Of a stretch of 64,000 nt of DNA, positions 1-64,000 are shown piece by piece. Position 1 is the stretch's first letter; the number at the start of each line of letters is the position of its first letter. Under the pieces are notes generated by a model. The model saw only the letters and a list, made by a program, of their open reading frames with translations, did no database searches and was not told where the DNA came from. Source of the stretch: Candidatus Kapaibacterium sp. Lineage in GTDB: Bacteria; Patescibacteriota; Patescibacteriia; UBA9934. The DNA lies in NCBI GenBank assembly GCA_044350705.1, contig JBILHA010000001.1, positions 113,809 through 177,808 on the forward strand, in the 5' to 3' direction. A program made the position numbers and the translations under genes.

Positions 1-1
1 T

Positions 2-271
2 TTGCGTGCACTTCTTGCGGCAGGGCATCCGGTTCTTGTTCCTGCGTATGGGAGAGCGTTAGGAAATCCCTTTTTCACGGGAGAGGGACCTCTTTATCAC
101 ATGCTCGTTTTGCGTGGATATACTCCCACCTCCTTTATTGCGAATGATCCAGGAACTCGTCACGGAGAAAATTATCAGTATCCCATTGAAACGCTTATGC
201 AGGCAATTGGAGATTGGGATGGCGATAGTCCTGATGGCGGATCGCGTGTGATGATTTTTGATCGTAAATAG
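2..271 (+). CDS. hypothetical protein, 5'-truncated at window edge
   Basis: Open frame entering from the window edge and ending at TAA 269-271. No motif recognised. Confidence 0.4.
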   Translation: MRALLAAGHPVLVPAYGRALGNPFFTGEGPLYHMLVLRGYTPTSFIANDPGTRHGENYQYPIETLMQAIGDWDGDSPDGGSRVMIFDRK

Positions 272-272
272 T

Positions 273-1484
273 ATGCCCCCGCTCTTGTCGGTGCAGCAGT
301 TTCTTACGCTTGTGAACGATACGCTCGGCATGATTCCGTGCGGAGCATTTATGATTGAGGGGGAGGTCGCTGAATACAAAGTAGCCCAAGGCAAGTGGAT
401 TAATTTTTATTTGAAAGATGAGGAGGCGGATGTGCGCATGCCTTGTTTTGCGACGGTTTTCAAAGGACTTCCCACGCTTACTGACGGTATGCGGGTGCGA
501 GTAACGGGATTCGCAACGGTGTTTGCGCGTTTTGGAAAATTTTCCCTTAACGTTGAAACTGCAGAGCCAGTCGGAGAAGGGGCGCTGCAGAAGGCGTATC
601 TTGCACTGAAGGCTAAATTAGAAGCAGAAGGTGTTTTTGATGGGGATAGAAAAAGAGTTTTACCCTCTTTCCCTCAACGTATTGGCATTATTACTTCCCG
701 TGAAGCCGCAGCTTTTGGAGATTTCTTGCGCGTTCTTCGAGATCGCATGGGTGGTCTGACGCTTATTCATGCCGATGTGCATGTGCAGGGGCAGTATGCG
801 GTTGATGAAATTGTTGAAGCGTTTCGTGCATTTAATGCCCTCCCTCAAGAAGAGCGTCCTGAAGTGCTTGTGCTTACTCGTGGAGGAGGAAGTTTTGAGG
901 AATTGCATGCGTTTAATGATGAGCGCGTGGTGCGTGCGGTATTTTCTTCTCGTATCCCTGTCATGGTAGGGGTGGGGCATGAGCGCGATGAAACGTTGTG
1001 TGATTTTGTCGCAGATGTTCGAGCTTCTACCCCTTCCAACGCCGCTGAACGCATTATCCCTCGTCGTGAAGATCTTTTGCAGGATATAGCGCACATGACG
1101 ACGACTATGGATACTCGTTTGTCTCGCATGCTTATGCATTGCAAGTCCCATATTGAGCGGAGTATCTTGGTATTTGATCATGCGTTTGTTGGTCTTCGCG
1201 AACGATTGGATTATTTGCGTGAACAGCTTTCCCGATCCTTGCTTGTAGCTCTTGAAAGAACACGTGCAATACTTACTTCTCATGCGCGTTTTTTGGAAGG
1301 TGTCAATCCTACTGCGGTGCTTGCACGTGGGTACGCTATTGTCCGAGGAGGTAAGGGCGATTTGGTCCGTACCTCTTCTGTAGTTGCAGTCGGAGAGACT
1401 CTTTCGGTACAATTTGCAAAAGATAGTATTCGCGTAGAGGTTTTAGAAGATTCCCGAAAAATTGGTCAAAAACGTCTTTGGTAA
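273..1484 (+). CDS. xseA: exodeoxyribonuclease VII large subunit
   Basis: OB-fold N-terminus followed by the catalytic core (RGGGSxEEL...GHERD), typical of XseA. The ORF-track start at 258 is TTG; the ATG at 273 (MPPLLSVQQF) is the preferred start. xseB follows immediately. Confidence 0.8.
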   Translation: MPPLLSVQQFLTLVNDTLGMIPCGAFMIEGEVAEYKVAQGKWINFYLKDEEADVRMPCFATVFKGLPTLTDGMRVRVTGFATVFARFGKFSLNVETAEPVGEGALQKAYLALKAKLEAEGVFDGDRKRVLPSFPQRIGIITSREAAAFGDFLRVLRDRMGGLTLIHADVHVQGQYAVDEIVEAFRAFNALPQEERPEVLVLTRGGGSFEELHAFNDERVVRAVFSSRIPVMVGVGHERDETLCDFVADVRASTPSNAAERIIPRREDLLQDIAHMTTTMDTRLSRMLMHCKSHIERSILVFDHAFVGLRERLDYLREQLSRSLLVALERTRAILTSHARFLEGVNPTAVLARGYAIVRGGKGDLVRTSSVVAVGETLSVQFAKDSIRVEVLEDSRKIGQKRLW

Positions 1485-1487
1485 TGT

Positions 1488-1721
1488 ATGGCATCAAAAA
1501 AACAAGCCCCTTTTGCAGAGCAATTTTCAGAGCTTGAAGAGATTACTCGGTGGTTTGAACGCGGAGATGTAGATTTGGACGAGGGTCTCAAGAAATATGA
1601 GCGCGGTTTAGCGCTCGCAGCTTTATGTAAAGATCGTTTGCGAGAGATCGAAAATACCGTCGTTGCCCTTAAGAAGCAATATTCTGCTGAGCCTTCGGAA
1701 GATTCTGGTACACTTCTGTAA
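1488..1721 (+). CDS. xseB: exodeoxyribonuclease VII small subunit
   Basis: 77-aa helical protein directly downstream of xseA (FEQxxxELEEIxxxLExGxxxLDE...YxxGxxL), the conserved XseB pattern. Confidence 0.8.
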   Translation: MASKKQAPFAEQFSELEEITRWFERGDVDLDEGLKKYERGLALAALCKDRLREIENTVVALKKQYSAEPSEDSGTLL

Positions 1722-1740
1722 ACTCTTTCCCGAACCCTTT

Positions 1741-2100
1741 ATGAAGCTTCTTCTTCGCTGGTTCATCAATGCGGTTGCTCTTCTTGCGGCGACGCAAATT
1801 ATTTCAGGATTCCAGGTTGATTCTTTTTATGCAGCACTGATCGCTGCGCTTGTTCTTGGACTTCTTAATGCGCTTGTTCGTCCGCTCCTTCTTTTGCTTA
1901 CTTTGCCACTTACGATTGTTACGCTCGGTCTCTTCACCTTTGTGATCAATGCGCTCATGGTGTGGTTTATGAGCTCGTTTGTGAAGGGTGTAGAGGTTGC
2001 CGGTTTCTGGCCGGCGCTTATGGTAAGTTTAATCTTGTGGGCAGTGGGTACTCTTACGAATGCAGCTCTTCATTCTCCTGATGAACAAGCTCCTCGATGA
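1741..2100 (+). CDS. phage-holin-family / DUF360-like small membrane protein
   Basis: About 120 aa with 3-4 TM helices (MKLLLRWFINAVALLAATQIISGF...). Start moved to the ATG at 1741, inside the ORF-track frame that begins at 1663. Confidence 0.5.
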   Translation: MKLLLRWFINAVALLAATQIISGFQVDSFYAALIAALVLGLLNALVRPLLLLLTLPLTIVTLGLFTFVINALMVWFMSSFVKGVEVAGFWPALMVSLILWAVGTLTNAALHSPDEQAPR

Positions 2101-2129
2101 TTCGAGGAGCTTTTCTTATCCTCTTTCTT

Positions 2130-2819
2130 ATGGCGTTACATGTGATTTCGGTAGGTGGCTCCCTCATTGTTCCTCAGGATAAGCCAAATGCGCAATTCCT
2201 CTCTTCTCTGCGGGATGTACTTTCGGGGTTTGTGATGCGAGGTGATAAATTTGTTTTGGTGACTGGGGGAGGAAAAACTGCTCGGGTTTATATTGATGCC
2301 GCACAAAGTGTTACTGAGCTTGTCAATGATGATTTGGATTGGTTGGGTATTCATGCGACGCGATTAAATGGACATTTGCTTCGGACTATTTTTCGCGACG
2401 TTGCTCATCCGGTAGTTATTAAACATCCTCCTGCTACCCCGTTTATGCAGGATTGGAAGGGAAGTGTGCTTGTTGCTGCAGGATGGAAGCCGGGAAGGAG
2501 TACGGATTACGTTGCTTGTCGTATTGCTAAGCGTTTAGGGGCGAAAACGGTCATCAATCTTTCAAATATTGCCAAGGTGTATACCGGTGATCCTAAAAAA
2601 GATCCTGCTGCAAAGCCGCGTGATAAAATGACCTGGAAAGAGTATCGAAAAATGGTTGGGAATACTTGGAGTCCTGGACTTTCTGCTCCTTTTGATCCGG
2701 TCGCTTCCCGTTTTTGTCAGAAGAATGGTATTCGAGCGGTCATTATGGGCGGAATGCGCATGGAACCGCTTCTTGAATATCTCACAACAGGGAAAGGCGA
2801 AGGAACTGTTCTTTACTAG
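2130..2819 (+). CDS. pyrH: amino-acid-kinase-family protein, archaeal-type UMP kinase-like
   Basis: ISVGGSLIV...VLVTGGGKTARVYIDAA fits the archaeal/short UMP kinase fold. Start placed at M12 (ATG 2130). Confidence 0.55.
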   Translation: MALHVISVGGSLIVPQDKPNAQFLSSLRDVLSGFVMRGDKFVLVTGGGKTARVYIDAAQSVTELVNDDLDWLGIHATRLNGHLLRTIFRDVAHPVVIKHPPATPFMQDWKGSVLVAAGWKPGRSTDYVACRIAKRLGAKTVINLSNIAKVYTGDPKKDPAAKPRDKMTWKEYRKMVGNTWSPGLSAPFDPVASRFCQKNGIRAVIMGGMRMEPLLEYLTTGKGEGTVLY

Positions 2820-2924
2820 CTATTTTTGTTTTTCTGTGGATAACATTTGCAGAGAAAAAGGTGCTATGTTACGTTGGAAATGTATCCCAGGGCCGAACTT
2901 TATTCACCCTTAACCACTACCTCT

Positions 2925-3185
2925 ATGATGAATATTCTTTTGTGGATCATTCTTGGAGCTGTTGCAGGTTGGGTTGCTTCCATCATCATGAAAACGGATG
3001 CACAACAGGGAGCGCTTGGAAATATCGTTGTCGGTATCGTTGGTGCAGTATTGGGCGGATGGGCGATGAGTATCTTTGGTGAGCCGGGAGTAACGGGCTT
3101 CAATCTTTACAGCTTCTTTGTTGCATTGCTTGGCGCGGTTATTCTCCTTGCTATCGTGCGTGCCTTTCGACGGGCCGCCGCATAA
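2925..3185 (+). CDS. GlsB/YeaQ/YmgE-family transglycosylase-associated membrane protein
   Basis: 86-aa protein with glycine-zipper TM helices (MNILLWIILGAVAGWVASIIM...GNIVVGIVGAVLGGW). Confidence 0.7.
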   Translation: MMNILLWIILGAVAGWVASIIMKTDAQQGALGNIVVGIVGAVLGGWAMSIFGEPGVTGFNLYSFFVALLGAVILLAIVRAFRRAAA

Positions 3186-3263
3186 GGAAAGTTCTTTTCA
3201 ACAATTCGCCTGGATACCAAAAAAGAGGGAAAACCCTCTTTTTTGTTTGTTCGGGGCAAATTA

Positions 3264-3292
3264 TTGACTTAAAGCGGGCTTTCGGCTATTCT
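3264..3292 (+). promoter_or_regulatory. sigma70-like promoter of the rplJ-rplL operon
   Basis: TTGACT-17 nt-TATTCT about 230 nt upstream of rplJ. Confidence 0.4.
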
Positions 3293-3518
3293 TTTGCTAC
3301 CATCGAAATTCGCAGACGCCGGGATGTGTAGAGAAAATACACGTAATACCCGCCGAGAATTCTCGATCCCTTCCTCTTCTTATCGTCGAGGTCGGGACGT
3401 GAAGGCGACCATTTCAGGTGGCCGTTTGTTTTTTAAAGGTCGATCCCCCTTCGCTCTTTATTGAGCTTCAGAGGGATAATATCCTGATGCACAACAGGTA
3501 AAAAGTGCATATTGCATT
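3293..3518 (+). promoter_or_regulatory. ribosomal protein L10 leader (autoregulatory 5'-UTR) with internal attenuator hairpin
   Basis: Long untranslated leader before rplJ. Contains the hairpin GGCGACC...GGTGGCC followed by GTTTGTTTTTT (3404-3434), consistent with L10(L12)4-mediated attenuation. Confidence 0.4.
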
Positions 3519-4043
3519 ATGGCAAAAACACGCGCACAAAAGACAGAGGTGGTTGCAAAGATCACTGATCGCTTGAAGCGTATGAAAGGCGCTGCATTCT
3601 CCCAGGCGGTGGGTTACACCATGGAAGATGCGGACAAGCTCCGTGCGAAGGCTGCAGAAAAGAATGTTGATGTATTCGTTGCGAAGAAGACTTTACTTGC
3701 TCTTGCTGCGAAAGAAGCAGGGGTAACAGGAGTTGATCGCGATGCGCTCGATGGTTCTGTGCTCGTCGCTGTTTCGTACAGTGATGAAGTAGCTGCGGCA
3801 AAACTTTTGAAAGATCTCTCAAAAGAAAAAGAGACGATCAAAATGTTGGCCGGTGTCCTTGAAGGAAAGTTTGTTGGAGAAAGTGAAGTAAAGCGTTTGG
3901 CTGATCTTCCTTCCAAAGAACAACTTCTCGGCCAGTTGGTTGGTACGATCAATGCTCCAGTTTCCGGCTTTGTTAATGTTTTGGCAGGAAACTTGCGAGG
4001 TCTTGTTACGGCTCTTAAGGCGGTACAAGAAAAGAAAGCTTAA
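3519..4043 (+). CDS. rplJ: 50S ribosomal protein L10
   Basis: 174 aa, conserved L10 N-terminus, directly followed by rplL. Confidence 0.9.
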   Translation: MAKTRAQKTEVVAKITDRLKRMKGAAFSQAVGYTMEDADKLRAKAAEKNVDVFVAKKTLLALAAKEAGVTGVDRDALDGSVLVAVSYSDEVAAAKLLKDLSKEKETIKMLAGVLEGKFVGESEVKRLADLPSKEQLLGQLVGTINAPVSGFVNVLAGNLRGLVTALKAVQEKKA

Positions 4044-4061
4044 TTATCTCTAAATACTCCT

Positions 4062-4469
4062 ATGTCTGAAGAAATGAAGAACGTCGAGGTACCTGCAAAG
4101 TTCCAGGCACTCGTCGAATCCATCGAAAAGATGTCCGTTCTTGATCTCGCAGAACTTGTAAAGGTTCTCGAAGATAAGTTCGGCGTATCCGCAGCAGCTC
4201 CTGCCATGATGATGGCAGCTCCTGCAGCAGGTGCAGCAGGTGCTGCGGCTGAAGAAAAGTCCTCTTTCACCGTTGAGATCACCTCCGCTGGTGAGAACAA
4301 GATCAACGTTATCAAGGCTGTTCGTGAGCTCACTGGCCTTGGTCTTAAGGAAGCAAAGGACATCGTTGATGCTGCTCCAAAGGCAGTAAAGGAAAATGCT
4401 CCTAAGGCAGAAGCAGAAGACATGAAGTCCAAGCTTGAAGCTGCAGGTGCAACGGTAACCTTGAAGTAA
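4062..4469 (+). CDS. rplL: 50S ribosomal protein L7/L12
   Basis: N-terminal dimerisation helix, Ala/Pro-rich hinge ([19 protein letters not shown]) and conserved C-terminal domain ([24 protein letters not shown]...). Confidence 0.92.
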
Positions 4470-4484
4470 TTCTTTGGTCCGTTG

Positions 4485-4521
4485 AAAAAATCCTCTCGGC
4501 ATATGCTGAGAGGATTTTTTT
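4485..4521. terminator. bidirectional rho-independent terminator
   Basis: AAAAAATCCTCTC-GGCATATGC-TGAGAGGATTTTTTT between convergent rplL and the 4520..6640(-) gene. Confidence 0.7.
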
Positions 4522-6640
4522 ATCGTACAAGGTGGTTTGGGGTAAATTGAAAGAGGGCATTTTTTGTGAGTACGGAAAGTGTATTTGTTGTTTCATCTAC
4601 GGAAAGAGCAATTCCTTGCGTGAAGTCTTTGCTGACATATTGCGCTATGATTGCTCCGTTTGTTTTATTCACGACGAGAATTCGATTATTTTGTGGATCC
4701 AGGATGGTGAGTTCTTCAGATTCGGGGGTGGTGAAGATATCTACCGGATTATTTAATGGCGTATTGAGTTGCCCGAGCGTCCAAGATTGTTCTTTTCCTG
4801 AGAAAAAGACCCGTACATTGTCTTTTGTTAATACATAGATGCTCCCATCGATCGCGAGTGCTTTTGCATCGGTGATGTCATTTGACCGTGCGGTAATCCA
4901 CGGTGTTCCTGCTTCATACCCGTCGCCCTGCGGGCGCATTCGTACGATTTGCTGGTCTGCCGCTACCAATACGTAGAGTGTTCCGTTGTAAAGGAAAAGG
5001 TCTTCCGCGCTTTTTAAGCCGTCCACTCCACTGACCAGGGGATTGAGTGTTTGCGTGGTGCTTGTATATCGTGCGAGACGGTTTGTGCTATCGATGATGA
5101 GGGCGGATGATTCATTTTCTGTAGCGGCAATTTTTGGCGCTGCGACTACACCGGCGGTTACGGGTTGTAACTCCCATGCTGCATTTAATCCGTTAAACCG
5201 GAAGACTTCTCGTTCAGGAGTAAAGAGATAGGCGCTTGTTGCTATTGCACCTGCTGCGCTTTCCTTGGTATCAGGAAGGGATCCTAAGCGAGTGGGTGAA
5301 ACTCTGGTAATTCCCTGCGATTTTTCTTGCAGCAGTACCATTTTTTCTTTTGTAAGATTATATATTTCTTCTTGTTCGGTGTTTTTTGCTGTAGTTTGCG
5401 TAAGGAGCGTTTCTGCAGCTTGTATGGCCTGGGTTGCACCTGCAGTGTTGTTATAGATGAGGCTTCCCTCTGCTTGCGCGATATATTCTTCTACTTTTTG
5501 AATATTTGTACTAAATTCTTGCATTTGGTTTTCTTGCGCTGCTGAGTTTCTATAGAGGTAAAGGCCGCCTCCTGTGGCGAGCATGAGTGTTCCTGTGAGT
5601 AAGATTAGGGCGAGAGGAGATGCGGTTGCTTGGGATAGTGCTTTTGTGAAAGCGTTGTTTTGGGAGGTGTTGCGACTCCCTCGACCTCCTTTCTTTGCAA
5701 AAGATTTTTTTATCAGTGCGACTAAATTTCCCAAGAGATACGCTGTTGTTTTTCCTATTTTTCTTATTCCCTTTCCTGTTATTTCCCCTGTTCTTGCAAG
5801 GAGCGCTTGAGCATCTGTGCGTCCCATCCAGGAAGGTTGCGCAGGAAGAGGAGCTTCTTTTTTTTGTACGGCTCTTTCTCCCAGGACCTCCGCAGTACGT
5901 TCTTGGGTTTTTTGCAGCATGTCCAGAGATCCGAGGGGGTTTACCCGGAGATTCGTAACTCTTTCCTTGCTGCTTACTTGGATTGCGACTCCTGCGAATG
6001 GCATTGCGGGTGGGATGAAGCCTTCTAGTCGTTCAAGCGCTCCTTTTGCGGGGAGCGTCACGAGAATATCTTGGAGGGTTGCTGCAGAAAGGAGATTGGG
6101 AGGGATGTGAGTTGCGACATAAAAAACGTCTCCTTCACTGAGTTCTCCGTCGAGTACTACGCTGCATGGCTTTTCCCATGTTCCGGTTTCTTCGCCCAGT
6201 TGTGTATGCAGTTCATAAATGCTAAAGCGGCGGTCTGCGGTTTTATGAAGAAAGAGTGCGAGGAGATTTCCGAATCCTGAGAGGAAGAGTTGATTTTTTG
6301 CGCAAACAGCGAAAATCGCATGGCACTTTTCTTTTTTAAGCTCTAACTCTGGACCAAGACGGGCGAAGTCATCGTTGAGACGGGCGAGCATGTGCTCAAA
6401 TGCCCGCGCAGGGTTTTGGTCATTTCGTACGGTGTGCGCAACGTGTTCTATATGCTGCGCGCACATGAGAAAAAGCTTTTCTCGAATCTCTTCATGCGGA
6501 GATTCTATGCCTACTACGCAAAAAACCGCACCATGATCTTGGTGAAGGCTTCGAAGGATACTTCGAGCTTCTGCATCGCTTCGACTTCTCCGGACGGTGA
6601 GGTCTGCGAGCTTGAGGGGGAAGGGGTTTGGGGTACGCAT
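4520..6640 (-). CDS. large hypothetical membrane protein (706 aa)
   Basis: Uninterrupted 706-aa frame. Central TM helix (LALILLTGTLMLATGGGLYLY) and a C-terminal repeat-rich region that may be a beta-propeller. Confidence 0.55.
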   Translation of the reverse strand: MRTPNPFPLKLADLTVRRSRSDAEARSILRSLHQDHGAVFCVVGIESPHEEIREKLFLMCAQHIEHVAHTVRNDQNPARAFEHMLARLNDDFARLGPELELKKEKCHAIFAVCAKNQLFLSGFGNLLALFLHKTADRRFSIYELHTQLGEETGTWEKPCSVVLDGELSEGDVFYVATHIPPNLLSAATLQDILVTLPAKGALERLEGFIPPAMPFAGVAIQVSSKERVTNLRVNPLGSLDMLQKTQERTAEVLGERAVQKKEAPLPAQPSWMGRTDAQALLARTGEITGKGIRKIGKTTAYLLGNLVALIKKSFAKKGGRGSRNTSQNNAFTKALSQATASPLALILLTGTLMLATGGGLYLYRNSAAQENQMQEFSTNIQKVEEYIAQAEGSLIYNNTAGATQAIQAAETLLTQTTAKNTEQEEIYNLTKEKMVLLQEKSQGITRVSPTRLGSLPDTKESAAGAIATSAYLFTPEREVFRFNGLNAAWELQPVTAGVVAAPKIAATENESSALIIDSTNRLARYTSTTQTLNPLVSGVDGLKSAEDLFLYNGTLYVLVAADQQIVRMRPQGDGYEAGTPWITARSNDITDAKALAIDGSIYVLTKDNVRVFFSGKEQSWTLGQLNTPLNNPVDIFTTPESEELTILDPQNNRILVVNKTNGAIIAQYVSKDFTQGIALSVDETTNTLSVLTKNALFQFTPNHLVR

Positions 6641-6692
6641 GTGGCGGTTTTTTGGTCTTTCACATACAGTATACTAAAATAAGGCAAACTTT

Positions 6693-7373
6693 TTGGAGAT
6701 TTCTTCTATGGAAGAGCGAGAACATTTCGAAGGTTCGCAAAAAAATGCAGAAGATACTGAGGAAATCCTTTTAGATGAAGGGAAAGATGGGCATTTTGAG
6801 ATTGAACAACTTTTTGGTTCACGTACCCGCGCCCGCCTTCTGGGTCTTTTTTTGGAGAACGCTGATCGTGCATTCTTTGTACGCGAAGTAGCGCGTCGTG
6901 TCGATGCCCAGTTAAATGCCGTACGTCGTGAGCTGAAGAATCTTTTAGATGTGGGCATTATTTTTGAGAGCGATGCGGCAGATGGGGAAAAAGGAGAAAA
7001 GAAAAAGTTTTATCAGGCTAATACCACCTTTCCCCTCTTTGAAGATCTCCGCAATGTCATGCGTAAGGTTGGCATTCTCATGAATAAATCATTAGTGGAA
7101 GGTCTTCAGAAAGAGGGTGAGCTTCATCTCGTGCTTCTTACCGGTCGTTTTGTCGATGCTCCTGCAATTCTTACGGACGTACTCATTGTCAGTACTTGTA
7201 CACCAGAAGTCGTCGCAGCTGCGATTGCTGATTTTGAACGAGACTTGGGAAGGGAAGTAAACTACACCTCTCTTACCCTCGATGAGTATCGTTATCGGCA
7301 AGATGTGGGTGATCGTTTTCTTCAGACTATTTTTCAGGAAAAGCATGCTTTCCTTTTTGGTGATTCTGTATGA
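6693..7373 (+). CDS. hypothetical protein with predicted winged-helix region
   Basis: 226-aa ORF. GSRTRARLLGLFLEN...FFVREVARRV resembles a wHTH. Confidence 0.45.
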   Translation: MEISSMEEREHFEGSQKNAEDTEEILLDEGKDGHFEIEQLFGSRTRARLLGLFLENADRAFFVREVARRVDAQLNAVRRELKNLLDVGIIFESDAADGEKGEKKKFYQANTTFPLFEDLRNVMRKVGILMNKSLVEGLQKEGELHLVLLTGRFVDAPAILTDVLIVSTCTPEVVAAAIADFERDLGREVNYTSLTLDEYRYRQDVGDRFLQTIFQEKHAFLFGDSV

Positions 7374-7780
7374 TGTTGTGTATCGATGGTTCGGAAATAT
7401 CCGCGCTCGTTCTTGCGCTTGGGTCGAGAGAGGGGGATGATCTTGTGGTTCATCAGGAAAAAGATTTTTCTCGTGTATTAGGAGATGAATTGAGCATTGT
7501 CCAGCAATTTTTAGTTGCTGCTGGGAAGGATCTTTCGGATATATTGGAGATTGGCGTCGTGCGAGAGGGGCGTTCCGCAGGGGCACTTCGGAGCGCGGTG
7601 AGTTTTGTTGATGCGTTTGCCATTGGGAGTGCGATGCAGGTATACGCGCTTCAGCGTCAGGAAGGCGTGTGGACTATTATTGATGGCCCCCGGCCTTATG
7701 TTCTTCCTTTGTATGATCGTCCAGCGCATACCACTCCTTCTCATAAAGATGCTTTAGGAAGATCGGGTCTAAAATTATGA
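7370..7780 (+). CDS. hypothetical protein
   Basis: 136-aa ORF with 4-nt overlaps at both ends (7370-7373 with 6693..7373; 7777-7780 with 7777..9282), which suggests translational coupling. Confidence 0.35.
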   Translation: MMLCIDGSEISALVLALGSREGDDLVVHQEKDFSRVLGDELSIVQQFLVAAGKDLSDILEIGVVREGRSAGALRSAVSFVDAFAIGSAMQVYALQRQEGVWTIIDGPRPYVLPLYDRPAHTTPSHKDALGRSGLKL

Positions 7781-9282
7781 CGAATGCTTTTGGTCAGTAT
7801 GGAAAGAATCGCTTTTGGGAGATTATTCCTGGCGCGCTTTCTTGGACCGTGATTCTCGGCACGCTCTTTCTTGCATTTTTCGCTCCTGAAGCGGCGATTG
7901 TTTTTATTATTTTGTTTGACCTCTACTGGATGCTCCGTGTTTTTTATTTTGTTATCCATGTAGGTGTTGCATATCGTCTTTATCGTAAAACTCTTGCAAC
8001 GGATTGGTGGAGTTTGGTGCAAAAGATGCCTGATCATGATCGTATTTATCATGTGGTCATGCTCCCTTTTTATCAAGAAGAGCTTCCTATTTTAGAAGAT
8101 GCCGTGAAGGCGCTTTTACAGAGTGCTTATCGTTCTGATCGCATGATCGTTGTTTTAGGAGGAGAGGCGCGTGCGGGAAATCATGCGGATGCCTGCGCTT
8201 CTGTGCTTATACAAAAATATGGAGATCGGTTTGCGGGTTTTTTTCATACCGTACATCCGGCCGATATTCCTGGGGAGATTGTTGGGAAGGGGTCGAATTT
8301 AAAATTCATGGCGGGTGCACTCAAACAGTGGATTGACGCGCGAGGTATCGCCTATGATGATATCGTTGTTTCTGCTTTTGACGTAGATACGGTGGCGCAC
8401 CCCCACTATTTCGCCAAACTCACCGAACTCTATTTAACCGTACCTGATCCCACCCGTACGTCATTCCAGCCTGTTACGGTTTTTAGTAATAACATTTGGA
8501 CTGCCAGTGCTCCCGTGCGTATTTCTGCTTTTGGAACCACGTTTTGGCTTCTTGGCGAACTTGTTCGTCCTGAGCGCATGTGGACCTTCTCTTCACACTC
8601 CATGCCTTGGCGGATGTTGGTAGATGTCGGCTTTTGGGAGCCTGATTTGGTGAGTGAAGACTCGCGCATTTTTATGCAAGGTTTTTTGCGATATGAAGGG
8701 AAATATCGTGTTACGCCTGTTTTTCTTCCCGCGGCAATGGATACCGTGGTAGGCGAGAGTTACTGGGAAGGTTTGCTCGCACTTTATAAGCAGCAACGTC
8801 GTTGGGCGTGGGGAGTTGAACATGTTCCTTATATGGTTGAGCAGTTTAAAAAGCATCCTCAAATTCCTTTTCGTACTAAGTTTAAATATCTTTTTAACCA
8901 CATTGAGGGCATGGTGACCTGGTCGACCGCTCCTATTATTATTTTTGTTCTCGGATATCTTCCTTTCCTTACTTTAGAAGGGCAGACCCAAAGTGCTCTT
9001 GTGGCGAATTCTCCTTTTACGCTCGAGTTCATGATGCGAGGAGCTACGCTCGGTGTTTTTCTTACGGGGGGGCTCAGTTTTATGTTCTTGCCCCCTCGTC
9101 CCGCGCATATCCGTCGTTCGCAATGGTTCATGATGTTTGCACAATGGCTTTTGCTCCCTGTAACCTTTATGCTCTTCGGGGCTTTTCCTGCGCTGGATGC
9201 CCAAACGCGCATGATGTTGGGAAAATATCTCGGCTTTAATGTTACGGCAAAATCGGCGGCTTCTCGTACTCACAATGTATGA
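7777..9282 (+). CDS. polytopic membrane protein, envelope biogenesis cluster
   Basis: 501 aa with multiple TM helices at both ends. First gene of an overlapping operon with two GT2 genes. Confidence 0.55.
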   Translation: MTNAFGQYGKNRFWEIIPGALSWTVILGTLFLAFFAPEAAIVFIILFDLYWMLRVFYFVIHVGVAYRLYRKTLATDWWSLVQKMPDHDRIYHVVMLPFYQEELPILEDAVKALLQSAYRSDRMIVVLGGEARAGNHADACASVLIQKYGDRFAGFFHTVHPADIPGEIVGKGSNLKFMAGALKQWIDARGIAYDDIVVSAFDVDTVAHPHYFAKLTELYLTVPDPTRTSFQPVTVFSNNIWTASAPVRISAFGTTFWLLGELVRPERMWTFSSHSMPWRMLVDVGFWEPDLVSEDSRIFMQGFLRYEGKYRVTPVFLPAAMDTVVGESYWEGLLALYKQQRRWAWGVEHVPYMVEQFKKHPQIPFRTKFKYLFNHIEGMVTWSTAPIIIFVLGYLPFLTLEGQTQSALVANSPFTLEFMMRGATLGVFLTGGLSFMFLPPRPAHIRRSQWFMMFAQWLLLPVTFMLFGAFPALDAQTRMMLGKYLGFNVTAKSAASRTHNV

Positions 9283-10316
9283 TGGATGTTTCTTTGCATG
9301 TTTTATCGTGGAATGGCGAGCGAGATCTTCCTGATCTCTTACGTTCTTTGCGCGCGCTTACGTATCCGCAGCTTGCCATTCGGTTTTTAGATAATGGAAG
9401 TATTGATGATTCGCGAAAGCATCTTCAGGAGCAAGCGCCTGAATGGTTGGTTGCTTGCAATCCTAAAAATGCGGGTTTTGCCGCAGGACATAACCAGCTT
9501 ATTTCTTATGCATTGCATCGATGGCAGGGTGAAGATTTGACGCAGAAAATCATTGTTCTCGTGAATCAAGATATGGTTCTTGATCCGGGGTGTATTGAGG
9601 AGATCGTAAAGGTTTTTGAAGAAGATTCCCGTATTGCTGTCGTGCAGCCGAAGATTTATCGGGCATTTCGTGCCAAGAGTGAGCATGACGAGCATGTTTT
9701 TTCTGATCTTCTTGACACCACAGGTCTTGTTCTCCGCTCGCATTGGCGTATGGAGGATCGAGGGGCGGGAGTAAGGGATGAGGGGCAATTTGATGCACGG
9801 CGTCGTCTTGTGGGGGCAAGCGGTGCATTTGTCGCTTATCGTGCAAGCGCTTTGCGCGATATTGCAGAGCATGGGCAGTTTTTTGATGAAGATTTTTTCT
9901 CTTATCGAGAAGATTGTGATATTGCCTTACGATTTCTTAAGAAGGGTTATCTTGCTTCTTTCGCTCCTCAGGCAAGGGCCTGGCATTATCGAGGTATGTT
10001 TGGCGCTGAGAAGAGGAGTTTTTTTCAGCGATTGCAGGATCGACGTGGTCAGCAATCTTTTCGTAATGCGTGGTCCATGCGTAATCAGCTCTTTTTTCTT
10101 GTGAAAGAGTGGCCATTCCAGGCCTGGCCTTCGCTTCCCGGCATTCTTTTTCATGAAGGAGGAAGGATCCTTTATAGTTTTTTCTTTGAGCCGGAAACCC
10201 GTACGTTGCTCCTTCGTGCCTTGCCAACTTTTCCGAAGATGTTTAAAAAGCGGAAAGAGATTTTAAAAAATACTCGTATTTCATGGGAGGAACTCCGAAC
10301 GTATGTCGAGCGTTAG
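9279..10316 (+). CDS. family 2 glycosyltransferase
   Basis: GT-A fold: LSWNGERDL...VNQDMVLDPG (DxD-like), C-terminal ED motif region. Confidence 0.7.
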   Translation: MMDVSLHVLSWNGERDLPDLLRSLRALTYPQLAIRFLDNGSIDDSRKHLQEQAPEWLVACNPKNAGFAAGHNQLISYALHRWQGEDLTQKIIVLVNQDMVLDPGCIEEIVKVFEEDSRIAVVQPKIYRAFRAKSEHDEHVFSDLLDTTGLVLRSHWRMEDRGAGVRDEGQFDARRRLVGASGAFVAYRASALRDIAEHGQFFDEDFFSYREDCDIALRFLKKGYLASFAPQARAWHYRGMFGAEKRSFFQRLQDRRGQQSFRNAWSMRNQLFFLVKEWPFQAWPSLPGILFHEGGRILYSFFFEPETRTLLLRALPTFPKMFKKRKEILKNTRISWEELRTYVER

Positions 10317-11124
10317 TTTAAGCATTCTTATTGTTTATATGAATGGTCCGCGTTTGGTGCGCCAAACGCTTCGGAATTTGCGTCGTATTGCTCCGCGAGA
10401 GAGTTTTGAAATTATTGTTATCGACAATAATGTAAAGGCGGGTTTTGTTCAGATTCTCAAGAAGGAATTTCCTGAGGTTCGTTATATTCCCATGGAGAGA
10501 AATGTGGGTTTTGGCGCTGCGATGAATAAGGGTATTCATGCCGCTCGAGGTGAGCTTGTTCTTGTTTTTAATCCTGATCTTGCCCCTGCGGCAGGGTCAT
10601 TGGATCGTATGGTGAAAAAGATGCGATCTGATGATTCCATCGGTATTCTTGCTCCTCAGCTTTTAAATCCTGACGGAAGTTTGCAGTATTCAATTTTTGC
10701 CTATCATACGCTTCTCATTCCCGCGTTGAGCCGAACATTTTTAGGAAAAACATCTTGGGGACGCAAGAGGTTAGCAGTTTTTCAGCTTCGTGATCGAGAT
10801 CATGATATTGAGCAAGAAGTGGATTGGGCGATGGGAAGTGCGCTGCTTGCCTGGAAGAAAGATCTTCTTGCGCTCAAAGGTTTTGACGAGCAATTTTTTA
10901 TGTATTACGAAGATGCGGATTTGTGTCGTCGTATGCATATGATGGGCAAGCGAGTTGTCTATTTCCCGGAGGCCCGCATGGTACACTACCATCGGAGAGC
11001 CTCTGCAGATGGTTCGCTTTTCCGGCAGCTGCTCAATCCTCTCACTTGGCAACACATTCGTAGTGCAGTGCTGTACGCAAAAAAATATCGTCATCATGGA
11101 GCACGAACAGAAGAGTCATCCTAA
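10303..11124 (+). CDS. family 2 glycosyltransferase
   Basis: SILIVYMNGPRL...IIVIDNN...FNPDL...YYEDADLCRRM, a classical GT2 pattern. Confidence 0.75.
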   Translation: MSSVSLSILIVYMNGPRLVRQTLRNLRRIAPRESFEIIVIDNNVKAGFVQILKKEFPEVRYIPMERNVGFGAAMNKGIHAARGELVLVFNPDLAPAAGSLDRMVKKMRSDDSIGILAPQLLNPDGSLQYSIFAYHTLLIPALSRTFLGKTSWGRKRLAVFQLRDRDHDIEQEVDWAMGSALLAWKKDLLALKGFDEQFFMYYEDADLCRRMHMMGKRVVYFPEARMVHYHRRASADGSLFRQLLNPLTWQHIRSAVLYAKKYRHHGARTEESS

Positions 11125-13042
11125 GCCTTCGTGGTCACGTAGGACGCGTGTCTTTTTTTGGATATTTTTTAGTGTTTTTTTCGTTTGTCTTTCCCTTCTT
11201 TTCGTGTGGGCAGGTATTTTAGGCACGCGCGTTTTTGCCCTCTACCAATCTACGCAAGCTCTTCAGCGATCCATGCAAGAGTATGATCTTTCTTCAGCTG
11301 AGATGGCACTTGAAGATGCGGGAGGGCATATTCAACGCATTGAACGTACGCTTTCTTGGACTCCTTTTTTCTCTGCGCTTCCGTATATCGGGGAAACATA
11401 TACTGCAACATTGCAAACGCTTCATGTGGTTGGTGACGGTATAGATATCGCTCAAGATGCGCTTCGTGTTGCTTCTTCGGTTACGGGAGCCATTGATCGT
11501 GCGAGTGTTGGAACCTCTTTTACTTTCCTGGAAGATCCTCGTCCGTATTCTGATTTTTCTTCTGCCGAACGCCGTGCTGCACTGAATGCTTTTGCGCAAA
11601 GCGCAACAGAACTTCGGGCGCTTCGTGTAGCCCTTGAGCTTGTGGGCCAAGATATCGCACGCATTGATGCTCAGGCGCTTCGTGTGCCAGAGGCGATTAC
11701 TTTGATGGAGCGTGCACAGGAAGAGATACCTCGTTTTATTACCGCGCTTGAGATTCTTGCACCGTTTGCTTCTGTTGCACGGGAGTTTTCTGGCGTTGAC
11801 GCAGAGACTCAATTTCTCATTCTTTATTTAAATAATGCCGAGCTTCGTCCTGGAGGAGGTTTTATTGGTGCATACAGTCTCATGAATATTCACGAAGGGG
11901 ATATTGTGAGTTTTACCACCGAAGATAGCTACACCCCTGATTTACTCGTGGAGGGAAGGGAAGATTATTATGTCGAGCCCCCCCTTCCCATCAAGCAATA
12001 CATCGGGATTCCTGAGTGGTATTTTAGGGATTCTTCTTGGTCTCCAAGTTTTGCGCAGACTGCCCAAGACGCCCGTCATCTTTTGCGGCAAGAGCTTGCG
12101 TTTGGCAGCCAGCCTGTTCCTGATATTCATCATGTTGTTGGCATCACTCCTGATTTTATTGAAGATGTTTTAGATCTTGTAGGGCCTATTTCTGCAAATA
12201 ACGTAACCTATACCTCCTCGAACATTTATGAATTGCTGCAGTATCAAGTGGAGCAGGGATTTGTGCATGAAGGTATTGCATACGAAGATCGGAAACAGGC
12301 GCTAAAAATTGTTTCTGAGACTATGGTTGATCGGCTCATGGAAATGTCCCCTTCATCGTTTCTTGATTTCTTCACGCTTTTTGAAGATGAATTGCAAGAA
12401 AAGCATGTTGTGCTTGCGAGCATGGATGAGTCCACCCAGGCTCGTCTTGAAGATGCGGGATGGTCAGGAACCGTACCGTACTCTTCTGTAGATGATTTTA
12501 TTTTCTTTGTTGATGCGAATTTGGGAGCTTTAAAAACGGACCCTGTCGTACGTCGTCATGTTATCTATCATCTCGAACCTGCGAATGGAGGATATCGCGC
12601 TACGACCACTATTACGTATACGCACACCGCGACCAAGACGGATTATAAAACAGGAAAATATCGTACCTATGCGCAGCTTTTTGTGCCGTTTGGGTCTTCT
12701 TTGGTGAGTACTTCGGGGGCTACGAGTGATATTGTGCGGGGTGACTCTCTTGGTATGACGAGTTTTGCTACGTTTTTAGAGGTTGATTTGGGAGAGCAGA
12801 AGACCATCTCTTTTACTTATGACCTTCCTTCTCCTACGGTAAATGCGGTGAAGCGGGGAGTCTATGCTTTCGGGGCATTTAAGCAGGTTGGTGCCGGGGA
12901 TAACCTTTTGACCCTTGACCTTGATTTTGGTACGAACCTGGTGGCTGCAGAGCCCCCAGAAGATCCGGATGATTACGGAGATACGTCTTTTGAATATACG
13001 TTAGAACTTATTACGGACAAGATTTTCCGGGTTATTTTGTAG
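11096..13042 (+). CDS. DUF4012-like extracytoplasmic protein (N-terminal TM anchor)
   Basis: Long ORF. Start moved to the ATG at 11096 (MEHEQKS...), which overlaps the GT2 stop by 29 nt. A TM helix follows (IFFSVFFVCLSLLFVWAGI). Resembles the DUF4012 proteins linked to glycan clusters. Confidence 0.5.
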   Translation: MEHEQKSHPKPSWSRRTRVFFWIFFSVFFVCLSLLFVWAGILGTRVFALYQSTQALQRSMQEYDLSSAEMALEDAGGHIQRIERTLSWTPFFSALPYIGETYTATLQTLHVVGDGIDIAQDALRVASSVTGAIDRASVGTSFTFLEDPRPYSDFSSAERRAALNAFAQSATELRALRVALELVGQDIARIDAQALRVPEAITLMERAQEEIPRFITALEILAPFASVAREFSGVDAETQFLILYLNNAELRPGGGFIGAYSLMNIHEGDIVSFTTEDSYTPDLLVEGREDYYVEPPLPIKQYIGIPEWYFRDSSWSPSFAQTAQDARHLLRQELAFGSQPVPDIHHVVGITPDFIEDVLDLVGPISANNVTYTSSNIYELLQYQVEQGFVHEGIAYEDRKQALKIVSETMVDRLMEMSPSSFLDFFTLFEDELQEKHVVLASMDESTQARLEDAGWSGTVPYSSVDDFIFFVDANLGALKTDPVVRRHVIYHLEPANGGYRATTTITYTHTATKTDYKTGKYRTYAQLFVPFGSSLVSTSGATSDIVRGDSLGMTSFATFLEVDLGEQKTISFTYDLPSPTVNAVKRGVYAFGAFKQVGAGDNLLTLDLDFGTNLVAAEPPEDPDDYGDTSFEYTLELITDKIFRVIL

Positions 13043-13051
13043 CCATATTCT

Positions 13052-14056
13052 ATGCTCGGAAAAAAGATCGGTATTGACCTTGGTACTACCACGGTTCTCG
13101 TCTATGTTCCTAAACGAGGCATCATTATCAATGAGCCATCTGTTGTTGCGATTTCAAAAAATGATCGAGTGGTATTGGCGGTGGGTAAAGAAGCGAAAGA
13201 TATGCTTGGCCGTACGCCTGATACCATTGTGGCGCGTCGGCCATTGCGTGATGGAGTGATTGCCGATTATCGTACGACGGAAGCCATGCTTCGCTATTTT
13301 ATCAACAAGGCACTCGGTGGTTTTCGTTTATTTAAACCTGAGGTCATGATTGCGGTTCCTGGCGGTATTACCTCTACCGAGCGGCGTGCAGTAGTTGATG
13401 CAGCACTGATGGCCGGCGCACGTGTTGCGTACGTTATTAAACAGCCGGTTGTTGCGGCAATTGGTGCGAATATTCCCATTGGAAGCCCAAATGGTCACAT
13501 GATTGTAGAGATTGGAGGAGGGACGTCAGAGATGGCGGTGCTCTCTTTGGGGGGTATTGTTGCTTCTTCCTCTGTGCGTATTGGAGGAGTGAAATTTGAT
13601 CATGCGATCATGGAGTTTGTACGCCGTACATATAACGTTGCTATTGGTGAGCGGACTGCTGAGGAGATTAAGATTGCGGTTGGGTCTGCGCTCTTTATGC
13701 CTGACAAGCTTCGTACAGAAGTGAAGGGCCGTGATATGATTACTGGTTTGCCAAAAATTATTGAAGTAACGAGTGATGACGTTACTGAGGCACTTCAGTC
13801 GCATTTGGAGGATCTCATCGTTGCCCTTAAGATTGTGCTTTCTCAGACCCCTCCCGAGCTTGCTGCTGATGTTATGGATAAAGGCATCGTCCTTTCCGGG
13901 GGAACGAGCCAGCTCCGTAATTTGGATCGCTTAATCGCCGATGCAACGGGAGTCCCTGCATATGTTGCAGATGAACCTCAGCTTTGCGTTGCGCGAGGAA
14001 CTGGTTTGGCTTTAGAAAATCTTGATGCCTATAAGCGGAGTTTGTTTTACACCTAA
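13052..14056 (+). CDS. mreB: rod-shape-determining actin homologue MreB
   Basis: MLGKKIGIDLGTT...GGGTSE...LSGGTSQLRNLD, the canonical MreB/actin-fold motifs. Confidence 0.9.
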   Translation: MLGKKIGIDLGTTTVLVYVPKRGIIINEPSVVAISKNDRVVLAVGKEAKDMLGRTPDTIVARRPLRDGVIADYRTTEAMLRYFINKALGGFRLFKPEVMIAVPGGITSTERRAVVDAALMAGARVAYVIKQPVVAAIGANIPIGSPNGHMIVEIGGGTSEMAVLSLGGIVASSSVRIGGVKFDHAIMEFVRRTYNVAIGERTAEEIKIAVGSALFMPDKLRTEVKGRDMITGLPKIIEVTSDDVTEALQSHLEDLIVALKIVLSQTPPELAADVMDKGIVLSGGTSQLRNLDRLIADATGVPAYVADEPQLCVARGTGLALENLDAYKRSLFYT

Positions 14057-14067
14057 GCTTCAGAAGC

Positions 14068-14781
14068 ATGTTCGAGCGTTTTTCCCATCATCTTGCTACT
14101 GTTCCTGACGGTGGCTCTTGGCTCTTTTTAGGTGCGCCCCGTGAAGAGGTGTTTGCCCGTGTTTTTGCTATTATACAAGGTCATTTGGGGGTTTCTGCCG
14201 AGGCCATTACTGTGCATCCGGATGTCCATGTAGTTCGTGCTCCAGAAGAGAAGACTGCTACCGGGAGACAGCGCGTGCTTTCAGTTGAGGATATTCGTGA
14301 TGTTCTTGAGCGTCTTTCGCTCACTGCTCTCACAGGAAAAAAGTATCTCTTTCTTCCTGACGCTGATTGGCTTAGTGAATCTGCTCAGAATGCGCTTTTG
14401 AAAATGATCGAAGATCCGGCTGGAAGTTTAGTTGCATGTTTTTTTGCAGAGGATATTTCGCGCATTGTTGCTCCTTTGCGTTCTCGTCTTTTTCTTTATC
14501 GTCTCGCGCCTTTAGCCCAGCCGGTTTGGCAGGGAAGTTCAGAGAATGATCCGGAGATTTTTCTTGCTTCATCGATCAGGAATCGGCTTTCGCTTATTGA
14601 GCGCTTGGTTAAAGAAGGTAAGGGAGATGTTGATTTGCTTTTGTCTTGGCTCATGGTTTTGCAGCGTATTGCAGCCGAAAGAGGAGAGGGGAAGCTTTTT
14701 CTTGCGTCTGTTACGGCCTGGGATGATATCCGAGCACAGGGGAATATTCACGCAGCTCTTACGCGTATGGTATTTGCGTAG
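14068..14781 (+). CDS. holB: DNA polymerase III delta'-like clamp-loader subunit (degenerate)
   Basis: Size, position and AAA+-like lid region fit delta', but no intact Walker A motif is visible. Confidence 0.4.
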   Translation: MFERFSHHLATVPDGGSWLFLGAPREEVFARVFAIIQGHLGVSAEAITVHPDVHVVRAPEEKTATGRQRVLSVEDIRDVLERLSLTALTGKKYLFLPDADWLSESAQNALLKMIEDPAGSLVACFFAEDISRIVAPLRSRLFLYRLAPLAQPVWQGSSENDPEIFLASSIRNRLSLIERLVKEGKGDVDLLLSWLMVLQRIAAERGEGKLFLASVTAWDDIRAQGNIHAALTRMVFA

Positions 14782-14834
14782 GCAGTGTAGCGTTTACCGT
14801 TCTTTGTTTTTTATACGGTATAATCTCTCCATCT

Positions 14835-15890
14835 ATGCGTTCTCTTCGTTTTTCTGCAGCACTTGCTGCGGCACTTGTACTTCTTGGGGCGGGATGCTTG
14901 GGGGGAGGTTCTTCGCCAAAATCTTCTACCGGTGGAATGTGGGTTTCTCAAAATGCGGGAGGGAGTTGGACGGCGATGCATGCTCTTCCAAGTGCTGCAG
15001 GAGTAGGAAGTATGGGGAATGTAGATATCCTCTCTTTTGCGGTTGATCCTTCGGATTCGTCAGCATTATATGCCGGTTCGAAGGGTTCCGGCCTCTTCGT
15101 TTCCTTAGATGGAGGCGCAACATGGACGCGGCCAGAGGAAAAAGAGGTTTCTTCGGGAACGATTCTTGATTTGGCGGTATCAAGTAATGATGTGTGTACG
15201 TATTATGTTTTGAAAGCGGACCGTCTCATGAAAACCACAAGCTGTGGCCGCGAATTTGATACGCAAACGTACGTAGAAGGCCGTACGAATGAGGCGCTTA
15301 CTACATTTGCGCTTGATTGGTATAACCCGAATATTCTTTATTTGGGCACGACCGCAGGGGAGATCTTAAAGTCTTCTGATGGTGGAGAAACCTGGACTGC
15401 GGCTTACTCGGTGAAAGATTCTATATCTGCGCTTGAGATAAGCAATGCGGATAGTCGTTTTGTCATTGCGGGAGGACAGCGTACCGGTTTGTATCGTTCA
15501 GAAGATGGGGGAGCAAATTGGATTTCTTTAGAAGATGCGCTTGATGATATGCGAGGTGCTGATCGGGTATATGCACTCGCTCAATCAGGAGATGGAACGC
15601 AGCTTGTTGCTTCAACGAAGTATGGACTCCTTACCTCAGGGGATAAGGGCCTTACGTGGAAAGGAGTTTCTCTTCTCACGGCATCAGGAGATGTGACTAT
15701 TAGTGCACTTGCTGTTGACCCTGATGAAAAAAATACGATTGTATACGGCACTCCTACTGCCCTTTACGTTACGACCGATGGCGGTTCCACGTGGTCAACT
15801 GAAGAATTGCCGACTTCTCGCGCAGCTTCGGTATTGCACGTCATGGAAGATGGCTCTTTTTGGCTCGGGGTACAAACCTTGGAAGATTAA
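14835..15890 (+). CDS. BNR/Asp-box repeat beta-propeller lipoprotein (Ycf48-like)
   Basis: Signal peptide with lipobox (LLGAGC). Six S-x-D-G-G-x-T-W Asp-box repeats. Confidence 0.65.
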   Translation: MRSLRFSAALAAALVLLGAGCLGGGSSPKSSTGGMWVSQNAGGSWTAMHALPSAAGVGSMGNVDILSFAVDPSDSSALYAGSKGSGLFVSLDGGATWTRPEEKEVSSGTILDLAVSSNDVCTYYVLKADRLMKTTSCGREFDTQTYVEGRTNEALTTFALDWYNPNILYLGTTAGEILKSSDGGETWTAAYSVKDSISALEISNADSRFVIAGGQRTGLYRSEDGGANWISLEDALDDMRGADRVYALAQSGDGTQLVASTKYGLLTSGDKGLTWKGVSLLTASGDVTISALAVDPDEKNTIVYGTPTALYVTTDGGSTWSTEELPTSRAASVLHVMEDGSFWLGVQTLED

Positions 15891-15947
15891 GGACATATTT
15901 GACGCAAAAAATCCTCCCTGTACACTAAGGGGAGGATTTTTTGTCTT

Positions 15948-16490
15948 ATGCCTCAACTCTCTGAAACTAAAAAGTTATTTACTCAAGCGGTAGATCATCT
16001 TGCGGCTGAACTTTCTACTCTTCGTACGGGACGTGCAACTCCTGCAATTCTTGATCACGTGCAGGTCGAAGCCTATGGAACCTATCAGCCTATTAAGGCG
16101 CTTGCTTCGCTTTCTACTCCTGATAGTAAAACGCTTCAGATTGATCCTTGGGATAATTCAGTAGTAAAAGCTATTGAATCTGCGATTGTTGCTTCTGACA
16201 TTGGGATTATGCCTATTGTGGATGGAAAGACCATTCGTTTGGTTATGCCGATGATGACTGAAGAGAATCGCAAGAGGCTTGTGAAGGTCGCTAGTGAAAA
16301 GCTGGAGGATGCGCGTGTTGCGGTTCGTCGTATACGCGAAGAAGTGCGAAAGGATATTGCGAAGCAGACCGGTGTGGGGGAGGATGCAATTCGTAAAGAG
16401 CAGGAGGATTTGGATAAAATGACGAAGGAATTTGTTGCTCAAATTGATGCTTTAGGGCAGAAGAAGGAGGAGGAAATTATGAAGGTATAA
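15948..16490 (+). CDS. frr: ribosome recycling factor
   Basis: 180 aa, conserved RRF sequence throughout (LRTGRATPAILDHVQVEAYG...). Confidence 0.9.
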   Translation: MPQLSETKKLFTQAVDHLAAELSTLRTGRATPAILDHVQVEAYGTYQPIKALASLSTPDSKTLQIDPWDNSVVKAIESAIVASDIGIMPIVDGKTIRLVMPMMTEENRKRLVKVASEKLEDARVAVRRIREEVRKDIAKQTGVGEDAIRKEQEDLDKMTKEFVAQIDALGQKKEEEIMKV

Positions 16491-16582
16491 AAAACCCGAA
16501 TTTTTGTTTTTTCTTCCACATGCTTTTCGTGACTTTTCTTGAATTTTGCTTATACTTCGTTTGATTTAGAAATTAATATTTT

Positions 16583-18178
16583 ATGGAAAAATCTTTTTAT
16601 TCTCGTGCGCGTTTCCTTTCCGCATCATTTTTCGTTGCGGCATTTTTTTTAGGTGGTTCATTTCTTATTTCTTCATTTGCACAAGCAGCCGTACCTTCGG
16701 GATTTATAATCGGATCTTATGGAGATGCTGATAATGACGGTACCGTCGATCACATCATTGTAGGTATTGATAGCGCTGGAGAAGATCTTACCACGTGCAA
16801 TGTTTCTGCTGGTGAAGTTGCATCTGATTGGACGTATAACGGAGGTGCTATTGGTGGAACTTTGGGAAGTGCTACGTGTGTTCTCATTGGAGAACCGGCT
16901 ATTACTTTTCAAATCGTTGGAGCGAATGAAGGGGTCACGGGTGCTGATCCTGGGCCGACCATTTCTTATGCAAACGGAGATGCCGATAACTCTATTGCTA
17001 ACGCAAGCGGAAGCCTTGCGGGTGGCGGACCGCTTGAATTAAATGATTATGCTGCACCGTTTCTTTTACAAACATCCATTAACGATAATGCAATTCTTGG
17101 TCGTTACGATGATGTTATGTTCCTTTTTTCTGAAAACGTAAGCCAACTCGATATTTCTCTTTATCTTGGCTCTACACTTCGATATACCGTTGATGATGCT
17201 TCTCCTTATGTTGTTTGGATGGATGAAAAATCTTTTAACCTTAACTTTCCTCCGCTTTCTGGGGGAAGCTATACGCTTCAGGATTTTGCCTTTGAAGATG
17301 GTATGGGAAATCCAGGAGTAGTAGCTATTAGCGATCCTCTTCCTTTTCGTGTTCGCTCTTTGGGCGATGATGATGCCGCTCCGGAGACTTCGACTCCAGA
17401 TTCTTCCGTTGCAGTTCTCACTCCTGCCGAAGGTGAATGGATTTCGAGCGGTTCGGTTGTAGATGTTACGTGGTCTTCTTCTGTGGAGAGTGCTTCTTAC
17501 GCAACACTTTCTTACTCACTTGATAACGGATCGACGTGGATGGAAATCGTTCGCAACACCTTGAACGACGGTGCATACGCATGGATGACTCCTTCGGTTG
17601 AAGCTGACGAAGCAATGGTGAAAGTAGTTCTTACCGATCTTGCTGACGAAATTGCCTCTGATACTTCCGAAGCATTTGTTCTTTCGTCTGCTGAAGCCTC
17701 CGATGATGTTCAGGCTAATATTGATGGCGTTGTTGCAGGATCCTTTATTAAGACTTCCGGATCTCCCACAATCTATTACGTCGACGAAGACATGAGCCGC
17801 CGTCCCTTCTTTGATGCTCAGACGTACTTTACCTACGAAGACGATTTTGATGCCGTGACCGAGGTTTCGAGTAATACGCTTGCAAAGTTCTCCATTGGCG
17901 CACCGATGATGCCAAAGCCAGGTGTGGTTTTGGTCAAGATCCAGTCAGTTGCAAAGGTGTATATGGTAGAAGAAGCTGCAGATGGCTCCTATGAACTTCG
18001 CTGGATTACGAGCGAAGAGGTCGCAGAAGATATGTTCGGTTCCCAGTGGTCTTCTTATGTGCTCGATGTAGACGCGACTCTTTTTACGCGCTACGAGATG
18101 GGTGATGATGTCACCGATGCGGATGACGAAAGTGTAGATCGTGACATGATGAAAATGCGCATGCATTTGCATGAGTAA
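16583..18178 (+). CDS. secreted repeat protein, paralogue A
   Basis: Signal peptide. N-terminal domain shared with paralogue B (ISYANGDADNSIANASG), a central ASYATLSYSxDxGSTW domain, and a C-terminal 136 aa identical to paralogue B. Confidence 0.7.
   Translation: MEKSFYSRARFLSASFFVAAFFLGGSFLISSFAQAAVPSGFIIGSYGDADNDGTVDHIIVGIDSAGEDLTTCNVSAGEVASDWTYNGGAIGGTLGSATCVLIGEPAITFQIVGANEGVTGADPGPTISYANGDADNSIANASGSLAGGGPLELNDYAAPFLLQTSINDNAILGRYDDVMFLFSENVSQLDISLYLGSTLRYTVDDASPYVVWMDEKSFNLNFPPLSGGSYTLQDFAFEDGMGNPGVVAISDPLPFRVRSLGDDDAAPETSTPDSSVAVLTPAEGEWISSGSVVDVTWSSSVESASYATLSYSLDNGSTWMEIVRNTLNDGAYAWMTPSVEADEAMVKVVLTDLADEIASDTSEAFVLSSAEASDDVQANIDGVVAGSFIKTSGSPTIYYVDEDMSRRPFFDAQTYFTYEDDFDAVTEVSSNTLAKFSIGAPMMPKPGVVLVKIQSVAKVYMVEEAADGSYELRWITSEEVAEDMFGSQWSSYVLDVDATLFTRYEMGDDVTDADDESVDRDMMKMRMHLHE
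17771..18178 (+). repeat. 408-bp perfect direct repeat, copy 1 (3' end of paralogue A)
   Basis: Identical nucleotide-for-nucleotide to 19526..19933 when read directly. Identity ends exactly at the stop codon. Confidence 0.9.
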
Positions 18179-18192
18179 GTGATACTGTAGGC

Positions 18193-18230
18193 AAAAAAGA
18201 CGCTTTTCTAAGCGTCTTTTTTCTTTTTCA
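18193..18230 (+). terminator. rho-independent terminator
   Basis: AAGACGCTT-TTCTA-AGCGTCTT followed by a T-run. Confidence 0.7.
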
Positions 18231-18304
18231 TCCACAGAAAATACAGGGAGGAAATTTCTCTTGGGTTATACTCAAGCAAATTCTTTGAGGATTGGTTTTT
18301 CTTT

Positions 18305-19933
18305 ATGGAACATATTTCACGCTATCCCTCGTTGAGCACGCTCTTTGCTGGCGGTCTCATTCTTGCGGCCACCGTATTTTTGGGAGCTTTGGTTTTTCAG
18401 CCCACGGCAGCACATGCGGTTGCTCCGAACGGGTTTACTTCCGTAGAATATCGAGATTCTAATGCTGATGCCGCTATTGATCAGATCGTGGTCGTTGTTA
18501 ATGGAGGAGAGGCGCTTACTGCATGCGTAGTTACTTCCGGTGAGCTTACCAGTGACTGGTCTTATACCGGAGGATCTTTTGGAGGATCCATTGCTTCCGC
18601 AACGTGTAATACGGGAACGGCTACGATTACTTTTACGTTAACCGGCACTACTGCAAATTTGACCGGCGGTGGCACGGCGCCAACCATCTCATATAATAAT
18701 GGAGATACTGATAATTCCATTGCGAATGCGAGTGGAAATTTGGGAGGTGCAGGACCTACAAGTGCGACTGACGATGCAGGCCCTGTTCTTATTTCCTCTT
18801 CTCCTTATAGCCTTCAGCAACGTGTGAATCGTTGGTCTACCATTACGCTTACTTTTTCTGAAACCATTTCTTCTTTTGGAGATACGGTCTCTCCCTCAAC
18901 GATCAATACTACCAATTCTCATGCTACAGGTGTTACTACGGTTCGCTCGCTTGGACCTTGGCCATCCGGACAGATTACTTATACTATAGGGACTGCTTCG
19001 GATGCCGCTGCAAATACTTTTGCGGGAGTTAAGACAGGGGCTTCTGGTCTTGCAAACCCGCTCGTTTTCTCTGTAGCCTCTCAAGATAGTGATTCCGTTG
19101 CAGCTGAGGAGACATCAGGATCGGTCAGTATTCTTTCCCCTGAGGCTGATGACTCTTTGGATGCTGATAGTGCGGTAGAAATTTCCTGGTCTTCAGATGC
19201 TGAGGGCGCTTCTTATGCAACGCTTTCCTATTCAGAAGACGGAGGTTCTACATGGGAAATCATCGCAAGCAACACGCTTAATGATGGTTCATACATGTGG
19301 ACCGTTCCACACCTTCAGTCCGATGAGGTTATGGTGAAAATTGCCCTTACCGATTTGGCGGAAGAGCTTGCTTCTGACACTTCTGGGGCATTCACGGTGT
19401 GGTATTACGATGAAGATAACTCAGATGACTGGGAGGATGAAGATGGAAATCCTGATGCATATCCTGAGCGTGAAATTGATGGCATTGTTTCCGGAGACTT
19501 CATCAAAGTAGCAGGATCCACGACGATCTATTACGTCGACGAAGACATGAGCCGCCGTCCCTTCTTTGATGCTCAGACGTACTTTACCTACGAAGACGAT
19601 TTTGATGCCGTGACCGAGGTTTCGAGTAATACGCTTGCAAAGTTCTCCATTGGCGCACCGATGATGCCAAAGCCAGGTGTGGTTTTGGTCAAGATCCAGT
19701 CAGTTGCAAAGGTGTATATGGTAGAAGAAGCTGCAGATGGCTCCTATGAACTTCGCTGGATTACGAGCGAAGAGGTCGCAGAAGATATGTTCGGTTCCCA
19801 GTGGTCTTCTTATGTGCTCGATGTAGACGCGACTCTTTTTACGCGCTACGAGATGGGTGATGATGTCACCGATGCGGATGACGAAAGTGTAGATCGTGAC
19901 ATGATGAAAATGCGCATGCATTTGCATGAGTAA
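18305..19933 (+). CDS. secreted repeat protein, paralogue B
   Basis: Signal peptide, same domain order as paralogue A, plus an acidic insert (YYDEDNSDDWEDEDGNPDAYPE). Confidence 0.7.
   Translation: MEHISRYPSLSTLFAGGLILAATVFLGALVFQPTAAHAVAPNGFTSVEYRDSNADAAIDQIVVVVNGGEALTACVVTSGELTSDWSYTGGSFGGSIASATCNTGTATITFTLTGTTANLTGGGTAPTISYNNGDTDNSIANASGNLGGAGPTSATDDAGPVLISSSPYSLQQRVNRWSTITLTFSETISSFGDTVSPSTINTTNSHATGVTTVRSLGPWPSGQITYTIGTASDAAANTFAGVKTGASGLANPLVFSVASQDSDSVAAEETSGSVSILSPEADDSLDADSAVEISWSSDAEGASYATLSYSEDGGSTWEIIASNTLNDGSYMWTVPHLQSDEVMVKIALTDLAEELASDTSGAFTVWYYDEDNSDDWEDEDGNPDAYPEREIDGIVSGDFIKVAGSTTIYYVDEDMSRRPFFDAQTYFTYEDDFDAVTEVSSNTLAKFSIGAPMMPKPGVVLVKIQSVAKVYMVEEAADGSYELRWITSEEVAEDMFGSQWSSYVLDVDATLFTRYEMGDDVTDADDESVDRDMMKMRMHLHE
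19526..19933 (+). repeat. 408-bp perfect direct repeat, copy 2 (3' end of paralogue B)
   Basis: Identical to 17771..18178. Confidence 0.9.
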
Positions 19934-19947
19934 CGAGGTTTATAAAG

Positions 19948-19988
19948 ACCCCTCATCGCCCCTGTGGAGCGATGAGGGGTTTTGTTTT
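19948..19988 (+). terminator. rho-independent terminator
   Basis: ACCCCTCATCGC-CCCTGTGGA-GCGATGAGGGGT followed by TTTGTTTT. Confidence 0.7.
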
Positions 19989-20022
19989 ACGGGTAAAAAA
20001 GAATGTGATAGCCTAGAGCGGT

Positions 20023-21414
20023 ATGTCGCTTACCATGGATAAGTTGGTTTCTTTCTGTAAAAGCCGCGGTTTTGTATTCCCGAGCTCAGAAATTTACGGT
20101 GGTTTTGCTGCCGTTTATGATTATGGTCAATTAGGTGTAGAACTTGCTCATAACATTAAAAAGGCATGGTGGAAAGCCATGGTGCAAATGCGTCCTGATA
20201 TTGTGGGGCTTGATTCGGCAATCTTCATGCATCCTAAAATTTGGCATGCAAGTGGACATGTTGGCGGCTTTTCTGATCCGCTTACCGAATGTAAATCGTG
20301 CCACACGCGTTCTCGCGTTGACCATCTTTTAGAAGATATTGGTGTTATCGCTGATGAGAAAATGAGTGAGGAGGAAATAAACGCGCTCTTCATGGAAAAC
20401 ATGAGGAAGATTTCTTGCCCAAAATGTGGAAAAAATGATTTTTCACCGGTAAAGAAGTTTAATCTTCTTGTGCAGTCAAATTTGGGAAATTTTACTGGTG
20501 ATGATAAAGAGCCGGTTTATCTTCGAGGAGAAACGTGTCAGGGTATTTATGTAAATTTTGAGAATGTTCTCAATTCTTCTCGTAAGAAATTGCCTTTTGG
20601 TATTGCGCAAATTGGTAAAGCTTTCCGCAATGAGATTACTGCGCGTCAATTTGTATTTCGTACTCGTGAATTTGAGCAGATGGAAATGCAGTATTTTACT
20701 CGTCCTGAGCAAGAGATGGAGGAATACGAGAAGCTTCGTCAGATGCGTTGGCAGTACTATCTTGATCTTGGTATCAAGAAAGAAAATTTGCAGTGGCACA
20801 AGCATGAAAATTTGGTGTTTTATGCCAAGGAGGCGTATGACATTGAATATAACTTTCCGTTTGGTTTTAAAGAACTTGAAGGTATTCATGCTCGGGGCAA
20901 CTATGATCTCACACAGCATTCTACCTTTTCGGGTCAGCGGCTTGAATATATTGATCCGGTTACCAATGAGAAGTTCATTCCTCATATCATCGAATCTTCT
21001 GTTGGCGTAGGGCGAACACTTTTAGCGGTTCTTACTGATGCGTACCATGAAGAAGAAGTCGATGGTGAAACGCGTATTGTCATGAAATTTCCTCCCAAGC
21101 TCGCACCTTATAAGGTTGCCGTTTTGCCGCTTTCTAAGAAAGAGAATCTTTCTTCAGTTGCGCAGGAAATCGCTCAGAAGCTCCGTGCTTCGTTTATGAC
21201 GGATTATGACGAGACCCAATCGATCGGGAAGCGCTACCGCCGTCAGGATGAGATTGGTACGCCGTTTTGCGTGACGGTTGACTTTGATACGTTGGGAGAA
21301 GGGGATGCATTGCTTAAGGATACGGTTACTGTTCGCGAACGAGACACGATGAAGCAGGAGCGCATTGCAATTACCGATCTTGTTTCTTATTTACGTGAAA
21401 GGATTGAATCCTAG
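20023..21414 (+). CDS. glyQS: glycine--tRNA ligase, dimeric class II type
   Basis: FPSSEIYGGFAAVYDYGQLG..., the conserved alpha2-type GlyRS N-terminus, with class II motifs and a C-terminal anticodon-binding domain. Confidence 0.88.
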   Translation: MSLTMDKLVSFCKSRGFVFPSSEIYGGFAAVYDYGQLGVELAHNIKKAWWKAMVQMRPDIVGLDSAIFMHPKIWHASGHVGGFSDPLTECKSCHTRSRVDHLLEDIGVIADEKMSEEEINALFMENMRKISCPKCGKNDFSPVKKFNLLVQSNLGNFTGDDKEPVYLRGETCQGIYVNFENVLNSSRKKLPFGIAQIGKAFRNEITARQFVFRTREFEQMEMQYFTRPEQEMEEYEKLRQMRWQYYLDLGIKKENLQWHKHENLVFYAKEAYDIEYNFPFGFKELEGIHARGNYDLTQHSTFSGQRLEYIDPVTNEKFIPHIIESSVGVGRTLLAVLTDAYHEEEVDGETRIVMKFPPKLAPYKVAVLPLSKKENLSSVAQEIAQKLRASFMTDYDETQSIGKRYRRQDEIGTPFCVTVDFDTLGEGDALLKDTVTVRERDTMKQERIAITDLVSYLRERIES

Positions 21415-21420
21415 TTCCTT

Positions 21421-22698
21421 TTGGTTATGACCATTCAAAAAACTCTTGCAAATGGTGCACGTGTCGTTTTAGCGCCTTTTTCGGGTACAGAGGCTGCGGC
21501 GATTCTTGTGCTCTTTAAGGTCGGTTCTCGCAATGAAGAACTTCCCGTGTGGGGAGCGTCTCATTTTATTGAGCATCTCATGTTTAAGGGTACTGAGCGC
21601 CGTCCGCGTACCGTGGATATTTCGCAAGAGCTTGATCGTTACGGGGCGCAGTACAATGCATATACGGGTAAGGATTTAACGGGATATTGGGTGAAGATTT
21701 CTTCTCAGCAGCTTCCTGTGGCGGTTGATTTACTTCATGACATGATCTTTCATTCCAAGTTTGATCCCGAGGAGCTGGAGCGTGAAAAGCGGGTTATCAT
21801 TGAAGAGATCAAAATGTATGAAGAAAATCCGATCATGCATATTGATGATCTTCTGGAAGAGGCGGTTTTTGATGGTCATGTATTGGGAAGAAATATTGCG
21901 GGAACGCCTGATTCTTTGCGTGCGATGACACGTGAGGATGTTCTTGCTTATCGAGATACTTTCTATCGTCCTGAGAACATGGTTATTGTTGCTGCGGGAA
22001 ACCTTGCCGAGTCTACTTTTTCACGTATTGAAGAAACCTTTGGATCTGTTCCTGCTCGCGAAGGAGAAATTCCTGCCGATATTCCTTTTTCTTCTGCATT
22101 TGAGCAAGGACGTATTCGTCGTCAGTATAAAGATGTTGAACAAGTTCAGGTTTCTCTTGGTTTTCCTACGGTAGGTAGAGGGCACGTGGATGAGATGCCG
22201 CTGCGATTGCTTAGCTCTATTTTAGGGGGGACCATGAGTTCTCGCTTGTTTGTAGAAGTGCGTGAACGACGAGGCTTATGTTATACCATTCGTTCGGGCG
22301 CTCAATCGTATCAGGATGCCGGTATGTTCACGATACGTGCTGGTTTGGATGCCGCTCGTCTTCCAGAGGCGTTACAGGTCATTTGTGATGAGCTGAAGAA
22401 GGTTGTTCAAGAAGGAGTATCTCCGGAAGAGCTTTCTATGGTGAAGGATCATGTTCGGGGAAGTCTTGCGCTTTCTTTGGAAGATTCTGCTGATCGTGCC
22501 GAGTTTTATGCACGCAAGCTGCTTTTCTTAGGAAAGATCGAAGAGCCTCTTGAGCGTTTAGCGCGATATGATGCGGTTACGCAGGAGGATATTGCGCGTG
22601 TTGCGCGCACCTATTTCTCGTTTGATAAACTTTCTCTTGCCGCAATCGGTCCCTTTTCTTCCGATGAAGAACTCGCTGCAATGCTCCCAAAGGTGTAG
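21421..22698 (+). CDS. M16-family zinc metallopeptidase (insulinase-like)
   Basis: Inverted zinc motif HFIEH...E and two M16 domains. Confidence 0.8.
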   Translation: MVMTIQKTLANGARVVLAPFSGTEAAAILVLFKVGSRNEELPVWGASHFIEHLMFKGTERRPRTVDISQELDRYGAQYNAYTGKDLTGYWVKISSQQLPVAVDLLHDMIFHSKFDPEELEREKRVIIEEIKMYEENPIMHIDDLLEEAVFDGHVLGRNIAGTPDSLRAMTREDVLAYRDTFYRPENMVIVAAGNLAESTFSRIEETFGSVPAREGEIPADIPFSSAFEQGRIRRQYKDVEQVQVSLGFPTVGRGHVDEMPLRLLSSILGGTMSSRLFVEVRERRGLCYTIRSGAQSYQDAGMFTIRAGLDAARLPEALQVICDELKKVVQEGVSPEELSMVKDHVRGSLALSLEDSADRAEFYARKLLFLGKIEEPLERLARYDAVTQEDIARVARTYFSFDKLSLAAIGPFSSDEELAAMLPKV

Positions 22699-22750
22699 AG
22701 TGGGATAAGAGGAGGCGGTGCCTGCGGAGAAGGTGATTAACGTATATCCT

Positions 22751-23533
22751 ATGGAGAAACTCGTCATTGCGAATTGGAAGATGAATCTGGGCATTCGCGA
22801 GTCTTTAGCACTTGCAAAGACCGTACTTTTAGCTCTCCAAGGGAAAGAAGTGGCTCCCAAGGTTGTGCTTTGCCCTTCTTTTTTGGCGCTCTCAGATGTG
22901 CATAAAATTATCGCTCGTTCTCGCATTGCCCTTGGTGCACAAAATGTTGGCCCAGAGCGTTTTGGTGCCTTTACGGGAGAGGTAGGCGTTGGGCATTTAG
23001 ATGATGTTGGATGTTCTTATGTGCTTCTTGGGCATTCTGAGCGAAGACAGTTTTTTAGTGAAACTGATGAACTATTGCGGAAGAAAATGCTTGCAGTGGT
23101 AAAAGGAAAGCGTATACAGCCGATCCTTTGCGTGGGGGAGTCTTTAGAGGAACGGGAATCGGGAGAGGCGATTCAAGCGGTTGTGCGAATGCTTCGTCGA
23201 TCTCTTGCGGCGGTAGAGATTCCTCAAGGGGCTCCCTTGCCTATTATTGCGTATGAGCCTGTATGGGCCATTGGAAGCGGGAAGCAGCCTCCTGTGGGGG
23301 ATGTTTTGGAGATTGTTCGCGCGCTTCGCCAGACCTTAGAGGAGCTTTTTCCTAAACGATCTGCGTATTCAGTGGTGTATGGAGGCTCGATTAGCGCCCA
23401 AAATGCGTACAGTTTTTTGCGAGAGCCGGAAATTGATGGAGTACTTGTGGGTGGAGCAAGTTTAAAAGTTCAAGAATTTCAAGGGATTCTTTCTGCGGCG
23501 TGTGAGGTCATGACATATCAATCTTCCTCTTAA
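22751..23533 (+). CDS. tpiA: triose-phosphate isomerase
   Basis: IANWKMN...GHSERR...CVGE...YEPVWAIGSG, the canonical TIM motifs. Start moved to M12 (ATG 22751). Confidence 0.88.
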   Translation: MEKLVIANWKMNLGIRESLALAKTVLLALQGKEVAPKVVLCPSFLALSDVHKIIARSRIALGAQNVGPERFGAFTGEVGVGHLDDVGCSYVLLGHSERRQFFSETDELLRKKMLAVVKGKRIQPILCVGESLEERESGEAIQAVVRMLRRSLAAVEIPQGAPLPIIAYEPVWAIGSGKQPPVGDVLEIVRALRQTLEELFPKRSAYSVVYGGSISAQNAYSFLREPEIDGVLVGGASLKVQEFQGILSAACEVMTYQSSS

Positions 23534-23535
23534 GT

Positions 23536-24378
23536 ATGAGTTTTTGGATTATTGCAGGTCTTGTTTGCGTAGCGGGAGGGCTGTTGTTGTGTGGTGTGCT
23601 TTTTTTTCGGAAGTTAAAAACGTTACGCATGTTAGATCCCGATACTTCCCAGACCATTCGAGAGAAGAAGTTGCGTAATCGTATTATGGAGGATCGTATG
23701 CAGCGTACGATGCAGACGCACGTTGGTAAGCTGGTATATCTTCTTCTTATCCCTTGGCGTGCTTTTCAGCATGCTTTTCGTCGGGCTGCAGGAAAGCTTG
23801 TTGCTATTGAGCGAAGATATCATCGAGAACGGGCGCGTGATGTGCAGATTTCTCCTGATGAGTTACAGTCCATGCTTGTCGAGGCGGAGCGTGCGCTTCG
23901 AGAAGAGCGTTATCAAGCTGCGGAGGAACGATTAGTGGAATTGATTAGCGCTGCGCCCAAATATGCGCATGCTTATGAAGTTCTTTCTCGGGTATACGCT
24001 GCAAAGCGTGAGTGGAAAGAGGCCTTAGAGTCACTTACTTGTTATGTAAAGCTTTCTCCAAAAGATGCGGAGGGGCGTTTTCTTCTCGGAAGTCTTTATG
24101 AAGATATGCACGAGAAAGAAAAGGCGTTCTTGGAGTATGAACGTGCGCTCGAGAAATCCCCGCATAATCCAAAATATCTTGATGCCTACATTTCACTTGC
24201 TCTTGTTCTTAAGCGACATGTCGAGGGTTTGAAGGCGTTGAAGACCTTGCGGGAGGTCAACCCTGAGAATGCAAAGATTACAGATTTTCTTCAGGCTTTA
24301 GGAGGAGAAAATCAGGATCCGGAAGAACCCCGGGTTTCACGTACAAGAAAAAAGAAAGAAACAGAAAAGAACCCATAA
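23536..24378 (+). CDS. TPR-repeat protein with N-terminal TM anchor
   Basis: TM helix followed by TPR-like helical repeats (AHAYEVLSRVYAAKREWKEALE..., KAFLEYERALEKSP). Confidence 0.55.
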   Translation: MSFWIIAGLVCVAGGLLLCGVLFFRKLKTLRMLDPDTSQTIREKKLRNRIMEDRMQRTMQTHVGKLVYLLLIPWRAFQHAFRRAAGKLVAIERRYHRERARDVQISPDELQSMLVEAERALREERYQAAEERLVELISAAPKYAHAYEVLSRVYAAKREWKEALESLTCYVKLSPKDAEGRFLLGSLYEDMHEKEKAFLEYERALEKSPHNPKYLDAYISLALVLKRHVEGLKALKTLREVNPENAKITDFLQALGGENQDPEEPRVSRTRKKKETEKNP

Positions 24379-24397
24379 GGGTTCTTTTCTTTTTTTT
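24367..24397. terminator. bidirectional terminator shared by TPR gene and rpmG
   Basis: AAGAACCC-ATAA-GGGTTCTT with an A-run on one side and a T-run on the other. It overlaps the TPR stop codon. Confidence 0.65.
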
Positions 24398-24551
24398 ACT
24401 TTGTTTCCTTGAACATTTGGTGATCTCCGCAAACCTTGCAGTGCTTTTTGATATTCAAGCGGTTCTTGAGAGTCTTTTTGTTTTTGTGGGTGCGGTAACC
24501 AATGCCTTTGCATTTTTCGCACTCCATTTTGATGGCGTTATCTTGAGACAT
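24396..24551 (-). CDS. rpmG: 50S ribosomal protein L33
   Basis: Hand-translated minus-strand frame MSQDNAIKMECEKCKGIGYRTHKNKKTLKNRLNIKKHCKVCGDHQMFKETK* with the L33 zinc ribbon (CxxC...CxxC). Absent from the ORF track because it is under 60 aa. Confidence 0.8.
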   Translation of the reverse strand: MSQDNAIKMECEKCKGIGYRTHKNKKTLKNRLNIKKHCKVCGDHQMFKETK

Positions 24552-24637
24552 ACGGGTTTAAAAAGGATTGGGCCTATTCTACGCCAATCCTCAAAAAAGC
24601 GCAAGTCTTACCCTCTTTTAGGGTATGATGGCTCTGT

Positions 24638-25735
24638 ATGAGATCTTTTTCTCGATTTTCTCCATTTTTGTTGTTTTTTCTCGTATTTTTTGGGGGTGTT
24701 TTCCTTATTATTTCACTCCCTCGGGAAACGGATACTATGCAGGGAATGGTTGAAAATACGGTTATTCACATGCCGGAAGAGCAGGTTGAGGAGCTCTTGT
24801 CTCCGGGATATTATGCTCTTTTTTCCTTGAATGCTCATGATTGGGCTCATTCTGAAGAGAGTATTGTGGTCATTGAGCGGGTTTTGGACCTTCATGAAAC
24901 CTATGGGGTTCCGGTAGATATTTATTTTACCGATCCGCTTTTCCGTTATGCGGTTGAGTTCAGTCCCGAGCTTATCGATCGCCTGAAAGGTTCTCAGGTA
25001 GCTACGGTTGCGTATCATATTCGACCGCCCGTGCCTTATTATCCGGGATTTGATTGGTTTTCCCTTTCTTCTTTCTCAGAAGAGGAGCTCTATCGTGTGT
25101 TATGGGAATATGAATCTCGTGCATTGGACTTGGAAAGCGGGAGTTCTACACAGGAATTGGGAGGGTATGCGTATGTAAAAGAGGTTATGGGGTATGCGCC
25201 TCCAGGCGTCGGAATATTGCCTGGTGGAAAGGTGGGAAGTGTATTAGGGGATGTTTATGCTGACATGGGGGCGACTTTTATGACTACTCATGAGCGAAGT
25301 ACCACTCTCGGAGAAGCGTATGGCTCGACGGGACTTTTTTATCGTCCTGAGGATGTTGATATAAAAATTTATGAATATGCTCGACAGACTCAGCAGGGCG
25401 GGGGAATTCTCGAGCAATATATGGGTCAGGAGGAGCTTATCTCCCCTTATTTTTTAGGCATTCACTATCATGATGATAACTTTTACTGGACAGGAGGAAC
25501 GCCGTGGTGGCCAGTGTTTTTTACTTCTTCCGAATCTGACAAGGATGATGAAGTTCTGACGCGGCGGGATCCTCCTTTTGATCCAGATGCTGCGGGAACG
25601 GTAGGTCGTTTTCAAACTGAAGAGGAGAATGGGCAGGATTGGGCCCTTTACGAATCTACCGTGCGGTATGTTGCTGAGCATCCTGAACAGGTGATGCCTA
25701 TGAATCTTTTTATGCTTCGCGAGTTTGTGCAATAA
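24638..25735 (+). CDS. hypothetical membrane-anchored extracytoplasmic protein
   Basis: 365-aa ORF with an N-terminal TM helix. Confidence 0.5.
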   Translation: MRSFSRFSPFLLFFLVFFGGVFLIISLPRETDTMQGMVENTVIHMPEEQVEELLSPGYYALFSLNAHDWAHSEESIVVIERVLDLHETYGVPVDIYFTDPLFRYAVEFSPELIDRLKGSQVATVAYHIRPPVPYYPGFDWFSLSSFSEEELYRVLWEYESRALDLESGSSTQELGGYAYVKEVMGYAPPGVGILPGGKVGSVLGDVYADMGATFMTTHERSTTLGEAYGSTGLFYRPEDVDIKIYEYARQTQQGGGILEQYMGQEELISPYFLGIHYHDDNFYWTGGTPWWPVFFTSSESDKDDEVLTRRDPPFDPDAAGTVGRFQTEEENGQDWALYESTVRYVAEHPEQVMPMNLFMLREFVQ

Positions 25736-25743
25736 AGAGAAAC

Positions 25744-25786
25744 AAAAAACCCCACTTTGCTTTTTTGAAGCTTGGTGGGGATTTTT
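25744..25786. terminator. bidirectional rho-independent terminator
   Basis: CCCCAC-(19 nt)-GTGGGG flanked by an A-run (left) and ATTTTT (right). It ends the + strand CDS and also lies just past the 3' CCA of the minus-strand tRNA-Thr 3' half. Confidence 0.6.
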
Positions 25787-25832
25787 GGAGCCACAGACCA
25801 GGATTGAACTGGTGACCTCGTCCTTACCATGG
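25786..25832 (-). other. displaced 3' half of the chromosomal tRNA-Thr(GGU) gene (anticodon loop to CCA), followed by the native terminator
   Basis: Minus strand reads (CC)ATGGTAA-GGACG-AGGTC-ACCAG-TTCAATC-CTGGT-CTGTGGC-T-CCA. Joined to the 5' half at 44521..44561 it makes a perfect intron-less 76-nt tRNA, with anticodon stem CGTCC/GGACG and acceptor GCCGCAG/CTGTGGC. Confidence 0.7.
25821..25832. repeat. 12-bp att core, left copy (TCCTTACCATGG)
   Basis: Identical to 44521..44532. It covers the anticodon loop (tRNA positions 30-41) of the split tRNA-Thr(GGU). Confidence 0.7.
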
Positions 25833-25997
25833 GAGGGGTCGAGTCCGAAAATCCAGATTCTTGGCTAGCTGTAGTAAAGAAACCGTGAAAATGAGGAGCT
25901 TCAGCAATCCATCTACTCGACCACTTCCACAATTAGTTACGCGGTAAATTATGCCGTGATTCAAAGCTACAGTCAAGCTTGATCAGGGCCGAAGGGA

Positions 25998-26399
25998 TTA
26001 CTTGAATGCGATCTCGAAATCGTACATGCCCATTCCACAGGTTCCTTCAAGTGTTCCTTGGGCTTTATTTGCGGCGATAGCAATCGTCTCTACACCCGTC
26101 GGCTCAAGAATACTGTCGTAGTCGAGTTCGAGGATAACTAGGCTAGCCGAGCAGTCAAAGGTGCCCTGTGTCGCTACACGCAACTCAGTGGCCACTCCGG
26201 CCTTTGCCTCAACAAATTTTGGGGTGTAACCGCCTTTGGCTGTGAGGTCGATCACCTGCACCCCGTCCTGCATGCTCACCGCGCTATTGTCGTCCGTGAC
26301 GACGGTGGCGGCATTGTTGCTCTTTAGGGCGAAGGAAAGAACGAGTAAGCCCACGATCGCACCACAGAATATCAACGCAACTTTCGAATCCTTTTGCAT
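25998..26399 (-). CDS. cupredoxin-like copper-binding protein (N-terminal TM anchor)
   Basis: 133 aa. TM helix and C-terminal Cys/Met cluster (TCGMGMYDF). Paralogue of 60509..60913, in the same operon position. Confidence 0.6.
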   Translation of the reverse strand: MQKDSKVALIFCGAIVGLLVLSFALKSNNAATVVTDDNSAVSMQDGVQVIDLTAKGGYTPKFVEAKAGVATELRVATQGTFDCSASLVILELDYDSILEPTGVETIAIAANKAQGTLEGTCGMGMYDFEIAFK

Positions 26400-26412
26400 A
26401 TTTCAATAAAGA

Positions 26413-27417
26413 TTATACGACCCCGAGTGCGCTGAGTGCATTCCACACATTGAAGAGGGCGAGAACGATGACCACGAGACCAGCCGCCTTGAAGAAGACG
26501 CCTTTCCACGGTTTGTTCGAGATCTCCAGCGCGCCGAAGGAAAGAAGCGCAAGCACAGGCAACGTACCAAGAGCGAAAAAGAACATCGTCATGGCACCAG
26601 AGAGGAAACTCCCCGTTGTGAGTGTGTAGACCTGCATCGACTGTGTGAAACCACATGGGAGGAAGAACGTGCCAATACCGACCAGCAGTGGCGCGAGCGC
26701 ATGCGAAGACTCAGCGGTGAGCTTTGTCTTCTTGGCAAAGAAGCTCGGGAGCTTCGGCTGAAGACGCTTGAATGCTGGGAACGTATCGAGCAGGTTCAAG
26801 CCGAGAATGAGCATGACGAGCGCAACCGCGATACTCAGGATCACGTTTCCGACGAGACCAAGCTGGAACAGCTTTCCGGCGCTACCAATAACGCCACCTA
26901 GCAAGAAGAATCCTCCCAAGCGTCCGACATGAAACATCGCCTGTGACGACCACCGTGCATTGTTCTTGGCGGCGCTCGCTGAGAGCGAAAGTACGAGACC
27001 TCCCACAACCGCGAGACACGTCGAGACCGAAGCAATAAGTCCGATGAGCAATGCTGTGCCATAAGTGACATCTCCGGTCGATACGAGGTTCACGATACCC
27101 AGCTGCTGTAACAGCATGAAGCCAATAATGGCCGTCGCTGCTGCTGGCACTGCAATGATGAAATCGCGATAGCTTGGCTTTGTCGCAGGCTTCTCAAGGG
27201 TAAGGCGGTAGCCACCACCGGACACGAATGCAGTGAGCTTCTGCGCAAGCGCGCTCGGGTCATCGGCGAAGTCGCCCGATACCACGACCGCACACACGTT
27301 CAAATCCGCCTTTACATGCGTAACGCCTTCTTTCCCGGGGAGCGTTTCCTCAAGGTAGAAGACGCACGAGGCACAGTGCATGCCTTCGACGTGGAATGTG
27401 TGTTTTGTATCGGCCAT
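26413..27417 (-). CDS. heavy-metal-associated domain fused to a TauE/SafE- or CcdA-like membrane domain
   Basis: N-terminal HMA motif GMHCASCV, then about 8 TM helices. Paralogue of 59493..60509. Confidence 0.65.
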   Translation of the reverse strand: MADTKHTFHVEGMHCASCVFYLEETLPGKEGVTHVKADLNVCAVVVSGDFADDPSALAQKLTAFVSGGGYRLTLEKPATKPSYRDFIIAVPAAATAIIGFMLLQQLGIVNLVSTGDVTYGTALLIGLIASVSTCLAVVGGLVLSLSASAAKNNARWSSQAMFHVGRLGGFFLLGGVIGSAGKLFQLGLVGNVILSIAVALVMLILGLNLLDTFPAFKRLQPKLPSFFAKKTKLTAESSHALAPLLVGIGTFFLPCGFTQSMQVYTLTTGSFLSGAMTMFFFALGTLPVLALLSFGALEISNKPWKGVFFKAAGLVVIVLALFNVWNALSALGVV

Positions 27418-27418
27418 A

Positions 27419-29674
27419 TTAGAGTTTCTTCATCTTGAGACGGAGCGAGTTGAGCACGACGGACACGCTCGACATCGCCATGGCGAAGCCTGCGAACACC
27501 GGGGAGAGCAGCCAGCCGAAGATCGGGAAGAAGATGCCGCTCGCCAAGGGGATGCCGATAATATTGTAGATAAACGCCCAGAACAGGTTCTGACGAATCG
27601 TACGCATCGTGGCCTTTGAAAGTTCGATGGCTTGGGCAATCTTGCGAATATCGCCCTTCAGGAGCGTAACGTCGCTCGTCTCAATCGAGACATCCGATCC
27701 TGTTGCCATCGCAATGCCGACATCGGCCTGCGCCAGTGCCGGAGCATCGTTCACGCCGTCGCCCGCCATCGTCACTACATCGCCCTTGGATTGCAGCTCT
27801 TTGATCAGGGCGAGCTTGTCTTGCGGCAGCACCTGCGCAACGTAACGATCGATACCGAGTTCCTTGGCAACTGACTTTGCTGCACCTTCGTGGTCGCCCG
27901 TTGCCATGATCATTTTGATGCCAAGGCGGTGAAGTTTTTCGATCGTTTCCTTGGCTTCCGGCTTGATTTGATCGCCGATTGCCGCGACTGCCAGCACTTC
28001 GTTCGCCGTGGCAAGAGCGATGAATGTTGCGCTCGTTGGGGCGTTCTTCATCGCGGGCATCTCAAGCTTGAGCGACTTGAGAAGCGCGGGGCCTCCAGCG
28101 TAGTAGGTCGTGCCGTTCAAGTCGCCCTGTATGCCGGTGCCGGGGAGGTTCTTAAAGCCCGTAACCTTACTTGTCTTTACGTTCTTCGATTGAGCATATG
28201 CGACAATCGCCCCAGCCAAGGGATGTTCCGATTGCGATTCAAGCGACGCAAGAATGCCAAGTGACTCCTCGCCGGAGAACGCAACAACTTCCGGCTTTCC
28301 TTTGGTCAGCGTTCCGGTCTTATCGACGACGAGTGCGGTCACCTTATGTAGCTTCTCCAATACTTCTGCATTCTTGATGAGGATGCCGTGTTCAGCGCCG
28401 CGTCTCACACCCACCATGATCGCCGTGGGAGTCGCCAAGCCAAGTGCGCACGGACAGGCGATGACGAGAATCGAGACGAATGAGGAAAGACCGAGGGAGA
28501 GCGTCTGCGCAAACGTCATCGATGATCCCCCGAGAACGAACCAGAGGATAAGTGTGATGACTGCGATAACCAATACGATGGGAACGAAGATTGATGAAAT
28601 CTTGTCCGCGAGTTTCTGAATTGGCGCTTTTGACCCTTGAGCATCCGAAACGAGCGTGATGATATGGGCGAGAAGCGTTTCAGAGCCGACACCGACAGCC
28701 TTCATCGTAAACGAGCCTGTCGTATTCATCGTGCCAGCCGCAACCTTGTCACCAAGTTTTTTCTCAACGGGGATAGGCTCTCCAGTGAGCATCGACTCAT
28801 CGATGAACGAGGAGCTTTCTTCAATCACGCCATCCACCGGCACTTTCATACCCGGCTTCACGAGAACCAGATCACCCTTTTGTACCTGATCAATTGAGAC
28901 AGTAAGCTCTTTGCCATTGCGAACGACAGTTGCGGTCTTCGCTTGTAGACCGAGGAGTTTCTTGATGGCGTCGCCTGTCCTTGCCTTGGCCCGTGCTTCA
29001 AAGTATTTACCAAGCGTAATGAGACCGATAACGACGATAGTTACGTCGTAGTACGTCGCCTTCACGTCGAGGTAGGGTTCAAGCGGCGCTTCAAATGCTG
29101 TGAGAATGAAGCTGTAGAGAAAAGCGGCCATCGTGCCGAGTCCTACCAAGGTATCCATGTCGGCGACGCCGCGGCGGAAGAACATCCAAAGGCCACGGAG
29201 GTACGGGGTACCCACCGTGAACATCATGTATGTCGCAAAAATGGGGAGGAGATGATGGAAGAACTCATAGATCGTTTCCGACATCTCGGGTAGCACGCCG
29301 TACTTTGAGAGGATCTCCCAAATCATCATGCCAGCGGCAAATATGACCATCGGCATCGAGATGACCACTTTCTTACGGAGCGCTTCGGTTTCTCCCGCCG
29401 AGACCTTTGCGTGGTCGTGCCCATCCGCATGCGATCCATGCTGTTCGTGGCTTACGGAAGCCTCTTTCGCATGCAGCTTGTAGCCCATTGGCTCAATCGC
29501 TTGGGAGAGAGCATGCAGGCTTGTCTGAGAGGGATCGAGCGTAATGCGGGCTTCTTCAGTCGCGAGGTTTACTGCCACCTCCTTTACGCCCGGCTGCTGG
29601 CCAAGTGTCTTCTCAATGCGCCCAACGCAGGAAGCGCAGTGCATCCCAGCGACATGTGCTTTTACCTTTTCCAT
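27419..29674 (-). CDS. copA: copper-translocating P1B-type ATPase
   Basis: N-terminal HMA ([12 protein letters not shown]), CPC ([11 protein letters not shown]), [13 protein letters not shown] and the HP motif. Confidence 0.9.
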   Translation of the reverse strand: MEKVKAHVAGMHCASCVGRIEKTLGQQPGVKEVAVNLATEEARITLDPSQTSLHALSQAIEPMGYKLHAKEASVSHEQHGSHADGHDHAKVSAGETEALRKKVVISMPMVIFAAGMMIWEILSKYGVLPEMSETIYEFFHHLLPIFATYMMFTVGTPYLRGLWMFFRRGVADMDTLVGLGTMAAFLYSFILTAFEAPLEPYLDVKATYYDVTIVVIGLITLGKYFEARAKARTGDAIKKLLGLQAKTATVVRNGKELTVSIDQVQKGDLVLVKPGMKVPVDGVIEESSSFIDESMLTGEPIPVEKKLGDKVAAGTMNTTGSFTMKAVGVGSETLLAHIITLVSDAQGSKAPIQKLADKISSIFVPIVLVIAVITLILWFVLGGSSMTFAQTLSLGLSSFVSILVIACPCALGLATPTAIMVGVRRGAEHGILIKNAEVLEKLHKVTALVVDKTGTLTKGKPEVVAFSGEESLGILASLESQSEHPLAGAIVAYAQSKNVKTSKVTGFKNLPGTGIQGDLNGTTYYAGGPALLKSLKLEMPAMKNAPTSATFIALATANEVLAVAAIGDQIKPEAKETIEKLHRLGIKMIMATGDHEGAAKSVAKELGIDRYVAQVLPQDKLALIKELQSKGDVVTMAGDGVNDAPALAQADVGIAMATGSDVSIETSDVTLLKGDIRKIAQAIELSKATMRTIRQNLFWAFIYNIIGIPLASGIFFPIFGWLLSPVFAGFAMAMSSVSVVLNSLRLKMKKL

Positions 29675-29677
29675 AGG

Positions 29678-29944
29678 CTACTTACGCTTGAGTTTGTACA
29701 CTTTAAGGATCTCTTCAATCGCCTTGCTTTCCTTGCCGCTCTTGATCTGGTTGATGGCGCAATGCCCAAGATGGCCTTCAAGCAACATGTCTTCAATATT
29801 GGAAAGACCCTGCTTCGCGGCAGAGGTCTGGGTGATGACATCGATGCAGTAGGTATCTTTCTCAATCATCTCGTGGAGGCCACGAATCTGCCCTTCGATG
29901 ATCTTGAGGCGACGAAGGAGACTCTTCTTATCGGTGTGCTGCAT
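29678..29944 (-). CDS. csoR: CsoR/RcnR-family copper-sensing repressor
   Basis: 89 aa. Conserved Cys...His...Cys ligand pattern (YCIDVITQ...HLGHCAIN). Start moved to the ATG at 29944, by alignment with the chromosomal copy at 56942. Confidence 0.8.
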   Translation of the reverse strand: MQHTDKKSLLRRLKIIEGQIRGLHEMIEKDTYCIDVITQTSAAKQGLSNIEDMLLEGHLGHCAINQIKSGKESKAIEEILKVYKLKRK

Positions 29945-29956
29945 ACGCCCCTCATA

Positions 29957-29974
29957 ATACCCCCTAGGGGGTAT
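29957..29974. promoter_or_regulatory. predicted CsoR operator (perfect 18-bp palindrome ATACCCCCTAGGGGGTAT)
   Basis: GC-tract inverted repeat of the ATACCC-N-GGGTAT type, 13 nt upstream of csoR. A near-identical site lies upstream of the chromosomal csoR. Confidence 0.6.
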
Positions 29975-30002
29975 ATGTAAAGTGTCTGAGGGGATAGCTA
30001 TG

Positions 30003-30803
30003 CTATCGCGAAAGTTTAAGGATTCGGTATGCGGCTTGGGTAACAAGTGCGAATGTGAGTGTACCGATAATGAGGTCAGGCAGCTTGGAATCAAAGATAA
30101 AGACCAGTACACCGGCGATTATGACTCCTACGTTCACGAGCACATCGTTCGCCGTAAAAATCCAGCTCGCCTTCATGTGTACGTCGCCGTGTCGGTGTCG
30201 TTGCAGCAGGTAAAGCGATGCGCTGTTACCAATAAGGGCAAGGATTGAGATGCCGATCATCATCTCGAATGCAGGAGTTTCACCAAAGCCCACGAATCGA
30301 CGAATAACTTCCATGAAGCCAAAGATGGCAAGTGCCACTTGGAGCACGCCACTGAGCCTCGCCACTTTCTTTTTTGTGGCAATAAGGCCGCCAACGGCAA
30401 GGAGGCTGAGGCCATAAACCGTGGCGTCAGCCAGCATGTCCAAGCTATCGGCAACAAGACCCATAGAGTGGGCAATGAAGCCAGTAACCAGCTCAATAAC
30501 AAACAGTCCAAGATTAATTCCAAGTACGGCAAGAAGAAGCTTTCGTTCGTCCTTAACATGTTCGACGGCCCCCTCCTCATACGAAGCGATTGTCTCGGAT
30601 GACAAGAACGAATCCCCAAGTGCTAGTGAAGCAACGTTTTTGGCGAGAACAGCATCGCCACCCTCATGAAAAACGGTTAGGAGACGGCTTTGGAGATCGA
30701 CCTCAACCCTTCTCACTCCATCCGTTTCTTTTAGCTTCATGCGAATCAAGCGTTCCTCCGAAGGGCAATCCATCTTAGATACCCGATAGATGGTTTTCTT
30801 CAT
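30003..30803 (-). CDS. cation-diffusion-facilitator (CDF) transporter TM domain with N-terminal HMA-like domain
   Basis: N-terminal ~70-aa ferredoxin-like domain (MDCPSEE). TM core with metal site (VADSLDMLADATVYGLSL). Paralogue of 33400..34017. Confidence 0.6.
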   Translation of the reverse strand: MKKTIYRVSKMDCPSEERLIRMKLKETDGVRRVEVDLQSRLLTVFHEGGDAVLAKNVASLALGDSFLSSETIASYEEGAVEHVKDERKLLLAVLGINLGLFVIELVTGFIAHSMGLVADSLDMLADATVYGLSLLAVGGLIATKKKVARLSGVLQVALAIFGFMEVIRRFVGFGETPAFEMMIGISILALIGNSASLYLLQRHRHGDVHMKASWIFTANDVLVNVGVIIAGVLVFIFDSKLPDLIIGTLTFALVTQAAYRILKLSR

Positions 30804-30811
30804 ATCGCGGG

Positions 30812-31048
30812 CTACTTTCTACCCCACGCATATCGTACGAGGAGAGCTGTGGCAATTGGCCAAAAGATGACGGCGAAGAGGTTGAGTGTTGGCGTGAGGG
30901 TGTAAAACCTGAAATCGATCGGCAAGTCGCTACTCAAAAGAAATGCCCAGTGAACAATAGTCTGGTTTACCGCGATACCCGCCAAAAGTTTTGCCACTTC
31001 TCTCTTGTTGATTTTCATATAGATATTAATAGTTTTTGCACTTATCAA
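30812..31048 (-). CDS. small hypothetical membrane protein
   Basis: 78 aa with two hydrophobic helices. Confidence 0.3.
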   Translation of the reverse strand: MISAKTINIYMKINKREVAKLLAGIAVNQTIVHWAFLLSSDLPIDFRFYTLTPTLNLFAVIFWPIATALLVRYAWGRK

Positions 31049-31340
31049 TCATGTCTCCCTGTTTATCGAGTATCTTTCCGGCCGCTCGAACAATGGCACC
31101 GACCTCCCGCTGAGACACGCGATAAAAAACCTGCCGTCCTTTCTTGGTTCTTTGGACAAGATGACACTCCAAAAGGCACGCGAGATGCGCCGATGTATTC
31201 GGCTGTGAGAGTTCCGTTTCTTTAACGATCTCCGAAACGGTCTTCGGGCCATCTATGAGAGCGTTCAAAATGGCGAGTCGTGACCGATCAGCAAACCCCT
31301 TCAGAAGCCGAGATGCGAGCGTTAATTGTTGTGCGTTCAT
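31026..31340 (-). CDS. ArsR/SmtB-family metalloregulator
   Basis: wHTH LAILNALIDGPKTVSEIVKETELSQPNTSAHLACLLECHLV, including the metal-sensing Cys pair. Confidence 0.8.
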   Translation of the reverse strand: MNAQQLTLASRLLKGFADRSRLAILNALIDGPKTVSEIVKETELSQPNTSAHLACLLECHLVQRTKKGRQVFYRVSQREVGAIVRAAGKILDKQGDMIDKCKNY

Positions 31341-31456
31341 AATTATATAACTATCTACTTATATAATATCACGACACGAACCCGATCACGCACCAAAAAT
31401 ATTGGCTGGAATAAAGTTAATTTGTGATGGAAGAGTAATTCGCTTACACTGGGGCC

Positions 31457-31876
31457 ATGAATTTGGGGTTTACTCAACAGAATTTCTTGTCCGCCTTTGG
31501 TCGACGCATGGCCACCGCGCTCTTCTTTTGCGTGATGTTCCTTTTGTTTGTCGTGACGTGCCATCCGCTGAGCAATGATGCGCGCTTCGAGCTTGCAGGC
31601 ACTGTAGACGATTGCTGTACCGAGCACGTCACAGAAGCGAGAGATGCGCACGCATCGCCGTTGGCTGATATTGTGCTCCCGAATGGTACCGACTTCATCA
31701 CGACCCTTGCCGTCTTTGCTGCCGTTGTTTTCTTCACGTGGCTTGTCGTGGTGCCGATTACCAAAAGCACCGTACAGCTCCGTGATCGGCTTTTGCGATG
31801 GTTATGGGCGATGCCGTGGCCCTTTGCATGGAGCGGCGGCTATCTCCCGTACTTCAGTCCAATGCGCGATGCATAG
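31457..31876 (+). CDS. hypothetical small membrane protein with DDCC motif (uncertain)
   Basis: Two TM helices and a Cys pair. Competing ORFs exist on the opposite strand, so the region is unresolved. Confidence 0.25.
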   Translation: MNLGFTQQNFLSAFGRRMATALFFCVMFLLFVVTCHPLSNDARFELAGTVDDCCTEHVTEARDAHASPLADIVLPNGTDFITTLAVFAAVVFFTWLVVVPITKSTVQLRDRLLRWLWAMPWPFAWSGGYLPYFSPMRDA

Positions 31877-31917
31877 CATGAGATGAATCAGCTCACGCTT
31901 ATTCATTTTATTTTGCT

Positions 31918-32694
31918 ATGGAAAACGAACAGAAGAATTCGGGCATGCTCGATTCAATGAACCCTAAAGCCTCATTTGTTTTTGGCTTGGTAACTGGTAT
32001 TGCGGCAATCTCGATCCTGATGCAATTCGGTCTCTTGGGAAGCAACGTAAACGCTGCTGACGTCGCAGACTCGGGATCGGCGGTCGTCGCAAACACAAAG
32101 ACTGGTGGAACGAACACCGCGACGGCAAAAGCCCCTACCGGCAAGGTTCCTGAGGTTACTGACGAAGATCATATTCGCGGAGATAAAGATGCCCCCGTCA
32201 CGTTCATCGAGTACTCGGACTTTGAATGTCCTTTCTGCAAAAGGTTTGCGCCAACTGTCGAGCAGATCCTTGAGGAGTACGACGGCGAGGTGAAAGTCGT
32301 CTACCGTCACTATCCGTTGTCATTCCATGCGAACGCACAGAAGGAAGCCGAGGCTTCTGAATGTGCGAACGAACTTGGGGGTAATGATGCCTTCTGGGAG
32401 TACCACGACGCCATCTTTGAGCGTGGAGAAGCAGGAGGAACCGGATTCGCGCTTGATGATCTCGTTCCACTTGCCGAGGAACTTGGCTTGAACGGCGATA
32501 AGTTCCAAGACTGTCTCGATAGCGGCAAGTACGCCAGCCACGTTAAAGAAGACATGGCGGGAGGCGCGGCTGCGGGCGTGACAGGAACGCCGGGGTCGTT
32601 CATCATCGACGCCAAGGGCGACGCGCAGCTCGTTTCTGGTGCCCTCCCGTACGAATCAATCAAAACCATGCTCGATGAAGCGCTTGCAAAGTAG
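31918..32694 (+). CDS. DsbA-like thiol:disulfide oxidoreductase, membrane-anchored
   Basis: N-terminal TM helix. Thioredoxin fold with active site CPFC. Confidence 0.7.
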   Translation: MENEQKNSGMLDSMNPKASFVFGLVTGIAAISILMQFGLLGSNVNAADVADSGSAVVANTKTGGTNTATAKAPTGKVPEVTDEDHIRGDKDAPVTFIEYSDFECPFCKRFAPTVEQILEEYDGEVKVVYRHYPLSFHANAQKEAEASECANELGGNDAFWEYHDAIFERGEAGGTGFALDDLVPLAEELGLNGDKFQDCLDSGKYASHVKEDMAGGAAAGVTGTPGSFIIDAKGDAQLVSGALPYESIKTMLDEALAK

Positions 32695-32753
32695 CCTCAT
32701 GTTTCGGGAGGGCGCTTGTTCGCCCTCCCGGCAGCATATCTAACCTCCCCCAT

Positions 32754-33398
32754 ATGGAAGATCAGCTTACCCCACAGCCTGCAACGGAGCAGTCGCGACC
32801 GCGTCCGGCACGTTTTACGGCAAAGCAAAAGAAGATGATGGTGCTTGCAGCGATGATCGTCATTCCGCTTGCACTCGCGTTTTATTTCAAGAGCCACTTC
32901 ATCGCCGCGACGGTGGACGGCAGCCCGATCAGCCGTTTGACCGTCATCCGTGAATTGGAACGGCAAGGGGGTGAAACGGTGCTTAATGCACTCATTACGG
33001 ATAAACTCGTCGATGCCGAGGCGGCCCGAAAAGGTATCGTTCTTTCGGATGAAGAACTCAATGAAGAGATCGATAAACTCAAAAAAGGGGTTACCGATAT
33101 GGGAGGCTCGTTTGAAGAGGCACTCGCTGAACGAGGCTTTACCGAAGAGAGCCTGCGACGAAACATCGCAACGCAGTTAAAGATCCGCAAACTGCTTGCT
33201 GATGTTATTTCGGTAACCGAGGAAGAGATCGATAGCTACATTACCGAAAGCGGGATCGAGATTCCGGCAGGTAATGAAGCTGAACTTCGAGAGCAAGTCC
33301 GCACCGAACTTGAAGACGGTAAATTTACCCAAGAGGCTGAAGGGTTCATCGAGGGGCTGAAAGCGCAGGCGGATATTACGTATTACGTGAACTACTAG
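32754..33398 (+). CDS. SurA-N-terminal-domain-like periplasmic chaperone, membrane-anchored
   Basis: TM anchor followed by the helical chaperone domain typical of the SurA/PrsA N-terminus. No PPIase domain. Confidence 0.5.
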   Translation: MEDQLTPQPATEQSRPRPARFTAKQKKMMVLAAMIVIPLALAFYFKSHFIAATVDGSPISRLTVIRELERQGGETVLNALITDKLVDAEAARKGIVLSDEELNEEIDKLKKGVTDMGGSFEEALAERGFTEESLRRNIATQLKIRKLLADVISVTEEEIDSYITESGIEIPAGNEAELREQVRTELEDGKFTQEAEGFIEGLKAQADITYYVNY

Positions 33399-33399
33399 T

Positions 33400-34017
33400 A
33401 TGTCCGATTGTTGCGCCATCCCTTCAAAGGCAGACGTCGCGAAGCAGAGAACGATGCTCTGGATCGTCCTCACGCTCAACGCTGTTATGTTTTTCGTAGA
33501 AGTCTACGCCGGCTTTGTCGCCCGTTCGAGCGCCGTTCTTGCCGATTCGCTCGATATGCTTGGCGACGCATTGGTCTACAGCCTGAGCATTTGGTCGCTT
33601 CAGAAAACGGTGCTCTGGAAAGGCCGAGTCTCCCAAGTAAAAGGCTACCTCATGGCGCTGCTCGCGCTTGGCGTCATCGGCGAGGCGATCTGGAAAATCT
33701 TCGCTTCGGTGGAAATTGAAGGTTCGGTCATGATGGGCATCGGCGTCCTCGCGCTGGTCGTAAATACCGTCTGCTTCACCCTACTGAACCGCCACAAGAA
33801 AGACGGTATCAATCTGCGTTCGGCGTGGATTTGCTCGCGCAATGATCTTCTCGCAAATACCGGCGTCTTGATTGGCGGCTTGCTCGTCCTGACCACGTCC
33901 TCGACGTGGCCGGACATCATCATCGCACTGGCAATTGGGTGCTACGTTCTCAAGAGTGCAATTGACGTGATCCGCGAGTCGAGAGAAGAAACGGAACACC
34001 ACGAAAAATGCGTATGA
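33400..34017 (+). CDS. cation-diffusion-facilitator transporter (TM domain only)
   Basis: LADSLDMLGDALVYSLSI and HxxxD-type sites in six TM helices. No cytoplasmic C-terminal domain. Confidence 0.65.
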   Translation: MSDCCAIPSKADVAKQRTMLWIVLTLNAVMFFVEVYAGFVARSSAVLADSLDMLGDALVYSLSIWSLQKTVLWKGRVSQVKGYLMALLALGVIGEAIWKIFASVEIEGSVMMGIGVLALVVNTVCFTLLNRHKKDGINLRSAWICSRNDLLANTGVLIGGLLVLTTSSTWPDIIIALAIGCYVLKSAIDVIRESREETEHHEKCV

Positions 34018-34445
34018 ACCTCAAGCGTTGGATACACTACATCCCTCATGCGGCATGGGCGATGGCGCTCATTGCCACCATGGGGAGCCTTTACTTCAGC
34101 GAGGTCATGCATTTGCCGCCGTGCGTGCTGTGCTGGTACCAACGCATCGCAATGTACCCGCTTGTCGCCATTCTTGCAGTGGGCATTCTCCGCAAGGATA
34201 AGGGGGTTGCCGTCTATGCGCTCCCGCCGGTACTTGTCGGACTTGGTATCTCTATTTACCACAATCTTCTCTACTGGAAGATCCTTCCCGAAAGCGTCGC
34301 GCCGTGCACGCTCGGCGTCTCCTGTACGACAAAGTTCTTCGAATGGTTTGGTTTTATCACCATCCCGTTCCTGTCACTAACAGCCTTTGTCGTACTCACG
34401 GCTCTCCTCATTACTTACCACCGACTTTCAAAGAAATATGATTAG
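34008..34445 (+). CDS. dsbB: disulfide bond formation protein B (DsbB/BdbC-like)
   Basis: Four TM helices. First loop CVLCWYQR, second loop APCTLGVSCT. Confidence 0.7.
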   Translation: MRMNLKRWIHYIPHAAWAMALIATMGSLYFSEVMHLPPCVLCWYQRIAMYPLVAILAVGILRKDKGVAVYALPPVLVGLGISIYHNLLYWKILPESVAPCTLGVSCTTKFFEWFGFITIPFLSLTAFVVLTALLITYHRLSKKYD

Positions 34446-35088
34446 CGATGATGCAAAAGTGCTCCTTGGTATCGGACTGGTGACGGGCATGATTTTTGCC
34501 GGGGTCATCATTACCGGAAATAAATCAGCTCAGCCTCCTGAGCCGGTAGCCGCAGAAATTCTCATCCGCGACGACAGCTGGCAGCAGGAGACGCCTAATG
34601 CAGCCATTACTCTCGTGGAGTTCCTCGACATGGAATGCGAGGCCTGCCGTGCGGCACATCCGCAAATCAAGCAGATTCTCGAAGACTACCAAGGACAGAT
34701 CACGTACGTCGTACGATATTTCCCGCTCCACAAAAACTCTGAGCTCGCCATGAAGACCGTGGAAGCAGCCGGAGAGCAGGGTAAGTACTGGGAGATGTTC
34801 GATCTGCTTTTCGAGCGCCAGACCGAATGGGGAGAAAAATCTGAGCCGCAAACTGTACTCTTTACAGCATATGCCGAAGAGCTTGGCCTTGATATGGCGA
34901 AGTTCAGTACAGCCCTTGAAAGTTCTACATACGAAGACAAGATCGAACGCGATCGACGTGACGGTATTACGGCAGGCGTAAGCGGCACCCCGACCGTCTT
35001 CATCAATGGCGAAGTCGTAGAGGCATTCCCGACGTACAACACGCTCAAGGGGCTCATCGATCAGGAGCTCGCAGAACAGGCGGAGTAG
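34438..35088 (+). CDS. DsbA-like thioredoxin-fold oxidoreductase
   Basis: TM anchor. Active site CEAC in a thioredoxin fold. Start moved to the ATG at 34438, which overlaps the dsbB stop by 8 nt. Confidence 0.7.
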   Translation: MISDDAKVLLGIGLVTGMIFAGVIITGNKSAQPPEPVAAEILIRDDSWQQETPNAAITLVEFLDMECEACRAAHPQIKQILEDYQGQITYVVRYFPLHKNSELAMKTVEAAGEQGKYWEMFDLLFERQTEWGEKSEPQTVLFTAYAEELGLDMAKFSTALESSTYEDKIERDRRDGITAGVSGTPTVFINGEVVEAFPTYNTLKGLIDQELAEQAE

Positions 35089-35091
35089 CTT

Positions 35092-35553
35092 GTGCTCGAA
35101 ACTCTCGCCATCTTCGCCGCTCGGGACCTCATCTTCTTGCTGATCATTGGCGCTGGGGTCGTATTTTTCGCTATTCATCGAAAGGATAGGCTTCGTTTCG
35201 CGGTGCTCGGCACAATTGGAGGCGGAATCTCTTTCGTACTTTCGAGGCTCGTGAAACTGGCGTACTTCAATCCGAGGCCATTTACACTCGACGGTATCCC
35301 GCCGATCATTCCTCATGAGGCTGATAATGGGTTTCCATCAGACCATGCACTCCTCGCATTTACCTTGGCGGCCATCGTCTACACGCGAAATCGGAAGGCT
35401 GGAATCGTTTTCTCCATCGTGGCCACCCTCATCGGCACTGCGCGAGTGTTTCTTCGCATTCATTCGCCGATAGATATCGTAGGAAGCCTCGCGATCTCGC
35501 TCGTCTCCGTGTTCGCTGTGCATCGTATACTTGCTCAACGAACGTCCAAGTAA
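35092..35553 (+). CDS. PAP2-family phosphatase (undecaprenyl-diphosphatase-like)
   Basis: PSDH...SRxxxxxHxxxD signature (PSDHALLAF...RIHSPIDIV). GTG start. Confidence 0.6.
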   Translation: MLETLAIFAARDLIFLLIIGAGVVFFAIHRKDRLRFAVLGTIGGGISFVLSRLVKLAYFNPRPFTLDGIPPIIPHEADNGFPSDHALLAFTLAAIVYTRNRKAGIVFSIVATLIGTARVFLRIHSPIDIVGSLAISLVSVFAVHRILAQRTSK

Positions 35554-35556
35554 ATT

Positions 35557-36408
35557 ATGAAACGCGCTAATAAGAAGAAGCGGAGCGGGCTGCTTTACCT
35601 TGCCGCCGTTTCAATGACAACTCTCGTCGTAACCGGATTCACATCCTCCTTCGTTCGATCGACCTATCCCGATGACGGGGCGGCTATTCCTGATGCAGAC
35701 GTCAATACGTCCTCGGACACGCCGAGCGGAGAGGAGACGTCTGAATCGTTTGCGAAGACGCGGACGTTTGGAGTATCCGAAAAAGGACGCGAGATCGAAG
35801 GTTATGAACTTGGAACCGGGAGTGAATGTCTACTCTTCTTCGGCGGTATCCATGGGAACGAAAAAGGCACCGTTGTGCTCCTTGAACAGTTGGCCGATGA
35901 GGTCATAGCGAAGCCTGAACTCGTCGCGCCGACCAAACGGGTTGTCATCATTCCGCTCTTGAACCCCGACGGATATTCCGAAGGAATCTATCGCGACAAC
36001 ACTAATGGCGTAAACCTTAATCGCAACTTCTTAACGACGGGATGGACAGCGAACCCGGACACAACGACATTTGCAGGGTTACAACCGTTCTCGGAAGCTG
36101 AAAGCAGCGTGCTTCGTGACGTCGTGGAGGAATGCCAACCGAGCCTCATGCTCGCTTTCCATTCACAAGGCGGTGTGGTTTCTCCGGAACTCGGGAAGGA
36201 TTCAATGGCGCTCGCCGAGTGGTATATCGCCAAAACTGGCTACGCGCACTATAACGACTGGGATTACCCCGGAACGGCAACAAAGTGGTTTACCGAGACC
36301 ACGGGCAAACCGGCACTTACCGTCGAGATCACCAATCACATGGAAAGCGATTGGGAGATCAACCAAGACGCATTGCTGCAGCTCATAAATAGCGAGCGAG
36401 GCTTCTAG
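35557..36408 (+). CDS. M14-family zinc carboxypeptidase-like protein
   Basis: Signal/TM anchor. HGNE zinc motif (FGGIHGNEKGT) and a downstream His/Glu. Confidence 0.55.
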   Translation: MKRANKKKRSGLLYLAAVSMTTLVVTGFTSSFVRSTYPDDGAAIPDADVNTSSDTPSGEETSESFAKTRTFGVSEKGREIEGYELGTGSECLLFFGGIHGNEKGTVVLLEQLADEVIAKPELVAPTKRVVIIPLLNPDGYSEGIYRDNTNGVNLNRNFLTTGWTANPDTTTFAGLQPFSEAESSVLRDVVEECQPSLMLAFHSQGGVVSPELGKDSMALAEWYIAKTGYAHYNDWDYPGTATKWFTETTGKPALTVEITNHMESDWEINQDALLQLINSERGF

Positions 36409-36755
36409 CCCAAGAGGCTCCGCAAGAGGCGAATCTCGTCCTTGTCGTACTCCCCACCATACCTCTCAGTCAGATGATCAAGCACGGCGAGAGAAATACG
36501 AAGTTTTTCAAGCGTATCGCGCATCGAGCAATACAGATGAACTGCGGTCGTGTCATCGAGTTCGATCTCTAGCAACCCATTTGTACCCTCCATGTGTACG
36601 GAGATCTTCTCGTCATCTCGAACTCGGCATTCAATCTGCGAGGCGAAGTCAGGAACCTTGGCCTCGACGGCATCTTGAACCTCTTGAAAGAGCGTCTTGG
36701 CATCAAACTCATGGTTAAGGTCGTAAATTGAGATAGAGACTGGCATAGATAACAA
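36405..36755 (-). CDS. hypothetical protein
   Basis: 116-aa acidic ORF upstream of the recombinase, overlapping it by 4 nt. Confidence 0.4.
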   Translation of the reverse strand: MLSMPVSISIYDLNHEFDAKTLFQEVQDAVEAKVPDFASQIECRVRDDEKISVHMEGTNGLLEIELDDTTAVHLYCSMRDTLEKLRISLAVLDHLTERYGGEYDKDEIRLLRSLLG

Positions 36756-36756
36756 G

Positions 36757-37662
36757 TTAGAAGATCGAATTAATAGGGTTCTTTTCGATACTGGCGTGCA
36801 CCTGCTTTTGATTTACTTGAGTGTAGATCATGGTAGTCGTAATCTCCTTGTGGCCGAGCGCTCGTTGGACGGAAACGATATCGTTGCTCCCCATATAGGT
36901 TTGCGTGGCGAACGTGTGCCGGAATTTGTGTGGCTTGATCCTGATGCCCGTCCGGTCACCAATGTGCCGAGTGAGATGCTTAAGGCCATTAGCCGTAAAT
37001 CGAGTCCGACCGTGGTAAGAAACCCACAGCCAGATCGACTCCACCTTTTGCTTCCCACGTTCTTGAAGGTATCGCTCCAGCAGTTCGCGAAGACGGAAGC
37101 ATAGCGGCACCGATCTTGCCATTCGGCTCTTTGAGGTTTCGGCCCGTACACGAATAACCCCGTTCTCCCAATCAAGATCCGTAACTCTGAGGTTGAGTAA
37201 CTCCCCCTTTCGCAGCCCGGCCATAGCCATCACACCGAACATTGCTACATTGCGGACGCGCTCAAAGTCGGTCTGTGCGCTCATGTTGACCTGATACATG
37301 ATCGATTCCATTTCCGCCTGCGTGTAGTACTCCGGCAAGTTTTTGACCAATGGAGGAGTCGGTATCGAAGCGAGTGGATTTACGCCGAGATGACCACGAT
37401 CAACGCACCACTTCAAGAAAGGCGAAAGGTTTTTTCGGTATGAGATAACCGTTGTCGCCTTCCATCCACGCTCTCGCTCTCCCCTGAGGAGGAACTGACG
37501 CAAGATACCTTCCGTCAGCTCGTCCGTCGTCTTCACGGGAAACATCTTCAAAAGCAGGCGAAAGCTCTCGTGATAGCTTTGCATCGTTGCATCCGAACGC
37601 CGTTTCAGGGTTCCATCCTGACACTCGTGGATGAATTGATTGTGCGCCTGCCGTACATCCAC
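36757..37662 (-). CDS. tyrosine-type site-specific recombinase (XerC/D-like)
   Basis: R...HxxR...Y catalytic constellation (HKFRHTFAT...LGHKEITTTMIYTQV). Confidence 0.8.
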   Translation of the reverse strand: MDVRQAHNQFIHECQDGTLKRRSDATMQSYHESFRLLLKMFPVKTTDELTEGILRQFLLRGERERGWKATTVISYRKNLSPFLKWCVDRGHLGVNPLASIPTPPLVKNLPEYYTQAEMESIMYQVNMSAQTDFERVRNVAMFGVMAMAGLRKGELLNLRVTDLDWENGVIRVRAETSKSRMARSVPLCFRLRELLERYLQERGKQKVESIWLWVSYHGRTRFTANGLKHLTRHIGDRTGIRIKPHKFRHTFATQTYMGSNDIVSVQRALGHKEITTTMIYTQVNQKQVHASIEKNPINSIF

Positions 37663-37665
37663 AAA

Positions 37666-38004
37666 TTATTTCATTTCCCACCCGCGCTTTTCCGCGAGAT
37701 TTTGACTTAAGTCGTAAACCATCTCGTACATTCGCCTGTCATCCGCGAGGGAGTCGATCAACTCCTGCATTTCCGCATCCCCGACTGATACGTGGTAATA
37801 GTCGCGGAAATGCATCCAAAACGCCTCAACGAAATCGTATGAGAAGAAAGTTTTGCGGTCCGGATGCTCAAGATAAAGCTCGCGGTCCCGCTTCTCGTCC
37901 TCATCAGCTTTGGCAAACATCTTTTCAACTTCGGGCCGCTCAAGGTACTCAAAGGCTTTTTGAGCATCTTTCCGCGTCCCGATCTCTACGTCACTCGTGT
38001 TCAT
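37666..38004 (-). CDS. hypothetical protein
   Basis: 112-aa ORF between two recombinase genes. Confidence 0.4.
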   Translation of the reverse strand: MNTSDVEIGTRKDAQKAFEYLERPEVEKMFAKADEDEKRDRELYLEHPDRKTFFSYDFVEAFWMHFRDYYHVSVGDAEMQELIDSLADDRRMYEMVYDLSQNLAEKRGWEMK

Positions 38005-38015
38005 AGCATGGGTTA

Positions 38016-39176
38016 TTAATTATTTTTCGAGGCCAATTTCACGATCTCTGCAATACGTTGAAGATCCTCCTCACCGAGCGTTGATCTCCCCGACGTAGCC
38101 TCGAAGTCAATCCCGGTGAGTAGCTCGATCTGCCTTTCTTCGTCGATCTTTCCATAACCGTACGAGCCAAAGGTCGTTGAAACATGCTCATGACCGAGAT
38201 TCTGGCTGATCGCTTTCTTTTGTTCCTCGGTCAACGGGACCTTCATAAATTCTTTGACGACAAGGTGACGAAAGGTGTGAGGGTGAAAATACGGGACGTC
38301 TGCCGCATTAAAGCGTTTCTCGAAAATCTTCCGAGCAGAACTGCTCTTCTCCCAGAACTCGTTCGAAACATCACCTGAGCTGTAGTAACTAATGTTTTCC
38401 TCCCCCTGTTCCAATTTTGTTGCCGGGAAAATGGGATCGTTCTGACCGCGGCCTTTTTCGTTCACCAGATAGTCGTACCAGTCGAGAAAATACTCTCTCG
38501 GCTTCTCGTATTTCAGGGGGAACAGGGCCGTTATGATCCGTTTTGCATACTTCGTTTTCACCCCCAGAGCGGGATTTTGATCAACAACGCAATCATTCCG
38601 ATCAAACGATCCGATCGGGAGACTTACAATTGCGGAGATGCGCGCCCCGGTCAGTAAGGCGAACGAGATGAGCGCCCGGTCTCGCCGATCCACCTCAGTT
38701 AGGGGTTCGATGGATTCAATGACCACTCGTACCTGCTCGATTGTAGGAGATTTCCGCCGTCCCGCCTGTCTCGCCTGCCGACTCTCTTTCTTGCCGAGGT
38801 TTAGGAAATCGACGTCCGTAATTTTGATGCTCTGTCGATATGCATCCTGTACCGCCAGCCACCTGAAGAAAGCCTTGAGCTTTCGCAGGGTGTGATACTG
38901 GTACGAGAGACTCAACGTTTCATCAGCCACGCCCGGTCGGCTCGCGAGCCAATCCTTGAATCGTTTTGCCCGGTCTTTATCGAAAAGGCGAAAGTCTTCG
39001 TTGTTGGTGAACTCTTGCCACCGGAGCAGTGCCTTCTCGTAGGTATCGACTGAATTTTCCGCGTACCCACCGGAGTCACGTTGATAGTCGAAAAAGCGCC
39101 GCTTCATCAACTCGTTTTGATAGCGAATTTCATCGCTCGTTTTGACCTTATTTTTCGCTTCATTCAATTCACTCAT
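38016..39176 (-). CDS. tyrosine-type integrase/recombinase
   Basis: HPHTFRHLVV...LGHEHVSTTFGSYGY in the C-terminal catalytic domain. SAM-like N-terminal domain. Confidence 0.75.
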   Translation of the reverse strand: MSELNEAKNKVKTSDEIRYQNELMKRRFFDYQRDSGGYAENSVDTYEKALLRWQEFTNNEDFRLFDKDRAKRFKDWLASRPGVADETLSLSYQYHTLRKLKAFFRWLAVQDAYRQSIKITDVDFLNLGKKESRQARQAGRRKSPTIEQVRVVIESIEPLTEVDRRDRALISFALLTGARISAIVSLPIGSFDRNDCVVDQNPALGVKTKYAKRIITALFPLKYEKPREYFLDWYDYLVNEKGRGQNDPIFPATKLEQGEENISYYSSGDVSNEFWEKSSSARKIFEKRFNAADVPYFHPHTFRHLVVKEFMKVPLTEEQKKAISQNLGHEHVSTTFGSYGYGKIDEERQIELLTGIDFEATSGRSTLGEEDLQRIAEIVKLASKNN

Positions 39177-39196
39177 ATAGTCGTCTGTGAGAGTGA

Positions 39197-39601
39197 TCAG
39201 TTAATCCTTTTAGGAGACGTCGGGATAAACCTGCGCATAATCGAGCCGCAGTCCCCACAATTTGCCACCTCTTGCAGTTGCTCGCGGTTGTCTTTGCCGA
39301 CGAGCTTTCCTGTCTTCTCCGTCCTGACACTTTCGAGATCAACGCGCTTCGCTTCGTGACATCTCAGGCAGTAGAACTCTCCCGGCTGGAGCTTCACTCT
39401 ATGATCCTGTCGGCGCTTGCTGAGAAATGCCTTAAGTTGATCGCCATAGAACAGGAGTGGATTGGTGTCTGAACGGATAGGTTTCAGCCCGTCATCTACC
39501 CAGCGGTAGATGCTCCCCCTTCTAACATCGAGCAGATCAGCGATCTCCTGCGGCGTATACGTTCGGCGATCTTTGATGATCCGAAGATTGTGATTACGCA
39601 T
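39197..39601 (-). CDS. HTH DNA-binding protein with C-terminal zinc ribbon (excisionase/regulator candidate)
   Basis: Excisionase-like HTH (QEIADLLDVRRGSIYRWV) plus CLRCH...CGDCG. Start moved to the internal ATG at 39601. Confidence 0.45.
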   Translation of the reverse strand: MRNHNLRIIKDRRTYTPQEIADLLDVRRGSIYRWVDDGLKPIRSDTNPLLFYGDQLKAFLSKRRQDHRVKLQPGEFYCLRCHEAKRVDLESVRTEKTGKLVGKDNREQLQEVANCGDCGSIMRRFIPTSPKRIN

Positions 39602-39611
39602 ATCAGGAGGA

Positions 39612-39884
39612 TTAATTCCACCAGCTTTGCCCAAGCGCCCCTCGAATACGACCTTTAATGTCTCGGACCGTCGACCAAAACCGAATCGGCTCGATGGCCA
39701 TCTCCCCGGCAAACAGCCGATTCTGTATCGCCTCCAGCTCTTTGGAGGAAACGAAAACCGCCACGGCTCGGCGTGGGTTAATGGGGTCAGACTCAAACGC
39801 CTTGATCGGGATCTCATGGTAGGCGAGAACGCAGATCAAAATGAATTCTGACGTCTTAAACAGATTCATCTTCTTGGATTTCAT
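39612..39884 (-). CDS. hypothetical small protein
   Basis: 90-aa ORF immediately upstream of the HTH gene. Confidence 0.3.
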   Translation of the reverse strand: MKSKKMNLFKTSEFILICVLAYHEIPIKAFESDPINPRRAVAVFVSSKELEAIQNRLFAGEMAIEPIRFWSTVRDIKGRIRGALGQSWWN

Positions 39885-40022
39885 AACATCTATTTCATCT
39901 TGATTACCGCCACATCACATCAAAATCTGCGTGCTTAAAGTACGCAGAACCTCCCCCGGTGGCATAACAAAAAAAGAGCCATATTATTGGCTCAAAAAAA
40001 GTTATGCACTTTTTAAGTGAAG

Positions 40023-40847
40023 TTAAGTGTCGACTTTATTCAGTCGGGTCTGATAGGCCTTCTCTGAAATAACCTCCATGCGAACCGTCGGAACGACTCG
40101 ACCATTTTCTATCTGAAGTACCCGCGTAAGACCGAGTCCACTTCGTGTGTAAAGCGAACAACGGTCGTTTGTATTGAAATAGTCGAGGAAACCGCGCATA
40201 TCATCTGGAACCACGTCTTCCTGCTCTGCAATGCGTACAAGAAATCCCCAATACTTACCTAAGCCATTCAGGAAGGCGCTTTCATAATTGCCATTAACGA
40301 TAACCCGAACCTTCGGTCGTCCCTCAAGCCGAACGAAAAGGATTTCGCGGATATTTGGGCTGGGTAGTAATTTTGGCTGCTCTTTCTTATTTGCCGCTAT
40401 GGCTAGACCACGTTCTTCGAGAATTTCCACCACCTTTAAGGCGATATCCTCCTTGTCTTCCTCAGTCAGTTTCCGATCTGGAATGAGGGCAGGGATCATC
40501 TCCTCCTCATCCTCCATGACCTCAACACAGAGATGACCGAACCTTAATGGTTCAATGGCCGGAAGTTGGGGAATTTCAAACGAAATTCTCGCCATCTCCG
40601 TCAGTTTTTGCATTTCATTGAATGAGTCGATGATTTGCTGTCCCGGCAGCGTTAATTTTCCCAGCTGCGCAGCCTTTTCGGCTACTCCGGTTAATGCGGC
40701 CGCCGCCATCTGAAAACTCGCCTCATGAGCGTCAAAAAAGCCCTGAATCCTCTTTTGTGACTCAAGAAACGGGGCGAGCGCCGTCTGCATTTCTTCTTCG
40801 ACGTGTTTGACGGCCGATAAACCCGTCAAATCTAAATACTTCGTCAT
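40023..40847 (-). CDS. hypothetical protein (274 aa)
   Basis: Clean ORF with no recognisable motif. Confidence 0.5.
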   Translation of the reverse strand: MTKYLDLTGLSAVKHVEEEMQTALAPFLESQKRIQGFFDAHEASFQMAAAALTGVAEKAAQLGKLTLPGQQIIDSFNEMQKLTEMARISFEIPQLPAIEPLRFGHLCVEVMEDEEEMIPALIPDRKLTEEDKEDIALKVVEILEERGLAIAANKKEQPKLLPSPNIREILFVRLEGRPKVRVIVNGNYESAFLNGLGKYWGFLVRIAEQEDVVPDDMRGFLDYFNTNDRCSLYTRSGLGLTRVLQIENGRVVPTVRMEVISEKAYQTRLNKVDT

Positions 40848-41147
40848 ATACTCATCTCATCTGGGACAAAATTACCAGAAAAAATCCCATTTCTCAATTT
40901 GAGGCAAGGATAAGTTCGGAGTTGCTTACCCTGAAAAAATAAGGTATTATTACCTCACAACACCTAAACCCGACCCCGTGGTTGGGCATGGTTAAACACC
41001 TACACGACTGAGACGGTCTTCCGACTGGCACTTATTCGTGTAGGGCCCTATTCCGCAAGGATAGGGGGTTGTTGCCGAAAGGCGCAGCCGTCAGCTCGGG
41101 AGACCTTTTGAGTTTCCCGACATTTATTAACCCCTACACGAATACCT

Positions 41148-41726
41148 ATGTCGCACGATACGACAGGGACCAAAAACTGGTTCGCCAGACACAAGATACT
41201 CAGCGCACTCGGAGGAATCATCCTCTTTTTCATTATCATCGGAGCAGCTTCAGACGGCTCATCTAGTACAAGCTCTTCAAGCAACCCTTCCGGCTCGAAT
41301 GCCGAGCAGCAGGAAGCGCCAGCGGCTTACACGCTGAACGACGAGGTGACCGTTGGCGACGTAAAGTGGATTGTGACCTCTGCTACATCGAAAACCTCGC
41401 TTGCTGGAGCATTTGGCGGCACAGAAACGACTCAAGGAAAATTTGTCGTTATTAACGTGACCGTCGAAAATTTGGGAAAGGACATGAAATCCATGTCGAA
41501 CCTAAAGCTGGTCGATAGCCAAGGTCGCGAGTTCACAAGCTCCTCCAAAAGCTATAAGAATCTTGGAGCAGAGCAGCTTTACATCCTTCAAAACCTGAAT
41601 CCCAACCTGCCGTATACCTTCGCGGACGTGTACGAGGTGCCTACTGGTGCGGAGGGCCTCTCGGTGGTGGTCGGAGATTTGGCACTTTTTGGAAGTGATG
41701 AAGCCAAGATTGGCCTCGGTTTCTAA
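41148..41726 (+). CDS. DUF4352-like secreted/anchored protein
   Basis: TM anchor, Ser-rich linker, then a beta-sandwich-like domain (KFVVINVTVENLGKD), typical of DUF4352. Confidence 0.55.
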   Translation: MSHDTTGTKNWFARHKILSALGGIILFFIIIGAASDGSSSTSSSSNPSGSNAEQQEAPAAYTLNDEVTVGDVKWIVTSATSKTSLAGAFGGTETTQGKFVVINVTVENLGKDMKSMSNLKLVDSQGREFTSSSKSYKNLGAEQLYILQNLNPNLPYTFADVYEVPTGAEGLSVVVGDLALFGSDEAKIGLGF

Positions 41727-41744
41727 AACCCGAAACACCCTCAT

Positions 41745-41772
41745 GAAAACCTCCCCTTCGGGGAGGTTTTCT
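41745..41772 (+). terminator. rho-independent terminator
   Basis: AAACCTCCCC-TTCG-GGGGAGGTTTT. Confidence 0.75.
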
Positions 41773-41786
41773 GATACATTGCGCGC

Positions 41787-43091
41787 ATGAACATCGAAGA
41801 TTTGCGATCATCAGTGACGGAGGAGATATGGAAAAAGTTGGAATCGGTAGCAAACAAATTTGTTACGGAAGCCATGCGATTCGAACTGGTCGATCAGTAC
41901 GGCCAAGAGCGGTATTTTCATTTGGATTTTTCTGAGTTCAGAAACACCAATCAGGATATCTACTCCCATTTCCATAAGCAGAAAACTGGCCTGAGCCCTG
42001 AAGACATCATCTATCCCTATTTTCAGGCTGGGGTGTATCTAGCCGTAGATCGTGATTGGAAGCAATACGAAAAACTCCGTTCGATGAGCTCGCTTCAACG
42101 CGATCCCTTCTATTTTCACAAAGACGCACCGCACGACGCCCTTGTGAACATGAAGATCATGGAGTCCATGGCGGAGGCCCAACAACGCCATGCTTTTATT
42201 GTGCCGATTTGGAACTTTACGAATTTCACCGAAGGACTCATTGAATTTGAAGAAAATCTGCAGAAGTTGTTACCGCCGGAAATTCAACTTATTTTGACAG
42301 AAGAATCAGCAAAACGAGAACACGCGGCGTTGATCGGAACCATATACGAGCAGCACATGCGCCTCACCGAGGTGAAGGAATTTTTCAGCTACCCGTCAGT
42401 AATGCTGTCGTGTGTAGGTACCAATTTCTTCGCCTTCCAAAAAGCGTGTTCGTCCTTACGTATAGTTTGCGATCTCTTCAGAATTTCAGGTTACCTTTTT
42501 CCGGGACAGCTCTCCTCTGACGTCGATGGCCTAAAGATATATACCGCAGCAATGGTTTCGCCCGGCTCGGTTGGGACCTGTTTCGATTGGGAAGACGAGA
42601 AACGAGGTATCAAAGAGCGCCGCCCTGATGGAAACCTCTTCCAATCGCACGGCCACAGAAGGGTTTCCAAAATGTTCATTGATACACGCAACTACGGCGG
42701 ATTCCTGCAGGTCTTTAAAGAATGGTCGCCGTGGATCCAGAAAGCAGTCGACGACCCATTCGACAAGAAGGTACTACATACACTCATTCCGATCCTGCAC
42801 TTGCTTTCGGAGGTCACGCAGGCACAGAGCGTGGGGTCGAAGATCCTTCTCTTGAACTGCTGCCTTGAAAGCATGTTCGTACCCAATGGAGCGCCGGGAC
42901 AACAGAAATACATCGTTGGTGCATTGAAAGTCATCAACGAGGATTTGGTCGATTGGTTTGAAAAGCGGCTCTACAAGCAAAGATGCGTATTCGCCCACGA
43001 AGGCTATCTGGTTGCGGATGAAAAATCGAGAGGACTCGTCACCGAATCGATGCGCAATATACTCACTTGTTTGAAGATGAAACTGGGCTGA
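41787..43091 (+). CDS. hypothetical protein (434 aa)
   Basis: Long clean ORF with its own terminator. No recognised domain. Confidence 0.55.
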   Translation: MNIEDLRSSVTEEIWKKLESVANKFVTEAMRFELVDQYGQERYFHLDFSEFRNTNQDIYSHFHKQKTGLSPEDIIYPYFQAGVYLAVDRDWKQYEKLRSMSSLQRDPFYFHKDAPHDALVNMKIMESMAEAQQRHAFIVPIWNFTNFTEGLIEFEENLQKLLPPEIQLILTEESAKREHAALIGTIYEQHMRLTEVKEFFSYPSVMLSCVGTNFFAFQKACSSLRIVCDLFRISGYLFPGQLSSDVDGLKIYTAAMVSPGSVGTCFDWEDEKRGIKERRPDGNLFQSHGHRRVSKMFIDTRNYGGFLQVFKEWSPWIQKAVDDPFDKKVLHTLIPILHLLSEVTQAQSVGSKILLLNCCLESMFVPNGAPGQQKYIVGALKVINEDLVDWFEKRLYKQRCVFAHEGYLVADEKSRGLVTESMRNILTCLKMKLG

Positions 43092-43103
43092 TCCTCTTAT
43101 CAT

Positions 43104-43130
43104 AAAACCACTCGCAAGAGTGGTTTTATT
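43104..43130. terminator. bidirectional rho-independent terminator
   Basis: AAAACCACTC-GCAA-GAGTGGTTTT between convergent genes. Confidence 0.75.
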
Positions 43131-43156
43131 CATAGCCTATATAGCGGGTCAAGTGA

Positions 43157-44107
43157 TCATGCGAAGTTCAGGGGGTGTTTCGTCATCTGGCTCCTCAAAT
43201 GCTCAACAGAAGCCGATAGGTAGATTGTCGTCGTTTTAATGTCGTTATGGCCCAGCATTTTAGAGAGCGAATAGATATCGCAGCCGCCCTCAATCATCAG
43301 GGTTGCGAACGTGTGCCGGAGCATGTGAATGTAGAAGTAAAGGCCCGAGGCCGCAATGATGCGCTCGACGAGCCGCTTCAGGCCTGAGTCCGTAAATCTC
43401 CCATCCCGATGCAATGAGACAAAGAAGTACAGGTTTGTTTTCTGCAGCTTCTCACGTTCGGTAAGGTATTTCTCAAGAATCGCAATAAGCTGAAATGGAA
43501 TGGGTACGACACGGTCTTTATTGCCCTTGCCCTGTCGGATGCAGATGACCATGTTCATCAAATCGACGTCCGTTATCTTGAGCTTGAGCAACTCATTCTT
43601 ACGAAGTCCGCAGTAAAGGAACATCGCAAATATTGCATGATTCCGATGGCGTAAGAATGCATGTGGGTACGGAAGGCATGCGGACGTTTCGATAATCGTG
43701 AGCGCCTCTTGTTTGGTGAGTCGTTTGGGCAAGTTCTTCTCAAGCCGAGGTTTTTCGATTTGCGCGAAAGGATTCTCACTCACGAAGTGCCGATCTTGTG
43801 CCCACTTGAAGAAGACATTGAGGCGTTTGTGATGGGTAATAAAGGTGCTTGCCGTCCATTTCTTTGTTGACCTCCCCCAGTAAAAGAATTTCTGGGCGAC
43901 TAAAAAAGACACCTCGTCAACACGCTCTACTTCAGGGCATGCCTGCAAGAACGTTCTGAGTGTCTCTCGATAACTTTTTACCGTCGTCGAACGGTAATTC
44001 CTGATTGTCTCCTGATACTGACAAAAAGACTCGTGCAGTTCTCCGATCCTCATATTCATCTCATTTAGAGCGGAATATGGATCGAGTATCCACTTCAGAT
44101 GTCTCAA
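43157..44107 (-). CDS. int: tyrosine-type integrase adjacent to tRNA gene
   Basis: HMLRHTFATLMIEGGCDIYSLSKMLGHNDIKTTTIYLS catalytic region. Its 3' end is 23 nt from the tRNA 3' end. Confidence 0.85.
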   Translation of the reverse strand: MRHLKWILDPYSALNEMNMRIGELHESFCQYQETIRNYRSTTVKSYRETLRTFLQACPEVERVDEVSFLVAQKFFYWGRSTKKWTASTFITHHKRLNVFFKWAQDRHFVSENPFAQIEKPRLEKNLPKRLTKQEALTIIETSACLPYPHAFLRHRNHAIFAMFLYCGLRKNELLKLKITDVDLMNMVICIRQGKGNKDRVVPIPFQLIAILEKYLTEREKLQKTNLYFFVSLHRDGRFTDSGLKRLVERIIAASGLYFYIHMLRHTFATLMIEGGCDIYSLSKMLGHNDIKTTTIYLSASVEHLRSQMTKHPLNFA

Positions 44108-44129
44108 TACGAGATTAAGCCATCTGAAG

Positions 44130-44406
44130 TGGAGCCACAGTCGGGATTTGAACCCGAGACCTCATCCTTCGTTTACACCCCTGTTTTCTTGGGCACTATC
44201 AGGGGGCTAGACTGTATCTTAGGCATGTCTTGCGACGAAGCCTCCCTTGTCAGTCGTTCGGGCGTACGCTTTCGCGTTGACGCCACGGTCTTGACCTTGC
44301 CGGGTCTTTAACCGTAATTCGGGGTTCAGTCCCGCATTTCTGCGAGAGGGGGCAGGAGACATTACGTCCCACCATGGATGCGCTCTACCAACTGAGCTAC
44401 TGCGGC
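44130..44406 (-). tRNA. tRNA-Thr(GGU) interrupted by a group I intron between positions 36/37
   Basis: 5' exon GCCGCAG-TA-GCTC-AGTTGGTA-GAGC-G-CATCC-ATGGU (44371..44406). 3' exon AA-GGATG-AGGTC-TCGGG-TTCAAAT-CCCGA-CTGTGGC-T-CCA (44130..44169). Acceptor and anticodon stems pair perfectly only when the exons are joined. The 5' exon ends in U and the intron ends in G. Confidence 0.6.
44170..44370 (-). ncRNA. group-I-like self-splicing intron (~201 nt) in tRNA-Thr(GGU)
   Basis: Contains GGTCAAGACCG (P4/P6-like), a P7 pair GACTG...CAGTC with the J8/7-like AAGATACAGTC (consensus AAGATATAGTC), and a terminal omega-G. Insertion after the anticodon matches the Azoarcus tRNA-Ile class. Confidence 0.5.
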
Positions 44407-44520
44407 ATGAATTGTTTCACTCCGACGACCGCCTCCACGGAGGATGTGGTCGTCCTATTTCTCTTTTCTTGATTTCTTCTTTTACATTGGCGTCAAACCT
44501 AGTTCTCAGGGTAGACCACC

Positions 44521-44532
44521 TCCTTACCATGG
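44521..44532. repeat. 12-bp att core, right copy (TCCTTACCATGG)
   Basis: Identical to 25821..25832. Confidence 0.7.
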
Positions 44533-44561
44533 ACGCGCTCTACCAACTGAGCTACTGCGGC
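44521..44561 (-). tRNA. 5' half of the split chromosomal tRNA-Thr(GGU) gene (positions 1-41)
   Basis: GCCGCAG-TA-GCTC-AGTTGGTA-GAGC-G-CGTCC-ATGGTAA-GGA, then unrelated sequence with no T-arm. Pairs perfectly with the 3' half at 25786..25830. Confidence 0.65.
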
Positions 44562-44702
44562 AGAAAGTATCCAAGTTTCGCCAGCTGCTTCGTCGTCGCT
44601 CCGGGCGGTCGACGGCGTACCATATAGGTACGCCTTGACGACCGTCCTCGCTCCGCCTTGCATCTGACGAAACTTAATACTTTCTGCATTTTATTTTTTG
44701 GC

Positions 44703-44787
44703 TGGTGGGTTGAGCCGGATTCGAACCGACGAAGGCGAAGCCAGGAGATTTACAGTCTCCCCTCGTTGACCGCTTGAGTATCAACCC
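44703..44787 (-). tRNA. tRNA-Tyr(GUA)
   Basis: 85 nt. Acceptor GGGTTGA/TCAACCC, anticodon loop CTGTAAA, long variable arm, T-loop TTCGAAT, encoded CCA. Confidence 0.85.
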
Positions 44788-44807
44788 TTAGTTAAAAAAG
44801 AACCATG

Positions 44808-44884
44808 TGGAGCCGATGATCGGATTCGAACCGATGACCTGCTGTTTACAAAACAGCTGCTCTAACCAGCTGAGCTACATCGGC
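44808..44884 (-). tRNA. tRNA-Thr(UGU)
   Basis: Acceptor GCCGATG/CATCGGC, D-arm GCTC-AGCTGGTTA-GAGC, anticodon loop TTTGTAA, T-arm ATCGG-TTCGAAT-CCGAT, encoded CCA. Confidence 0.85.
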
Positions 44885-45050
44885 CTAGGCTCGTATGCGA
44901 CCGAGAGCTCGGCCAGAATTTCCCCTAGGGAAATCGGGCAGGAGCGTACCATGATTTTTTTAGACCGGCAAGAGTCTTATCCGAGATAAAAAAGGCGTTT
45001 TTCCTTTTTGGGGAGTTTCCATCTTTTTATGTTTCGGCTATTCTTTTTGT

Positions 45051-45461
45051 ATGGAACGGGATTTTTCTTCTCTTTTGCGTGAAGCGGGGTTGCGGGTAAC
45101 GCGGCCTCGTTTGGCGTTTCTTGCCTATCTTTCTGCGCAGAAAAGACCGGTAGGGCTTCAGAGCATTGCAGCTCATCTCAAAGACGCAAATCTTACGACG
45201 ATTTATCGTATGATCGAGGCGTTTTTAGAAGCGGGGATTTTGCAGGGGTGTGATGTAGGGCATGGGCACATGGACTATGAGTTGGCGGATTTGCCACACC
45301 ATCATCATGTGATCTGTACTTCGTGTGGCCTTATTGAAGAAGTTGAAGAGTGTGCGAATGATCAGATGCTTCATCGACAGACCCTTCGTGCGTCAAAGAA
45401 GTTTTCTTCCATCGATGCACATCAAGCTACGTTTTACGGGGTGTGCAAATCGTGTAAATAA
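45051..45461 (+). CDS. Fur-family metalloregulator (Zur/Fur-like)
   Basis: wHTH N-terminus, HHHH and CxxC...CxxC metal sites (HHHHVICTSCG...GVCKSCK). Confidence 0.85.
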   Translation: MERDFSSLLREAGLRVTRPRLAFLAYLSAQKRPVGLQSIAAHLKDANLTTIYRMIEAFLEAGILQGCDVGHGHMDYELADLPHHHHVICTSCGLIEEVEECANDQMLHRQTLRASKKFSSIDAHQATFYGVCKSCK

Positions 45462-45463
45462 AT

Positions 45464-45496
45464 ATTCCCCCAGGCGAATGCCGAGGGGAATTTTTA
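45464..45496 (+). terminator. rho-independent terminator
   Basis: ATTCCCC-loop-GGGGAAT followed by TTTTT. Confidence 0.55.
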
Positions 45497-45506
45497 TACC
45501 TCTGTA

Positions 45507-46016
45507 TTATTTCTGTGGGTCCTGTCCATGAGAACCACGGGGGCTGAAGTGATGTCCGTGATTTTGATGGGGAAGAAATTCGCGAGGGATGTTGTTTTCT
45601 TGCGCCCAGGCTTTTACTTCTTCCATTTTTTCTTTTACCGCTTCATGGCGTTCGTCCGCGGAAAGATCTTTCAACGATTCTTTGAATCCTTCCATCTCTT
45701 CCCGGTGAGCGGCGATCGCGTCGGCTTGTTCTTGAGTTATTTTTCCGTCTTCTACGGCTTGAGCAAGGCGCTCGGCTTCATGTACTTCTCGTTCTTCTTG
45801 ACGTGCTTCGCGTTCCTCTTCAAACACTGCACGAACTTCATCGGCATTTATTCCGAAGCGTGTTGCAATGGCCTCTATGAGGCTTTCTCTTGCCTCTGCG
45901 CGAGGGTTGTTACCGCCGCTTGTGTGGGCAGCGAAAGCTGAAGAAATTCCCAAGCCTCCCGCGCCTACTGCAGCGATTGTTGCTGCAGCAATCACGCTCT
46001 TTTTTATGTTGAACAT
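45507..46016 (-). CDS. periplasmic Spy/CpxP/ZraP-like stress protein with His-rich C-terminus
   Basis: Signal peptide (MFNIKKSVIAAATIAAVGAGGLGISSAFA), helical acidic repeats, C-terminal HQNHGHHFSPRGSHG. Start moved to the ATG at 46016. Confidence 0.5.
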   Translation of the reverse strand: MFNIKKSVIAAATIAAVGAGGLGISSAFAAHTSGGNNPRAEARESLIEAIATRFGINADEVRAVFEEEREARQEEREVHEAERLAQAVEDGKITQEQADAIAAHREEMEGFKESLKDLSADERHEAVKEKMEEVKAWAQENNIPREFLPHQNHGHHFSPRGSHGQDPQK

Positions 46017-46170
46017 ACGTGCGTATCGAAAATAAAGGAATAAAGAGCGATGGCGTGGGTACGGGACTATTCCAGCAGGGCCAGAATATCCCGCAACCCG
46101 TCTTCGCCGTACAGACGCATGGAGGTGCATCTGCTCGCATCTTTACCTTAGAGGAAGGCTCATGAAGAAA

Positions 46171-47193
46171 TTATGAAGCCTTGTGGATAGGAAGAGTGAG
46201 GGTAACGGTTGTTCCTTTTCCGATCGCGCTTTTGATTGCAAGGCTTCCTTGGTGCAGTTTTACGATCTGTTCAACGATAGAAAGTCCAAGACCGCTTCCT
46301 CCATGGACTCGCGCTCTGCTTTTTTCTGCTCGATAGAATCGTTCTGTGCTGAGGGCGATATCTTCGTCGCTCATGCCTATCCCGGTATCCGTTACCATGA
46401 TTTGTATTTCTTGCGGAGTCCCTTGTGCGGATATTGTTACAGTTCCATGTTGTTGATTGTAGAGGATGGCGTTTTCTACAACATTCGCAAGCGCACGTTC
46501 GAGTAATTGTTTGTCTCCGGAAATTGCTTCTTTACTATCCACGTCTGCGACAATGATGGATCGCTGCTCTTTTTGTGCAAGAGGGGTGAGGCTTTTTACC
46601 ACTTGTTCAATGAGTGCATGCACCGGTACTGCCGTATGCGCGGGAGTGAGCCGTTCGGCTCGGGAGATGAGGAGGATATTTTGCAGGAGATGATGCATGC
46701 GATCTACTTCTTCAATTGCATCTTTTACATCTGTTTTGTGTTTTTCCCCCACGTTATTTTCAAGGTTTTCTAAGGAGGTACGGAGAATTGTAAGAGGGGT
46801 CCGCAATTCATGGGAAGCATCGCTTAAAAACTGTTGTTCTTTTTCGTAGCTTTTTTTGAGTGGTTCAAGGGTGAGCCCGGCAAGGAAATACCCCATGGCT
46901 CCTGCAAGGGTAAGAAGAACGCCGTTTGTGAGGAGCATGGCATCTCGAAGCTCTTCTCGTACGATTCCTGCTGCAGCAGCGGGTGTTCGTCTGTTTCCTT
47001 CAATCATTATGCGTTCTTCAAAATGAGGTGCGATTCTTCCTACAAAAATTGCTTTACTCATTTCGCTTGAAATGCCCAGCATGAGCACTGCAACGATAAA
47101 ATAAAAAATCGCGAGAGTAATTTGGGTGCGGAAGAGATGCTTACGAAATAAGTTGATAGCCTTTTCCCCAGACCGTGCGAAGACGTTTGCCAT
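46171..47193 (-). CDS. two-component sensor histidine kinase
   Basis: TM sensor, H-box SHELRTPL, N/G boxes (GGSGLGLSIV). Overlaps the upstream response-regulator gene by 53 nt. Confidence 0.85.
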   Translation of the reverse strand: MANVFARSGEKAINLFRKHLFRTQITLAIFYFIVAVLMLGISSEMSKAIFVGRIAPHFEERIMIEGNRRTPAAAAGIVREELRDAMLLTNGVLLTLAGAMGYFLAGLTLEPLKKSYEKEQQFLSDASHELRTPLTILRTSLENLENNVGEKHKTDVKDAIEEVDRMHHLLQNILLISRAERLTPAHTAVPVHALIEQVVKSLTPLAQKEQRSIIVADVDSKEAISGDKQLLERALANVVENAILYNQQHGTVTISAQGTPQEIQIMVTDTGIGMSDEDIALSTERFYRAEKSRARVHGGSGLGLSIVEQIVKLHQGSLAIKSAIGKGTTVTLTLPIHKAS

Positions 47194-47806
47194 ATGCGGG
47201 TGGAAGTTTTTTTCGGAGATTTTTTACGTGTACATCGACAACGTTACTGAAGGAATCGTAGAAGCGGTCCCATACATTGCTGAGCATGTCTTCTCGTGTG
47301 ATAACGGTTCCTTGATTTCTGAGAAGATATTCGAGAATACCGTATTCTCTGAGGGTAAGATCGAGTTTTTTATTTCCTACCGTGACGATTTGCGTACGCG
47401 TATCAAGAGTAAGGTCGTGATAGGTGAGGATATCGCTTTTTACGTCAGGTTGACGTCGCATGAGTACGCGAATACGCGCAACAAGTTCATCAAAGGAAAA
47501 GGGTTTTGTGAGATAGTCGTCTGCGCCAAGATTTAATCCTTGAATGCGGTCATTTACGGCGTCTCTTGCCGTGAGCATGATGATGGGTGTTTGAACTCCT
47601 TTTGCGCGCAGAGCTCGACATGTGGCAAAGCCATCTTGTCCGGGCATCATGATATCTAAGATAATGACGCTATAGGAGTTTTCGCGAGCTAGCCGTTCTC
47701 CTTCGTTTCCTTCTGGAGCGGTGTCGACGGTATATCCTCGTGAGGTTAGTCCCTCAGCTACATTTCTCCGTAGTTTTGGTTCATCCTCAATAAAAAGAAT
47801 GCGCAT
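47141..47806 (-). CDS. OmpR/PhoB-family response regulator
   Basis: Receiver domain (DxxxD...ILDIMMPG...K) and a winged-helix C-terminal domain. Confidence 0.9.
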   Translation of the reverse strand: MRILFIEDEPKLRRNVAEGLTSRGYTVDTAPEGNEGERLARENSYSVIILDIMMPGQDGFATCRALRAKGVQTPIIMLTARDAVNDRIQGLNLGADDYLTKPFSFDELVARIRVLMRRQPDVKSDILTYHDLTLDTRTQIVTVGNKKLDLTLREYGILEYLLRNQGTVITREDMLSNVWDRFYDSFSNVVDVHVKNLRKKLPPAYGKRLRTVWGKGYQLIS

Positions 47807-47991
47807 ATCCGTATGAATATACGCTTCTTTGTATGAAGAATCAATGAAGAGTGGATCGCCTAGGCGTCTTTTCCGTTGTAGGCGAAAGGGGTGAGCATGT
47901 GGGGGTTTACCCCCTCTAAGCAGAGGACATTGATGGATATTATTTCCATCCTTCCATAGCGGTGTTCAAGCTGCAAGAGAAATGGGGATCA

Positions 47992-48807
47992 TTACCAGAG
48001 AGAAACTTGCCCTCCTCCTTTGGCTTTTTTGAGATTACTCGTTGTGATATTAGCTGCAATACTTACGGGACAGTGATCCGAGCCGCCTACTTCGTGATGG
48101 ATTTTTTGATCGGTTATCCATGTTTGAAAGGTTTTTTGGAGCAGGATGTAGTCATAGCGAAATCCGTTGTTCATGCTGCGAAGGGCAGGGGAGAGTGCCC
48201 ACCAGGAGCTCAGGAGTGAGCTGCCCGCTGCGTTTCTCATAGGATCGTATAACTCATGCTCTTTCATTATTGTTTCTAGCGCCCCGCGCTCTTCTTTCGT
48301 GCATCCGTTCATGCCGCGAGGATGGGGAATGTTTTGACTATCAAGGATGGCTGGTGCGACATTGAAGTCTCCGCAAAGAAAGAAGGGCTTCCCTTTTTTT
48401 GTTGCGAGATGATTTGTGAATTCTTCCATCCATCTGAGTTTCTTGGCGATTTTTTCCGTGCCAGGAATAGCATTGGGAGCATAAAATGATCCGACGAGGA
48501 ATTCCCCAAAATCAGCGGTAATGCTCCGTCCTTCGGGATCAGGATTTCCTGCCAGGCCTGTTTCAAAAGAAAGTGGTTCAAAACGTGACAGGATGGCGGT
48601 GCCTGCATAGCCAGATTTTTCTGCAGGGTTCCAGAGGATTTTGTATTCGGGGAAAAGCGGTTCGATTGCATGAAGTTTATCAAGACTTGCTCGAACTTCT
48701 TGTAAACATACGATGTCTGGTTTTTCTTCCGATATCCACTCTTTAAATCCTTTTTCAAGAGCTGAGCGCAAGCTATTTACATTCCAGCTAAATATGCGCA
48801 TCTCCAT
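47992..48807 (-). CDS. xth: exodeoxyribonuclease III (AP endonuclease)
   Basis: MRIFSWNVNSLR...CLQE...SDHCPV, the EEP-fold motifs. Confidence 0.9.
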   Translation of the reverse strand: MEMRIFSWNVNSLRSALEKGFKEWISEEKPDIVCLQEVRASLDKLHAIEPLFPEYKILWNPAEKSGYAGTAILSRFEPLSFETGLAGNPDPEGRSITADFGEFLVGSFYAPNAIPGTEKIAKKLRWMEEFTNHLATKKGKPFFLCGDFNVAPAILDSQNIPHPRGMNGCTKEERGALETIMKEHELYDPMRNAAGSSLLSSWWALSPALRSMNNGFRYDYILLQKTFQTWITDQKIHHEVGGSDHCPVSIAANITTSNLKKAKGGGQVSLW

Positions 48808-48813
48808 AGGGAG

Positions 48814-49833
48814 CTACTTTACGTACCTTTGATAAACACGCTCATATCCCCGTGTCATTTTTTCGATACTGAACAGTTTTTCAGCGCGTTCACGAGTAGC
48901 ATTGCGGCTGATCTTTTTGATCTTCTTGATTGCTGCGGTCATCTGTTTTTCTGTGCGTACGACGTACCCGGTTTCTCCGTCTTGCACCACTTCTGATACC
49001 GCCCCGTTATCGAAAGCGATAACGGGGGTGCCGCAAGACATGGATTCAATCATCACCATGCCGAAAGTTTCTTGGGCGAGCGTGGGGAAGAGCAGGGCTT
49101 TTGCATTCCCCATGAGCTGTATTTTTTGATCGATGTTTGCGCGACCTACGTAGCGAATGTTTCTACCGTCTACATGAGGCTCGATCATGTGTGACCAATA
49201 TGTTTCTTGAGGATTGCTAACCCCAGCGATAATCAGAGGGGTATTTGTTGCCTTAGCTACTGCAATTGCGTGATGTACTCCCTTTTCTTCGGTAATTCTT
49301 CCTAGGTAAAGAAGATAATCTTGAGGTTCGCTAGTAAACGTATAGCGCTTGGTATCAACGCCATGATAGATGTTTGCAACCCAGTTGAGTTCTGGATATT
49401 GTGCACGTTGGGCAAGGCTAAAGCTTACAAATTTTTCTTTTTTATAGCGTAACACGTGAGCAAGCGCATCTTTATTTAGTGGAATGTGTACGGAGTGTAA
49501 TGTGGGAGTTTTTACGATTTGAGAAAAATAACAACCCAGGAGAGAGAAGTGATCATGAATAAGATCAAAGCGTTCCGCTTGGCTATAGCACAAAGAGGCG
49601 GTTGCCAAGTTTTCTCGCATGATTTCTGCGTCATTTAGACGACGTTCGGCGGCGTTTATGGAAGTAATGGATTGTAGCCTTGCAAGCGTCTGTGAATCGC
49701 CAGAGCCAAAAAGGTCTACCTGATGCTCTCGACGCACAAGGGCATTGCAGAGGTTTCCAACCAGGTTATGTACTCCATAGGGAGATTCCTCATTCGCAGG
49801 GCGATATACTGAACAAAGTTGAGCGATCTTCAT
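48814..49833 (-). CDS. family 1 (GT-B) glycosyltransferase
   Basis: E-x7-E motif (QETFGMVMIESMSCGTPVIAF). Confidence 0.8.
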   Translation of the reverse strand: MKIAQLCSVYRPANEESPYGVHNLVGNLCNALVRREHQVDLFGSGDSQTLARLQSITSINAAERRLNDAEIMRENLATASLCYSQAERFDLIHDHFSLLGCYFSQIVKTPTLHSVHIPLNKDALAHVLRYKKEKFVSFSLAQRAQYPELNWVANIYHGVDTKRYTFTSEPQDYLLYLGRITEEKGVHHAIAVAKATNTPLIIAGVSNPQETYWSHMIEPHVDGRNIRYVGRANIDQKIQLMGNAKALLFPTLAQETFGMVMIESMSCGTPVIAFDNGAVSEVVQDGETGYVVRTEKQMTAAIKKIKKISRNATRERAEKLFSIEKMTRGYERVYQRYVK

Positions 49834-50052
49834 ACGTGAGCAGGAGTGAAAAATCTTTGTTCCAAGCTAGGACGAAGTGTATAGAATATTCCCTCTTTTT
49901 TCAAAAAAATCTCCTTCTGGTAGCATGGCTGTATGCAAAATCTTGGAACTGCTATTTATACCTCAAAAGATAAGGAAAAGGCAAGAATATTCTGCAAAAA
50001 GATTTTTTCTTCCCATGCTCGTCAGCTAGGCCCTCTCTCCCCGCATTGCCAA

Positions 50053-51288
50053 ATGAGTATTGTGATTCCTGTCTTTTCCGAAAGGATTGATCGTCTGAAG
50101 AGGCAGATTGAGTCATTGAGAAAACAGAAGGGTTTTTTGGAGCATTTTGAAGTTATTTATATTGTTAATAATGATATTTCTGATGGTAGTCGAACGTGGA
50201 AAGAATCTTTTCGTAGGAATCAGGAGGCTATTGCCTTCCTTCGTAAAGATCACGGAATATCTCTTCATGTTATTGATCGGAGTTCCCTGGGAAAAGAAAT
50301 AAAAAACTGTAGCGTAGGTAAGGCCCGTAATATCGGTATTGCTGAGGCAAGTGTGCGATATTTTGAGCAGAATAAAGATGGCATTCTTTTTCAAAGCGAT
50401 GCTGACGTTCGTTTGTCTTGTATTCGACATTTACAAAGGATACGAAATGCCTTTTTAAAAAATCCTCGTATTTTTGGAATATCCGGAGGTGTTATTTATG
50501 AATTTAGTACGGATAATTTTGAGATGATCCCTCAATCAAAACAGCGCGATTTTTATCGTTCCCTCGTCCTTCATTTTCGTTGGCATGCATTGGTATATAT
50601 CTTAAGATCAGATACCTTAACTCTTCCGAAAGAAGCCACGCAGTTTTCGGGAGCACATATGATTTCGCGTGCATGGGCTTCTGCTTGTGTTGAAGGAGTG
50701 CCGGATCTTCCTAAAGGTGAAGATATTGCTTTTGGTGAAAATTTGGAAAAGTTTGCCTTGCACAAACATGGTCTCATATTACCCATGCGAGAAAAGTGGT
50801 ATGTAAGAACTGCTTTGCGAGAATCGTCTCGTACAGCAGCTTCTTTTGGAATGATATTTGATCGTATTTTGGAAGAAGGAGATCTGCATGCTCCTTCTCC
50901 AGATGCGCCCTTTTTTAAAGATTTTGCTAAAAAGGTATTGGGAGAAGTTGTTCGAATAAAAGATGTTTCCGGTTTGCGTGCTTTCTTGCATGATGAAGAA
51001 AGACCTTTTGCATTTTCAGATGATGATCTTCGCGCTTTTCTGAAGATCGCTCATGGTCATAAAACAAATGATCAGCGTTTTGATGCATATGAAATGTGGA
51101 GACGGAGGGATGAAAATAAACATAAGAGAGTCTTGGGTCATTTGTATAACATACGCTATCCACGGCAACGAATAACCTATTCTCGTTATTTACAACTGAG
51201 AGCAAAAGTAATAAAGGACAAGAAGAAAAAAGAATATCTCAAATACTTTACAAAGCATTATCACAATTTTAGATTTTCTTCTTCCTGA
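50053..51288 (+). CDS. glycosyltransferase-family-2-like protein
   Basis: MSIVIPVFSE...VIYIVNND resembles a GT-A N-terminus. An alternative upstream ATG exists at 49933. Confidence 0.45.
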   Translation: MSIVIPVFSERIDRLKRQIESLRKQKGFLEHFEVIYIVNNDISDGSRTWKESFRRNQEAIAFLRKDHGISLHVIDRSSLGKEIKNCSVGKARNIGIAEASVRYFEQNKDGILFQSDADVRLSCIRHLQRIRNAFLKNPRIFGISGGVIYEFSTDNFEMIPQSKQRDFYRSLVLHFRWHALVYILRSDTLTLPKEATQFSGAHMISRAWASACVEGVPDLPKGEDIAFGENLEKFALHKHGLILPMREKWYVRTALRESSRTAASFGMIFDRILEEGDLHAPSPDAPFFKDFAKKVLGEVVRIKDVSGLRAFLHDEERPFAFSDDDLRAFLKIAHGHKTNDQRFDAYEMWRRRDENKHKRVLGHLYNIRYPRQRITYSRYLQLRAKVIKDKKKKEYLKYFTKHYHNFRFSSS

Positions 51289-51310
51289 TTTTTGAAGATT
51301 AAAAAGAGGA

Positions 51311-51338
51311 AGGGGCGCGCCATGCGTGGCGCGCCCCT
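51311..51338. terminator. all-GC perfect palindrome, likely bidirectional terminator
   Basis: AGGGGCGCGCCA-TGCG-TGGCGCGCCCCT between convergent genes. No U-tract. Confidence 0.4.
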
Positions 51339-51344
51339 ACGGGT

Positions 51345-52079
51345 TTATCCCGACAGCACGATGACGAGATCGTCGTGGGGAATGACGACCTCGGCTTGGT
51401 GAGCCGAGAAGTCAATGGGAAGGTTCCGGGGAAACGGCGACCCAAGCCGTTCCCAGGTTTCTTTCGTCACTCGGACGAAGCAGAGCGTCTCTCGCATTTT
51501 GCAATGCGGGACGTTGAGCGCTCGCTCCACGCCGGTTTTGGATGTTGGGCAACAGCACGTCGCTTCCCAGACGTGCCTGGGGAGCTGGCTGTAGGTGAGC
51601 GCCACCATGCCCACTCTCCAGCCTACGATCATCGCTGCGCGATTGACCGTAGTCGCAAGAATGTTCTTCTCGCGGTGCCGAGCGAGGATGGCTTGGTAGA
51701 GTCGCAGACCTACGTGTTGGTGTAGGCCGTCGACTTTGCCCCGGACGTCCTCGCGCGTCCACACCGCTCCGAGCTCGAACCAGTTGCCTTCGGCGAGCGG
51801 TTCGATGGCGGCGTGTGCCACGATCTCGCCGTTCTTGAGGGCGATTGCGGACAGCCCCTGTCTCCAGAACTCGTAGAGATCATCTTCGGATTTGGTAAGG
51901 AGGGGAGAGAGGAGAGCGCCGTTCACGAGAACCCGCTCTGAAGCGGTGGCCGCGGCAACTACCGCGAGATGACGACGGATGTCCTGTTCACTCATGGCCA
52001 TGGCGGACTCCTGAAGATGGGACCGTAGAGTACAAACAAAAAGCGACCAAGGGAAGAGCCCCCTGGACTTCTTTGCCAT
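51345..52079 (-). CDS. hypothetical protein, conspicuously GC-rich (possible GNAT-like)
   Basis: 244-aa ORF. Local GC is clearly above its neighbours. Confidence 0.45.
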   Translation of the reverse strand: MAKKSRGLFPWSLFVCTLRSHLQESAMAMSEQDIRRHLAVVAAATASERVLVNGALLSPLLTKSEDDLYEFWRQGLSAIALKNGEIVAHAAIEPLAEGNWFELGAVWTREDVRGKVDGLHQHVGLRLYQAILARHREKNILATTVNRAAMIVGWRVGMVALTYSQLPRHVWEATCCCPTSKTGVERALNVPHCKMRETLCFVRVTKETWERLGSPFPRNLPIDFSAHQAEVVIPHDDLVIVLSG

Positions 52080-52124
52080 GTGAAAAGTCTTGTGTCAAGA
52101 AATGCTTTACGTTACTGTCTCTCT

Positions 52125-53024
52125 ATGCTTTCTCATGTTGATCAGGATATCGTGCGCTTTACCGGATCGGTACCTGGGCCATCCATTCTTATTATTGGAG
52201 GTATACATGGGAATGAACGTACGGGTATTGCGGTCGTTCGACAGCTTCAAGAAGAGCTTTTGTCGGGAAAACGCTTCGTTGTTTCGGGGACTCTCACGAT
52301 TGCTTTGGGTAATCCCTTGGCTATCGCGAAAGATGTTCGGTGCATTGAAAGCCGTGATCTTAATCGATATTTTTCTGCTCATGCGCTTTCCCATGATGAT
52401 GGGAGTTATGAGTTTATTCGTGCCAATATTTTAGCGAAATGCATTTTAGAGGCAGATGTGACCCTTGATATTCATGCGACAAATAAGCCCTCGGTTCCTT
52501 TTGTTGCTTCCAAGCACGATGAGGCGCATCAAGCCGTGTATCGTTGGTTCCAGCCGGAACATGTGCTTGTTGATCCCGCATATATTTTTGGAGGAGGAAA
52601 GCCGGTAACTACTGAGGAATATGCGGATGTACAGGGAAAAGTGGGTTTGTGTCTTGAAACAGGTTGGGCGCAAGATGAATCGGTGACGCCGAAGACTTTT
52701 TCTTCGGTTGTTGCGTATTTAACGCATGCGGGAGTATTTGGGGGAGAGAAGGCATCTCCACCTGAAGATCGCCCAGGTGTTTATCAGCTTACGCATGCCA
52801 TCCTTCGCGAAGAGCGGCCTTTTTCGTTTGCAAATGGAAGAGGAATGCGTTCATTTGAGCCTCTTTTGTCTGGACAAGTTTTGGGTTATCACGGAGACGA
52901 GCCGGTGTATGTTCGGGAGGAAGGGGTGCTTATTTTTCCCAAGCTCCCTGAGCATCAGCAGATAGGAAAGCCTGTTTGCTATCTTGCGAAGAAAATAGAG
53001 GTAGCTGGTTTTGGCCGTGTATGA
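52125..53024 (+). CDS. succinylglutamate desuccinylase/aspartoacylase-family zinc hydrolase
   Basis: IIGGIHGNERTG zinc-binding motif. Start moved to the internal ATG at 52125. Confidence 0.6.
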   Translation: MLSHVDQDIVRFTGSVPGPSILIIGGIHGNERTGIAVVRQLQEELLSGKRFVVSGTLTIALGNPLAIAKDVRCIESRDLNRYFSAHALSHDDGSYEFIRANILAKCILEADVTLDIHATNKPSVPFVASKHDEAHQAVYRWFQPEHVLVDPAYIFGGGKPVTTEEYADVQGKVGLCLETGWAQDESVTPKTFSSVVAYLTHAGVFGGEKASPPEDRPGVYQLTHAILREERPFSFANGRGMRSFEPLLSGQVLGYHGDEPVYVREEGVLIFPKLPEHQQIGKPVCYLAKKIEVAGFGRV

Positions 53025-53619
53025 TTCATGGCGTAGAAAAGGCGAGATCTTTCTTTTTATTATTTACGTAGCAGTTATGCCCGAATGGTTCATATCTTTT
53101 TTCGCACTTCATGCTCGAGAGATAGGTGTTATTGCCGGTATTTATTTTGTGGGAAGAATTGGCATGAGGATTTTGAAAAGCATTTTTCTTAAGCGTTGTG
53201 CAAAGGGTGCATCTGCGGGGCAAGTAAAACGTCTTAAAACGATCGCTCGTTTATTGAATGTTGTGCTTCATGCCGTTCTTCTTGTCATGATTGGCATGTG
53301 GGTTCTTCGTATTTTTGGCGTTGACCCCACGCCGCTTTTTGCGAGCGCTGGAGTCGTGGGACTTGCAATTGGTTTCGGAGCACAAACCCTGGTAAAAGAT
53401 TTTCTCTCAGGAATGTTTATTATCGTTGAAAATCAGTACGGAGTAGGTGACTGGGTTCGTATTAATGGACAGGAGGGTGAGGTGAAGATATTGAGCATTC
53501 GTCATACGCTCCTTCACGATAAAGATGGTAATGCGATTTATATTCCCAATGGAACCATCTCTTTAGTTGTTAATCTTAAGCATCCTCCTATTGATAAGGC
53601 TGCTCAAGATGAGAAATAG
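53011..53619 (+). CDS. small-conductance mechanosensitive channel (MscS-like)
   Basis: TM helices followed by the MscS beta-domain (FIIVENQYGVGDWVRINGQEGEVKILSIRHT). Confidence 0.7.
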   Translation: MAVYDSWRRKGEIFLFIIYVAVMPEWFISFFALHAREIGVIAGIYFVGRIGMRILKSIFLKRCAKGASAGQVKRLKTIARLLNVVLHAVLLVMIGMWVLRIFGVDPTPLFASAGVVGLAIGFGAQTLVKDFLSGMFIIVENQYGVGDWVRINGQEGEVKILSIRHTLLHDKDGNAIYIPNGTISLVVNLKHPPIDKAAQDEK

Positions 53620-53694
53620 CTCTTTTCCGCTTTACGTTTTTGCTGATTTTCTCTTTGGGGGCGCTCTACAAGAAGACAGCAAGAAAGTGAAGGT

Positions 53695-53853
53695 TTATGA
53701 TTCCTCCTCCTCTTTTTCGGGGATCCATTGCTCTACCCAGACGTTATCGTAGCTGCAATGAAATTTTGTCCAATCATAGGTTATTCCATCGCTTCCTCGC
53801 GTAGAGGATGATGTTTTTTTAGACATGGCGCGATCGCATTCAGGACAGTTCAT
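53695..53853 (-). CDS. small zinc-ribbon-like protein (uncertain)
   Basis: Hand-translated MNCPECDRAMSKK...FHCSYDNVWVEQWIPEKEEEES. Below the ORF-track cutoff. Confidence 0.2.
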   Translation of the reverse strand: MNCPECDRAMSKKTSSSTRGSDGITYDWTKFHCSYDNVWVEQWIPEKEEEES

Positions 53854-53956
53854 ATGAAGTCAGCATAAAACTCATCTTTCTTTTTCGCAAGCAATTCTTT
53901 TTGTTTAAAAAGAAAACAGGCGGTCAAGCCGCCTGCATCCATTCTTGAGCGATGGT

Positions 53957-54125
53957 GTTATTCGTTGCGGTTCCCGCTGCGGCTGCTTTGACCACCTTTG
54001 CGGCCAATTTCTGCCATATGATTACGGTCTTGGCTTACTGCTTCTCCTCCCTTGCGAGCTACTTCTTTGCGAGTTTCCTCGTCTGCACTTGCGAGTCCGC
54101 GATTACTGCCTTCTTGATACGTCAT
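53957..54125 (-). CDS. KGG-repeat general stress protein (Con-10/GsiB-like)
   Basis: Hand-translated MTYQEGSNRGLASADEETRKEVARKGGEAVSQDRNHMAEIGRKGGQSSRSGNRNE with two RKGG motifs. Below the ORF-track cutoff. Confidence 0.5.
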
Positions 54126-54381
54126 AGGATTTTAGTATTAAGAGTCAGTGTGGCGTGTTTTCCGTTTTTGCATCTCTCGGGCCCGAGAAACTGCAAGAGA
54201 CAGATTGCAACGCCAGGAAAATCAAGATTTACGGTTTCTTGTATTCTCCTCGCGCTGTAATGCGTATCTCTTTCTACTATAGGTGTTGGGTAAAGGGGGT
54301 CAAGCGGCCTTTCTGTGTATAACGAAGGATTATTATGCTGAGATTCTATTAAACATTTCTTGGTTAGCAACAGTTGAGTTT

Positions 54382-55110
54382 TTAATCGTCATATTTTGGC
54401 GATATCATAGGAACTTCTATTGCTAAAAGATGGCAAGGTTTCTCGATTTTTCCCTCGATTTTTTCTTCGTTCCATATGGCGATGGCATCTCCTCTGCGCA
54501 GTTCTTGATGTTGTATTTTCATTTCCCCTTTTATGACAAAAAGAAAGATGCCATGTTCTTTTTTGTGGGGAATAAACGTAAAACTTTGAGCTTTATCAAA
54601 CTCTGCTAATGAGAACCAGCATTCTTGGAAAATGCGAAGCTGATGTTTTTCCGGGGTAGGTGAAATGAGGGTGAGGAATGTATTTCGGGGAAAAGGATGC
54701 GGAAGAGCGAGCTGCTCGTACCGAGGAAGGATATTTTTTTCTTGGGGAATGATCCAAATTTGGAGAAGGTGCACATCTTCATCTGTTGATGCGTTTACTT
54801 CGCTATGCGTAATGCCTGTTCCGGCGGACATGATTTGCACTTCTCCTGAGGAGATTGTTGCGCTATTTCCCATGCTGTCTTGATGTTTTAGCGCGCCTGC
54901 AAGAGGAATGGTGACTATTTCCATGTTGTCATGCGAATGTGCCCCAAAACCCATTCCTCCTGCAATGGCATCCTCATTCAGCACGAGGAGTGCGCCAAAG
55001 TGCATTCTGTTTGGATTGTAATAACGCGCAAAGCTGAAAGAATGTGATGAGGTAAGCCATCCGTGCTTTACGTGGCCTCGTTCATGATTTGGATGGAATT
55101 CGTAGGGCAT
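54382..55110 (-). CDS. pirin-family cupin protein
   Basis: His-rich metal sites (HSHDNMEIVT...) and bicupin layout. Confidence 0.8.
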   Translation of the reverse strand: MPYEFHPNHERGHVKHGWLTSSHSFSFARYYNPNRMHFGALLVLNEDAIAGGMGFGAHSHDNMEIVTIPLAGALKHQDSMGNSATISSGEVQIMSAGTGITHSEVNASTDEDVHLLQIWIIPQEKNILPRYEQLALPHPFPRNTFLTLISPTPEKHQLRIFQECWFSLAEFDKAQSFTFIPHKKEHGIFLFVIKGEMKIQHQELRRGDAIAIWNEEKIEGKIEKPCHLLAIEVPMISPKYDD

Positions 55111-55206
55111 ATATCTTTATCTTACTTTTCTTTCGCAAAATGAAAAGCCCGGAGTATTGATCTTGACCTCTTTTTTTTGTGAGCATTTTTTTGTTACACT
55201 CGTGCT

Positions 55207-56211
55207 ATGCGTCTTCGTTATGTTCATGATGATATTCCGGGATTTACCCGCAAGAAAAAGTGGGGATCTTTTTCTTATTTTGATGAAGAGGGAAGAAAGA
55301 TCCGCGATAGAGAGATCGTGAAGCGCATTTCCTCTCTGGGCATCCCTCCTGCGTATACCGATGTATGGATTTGTCCATTTGCGCATGGGCATCTGCAAGC
55401 GACGGGACGAGATGCGCGTGGAAGAAAGCAATATGTGTATCACGCTGATTGGATGGCGCAACGAGATGAGACGAAATTTCATCGGATGCTTCTTTTTGCG
55501 CGAGCACTTTCTCCTCTGCGTCGTCGTGTAGCCAAAGATATGCGTCGTCGTGGTATGCCAAGAGAAAAGGTTATTGCGGCAATTGTTCGGCTTTTAGATA
55601 CCACCTATGTGCGTATTGGAAATGAGGAGTATGCAAAAGAGCATGGTTCATTTGGACTCACTACATTGCGAAATCGGCATGTAAAGGGCGCGGGAATGAC
55701 TATGAAATTGGTGTTTCGAGGGAAGCATGGCATCGTTCACGAGGTTCCTTTAGAAGACGATCGTCTGCGTGCAATTGTGCGCACGTGCCATGACATTCCT
55801 GGGCATGAATTATTTGCTTATCTTGATGAGGAGGGACGTGCCAAGGATGTGAAATCTGAAGATGTGAATGCGTATCTCCAGGAAATTTCCGGAGAAGAGA
55901 TTACCGCTAAAGATTTTCGCACCTGGCATGGAACGGTTTTGGCGGCTGCTTGCTTGTGGCAGCATGCTTTTTCTCTGAAAAAACATGAGCGACGGATGCG
56001 TATCAAGCAAGCGGTCACCCAAGCTTCCCAGGCGCTCGGGAATACTGCGGCAATTTGTAAAAAGTGTTACATTCACCCTTTGATATTTACGCTTTATGAG
56101 CACGGGACACTTCAGGAGCCGAAAGGTCTCGAAGCGACAAAAAAGCGATTTCCTTTTCTCATAAAACGAGAATTGCAAGTTGTGAAGGTGTTGGAAAAGG
56201 TTTCCTCTTAG
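55207..56211 (+). CDS. type IB DNA topoisomerase (poxvirus/bacterial TopIB)
   Basis: N-terminal YVHDDIPGFTRKK...GRKQYVYH and the C-terminal catalytic region with the RxxK...R...H...Y pattern (CKKCYIHP). Confidence 0.75.
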   Translation: MRLRYVHDDIPGFTRKKKWGSFSYFDEEGRKIRDREIVKRISSLGIPPAYTDVWICPFAHGHLQATGRDARGRKQYVYHADWMAQRDETKFHRMLLFARALSPLRRRVAKDMRRRGMPREKVIAAIVRLLDTTYVRIGNEEYAKEHGSFGLTTLRNRHVKGAGMTMKLVFRGKHGIVHEVPLEDDRLRAIVRTCHDIPGHELFAYLDEEGRAKDVKSEDVNAYLQEISGEEITAKDFRTWHGTVLAAACLWQHAFSLKKHERRMRIKQAVTQASQALGNTAAICKKCYIHPLIFTLYEHGTLQEPKGLEATKKRFPFLIKRELQVVKVLEKVSS

Positions 56212-56290
56212 CTTTTTTTTTACTTTTTCTCTTGCCAGCTTCGCTGCGTTCACTATAATCCCTTTAAGGCCTTATTCTTAGCGCATTCTT

Positions 56291-56854
56291 ATGGCAAACC
56301 AGCAAACAAATACACTTCTTACCATTCTCATTGTTGTTCTCTTGCTTTTAGGTTTTATGCTTTTTGCGAATTCCATGAGGGGAGATGGGGATGTCGTGAA
56401 TGAAGTACCTCAGAATGGTCAGCAACAGGACTGGGATAGTGAGGGGGGCGTAAATGATGAAGATAATGGTTCAGAAGGAGAGGATGACGAAGCAGATGGG
56501 GATCAGGCAGGTGAAGAGATTGCCGGACAAGGTATCGTGGTTACCTCTCCGACTTCAGGACGGTCCGTTTCTTCCCCTCTTATGATTACTGGTCGTGCGC
56601 AAGGGGGATGGTATTTTGAGGCAACCTTCCCAGTACAGCTTTTTTCTTCCACGGGTGCACTTATTGCATCGGGATATGCAACTGCGCAAGGTGATTGGAT
56701 GACTGAAGAATACGTTCCTTTCTCTGCGTCACTTTCCTTTGCCGCTCCAGAGAACGTTACGTCTGGTAAATTAGTGATTACGAATGCAAACCCTTCCGGA
56801 CTGCCTGAGCATGAGCGGCGTATTGAGGTTCCTGTAACTTTCGTTGCTGAGTAA
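56291..56854 (+). CDS. secreted/anchored protein with acidic low-complexity linker
   Basis: TM/signal, D/E/G-rich linker, C-terminal beta-rich domain. Confidence 0.5.
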   Translation: MANQQTNTLLTILIVVLLLLGFMLFANSMRGDGDVVNEVPQNGQQQDWDSEGGVNDEDNGSEGEDDEADGDQAGEEIAGQGIVVTSPTSGRSVSSPLMITGRAQGGWYFEATFPVQLFSSTGALIASGYATAQGDWMTEEYVPFSASLSFAAPENVTSGKLVITNANPSGLPEHERRIEVPVTFVAE

Positions 56855-56856
56855 AT

Positions 56857-56892
56857 AAAAAAATCGTCGAGAATATCTCGACGATTTTTTTA
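56857..56892 (+). terminator. rho-independent terminator
   Basis: ATCGTCGAG-AATAT-CTCGACGAT followed by TTTTTTT. Confidence 0.8.
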
Positions 56893-56912
56893 TCCCCAAG
56901 TTCTTTACATAT

Positions 56913-56930
56913 ATACCCCCCTGGGGGTAT
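56913..56930. promoter_or_regulatory. predicted CsoR operator (ATACCCCC-CT-GGGGGTAT)
   Basis: 8-bp perfect inverted arms, 12 nt upstream of the chromosomal csoR start. Confidence 0.6.
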
Positions 56931-56941
56931 TATGTTTTTGT

Positions 56942-57208
56942 ATGAAGATAGAAAATAAAAAAAACATCCTTCGGCGACTCAAAATTATGGAGGGGCAGTT
57001 GCGAGGTTTGCAAGACATGATTGAGCAGGATGTCTACTGTATTGATGTGATTACACAGACTTCTGCAGTGAAACAGGGGCTTTCAAATATTGAAGATATG
57101 TTATTAGAGGGTCACTTGGGGCACTGTGCGATTAATCAGATTAAGAACGGAAAGGAAGAAAAAGCGGTGGAGGAGATTTTGAAGGTATACAAGCTGAAGA
57201 GAAAGTAA
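56942..57208 (+). CDS. csoR: CsoR-family copper-sensing repressor
   Basis: 88 aa with the conserved C/H/C ligand set. About 80% identical to the island copy. Confidence 0.85.
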   Translation: MKIENKKNILRRLKIMEGQLRGLQDMIEQDVYCIDVITQTSAVKQGLSNIEDMLLEGHLGHCAINQIKNGKEEKAVEEILKVYKLKRK

Positions 57209-57217
57209 TTTTTTTCT

Positions 57218-59491
57218 ATGAAAACCATTCGCGCGCATGTTGCAGGCATGCATTGTGCCTCCTGTGTGGGTCGTATTGAAAAGACGCTTGGAAAACAACC
57301 TGGAGTAGAGCGAGTATCGGTTAATTTAGCAACTGAAGAGGCTCGTTTGGAAATTGATGACGCGCAAACTGACGTTCATCGCTTGTCGCAAGCGCTTGAG
57401 TCGATGGGATATCAACTTCATGTAAAAGAACACGCTTCCCATGGGGAGTTTCAGGAAGAAGGCGGACGTCATGATCATGCTCGGACTTCCGCTGCTGAAG
57501 TGGAGGCTTTGCGAAAGAAGGTATTCATTTCTCTTCCGCTGGTGGTGTTTGCTGCGGGGATGATGTTATGGGAGGTGCTTTCTGAAAATGTTGGTCTTCT
57601 TCCTGAGATGCCCCGTGTTATTGATGTTTTCCTTCATCACCTTCTTCCTTTATTTGCTACGTATATTCTTTTTGTTACCGGGACCTCTTATTTGCAAGGG
57701 CTTTGGAGATTTATTCGTCGCGGGGTCGCAGATATGGATACGCTTGTTGGATTGGGAACGGTTGCTGCGTATGTATATAGCTTCATACTTTCTGCATTTG
57801 AAGAGGTGCTCGCGCCTTATGTTGACGTTACGGCAACGTACTACGATGTGACCATTGTGGTTATCGGACTTATTACGCTTGGAAAATATTTGGAAGTTCG
57901 TGCAAAACAAAAAACAGGAGCAGCGATTAAAAAACTTCTTGGCTTGCAGGTAAAGACTGCGGTCGTGGTTCGGGGAGGAAAAGAAGAAACCTTGCCAATT
58001 GACCAGGTGCAAAAGGGAGATGTGGTTCTGGTAAAACCTGGCATGAAGGTGCCGGTTGATGGGGAGATTACCGAAGGATCGTCTTTTGTGGATGAATCCA
58101 TGCTTACGGGTGAGCCAGTTCCTGTAGAAAAGAAGATAGGTGCGAAGGTTTCTGCAGGAACGATGAATACGATGGGTTCGTTTTATCTTCGTGCGACGGG
58201 GGTAGGATCTGAAACTTTGCTTTCTCATATTATTCAGCTCGTTCAAGATGCGCAGGGTTCAAAAGCGCCTATTCAGCGCCTTGCGGATAAGATTTCGAGC
58301 ATTTTTGTTCCGATTGTTCTGGTGGTTGCGGTGATTGCTCTCATCGTTTGGCTTGTGGTAGGTGGACAATACCTACCCCTTTCTCAAACGCTTTCTTATG
58401 GTCTCGTTGCGTTTGTCAGCGTGCTTGTTATTGCATGTCCTTGTGCGCTTGGGCTTGCGACTCCTACGGCAATTATGGTGGGCGTTGGTCGCGGAGCATC
58501 GCAAGGTATTCTCATTAAGAATGCTGAGGTATTAGAAAAACTTCATAAAGTTACCACGGTTGTGGTTGATAAAACGGGAACACTTACTGAAGGAAAGCCA
58601 AAGGTTCTCGCACTCTCCACGTTAGGATCTCTTTCTGAAAAAGAAGCGCTCACGCTTCTTGCAAGTTTAGAGACTCACTCTGAGCATCCGCTTGCAGAGG
58701 CTCTTCTTTCGTACGCAGATGCAAAGGGAATAAAAAAGCAGAAGGTTTCCGGATACGAGGCTCTTCCAGGAAAAGGGCTTCAGGGAATTATTGAGGGGAA
58801 GACGTACTTTGTCGGAGGTCCAGCACTTCTTTCCTCACTTCATCTTTCTCACCCTGGGGATGTGGAAATGCCTGCAGGTGCAACGCTTATTTCTCTAGCT
58901 ACCGAAGAAGAGGTTCTCCTTACCGTCGCTCTTGGGGATCAGGTGAAGTCCGGAGCAAAAGCAGCGGTGCAACAGCTACGTGATCGTGGTATTCAGGTAG
59001 TCATGGCAACGGGAGATAACGCTGAGGCGGCGCGTATTGTCGCGCGAGAGTTGGGTATCGAACAGGTTCTTGCAGGGGTGCTTCCGCAGGATAAGCTCCA
59101 GAAAATTAAAGAATTACAAAAGAGAGGCGAAGTTGTTGCCATGGCGGGAGATGGTGTGAATGATGCCCCCGCACTTGCGCAAGCAGATGTGGGGATAGCG
59201 ATGGCGACAGGGTCTGATGTTTCTATTGAGACGAGTGATGTGACGCTTCTTCAGGGGGATATTGGCAAGATTGCTCAAGCTATTCAGCTTTCACAAGGTA
59301 CGCTTCGCGCTATAAAGCAGAATCTCTTCTGGGCATTTATCTACAACGTTGTAGGTATTCCGCTCGCTTCCGGAATATTCTTCCCGATTTTTGGCTGGCT
59401 ATTGTCCCCGGTATTTGCAGGATTCGCTATGGCGATGTCGAGTGTATCGGTCGTACTTAATTCACTTCGTTTACGTTTAAAAAAGCTCTAG
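57218..59491 (+). CDS. copA: copper-translocating P1B-type ATPase (chromosomal copy)
   Basis: [27 protein letters not shown]. Confidence 0.9.
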
Positions 59492-59492
59492 T

Positions 59493-60509
59493 ATGTCAGA
59501 ACAAAAAGAGTATGTTTTTCATGTCGAAGGCATGCATTGTGATTCTTGTGTCTTCTTTATTGAAGAGGCACTTTCTGAAAAAGAGGGAGTAGCCCGTGTA
59601 AAGGTGGATTTGAAAACATGCACTGCGAGAGTAGTTGGAGATTTTGCGGGTACTCCGGAAGAAATTGCGCAGAAGCTCACGCCATACATTGCAGAGAATG
59701 GGTATGTGTTGAGGGAAGAAGAGGGGAAGAAGGGAATGATGGGATCAAGGGGGTGGAAGGATTTTTCCATTGCTATTCCTGCAGCGCTTGGTTTTATCGG
59801 ACTTTTTCTTCTTCTTCAAGAAATCGATCTCGTGAATATTGTTGGTTCTGGTGCGATGACGTATGGTACCGCGCTTCTTTTGGGAGGCGTTGCATCACTT
59901 TCTACCTGTTTGGCAGTGGTAGGAGGGCTGGTGTTGTCTTTTTCTGCGAATGCCGCAAAGGAACAGCGTACCTGGCGCTCTCCTGCGCTTTTTCACGTGG
60001 GTCGTTTACTCGGATTCTTTATCTTGGGAGGAGTGATCGGAGTAGTGGGGAATTTCTTTCAGCTGGGAATAGGGGGGACTGCGGTGCTAGGAATACTCGT
60101 TGCGTTGGTTATGTTCGTACTTGGTGTAAACCTCCTTGAGATTTTTCCTGGTATCAGTCGTTTTCTTCCGAAGATGCCTCGTTTCCTTTCTCGACATGCG
60201 ACTCGTGCGGGTGCGTCTTCGCATCTCTTGGCACCTTTTTTGGGAGGGGTCGCAACGTTTTTTCTTCCGTGCGGCTTTACGCAGTCCATGCAGGTGTATA
60301 CCCTGACAACCGGAAGTTTTCTTTCGGGCGGATTGACGATGTTTTTCTTCGCTCTTGGCACGCTTCCTGTTCTTGCTGCGCTTTCATTTGGCGCGTTTGA
60401 GATCGCGCATAAGCCTTGGAAGGGAGTCTTCTTTAAAACTGCGGGCATTGTGGTTATTATTCTTGCAGCGTTTAATTTCTGGAACGCGCTTAACCTCTTG
60501 GGCTTTTAA
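59493..60509 (+). CDS. HMA domain fused to TauE/SafE- or CcdA-like membrane domain
   Basis: GMHCDSCV HMA motif followed by about 8 TM helices. Paralogue of 26413..27417. Confidence 0.65.
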   Translation: MSEQKEYVFHVEGMHCDSCVFFIEEALSEKEGVARVKVDLKTCTARVVGDFAGTPEEIAQKLTPYIAENGYVLREEEGKKGMMGSRGWKDFSIAIPAALGFIGLFLLLQEIDLVNIVGSGAMTYGTALLLGGVASLSTCLAVVGGLVLSFSANAAKEQRTWRSPALFHVGRLLGFFILGGVIGVVGNFFQLGIGGTAVLGILVALVMFVLGVNLLEIFPGISRFLPKMPRFLSRHATRAGASSHLLAPFLGGVATFFLPCGFTQSMQVYTLTTGSFLSGGLTMFFFALGTLPVLAALSFGAFEIAHKPWKGVFFKTAGIVVIILAAFNFWNALNLLGF

Positions 60510-60913
60510 TGGGTATGCAAAAAGATACAAAAATTGCTTTAGGTTTTTGCGGATTTTTTCTTGGCCTTCTTGTACTCTCTGCCGTTGTGAATTCAGGAAG
60601 ACAGGAAGCTCTTGCGGTTCCAGGGGAAGGAGTTACGGTCGTCGATGGCGTTCAGCGTATTGAAATTCTTGCAAGAGGCGGATATAGCCCCGAGCGTGTG
60701 GTTGCAACGGCGGGGATGCCCACGGAAATTCTCTTGGTTACCGATGGTACATATGATTGTTCATCGAGTGTCGTTATTCCTTCCCTGAAGTTTAGAAAGT
60801 TTCTTCAACCTTCAGGTACTGAAATTGTTTCGCTTTCCGCTGAACAGGCAACGGGTACGCTCAAGGGTGGCTGTAGTATGGGAATGTACAATTTTCAGAT
60901 TGCCTTTGAATAA
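60509..60913 (+). CDS. cupredoxin-like copper-binding protein
   Basis: TM anchor, C-terminal GGCSMGMYNF. Paralogue of 25998..26399. Confidence 0.6.
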   Translation: MGMQKDTKIALGFCGFFLGLLVLSAVVNSGRQEALAVPGEGVTVVDGVQRIEILARGGYSPERVVATAGMPTEILLVTDGTYDCSSSVVIPSLKFRKFLQPSGTEIVSLSAEQATGTLKGGCSMGMYNFQIAFE

Positions 60914-60941
60914 AAAAACGAGCCCATAAGGCTCGTTTTTT
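60912..60941 (+). terminator. rho-independent terminator
   Basis: ACGAGCC-CATAA-GGCTCGT followed by TTTTT. Confidence 0.8.
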
Positions 60942-60993
60942 AGTGAACAAAGGAAGTGGTGTTTTTGCTCCATAAGGTATAATTCTCAAGAAT

Positions 60994-61971
60994 ATGGCTG
61001 AGACTTCTCTGCGCCTTAATTTGGAAGCAATTTCAAAAATCATGCACCATGATTTTATTCGTGTAGAGAAGCAGGATACCTTTGCGGTTGTCGGAAAAGA
61101 GTACCGTGCCTATGAGAAAGAGACCGGAAGAGCACCTGCAGTTTTGATTTTTAAAGAAAATAAACTTGTTGGCGCTCTTCCTAACTCCGCACTTATTCTT
61201 CGGCGTTCTTCAGAGAAGATATCTCGACATATTCATCCTATTGCGACGATCAGCGTCACTGCTCATCGTCGAGCTGTTTTGCGTACCTTTCGTGAGCATC
61301 CCCATGACAAAGTAGCGGTTGTGGATGAGTTTGGAGAAGTGGTGGGAATTATTTACTCCGATGATGTTCTGCACCTTTTACAGGAGCATAATGCTTCCGC
61401 TCTTTTTGATTTTGCCGGCGTACAGGATGAGGAGAAAGTTGATGATCCTATTTTTACTAAAGTTGGTCATAGATATAAATGGCTTGTCATCAACCTCGGT
61501 ACCGCTTTTCTTGCAGCATTTGTCGTAAGTCAATTTGAAGAGACCATTGCACGGCATGTGCTTTTGGCGGTATATATGCCTATTGTTGCAGGAATGGGCG
61601 GCAATGCGGCCACGCAAACGCTTGCCGTACTTGTGCGGGGTATTGCATTGCATGAAATTGACCTTAAGACGTATTCAAAGGCTCTTTGGCGTGAATTAGG
61701 GTCCGGTTTAGTAAACGGATTTTTGAATGGTATTTTTGTTGCCGGTATCGTTTTTTTCCTTCATGGAGATCTTCTTCTCGCTCTGGTTCTTTCCTGCGCT
61801 ATGATGATTAATCTTGCGGTTGCGGCATTTTTTGGCACGTTGGTTCCGTTAGTAATGCAACGTCTTGGAAAAGATCCTGCTGCTTCTGCGACGATTTTTA
61901 TCACGACGGCAACGGATGTGCTTGGATTTTTGGCTTTTCTTGGACTTGCCACGTGGTTACTATCTTCATAG
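60994..61971 (+). CDS. mgtE: magnesium transporter MgtE (short form: CBS pair + TM domain)
   Basis: CBS region then the MgtE TM domain (PIVAGMGGNAATQT...). Confidence 0.8.
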   Translation: MAETSLRLNLEAISKIMHHDFIRVEKQDTFAVVGKEYRAYEKETGRAPAVLIFKENKLVGALPNSALILRRSSEKISRHIHPIATISVTAHRRAVLRTFREHPHDKVAVVDEFGEVVGIIYSDDVLHLLQEHNASALFDFAGVQDEEKVDDPIFTKVGHRYKWLVINLGTAFLAAFVVSQFEETIARHVLLAVYMPIVAGMGGNAATQTLAVLVRGIALHEIDLKTYSKALWRELGSGLVNGFLNGIFVAGIVFFLHGDLLLALVLSCAMMINLAVAAFFGTLVPLVMQRLGKDPAASATIFITTATDVLGFLAFLGLATWLLSS

Positions 61972-62056
61972 GAGCTGTGCACGTTTTTATTGAGCAGGAG
62001 GTTTCTTCTTGCTAAGGTGCGAGAGGCTCGTATTTTAGTTTCTCAATCACCATTTT

Positions 62057-63694
62057 ATGCATGCAGCCGAATTGTTTGTGCGTTCACTCGAGGCAGAGGG
62101 AGTGAAATATGTCTTCGGAGTTCCTGGAGAAGAAAATTTGCATGTTTTAGAAGCGCTTCGATCATCATCGATTACGTTCATTTCTACTCGTCACGAACAG
62201 TCGGCGGGATTTATGGCTGCAACGATTGGACGTTTAACGGGAAAGGCCGGAGTTGCACTTTCAACTCTAGGTCCTGGTGCCACGAATTTTGTGACTTCAG
62301 CGGCGTATGCGCAGCTTGCGGGTATTCCCATGCTCATGATTACGGGACAGAAGCCAATCCGACGCAGTAAACAAGGGGCATTCCAGATGTTAAATACCGT
62401 AGAAATCATGCGGCCTGTTACAAAGTTTGCAAAGCAAATCGTCAATGGAGAATCGGTGGCTGCGTCGGTACGTGAGGCATTTCGACAAGCCGAAGAAGAG
62501 CGTCCAGGTGCGGTGCATTTAGAGCTTCCTGAAGATGTCGCAACGGATGTCGTAGATGATGAGCCTTTTGAAGTGCACCGTGTACGCCGTCCGGTTGCTG
62601 AAGAAAAAGCTCTTGCTGCTGCGGTGCGAATGATCCAAGAAGCAAGGCGACCCCTTTTGCTTATTGGTGCAGGCGCAAATCGAAAGCTTACCGCAAAAAT
62701 GCTTCGCGCGTTTGTTGATAAAACAGGCATTCCTTTTTTTAATACCCAAATGGGAAAGGGGGTTATTGATGAACGTCACCCTTCGTTTATTGGTACTGCA
62801 GCACTCTCGGCGAGTGATTATGTGCACTGTGCAGTGGAAGTTGCGGATCTCATTATCAACGTTGGACATGATGTTGTTGAAAAGCCGCCGTTCATTATGA
62901 AACGCGGCGGGCAAAAAGTGATTCATATCAATTTTTACTCGGCAAAGGTAGATCAGATTTATTTTCCTCAGCTTGAAGTGGTAGGAGATATTGCGAATGC
63001 CCTTTGGCAAATGACCGAGCGACTTCAGCAGCAGTCAAACTGGGATCTTGTGCCGTTTATGAAGGTACGTGACCGCATGCGGCAGTCTTTTGAAGAAGCC
63101 AAAGGTGATGCTTCTTTTCCGGTGAAGCCTCAATGTGTTGTTGCGGCTGTACGTGCTTCGCTGCCGTCAGATGGTATGGTGTGTTTGGATAATGGGATGT
63201 ATAAGTTGTGGTTTGCGCGTCAGTATGATGTGCATGAGCCAAACACCCTTCTTCTTGATAATGCGCTTGCAACGATGGGCGCAGGACTTCCTTCGGCAAT
63301 TGCTGCCGCACTTCTTTATCCCGAGAAGAAGATCCTTGCGGTATGTGGAGATGGGGGATTTATGATGAATTCTCAGGAAATGGAAACGGCGATTCGATTG
63401 AACCTGAATATCACGGTTCTTCTGTTGAATGACAACGGATACGGCATGATTAAATGGAAGCAGGAGGGTATGGAGCTTCCTTCGTTTGGGCTTGATTTTG
63501 GGAATCCTGATTTTGTGAAATATGCGGAAGCGTATGGGGCTACGGGAAGGCGCATTGAACGGACGGAGGATTTAGAAAAAATAATTCAAGAATCGCTTGA
63601 AACGCCCGGCGTGCATCTTGTTGAGGTGCCTGTTGACTATCGGGAAAATGATCGCGTTTTCAATAAGGAACTCAAGAATATTATTTGTCCTTAA
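62057..63694 (+). CDS. thiamine-diphosphate enzyme, acetolactate-synthase-like
   Basis: ThDP-binding GDG...NN motif (CGDGGFMMNSQEMETAIRLNLNITVLLLNDNGYG) with N-terminal Pyr and central domains. Confidence 0.75.
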   Translation: MHAAELFVRSLEAEGVKYVFGVPGEENLHVLEALRSSSITFISTRHEQSAGFMAATIGRLTGKAGVALSTLGPGATNFVTSAAYAQLAGIPMLMITGQKPIRRSKQGAFQMLNTVEIMRPVTKFAKQIVNGESVAASVREAFRQAEEERPGAVHLELPEDVATDVVDDEPFEVHRVRRPVAEEKALAAAVRMIQEARRPLLLIGAGANRKLTAKMLRAFVDKTGIPFFNTQMGKGVIDERHPSFIGTAALSASDYVHCAVEVADLIINVGHDVVEKPPFIMKRGGQKVIHINFYSAKVDQIYFPQLEVVGDIANALWQMTERLQQQSNWDLVPFMKVRDRMRQSFEEAKGDASFPVKPQCVVAAVRASLPSDGMVCLDNGMYKLWFARQYDVHEPNTLLLDNALATMGAGLPSAIAAALLYPEKKILAVCGDGGFMMNSQEMETAIRLNLNITVLLLNDNGYGMIKWKQEGMELPSFGLDFGNPDFVKYAEAYGATGRRIERTEDLEKIIQESLETPGVHLVEVPVDYRENDRVFNKELKNIICP

Positions 63695-63697
63695 CCT

Positions 63698-64000
63698 ATG
63701 GCATTACGTGCAATTAATCCTGCCACAGAAGAGTTGCTCTTGGAGGTGCCTGAGCTTCTTGATGAACAGTTGGCGGAGAAACTGGGTCTTGCTGAGCGGA
63801 TGTTTGCTGTCTGGCGAGAAACATCGTTTGAAGAACGTGCAAAGCTTTTTAAGAATCTCGGAGAGCTTTTTAGAAAGAAAGGAAAAGCACTTGGGAAGCT
63901 TGCAAGTCTGGAGATGGGCAAGCCTTTTGCGCAAGCCATTGCTGAGGTAGAGAAGTGTGCGACGGTATGTGATTATTACGCAGAAAACGCAAAAGAGTTT
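63698..64000 (+). CDS. NAD(P)-dependent aldehyde dehydrogenase, 3'-truncated at window edge
   Basis: ALRAINPATEELL...EMGKPFAQAIAEVEKCA, a typical ALDH (SSADH-like) N-terminus. Confidence 0.7.
   Translation, partial: MALRAINPATEELLLEVPELLDEQLAEKLGLAERMFAVWRETSFEERAKLFKNLGELFRKKGKALGKLASLEMGKPFAQAIAEVEKCATVCDYYAENAKEF

What the first reader, a model, noticed from the sequence alone, without database searches (positions are those of the whole stretch)
44130..44406. Element-borne replacement tRNA-Thr(GGU) interrupted by a ~201-nt group-I-like intron after the anticodon
Just inside the element, next to the integrase, is a second tRNA-Thr(GGU). Its exons (36 nt and 40 nt) are separated by 201 nt and pair perfectly only when joined. 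Its 5' exon differs from the disrupted chromosomal gene at one base. The 5' exon ends in U and the intron ends in G. The intron carries GGTCAAGACCG and a GACTG...AAGATACAGTC arrangement resembling P7/J8/7 of group I introns. Insertion after anticodon nucleotide 36 matches the Azoarcus tRNA-Ile(CAU) intron class. The element thus appears to inactivate the host tRNA-Thr(GGU) and supply an intron-containing replacement, a possible addiction or compensation arrangement that I have not seen described.
Basis: partly seen in the sequence, partly recalled or inferred. Interest (0 to 1): 0.8.

Follow-up and report, generated by a model that had tools for sequence, protein, structure and literature searches.

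The report
Island-borne tRNA-Thr with group I intron
A mobile DNA island has cut the host's threonine tRNA gene in two and carries its own replacement copy, which is itself interrupted by a self-splicing-type intron; each trick is already known, but their combination, with the intron sitting exactly in the sequence the island's integrase targets, has not been described in the literature I could search.

Summary
On the minus strand, 44406-44130 is a tRNA-Thr(GGU) gene: a 36-nt exon, a 201-nt intron after nt 36 and a 40-nt exon. It has U-1 and omega-G.

The intron belongs to a group I family that splits tRNA-Thr(GGU) in more than 100 mostly Patescibacteria genomes. P1-P9, including the P3/P7 pseudoknot, are supported by covariation (96% of cells paired against 31-46% in slid controls). 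Rfam RF00028 and default ARAGORN miss it, as published.

The gene lies just inside an ~18.7-kb island (about 25833-44520). A tyrosine integrase inserted the island into the anticodon loop of the host tRNA-Thr(GGU). attL and attR share only CCATGGTAAGGA. Neither junction rebuilds a tRNA, and the two host halves rejoin in silico to a perfect tRNA.

This matches "tRNA-dependent lysogeny" / island "gene replacement", which is already known. "Addiction" is not supported.

What is new: 27 of 67 related integrase loci carry the intron-split copy. Intron-less replacement copies also exist, but all 7 have an inverted 29:41 pair and diverge from the host. Split copies keep the target-like arm and are near-identical to the host gene. 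The intron may therefore shield the copy from the element's own integrase.

The parts
44524..44561 (-). Host tRNA-Thr(GGU) 5' half (nt 1-38, intact anticodon loop ATGGTAA), left at attL
   Evidence: The sequence is identical in strain L001 up to ...CCATGGTAA and then diverges. Rfam gives only a 16.3-bit sub-threshold tRNA hit over 44488-44561.
44521..44532 (-). att common core CCATGGTAAGGA at attL (anticodon loop plus flanking stem bases)
   Evidence: It is the only block shared with attR.
44514..44523 (-). Element-derived right core arm GGAGGTGGTC (mimics tRNA nt 39-48; no T arm follows)
   Evidence: In 35 distinct attL sites the third base is A in 31, and positions 7-10 are G, G, T, C in 30, 31, 29 and 31 sites.
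44427..44436 (-). Second copy of the arm motif (GGAGGCGGTC), 87 nt downstream of the core; inferred extra integrase-binding site of attP
   Evidence: A repeat within 2 mismatches at offset 76 or 87-88 nt occurs in 22 of 35 attL sites, against 1.7 expected from shuffled arms.
44371..44406 (-). Exon 1 of the element-borne tRNA-Thr(GGU) (nt 1-36; U-1 at 44371)
44170..44370 (-). Group I intron, 201 nt (omega-G at 44170)
44351..44373 (-). P1: exon GGU plus intron GGGA pairs with UCCUGCC (44357-44351); U-1 forms a wobble pair with G18
   Evidence: helix 1. The U.G pair is present in all 107 sequences, and the extension of the helix covaries.
44327..44350 (-). P2 hairpin with GAAA loop
   Evidence: All 9 pairs show changes on both sides.
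44321..44323 (-). P3 5' strand (CCC); pairs with 44246-44244 (GGG), forming a pseudoknot with P7
   Evidence: 100% of cells are paired, with 4 CG-to-UA double changes.
44261..44315 (-). P4-P5-P6 domain (P4 44315-44310 / 44290-44285; P5 44306-44293; P6/P6a 44284-44261 with GAAA loop)
   Evidence: P5 and P6 covary. P4 is invariant.
44210..44255 (-). P7 (GACUG 44255-44251 / CAGUC 44214-44210) enclosing the P3 3' strand, the P8 hairpin (44243-44221) and J8/7 AAGAUA (44220-44215)
   Evidence: All 4 pairs of P8 covary. P7 and J8/7 are invariant, but they were fixed by the search pattern.
44178..44205 (-). P9 hairpin
   Evidence: All 5 pairs covary.
44130..44169 (-). Exon 2 (nt 37-76 including CCA)
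44090..44132 (-). Hairpin between the tRNA and the integrase gene (CCACTTCAGATG...CATCTGAAGTGG); the same position holds terminator-like hairpins in related elements
43157..44059 (-). Tyrosine integrase (300 aa), same orientation as the tRNA
   Evidence: Pfam Phage_integrase E = 3.5e-33; 1809 relatives at E <= 1e-30.
25833..44520 (.). Body of the integrative element, about 18.7 kb. It carries the integrase, a DUF4352 protein, LOOT RNA, an HTH_17 protein, two further tyrosine recombinases, an M14 peptidase, a PAP2 protein, DsbA-like proteins, cation-efflux proteins, a P-type ATPase and a DsbD/HMA protein.
25821..25832 (-). att common core CCATGGTAAGGA at attR
25786..25823 (-). Host tRNA-Thr(GGU) 3' half (nt 39-76), followed by its terminator (about 25785-25745)
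   Evidence: Anticodon stem 5/5, acceptor stem 7/7 and T stem 5/5 are complementary to the 5' half at attL.

Best explanation
An integrative element of about 18.7 kb, with a tyrosine integrase, has recombined its attP with the anticodon stem-loop of the host's tRNA-Thr(GGU) gene. That gene is the last gene of a tRNA-Thr(UGU)-tRNA-Tyr-hairpin-tRNA-Thr(GGU) cluster.

attP and attB share only about 12 bp (CCATGGTAAGGA). The host gene is therefore left as two dead halves, the 5' half at attL and the 3' half 18.7 kb away at attR.

The element carries a complete tRNA-Thr(GGU) gene of its own. It starts 155 nt downstream of the start of the host's 5' fragment, in the same orientation, and lies immediately upstream of the integrase gene. 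This copy is interrupted between nt 36 and 37 by a 201-nt group I intron. Transcription (inferred: read-through from the host tRNA cluster and/or an element promoter), self-splicing (inferred from structure) and normal end-processing would give a functional tRNA-Thr(GGU). That tRNA would compensate for the gene the element destroyed.

Shown here: the exon/intron anatomy, the covarying group I fold, attL/attR and the split host gene, and the recurrence of the module in many genomes.

Inferred: splicing activity, expression, and that the host needs this tRNA.
For: Anatomy and a perfect spliced cloverleaf.

Group I fold:
- RNAalifold on a structure-blind MAFFT alignment of 107 homologues recovers P1, P2 and P4-P9.
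- With P3 added, 96.2% of cells pair, against 31-46% when partners are slid.
- The covariation score is 0.486 against at most 0.124 in slid controls. No shuffle of 500 reaches the observed values.
- U-1 (required by the exon search pattern) and omega-G (required by the exon-2 search) could be placed in 108 of 114 loci that have a recognisable 5' exon.
- A profile built without the window hits it at E = 2e-43.

Element:
- attR carries the matching host 3' half.
- The rejoined host halves give a perfect tRNA.
- A sister strain, L001, has an identical chromosome up to ...CCATGGTAA and then a different element of the same design.
- Eight more loci have both junctions, with element sizes of 3.7-10.6 kb.
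- A second arm motif lies at a fixed offset from the core.

Integrase family: 27 of 67 informative metagenome loci have this intron-split tRNA 66-108 nt upstream of the integrase gene.

Published experimental precedent for the disrupt-and-complement logic: PMC10865867.
Against: No RNA data exist, and splicing of this Thr 36/37 intron class has not been shown experimentally. PMC13011429 tested only the Asn and Asp 35/36 introns.

Rfam RF00028 gives no hit even at E <= 10.

No sigma-70-like promoter was found upstream of the copy.

Only 64 kb of the genome is visible, so another tRNA-Thr(GGU) gene elsewhere cannot be excluded.

No empty attB was found in a sister strain.

The element holds three recombinase genes and may be composite.
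Confidence: 0.85

Rival explanations
1. The intron is a passenger with no role in the element's biology. tRNA-Thr(GGU) genes of Patescibacteria usually carry this intron. The element simply captured such a gene, or was gene-converted by one. Host-identical exons would then reflect recent capture or conversion, not selection.
For: 99 of 108 split genes in the species-representative genomes have neither an integrase nor a host fragment nearby, and many sit in ordinary tRNA clusters.

The same replacement architecture works without an intron in L138, L145, L178, L188 and L191, and for tRNA-Thr(CGU) in L205 and L207.

Element-borne introns are scattered among native ones in a distance tree.
Against: This does not explain why all 7 intron-less replacement copies carry a purine at position 29 and a pyrimidine at 41, while 31/31 split copies, 35/35 host targets and 94/99 native genes carry Y29.

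It also does not explain why intron-less copies differ from the host 5' half at 5-12 of 36 nt, whereas split copies differ at a median of 1.

Plain and split elements are interspersed in the integrase tree, in at least 5 contrasts.
Confidence: 0.45
2. The split tRNA is the native chromosomal gene. The upstream 5' fragment is only a local partial duplication, and no element has disrupted a tRNA.
For: The fragment lies only 155 nt upstream. A search for the element copy's own 3' end with up to 3 mismatches found no 3' fragment.
Against: The missing 3' half is at 25823-25786. It is preceded by the same 12-nt core and pairs perfectly with the fragment.

Strain L001 has the same fragment followed by a different element.

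Eight other loci show the same two-junction anatomy.
Confidence: 0.02
3. The 201-nt insert is not a functional intron, and the element-borne gene is a dead tRNA pseudogene.
For: No Rfam group I hit. No expression data.
Against: More than 100 homologues keep the exons intact, with compensatory changes. They keep U-1, omega-G and every core helix with covariation. In many genomes the split gene sits in normal tRNA clusters.
Confidence: 0.05

Closest known systems
tRNA-dependent lysogeny of actinobacteriophages (Fionnbharth and others; Guerrero-Bustamante & Hatfull 2024, PMC10865867)
   Same: A tyrosine integrase is used. attB overlaps a host tRNA at the anticodon loop. The common core is short (about 10 bp there, 12 bp here). 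No functional tRNA is rebuilt at attL or attR. [quoted passage not shown]
   Different: Here the carrier shows no phage genes, and the integrase family is essentially absent from IMG/VR. The host is probably a Patescibacteria-type bacterium. The tRNA lies directly between attP and the integrase gene, co-oriented with the host fragment. In about 40% of the family the replacement tRNA carries a group I intron. A requirement for the tRNA has not been tested here.
'Gene replacement' by integrative genetic elements (Mageeney et al. 2020, PMC7192596: a tmRNA island in Rhodobacter; hrpB islands)
   Same: The target gene is disrupted and not restored, and is supplanted by an element-borne homologue.
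   Different: Those cases involve a tmRNA gene and a protein gene, with no intron. A tRNA-Thr family is not reported there.
Group I introns at 36/37 of tRNA-Thr(GGU) in Patescibacteria (tFind, Williams 2020, 10.1101/2020.01.27.920355; Nakagawa et al. 2026, PMC13011429)
   Same: Same tRNA, same insertion site, same U-1/omega-G boundaries and about 180-210 nt in length. These introns are also missed by RF00028 and often mis-registered by ARAGORN, exactly as seen here.
   Different: Those reports treat the introns as features of chromosomal tRNA genes. No link to integrases or to disrupted host tRNA genes is mentioned. PMC13011429 contains the word 'integrase' zero times.
Classical tRNA-targeting genomic islands (Islander; anticodon-loop sublocation)
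   Same: A tyrosine integrase sits next to a tRNA. The crossover is in the symmetric anticodon stem-loop. attL and attR flank the island.
   Different: Classical islands carry the 3' part of the tRNA inside attP and regenerate the gene at attL. Here attP keeps only a 10-nt mimic of nt 39-48, and the gene is not regenerated.
Azoarcus tRNA-Ile(CAU) and Agrobacterium tRNA-Arg group I introns (IC3)
   Same: A compact intron of about 200 nt after anticodon-loop nt 36, with no homing endonuclease gene.
   Different: There is no detectable sequence relationship through Rfam. The subgroup was not determined here. The closest cores I found are introns in phage protein genes (L009, L010, L012).

Membership tests
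Group I intron | P1 helix with a U.G wobble at the 5' splice site | tested here: met
   Exon GGU plus intron GGGA pairs with UCCUGCC. The U.G pair is present in 107/107 homologues, and neighbouring pairs covary.
Group I intron | Terminal guanosine (omega-G) before the 3' splice site | tested here: met
   G at 44170. In the homologues, a G preceding AA plus the complementary anticodon stem could be placed in 108 of 114 loci. This was a search criterion, so it is not independent evidence.
Group I intron | Conserved core: P4-P6 domain and P3-P8 domain with the P3/P7 pseudoknot, plus J8/7 | tested here: met
   All helices were recovered blind or counted. 96.2% of cells pair against 31-46% in slid controls, and 28 of 44 pairs show double changes. 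P7 and J8/7 are invariant by construction of the search pattern.
Group I intron | Match to the curated covariance model (Rfam RF00028) | tested here: not met
   No hit at E <= 10 on 43900-44950, nor on related loci. The literature reports the same blind spot for this intron class (PMC13011429), so this counts against the model rather than against the fold.
Group I intron | Guanosine-dependent self-splicing | not testable with these tools
   Needs in vitro transcription and splicing, or RNA-seq.
tRNA-Thr(GGU) 36/37 intron family of Patescibacteria | Homology to other members, at the same insertion site in the same tRNA | tested here: met
   nhmmer profile from 106 other members: E = 2e-43, full length. 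ARAGORN -i calls Thr(ggt) i(37).
tRNA-dependent lysogeny / island gene replacement | Tyrosine integrase with an attB overlapping a host tRNA, and only a short common core | tested here: met
   Integrase at 43157-44059. A 12-nt core is shared by attL and attR.
tRNA-dependent lysogeny / island gene replacement | No functional tRNA rebuilt at either junction | tested here: met
   attL scores 16.3 bits against a 29-bit threshold and no T arm follows it. attR has no 5' half.
tRNA-dependent lysogeny / island gene replacement | [quoted passage not shown] | tested here: met
   The spliced product is tRNA-Thr(GGU).
tRNA-dependent lysogeny / island gene replacement | The element's tRNA is required for survival of integrants | not testable with these tools
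   Needs genetics, or at least the whole genome, to count tRNA-Thr(GGU) genes.
tRNA-dependent lysogeny (strict sense: temperate phage) | The carrier is a temperate phage | tested here: inconclusive
   PHROGs hits are only to integrases, an excisionase-like HTH and one protein of unknown function. The cargo is metal-resistance-like. The integrase family is not found in IMG/VR.
Classical tRNA-restoring genomic island | attP contains the tRNA 3' part, so the gene is regenerated at attL | tested here: not met
   After the core, attL reads GGAGGTGGTCTACCCTGAGAAC, with no T arm or acceptor strand.
IC3 subgroup (Azoarcus-type tRNA introns) | Subgroup-specific core and peripheral features | not tested
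   Only the insertion site (36/37) is shared. PMC13011429 classes most Patescibacteria tRNA introns as IA and calls the Thr ones divergent.

The most novel reading that the evidence does not exclude
The intron is a functional part of the mobile element. It splits the 7-nt overlap (ATGGT|AA) of the att core inside the element's own tRNA copy. This lets the element carry a host-identical tRNA-Thr(GGU) without presenting a second attB to its own or a competing integrase. Intron-less elements have to achieve the same by inverting the 29:41 pair of the core arm.

As a corollary, these integrase elements are vehicles that move an endonuclease-less group I intron between genomes. One destination lies outside Patescibacteria (Niastella populi). 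Native intron-bearing alleles would be immune to insertion, which would help explain why the intron is so common in Patescibacteria tRNA-Thr(GGU).
Probability: 0.35. Interest if true: 0.8.

Novelty: new variant of a known kind. Interest (0 to 1): 0.55.

Why it matters
[quoted passage not shown] PMC13011429 concludes that horizontal transfer appears limited.

This locus and its relatives show such an intron riding on a site-specific integrative element. The element kills the intron-less host allele and installs the intron-bearing one. That is a concrete, testable route for intron spread and for allele replacement.

It also extends tRNA-dependent integration, proven so far in actinobacteriophages, to a large integrase family (1809 protein clusters at E <= 1e-30). 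That family is found mainly in candidate-phyla-radiation bacteria, where tRNA gene redundancy is low.

If the intron does shield the att core, it would be an example of an intron protecting DNA from a recombinase rather than from a homing endonuclease.

In practical terms, tRNA and island annotation pipelines miss both the split gene and the disrupted host gene.

Tried and rejected
- Rfam gave no group I hit, either at gathering thresholds or at E <= 10. The only hit in the intron was a weak one to BjrC68 over P4-P6.
- Default ARAGORN misses the gene.
- A search for the host 3' half using the element copy's own 3' end with up to 3 mismatches found nothing. The T arms differ. The 3' half was found instead through the ATGGTAA core.
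- I first read attP as a perfect CCTCC-ATGGTAA-GGAGG stem-loop with a 13-nt shared core. Re-reading the sequence corrected this to a 12-nt core (CCATGGTAAGGA) and an imperfect inverted repeat.
- My first hypothesis was that the intron is required for the replacement architecture. It was rejected when intron-less replacement copies turned up in the same integrase family.
- I looked for an empty attB in sister strains by exact look-up of flanking proteins. All contigs carry an element. More distant relatives have different synteny.
- The phage hypothesis: no structural genes and no relatives in IMG/VR.
- A sigma-70 promoter scan upstream of the copy found none.
- Literature searches for group I intron together with integrase or island found nothing relevant.

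Full report
**1. The observation**

On the minus strand the window reads, in order:
- tRNA-Thr(UGU), 44884-44808;
- tRNA-Tyr, 44787-44703;
- a 140-nt spacer;
- a tRNA-Thr(GGU) 5' fragment, 44561-44524;
- about 115 nt of non-tRNA sequence;
- GCCGCAGTAGCTCAGTTGGTAGAGCGCATCCATGGT (44406-44371);
- 201 nt (44370-44170);
- AAGGATGAGGTCTCGGGTTCAAATCCCGACTGTGGCTCCA (44169-44130);
- a hairpin;
- a tyrosine integrase gene, 44059-43157.

The two flanking pieces join to a perfect tRNA-Thr(GGU) cloverleaf. The 5' exon ends in U and the insert ends in G. The exon differs from the upstream fragment at one base, A28 versus G28. ARAGORN with intron detection calls the split gene. Default ARAGORN and Rfam do not. 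One small exception: GGTCAAGACCG belongs to P5/J5/4/P4 rather than to P7.

**2. Is it a group I intron?**

Rfam RF00028 gives nothing, even at E <= 10. I therefore took the most conserved stretch shared by the window and a sister strain (P7-P3'-P8-J8/7) as a search pattern.

In viral contigs the pattern found introns with the same core in phage protein genes. Nearly all are Patescibacteria MAGs. In 108 of them I could place a tRNA-Thr(GGU) split after nt 36, with U-1 and omega-G and introns of 158-266 nt.

A structure-blind MAFFT alignment of 107 distinct sequences, folded by RNAalifold, returned P1 (with an invariant U.G at the splice site), P2, P4, P5, P6, P7, P8 and P9. I then added the P3 pseudoknot and counted pairs:
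- 96.2% of cells pair, against 31-46% when partners are slid by 1-3 columns.
- 28 of 44 pairs show changes on both sides.
- The covariation score is 0.486 against at most 0.124 in the slid controls.
- No shuffle of 500 reaches the observed values.
- P3 carries four CG-to-UA double changes.

P7 and J8/7 are invariant only because my search pattern fixed them. A profile made from the 106 other introns hits the window once, full length, at E = 2e-43.

The literature already lists this class. tFind finds 'Thr (GGU) 36/37' introns in Patescibacteria that RF00028 misses and that ARAGORN often mis-registers as Arg(GCG) 34/35 (PMC13011429, read; method in 10.1101/2020.01.27.920355). I saw the same mis-registrations. 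Splicing of this particular class has not been shown experimentally.

**3. Is the gene element-borne, and is the host gene destroyed?**

Yes. The host's missing 3' half is at 25823-25786 on the minus strand. It is preceded by the same CCATGGTAAGGA that ends the 5' fragment, and followed by a terminator. The fragment at attL and this piece rejoin in silico to a perfect tRNA-Thr(GGU), with a CGTCC/GGACG anticodon stem.

The junctions read:
- attL: CGTCC-ATGGTAA-GGAGGTGGTC, followed by non-tRNA sequence;
- attR: ...GACCCCTCC-CATGGTAA-GGACG..., followed by the T arm and acceptor strand.

The crossover therefore lies in the anticodon loop, the shared core is 12 nt, and neither junction is a tRNA. 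The attL region scores only 16.3 bits against a 29-bit threshold.

The inserted DNA is about 18.7 kb. It carries the integrase, a DUF4352 protein, a LOOT RNA, an excisionase-like HTH protein, two more tyrosine recombinases and metal-handling genes. No phage structural genes were found.

A sister strain (L001; its Fur protein is 99% identical) has an identical chromosome through ...CCATGGTAA. It then carries a different element of the same design. That element has its own diverged intron-containing tRNA-Thr(GGU) and an integrase only 48% identical to the window's.

**4. The family**

The integrase has 1809 relatives (90% clusters) at E <= 1e-30. They are mostly unnamed. The named ones come from Uhrbacteria, Parcubacteria, Patescibacteria and Chitinophagaceae. 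The family is essentially absent from IMG/VR.

Among 80 metagenome loci encoding relatives of 50-100% identity, 67 have at least 330 nt upstream of the integrase gene:
- 27 have this intron-split tRNA ending 66-108 nt upstream of the integrase gene.
- 19 have an intron-less tRNA there: Thr(GGU), Thr(CGU) or Lys.
- 21 have neither.

Where sequence allows, the split copy is preceded at 153-227 nt by a host 5' half ending ...TGGTAA, followed by an element arm (consensus TAAACAGGTC). Eight further loci contain both junctions, with host halves that pair perfectly. Their elements measure 3.7-10.6 kb.

A second copy of the arm 10-mer lies 76 or 87-88 nt downstream of the core in 22 of 35 distinct attL sites, against 1.7 expected. 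This looks like a conserved attP architecture.

Five loci show an attP-like palindrome with no tRNA half upstream. One is in the cultured Bacteroidota strain Niastella populi (GTGTTTA-ATGGTAA-TAAACAC).

**5. What is known**

Disrupting a host tRNA at a short core and complementing it with an element-borne cognate tRNA is 'tRNA-dependent lysogeny'. It has been demonstrated genetically in mycobacteriophages (PMC10865867). For islands it is noted as 'gene replacement' (PMC7192596).

The compensation logic is therefore not new. 'Addiction' is not the right word either, since precise excision restores the host gene. I found no paper that connects a group I intron in a tRNA with an integrase or island.

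**6. Why the intron? (inference)**

The intron is not needed for the architecture. The layout 'host fragment - attP arm - complete tRNA - integrase' also occurs with intron-less tRNA-Thr(GGU) (L138, L145, L178, L188, L191) and with tRNA-Thr(CGU) (L205, L207). The two kinds of copy nevertheless differ systematically.

| Property | Split copies | Intron-less replacement copies |
|---|---|---|
| Mismatches to the host 5' half (of 36 nt) | median 1; 11 of 26 identical | 5-12 |
| Anticodon stem identical to host's | 19/26 | 0/7 |

Fisher p = 0.0008 and Mann-Whitney p = 0.0001.

Where attR is available, split copies can match the host over the whole tRNA (L168 73/73, L139 71/73) or mainly around the anticodon arm (window, L186, L212).

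Position 29 is a pyrimidine in 35/35 host targets, 31/31 split copies and 94/99 native split genes. It is a purine in 7/7 intron-less replacement copies. Its partner, position 41, corresponds to the third base of the right core arm, which is A in 31/35 attP arms.

Plain and split elements are interspersed in the integrase tree, giving at least five contrasts. This is therefore not one lineage effect, although no formal phylogenetic correction was done.

A reading that fits these data runs as follows. A host-like, uninterrupted copy would be a second attB about 150 bp from attP. Elements avoid this either by mutating the arm or by carrying the intron, which splits the 7-nt overlap at ATGGT|AA.

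The rival reading is that the intron merely came along with genes or conversion tracts from Patescibacteria, where it is common. Of the 108 split genes in species representatives, 99 show neither an integrase nor a fragment. Element-borne introns are scattered among native ones. This points to repeated exchange between elements and chromosomes, which fits either reading.

**7. Verdict**

The group I assignment and the 'disrupt and replace' reading are supported. Both components are already known, but their combination, the family-wide pattern and the intron's position inside the att core are new. I found them only in sequence data.

Remaining uncertainties:
- actual splicing and expression;
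- whether the host depends on this copy;
- whether the 18.7-kb insert is a single element;
- host taxonomy. NCBI calls the source just 'bacterium'. Close relatives of its Fur protein and of the integrase come from Patescibacteria MAGs.

Noticed in passing
window 44562-44702 (-): The spacer between tRNA-Tyr and the tRNA-Thr(GGU) fragment folds into one long hairpin of about 125 nt (-69.7 kcal/mol, z = -9.4). Strains L001 and L002 have a different sequence at the same place with the same end-pairing and a compensated inner stem (GUACC/GGUAC versus GUAGG/CCUAC). In many bacteria a tRNA-Gly sits at this position. The function is unknown.
   Followed up: partly
window 40961-41089 (+): A LOOT RNA (Rfam RF03000, 52.3 bits, above the gathering score) lies inside the integrative element, just upstream of a DUF4352 / phrog_806 gene (41148-41726).
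   Followed up: no
window 36757-39817 (-): Two further tyrosine recombinase genes (38016-39176 and 36757-37662; the latter is 37% identical to the att-proximal integrase) and an HTH_17 excisionase-like gene (39197-39817) lie in the middle of the island. The 18.7-kb insert may be composite or nested.
   Followed up: partly
window 44252-44323 (-): The only Rfam signal inside the intron is a weak match (18.7 bits, E = 0.047) of its P4-P6 region to BjrC68, a Bradyrhizobiaceae 'sRNA'. That family may itself be a fragment of a tRNA group I intron.
   Followed up: no
L009 6041-6079, L010 3206-3243, L012 6389-6426, L014 7573-7610: IMG/VR phage contigs carry group I introns with the same P4-P6/P7/J8/7 core, apparently inside protein-coding genes. 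Rfam found no group I hit in the three that were scanned (L009, L010, L012; L014 was not scanned).
   Followed up: partly
L066 (Niastella populi NZ_LWBP01000002.1), oriented coordinates 2423-3737: A cultured Bacteroidota strain carries the split tRNA-Thr(GGU) plus integrase module behind a perfect attP-like palindrome (GTGTTTA-ATGGTAA-TAAACAC). No host tRNA half is present. An IS21-like transposase gene lies next to it, with a serine-recombinase-like gene about 3 kb downstream of the integrase. It is a possible experimental system.
   Followed up: partly
L205 and L207, about 250 nt upstream of the integrase: The same disrupt-and-replace layout exists for tRNA-Thr(CGU). The host 5' half ends ...TCGTAA|TAAACAGGTC and is followed by a complete, diverged, intron-less tRNA-Thr(CGU). 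A sister clade of the integrases sits 114-129 nt downstream of tRNA-Lys(UUU/CUU).
   Followed up: partly
L019 5186-5510: Two intron-containing tRNA-Thr(GGU) genes stand in tandem, 259 nt apart start to start, at the end of a contig.
   Followed up: no
L171, about 40-115 nt upstream of the integrase: An integrase sister to a split-tRNA element has a plain, host-type (ACTCC stem) tRNA-Thr(GGU) directly upstream, followed by the element-type terminator. There is no host fragment and no att core. It may be a 'locked' derivative produced by recombination between the fragment and the copy.
   Followed up: no
window 17720-18019 and 19475-19774: A 300-nt direct repeat (94% identical) lies inside two adjacent ORFs of about 530-540 aa with no Pfam match (16583-18178, 18305-19933). 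They are likely tandem paralogues.
   Followed up: no
window 27419-29674 (-) and 57218-59491 (+): There are two HMA/P-type ATPase genes of nearly the same length and domain layout (751 and 757 aa), one inside the island and one in the chromosome.
   Followed up: no
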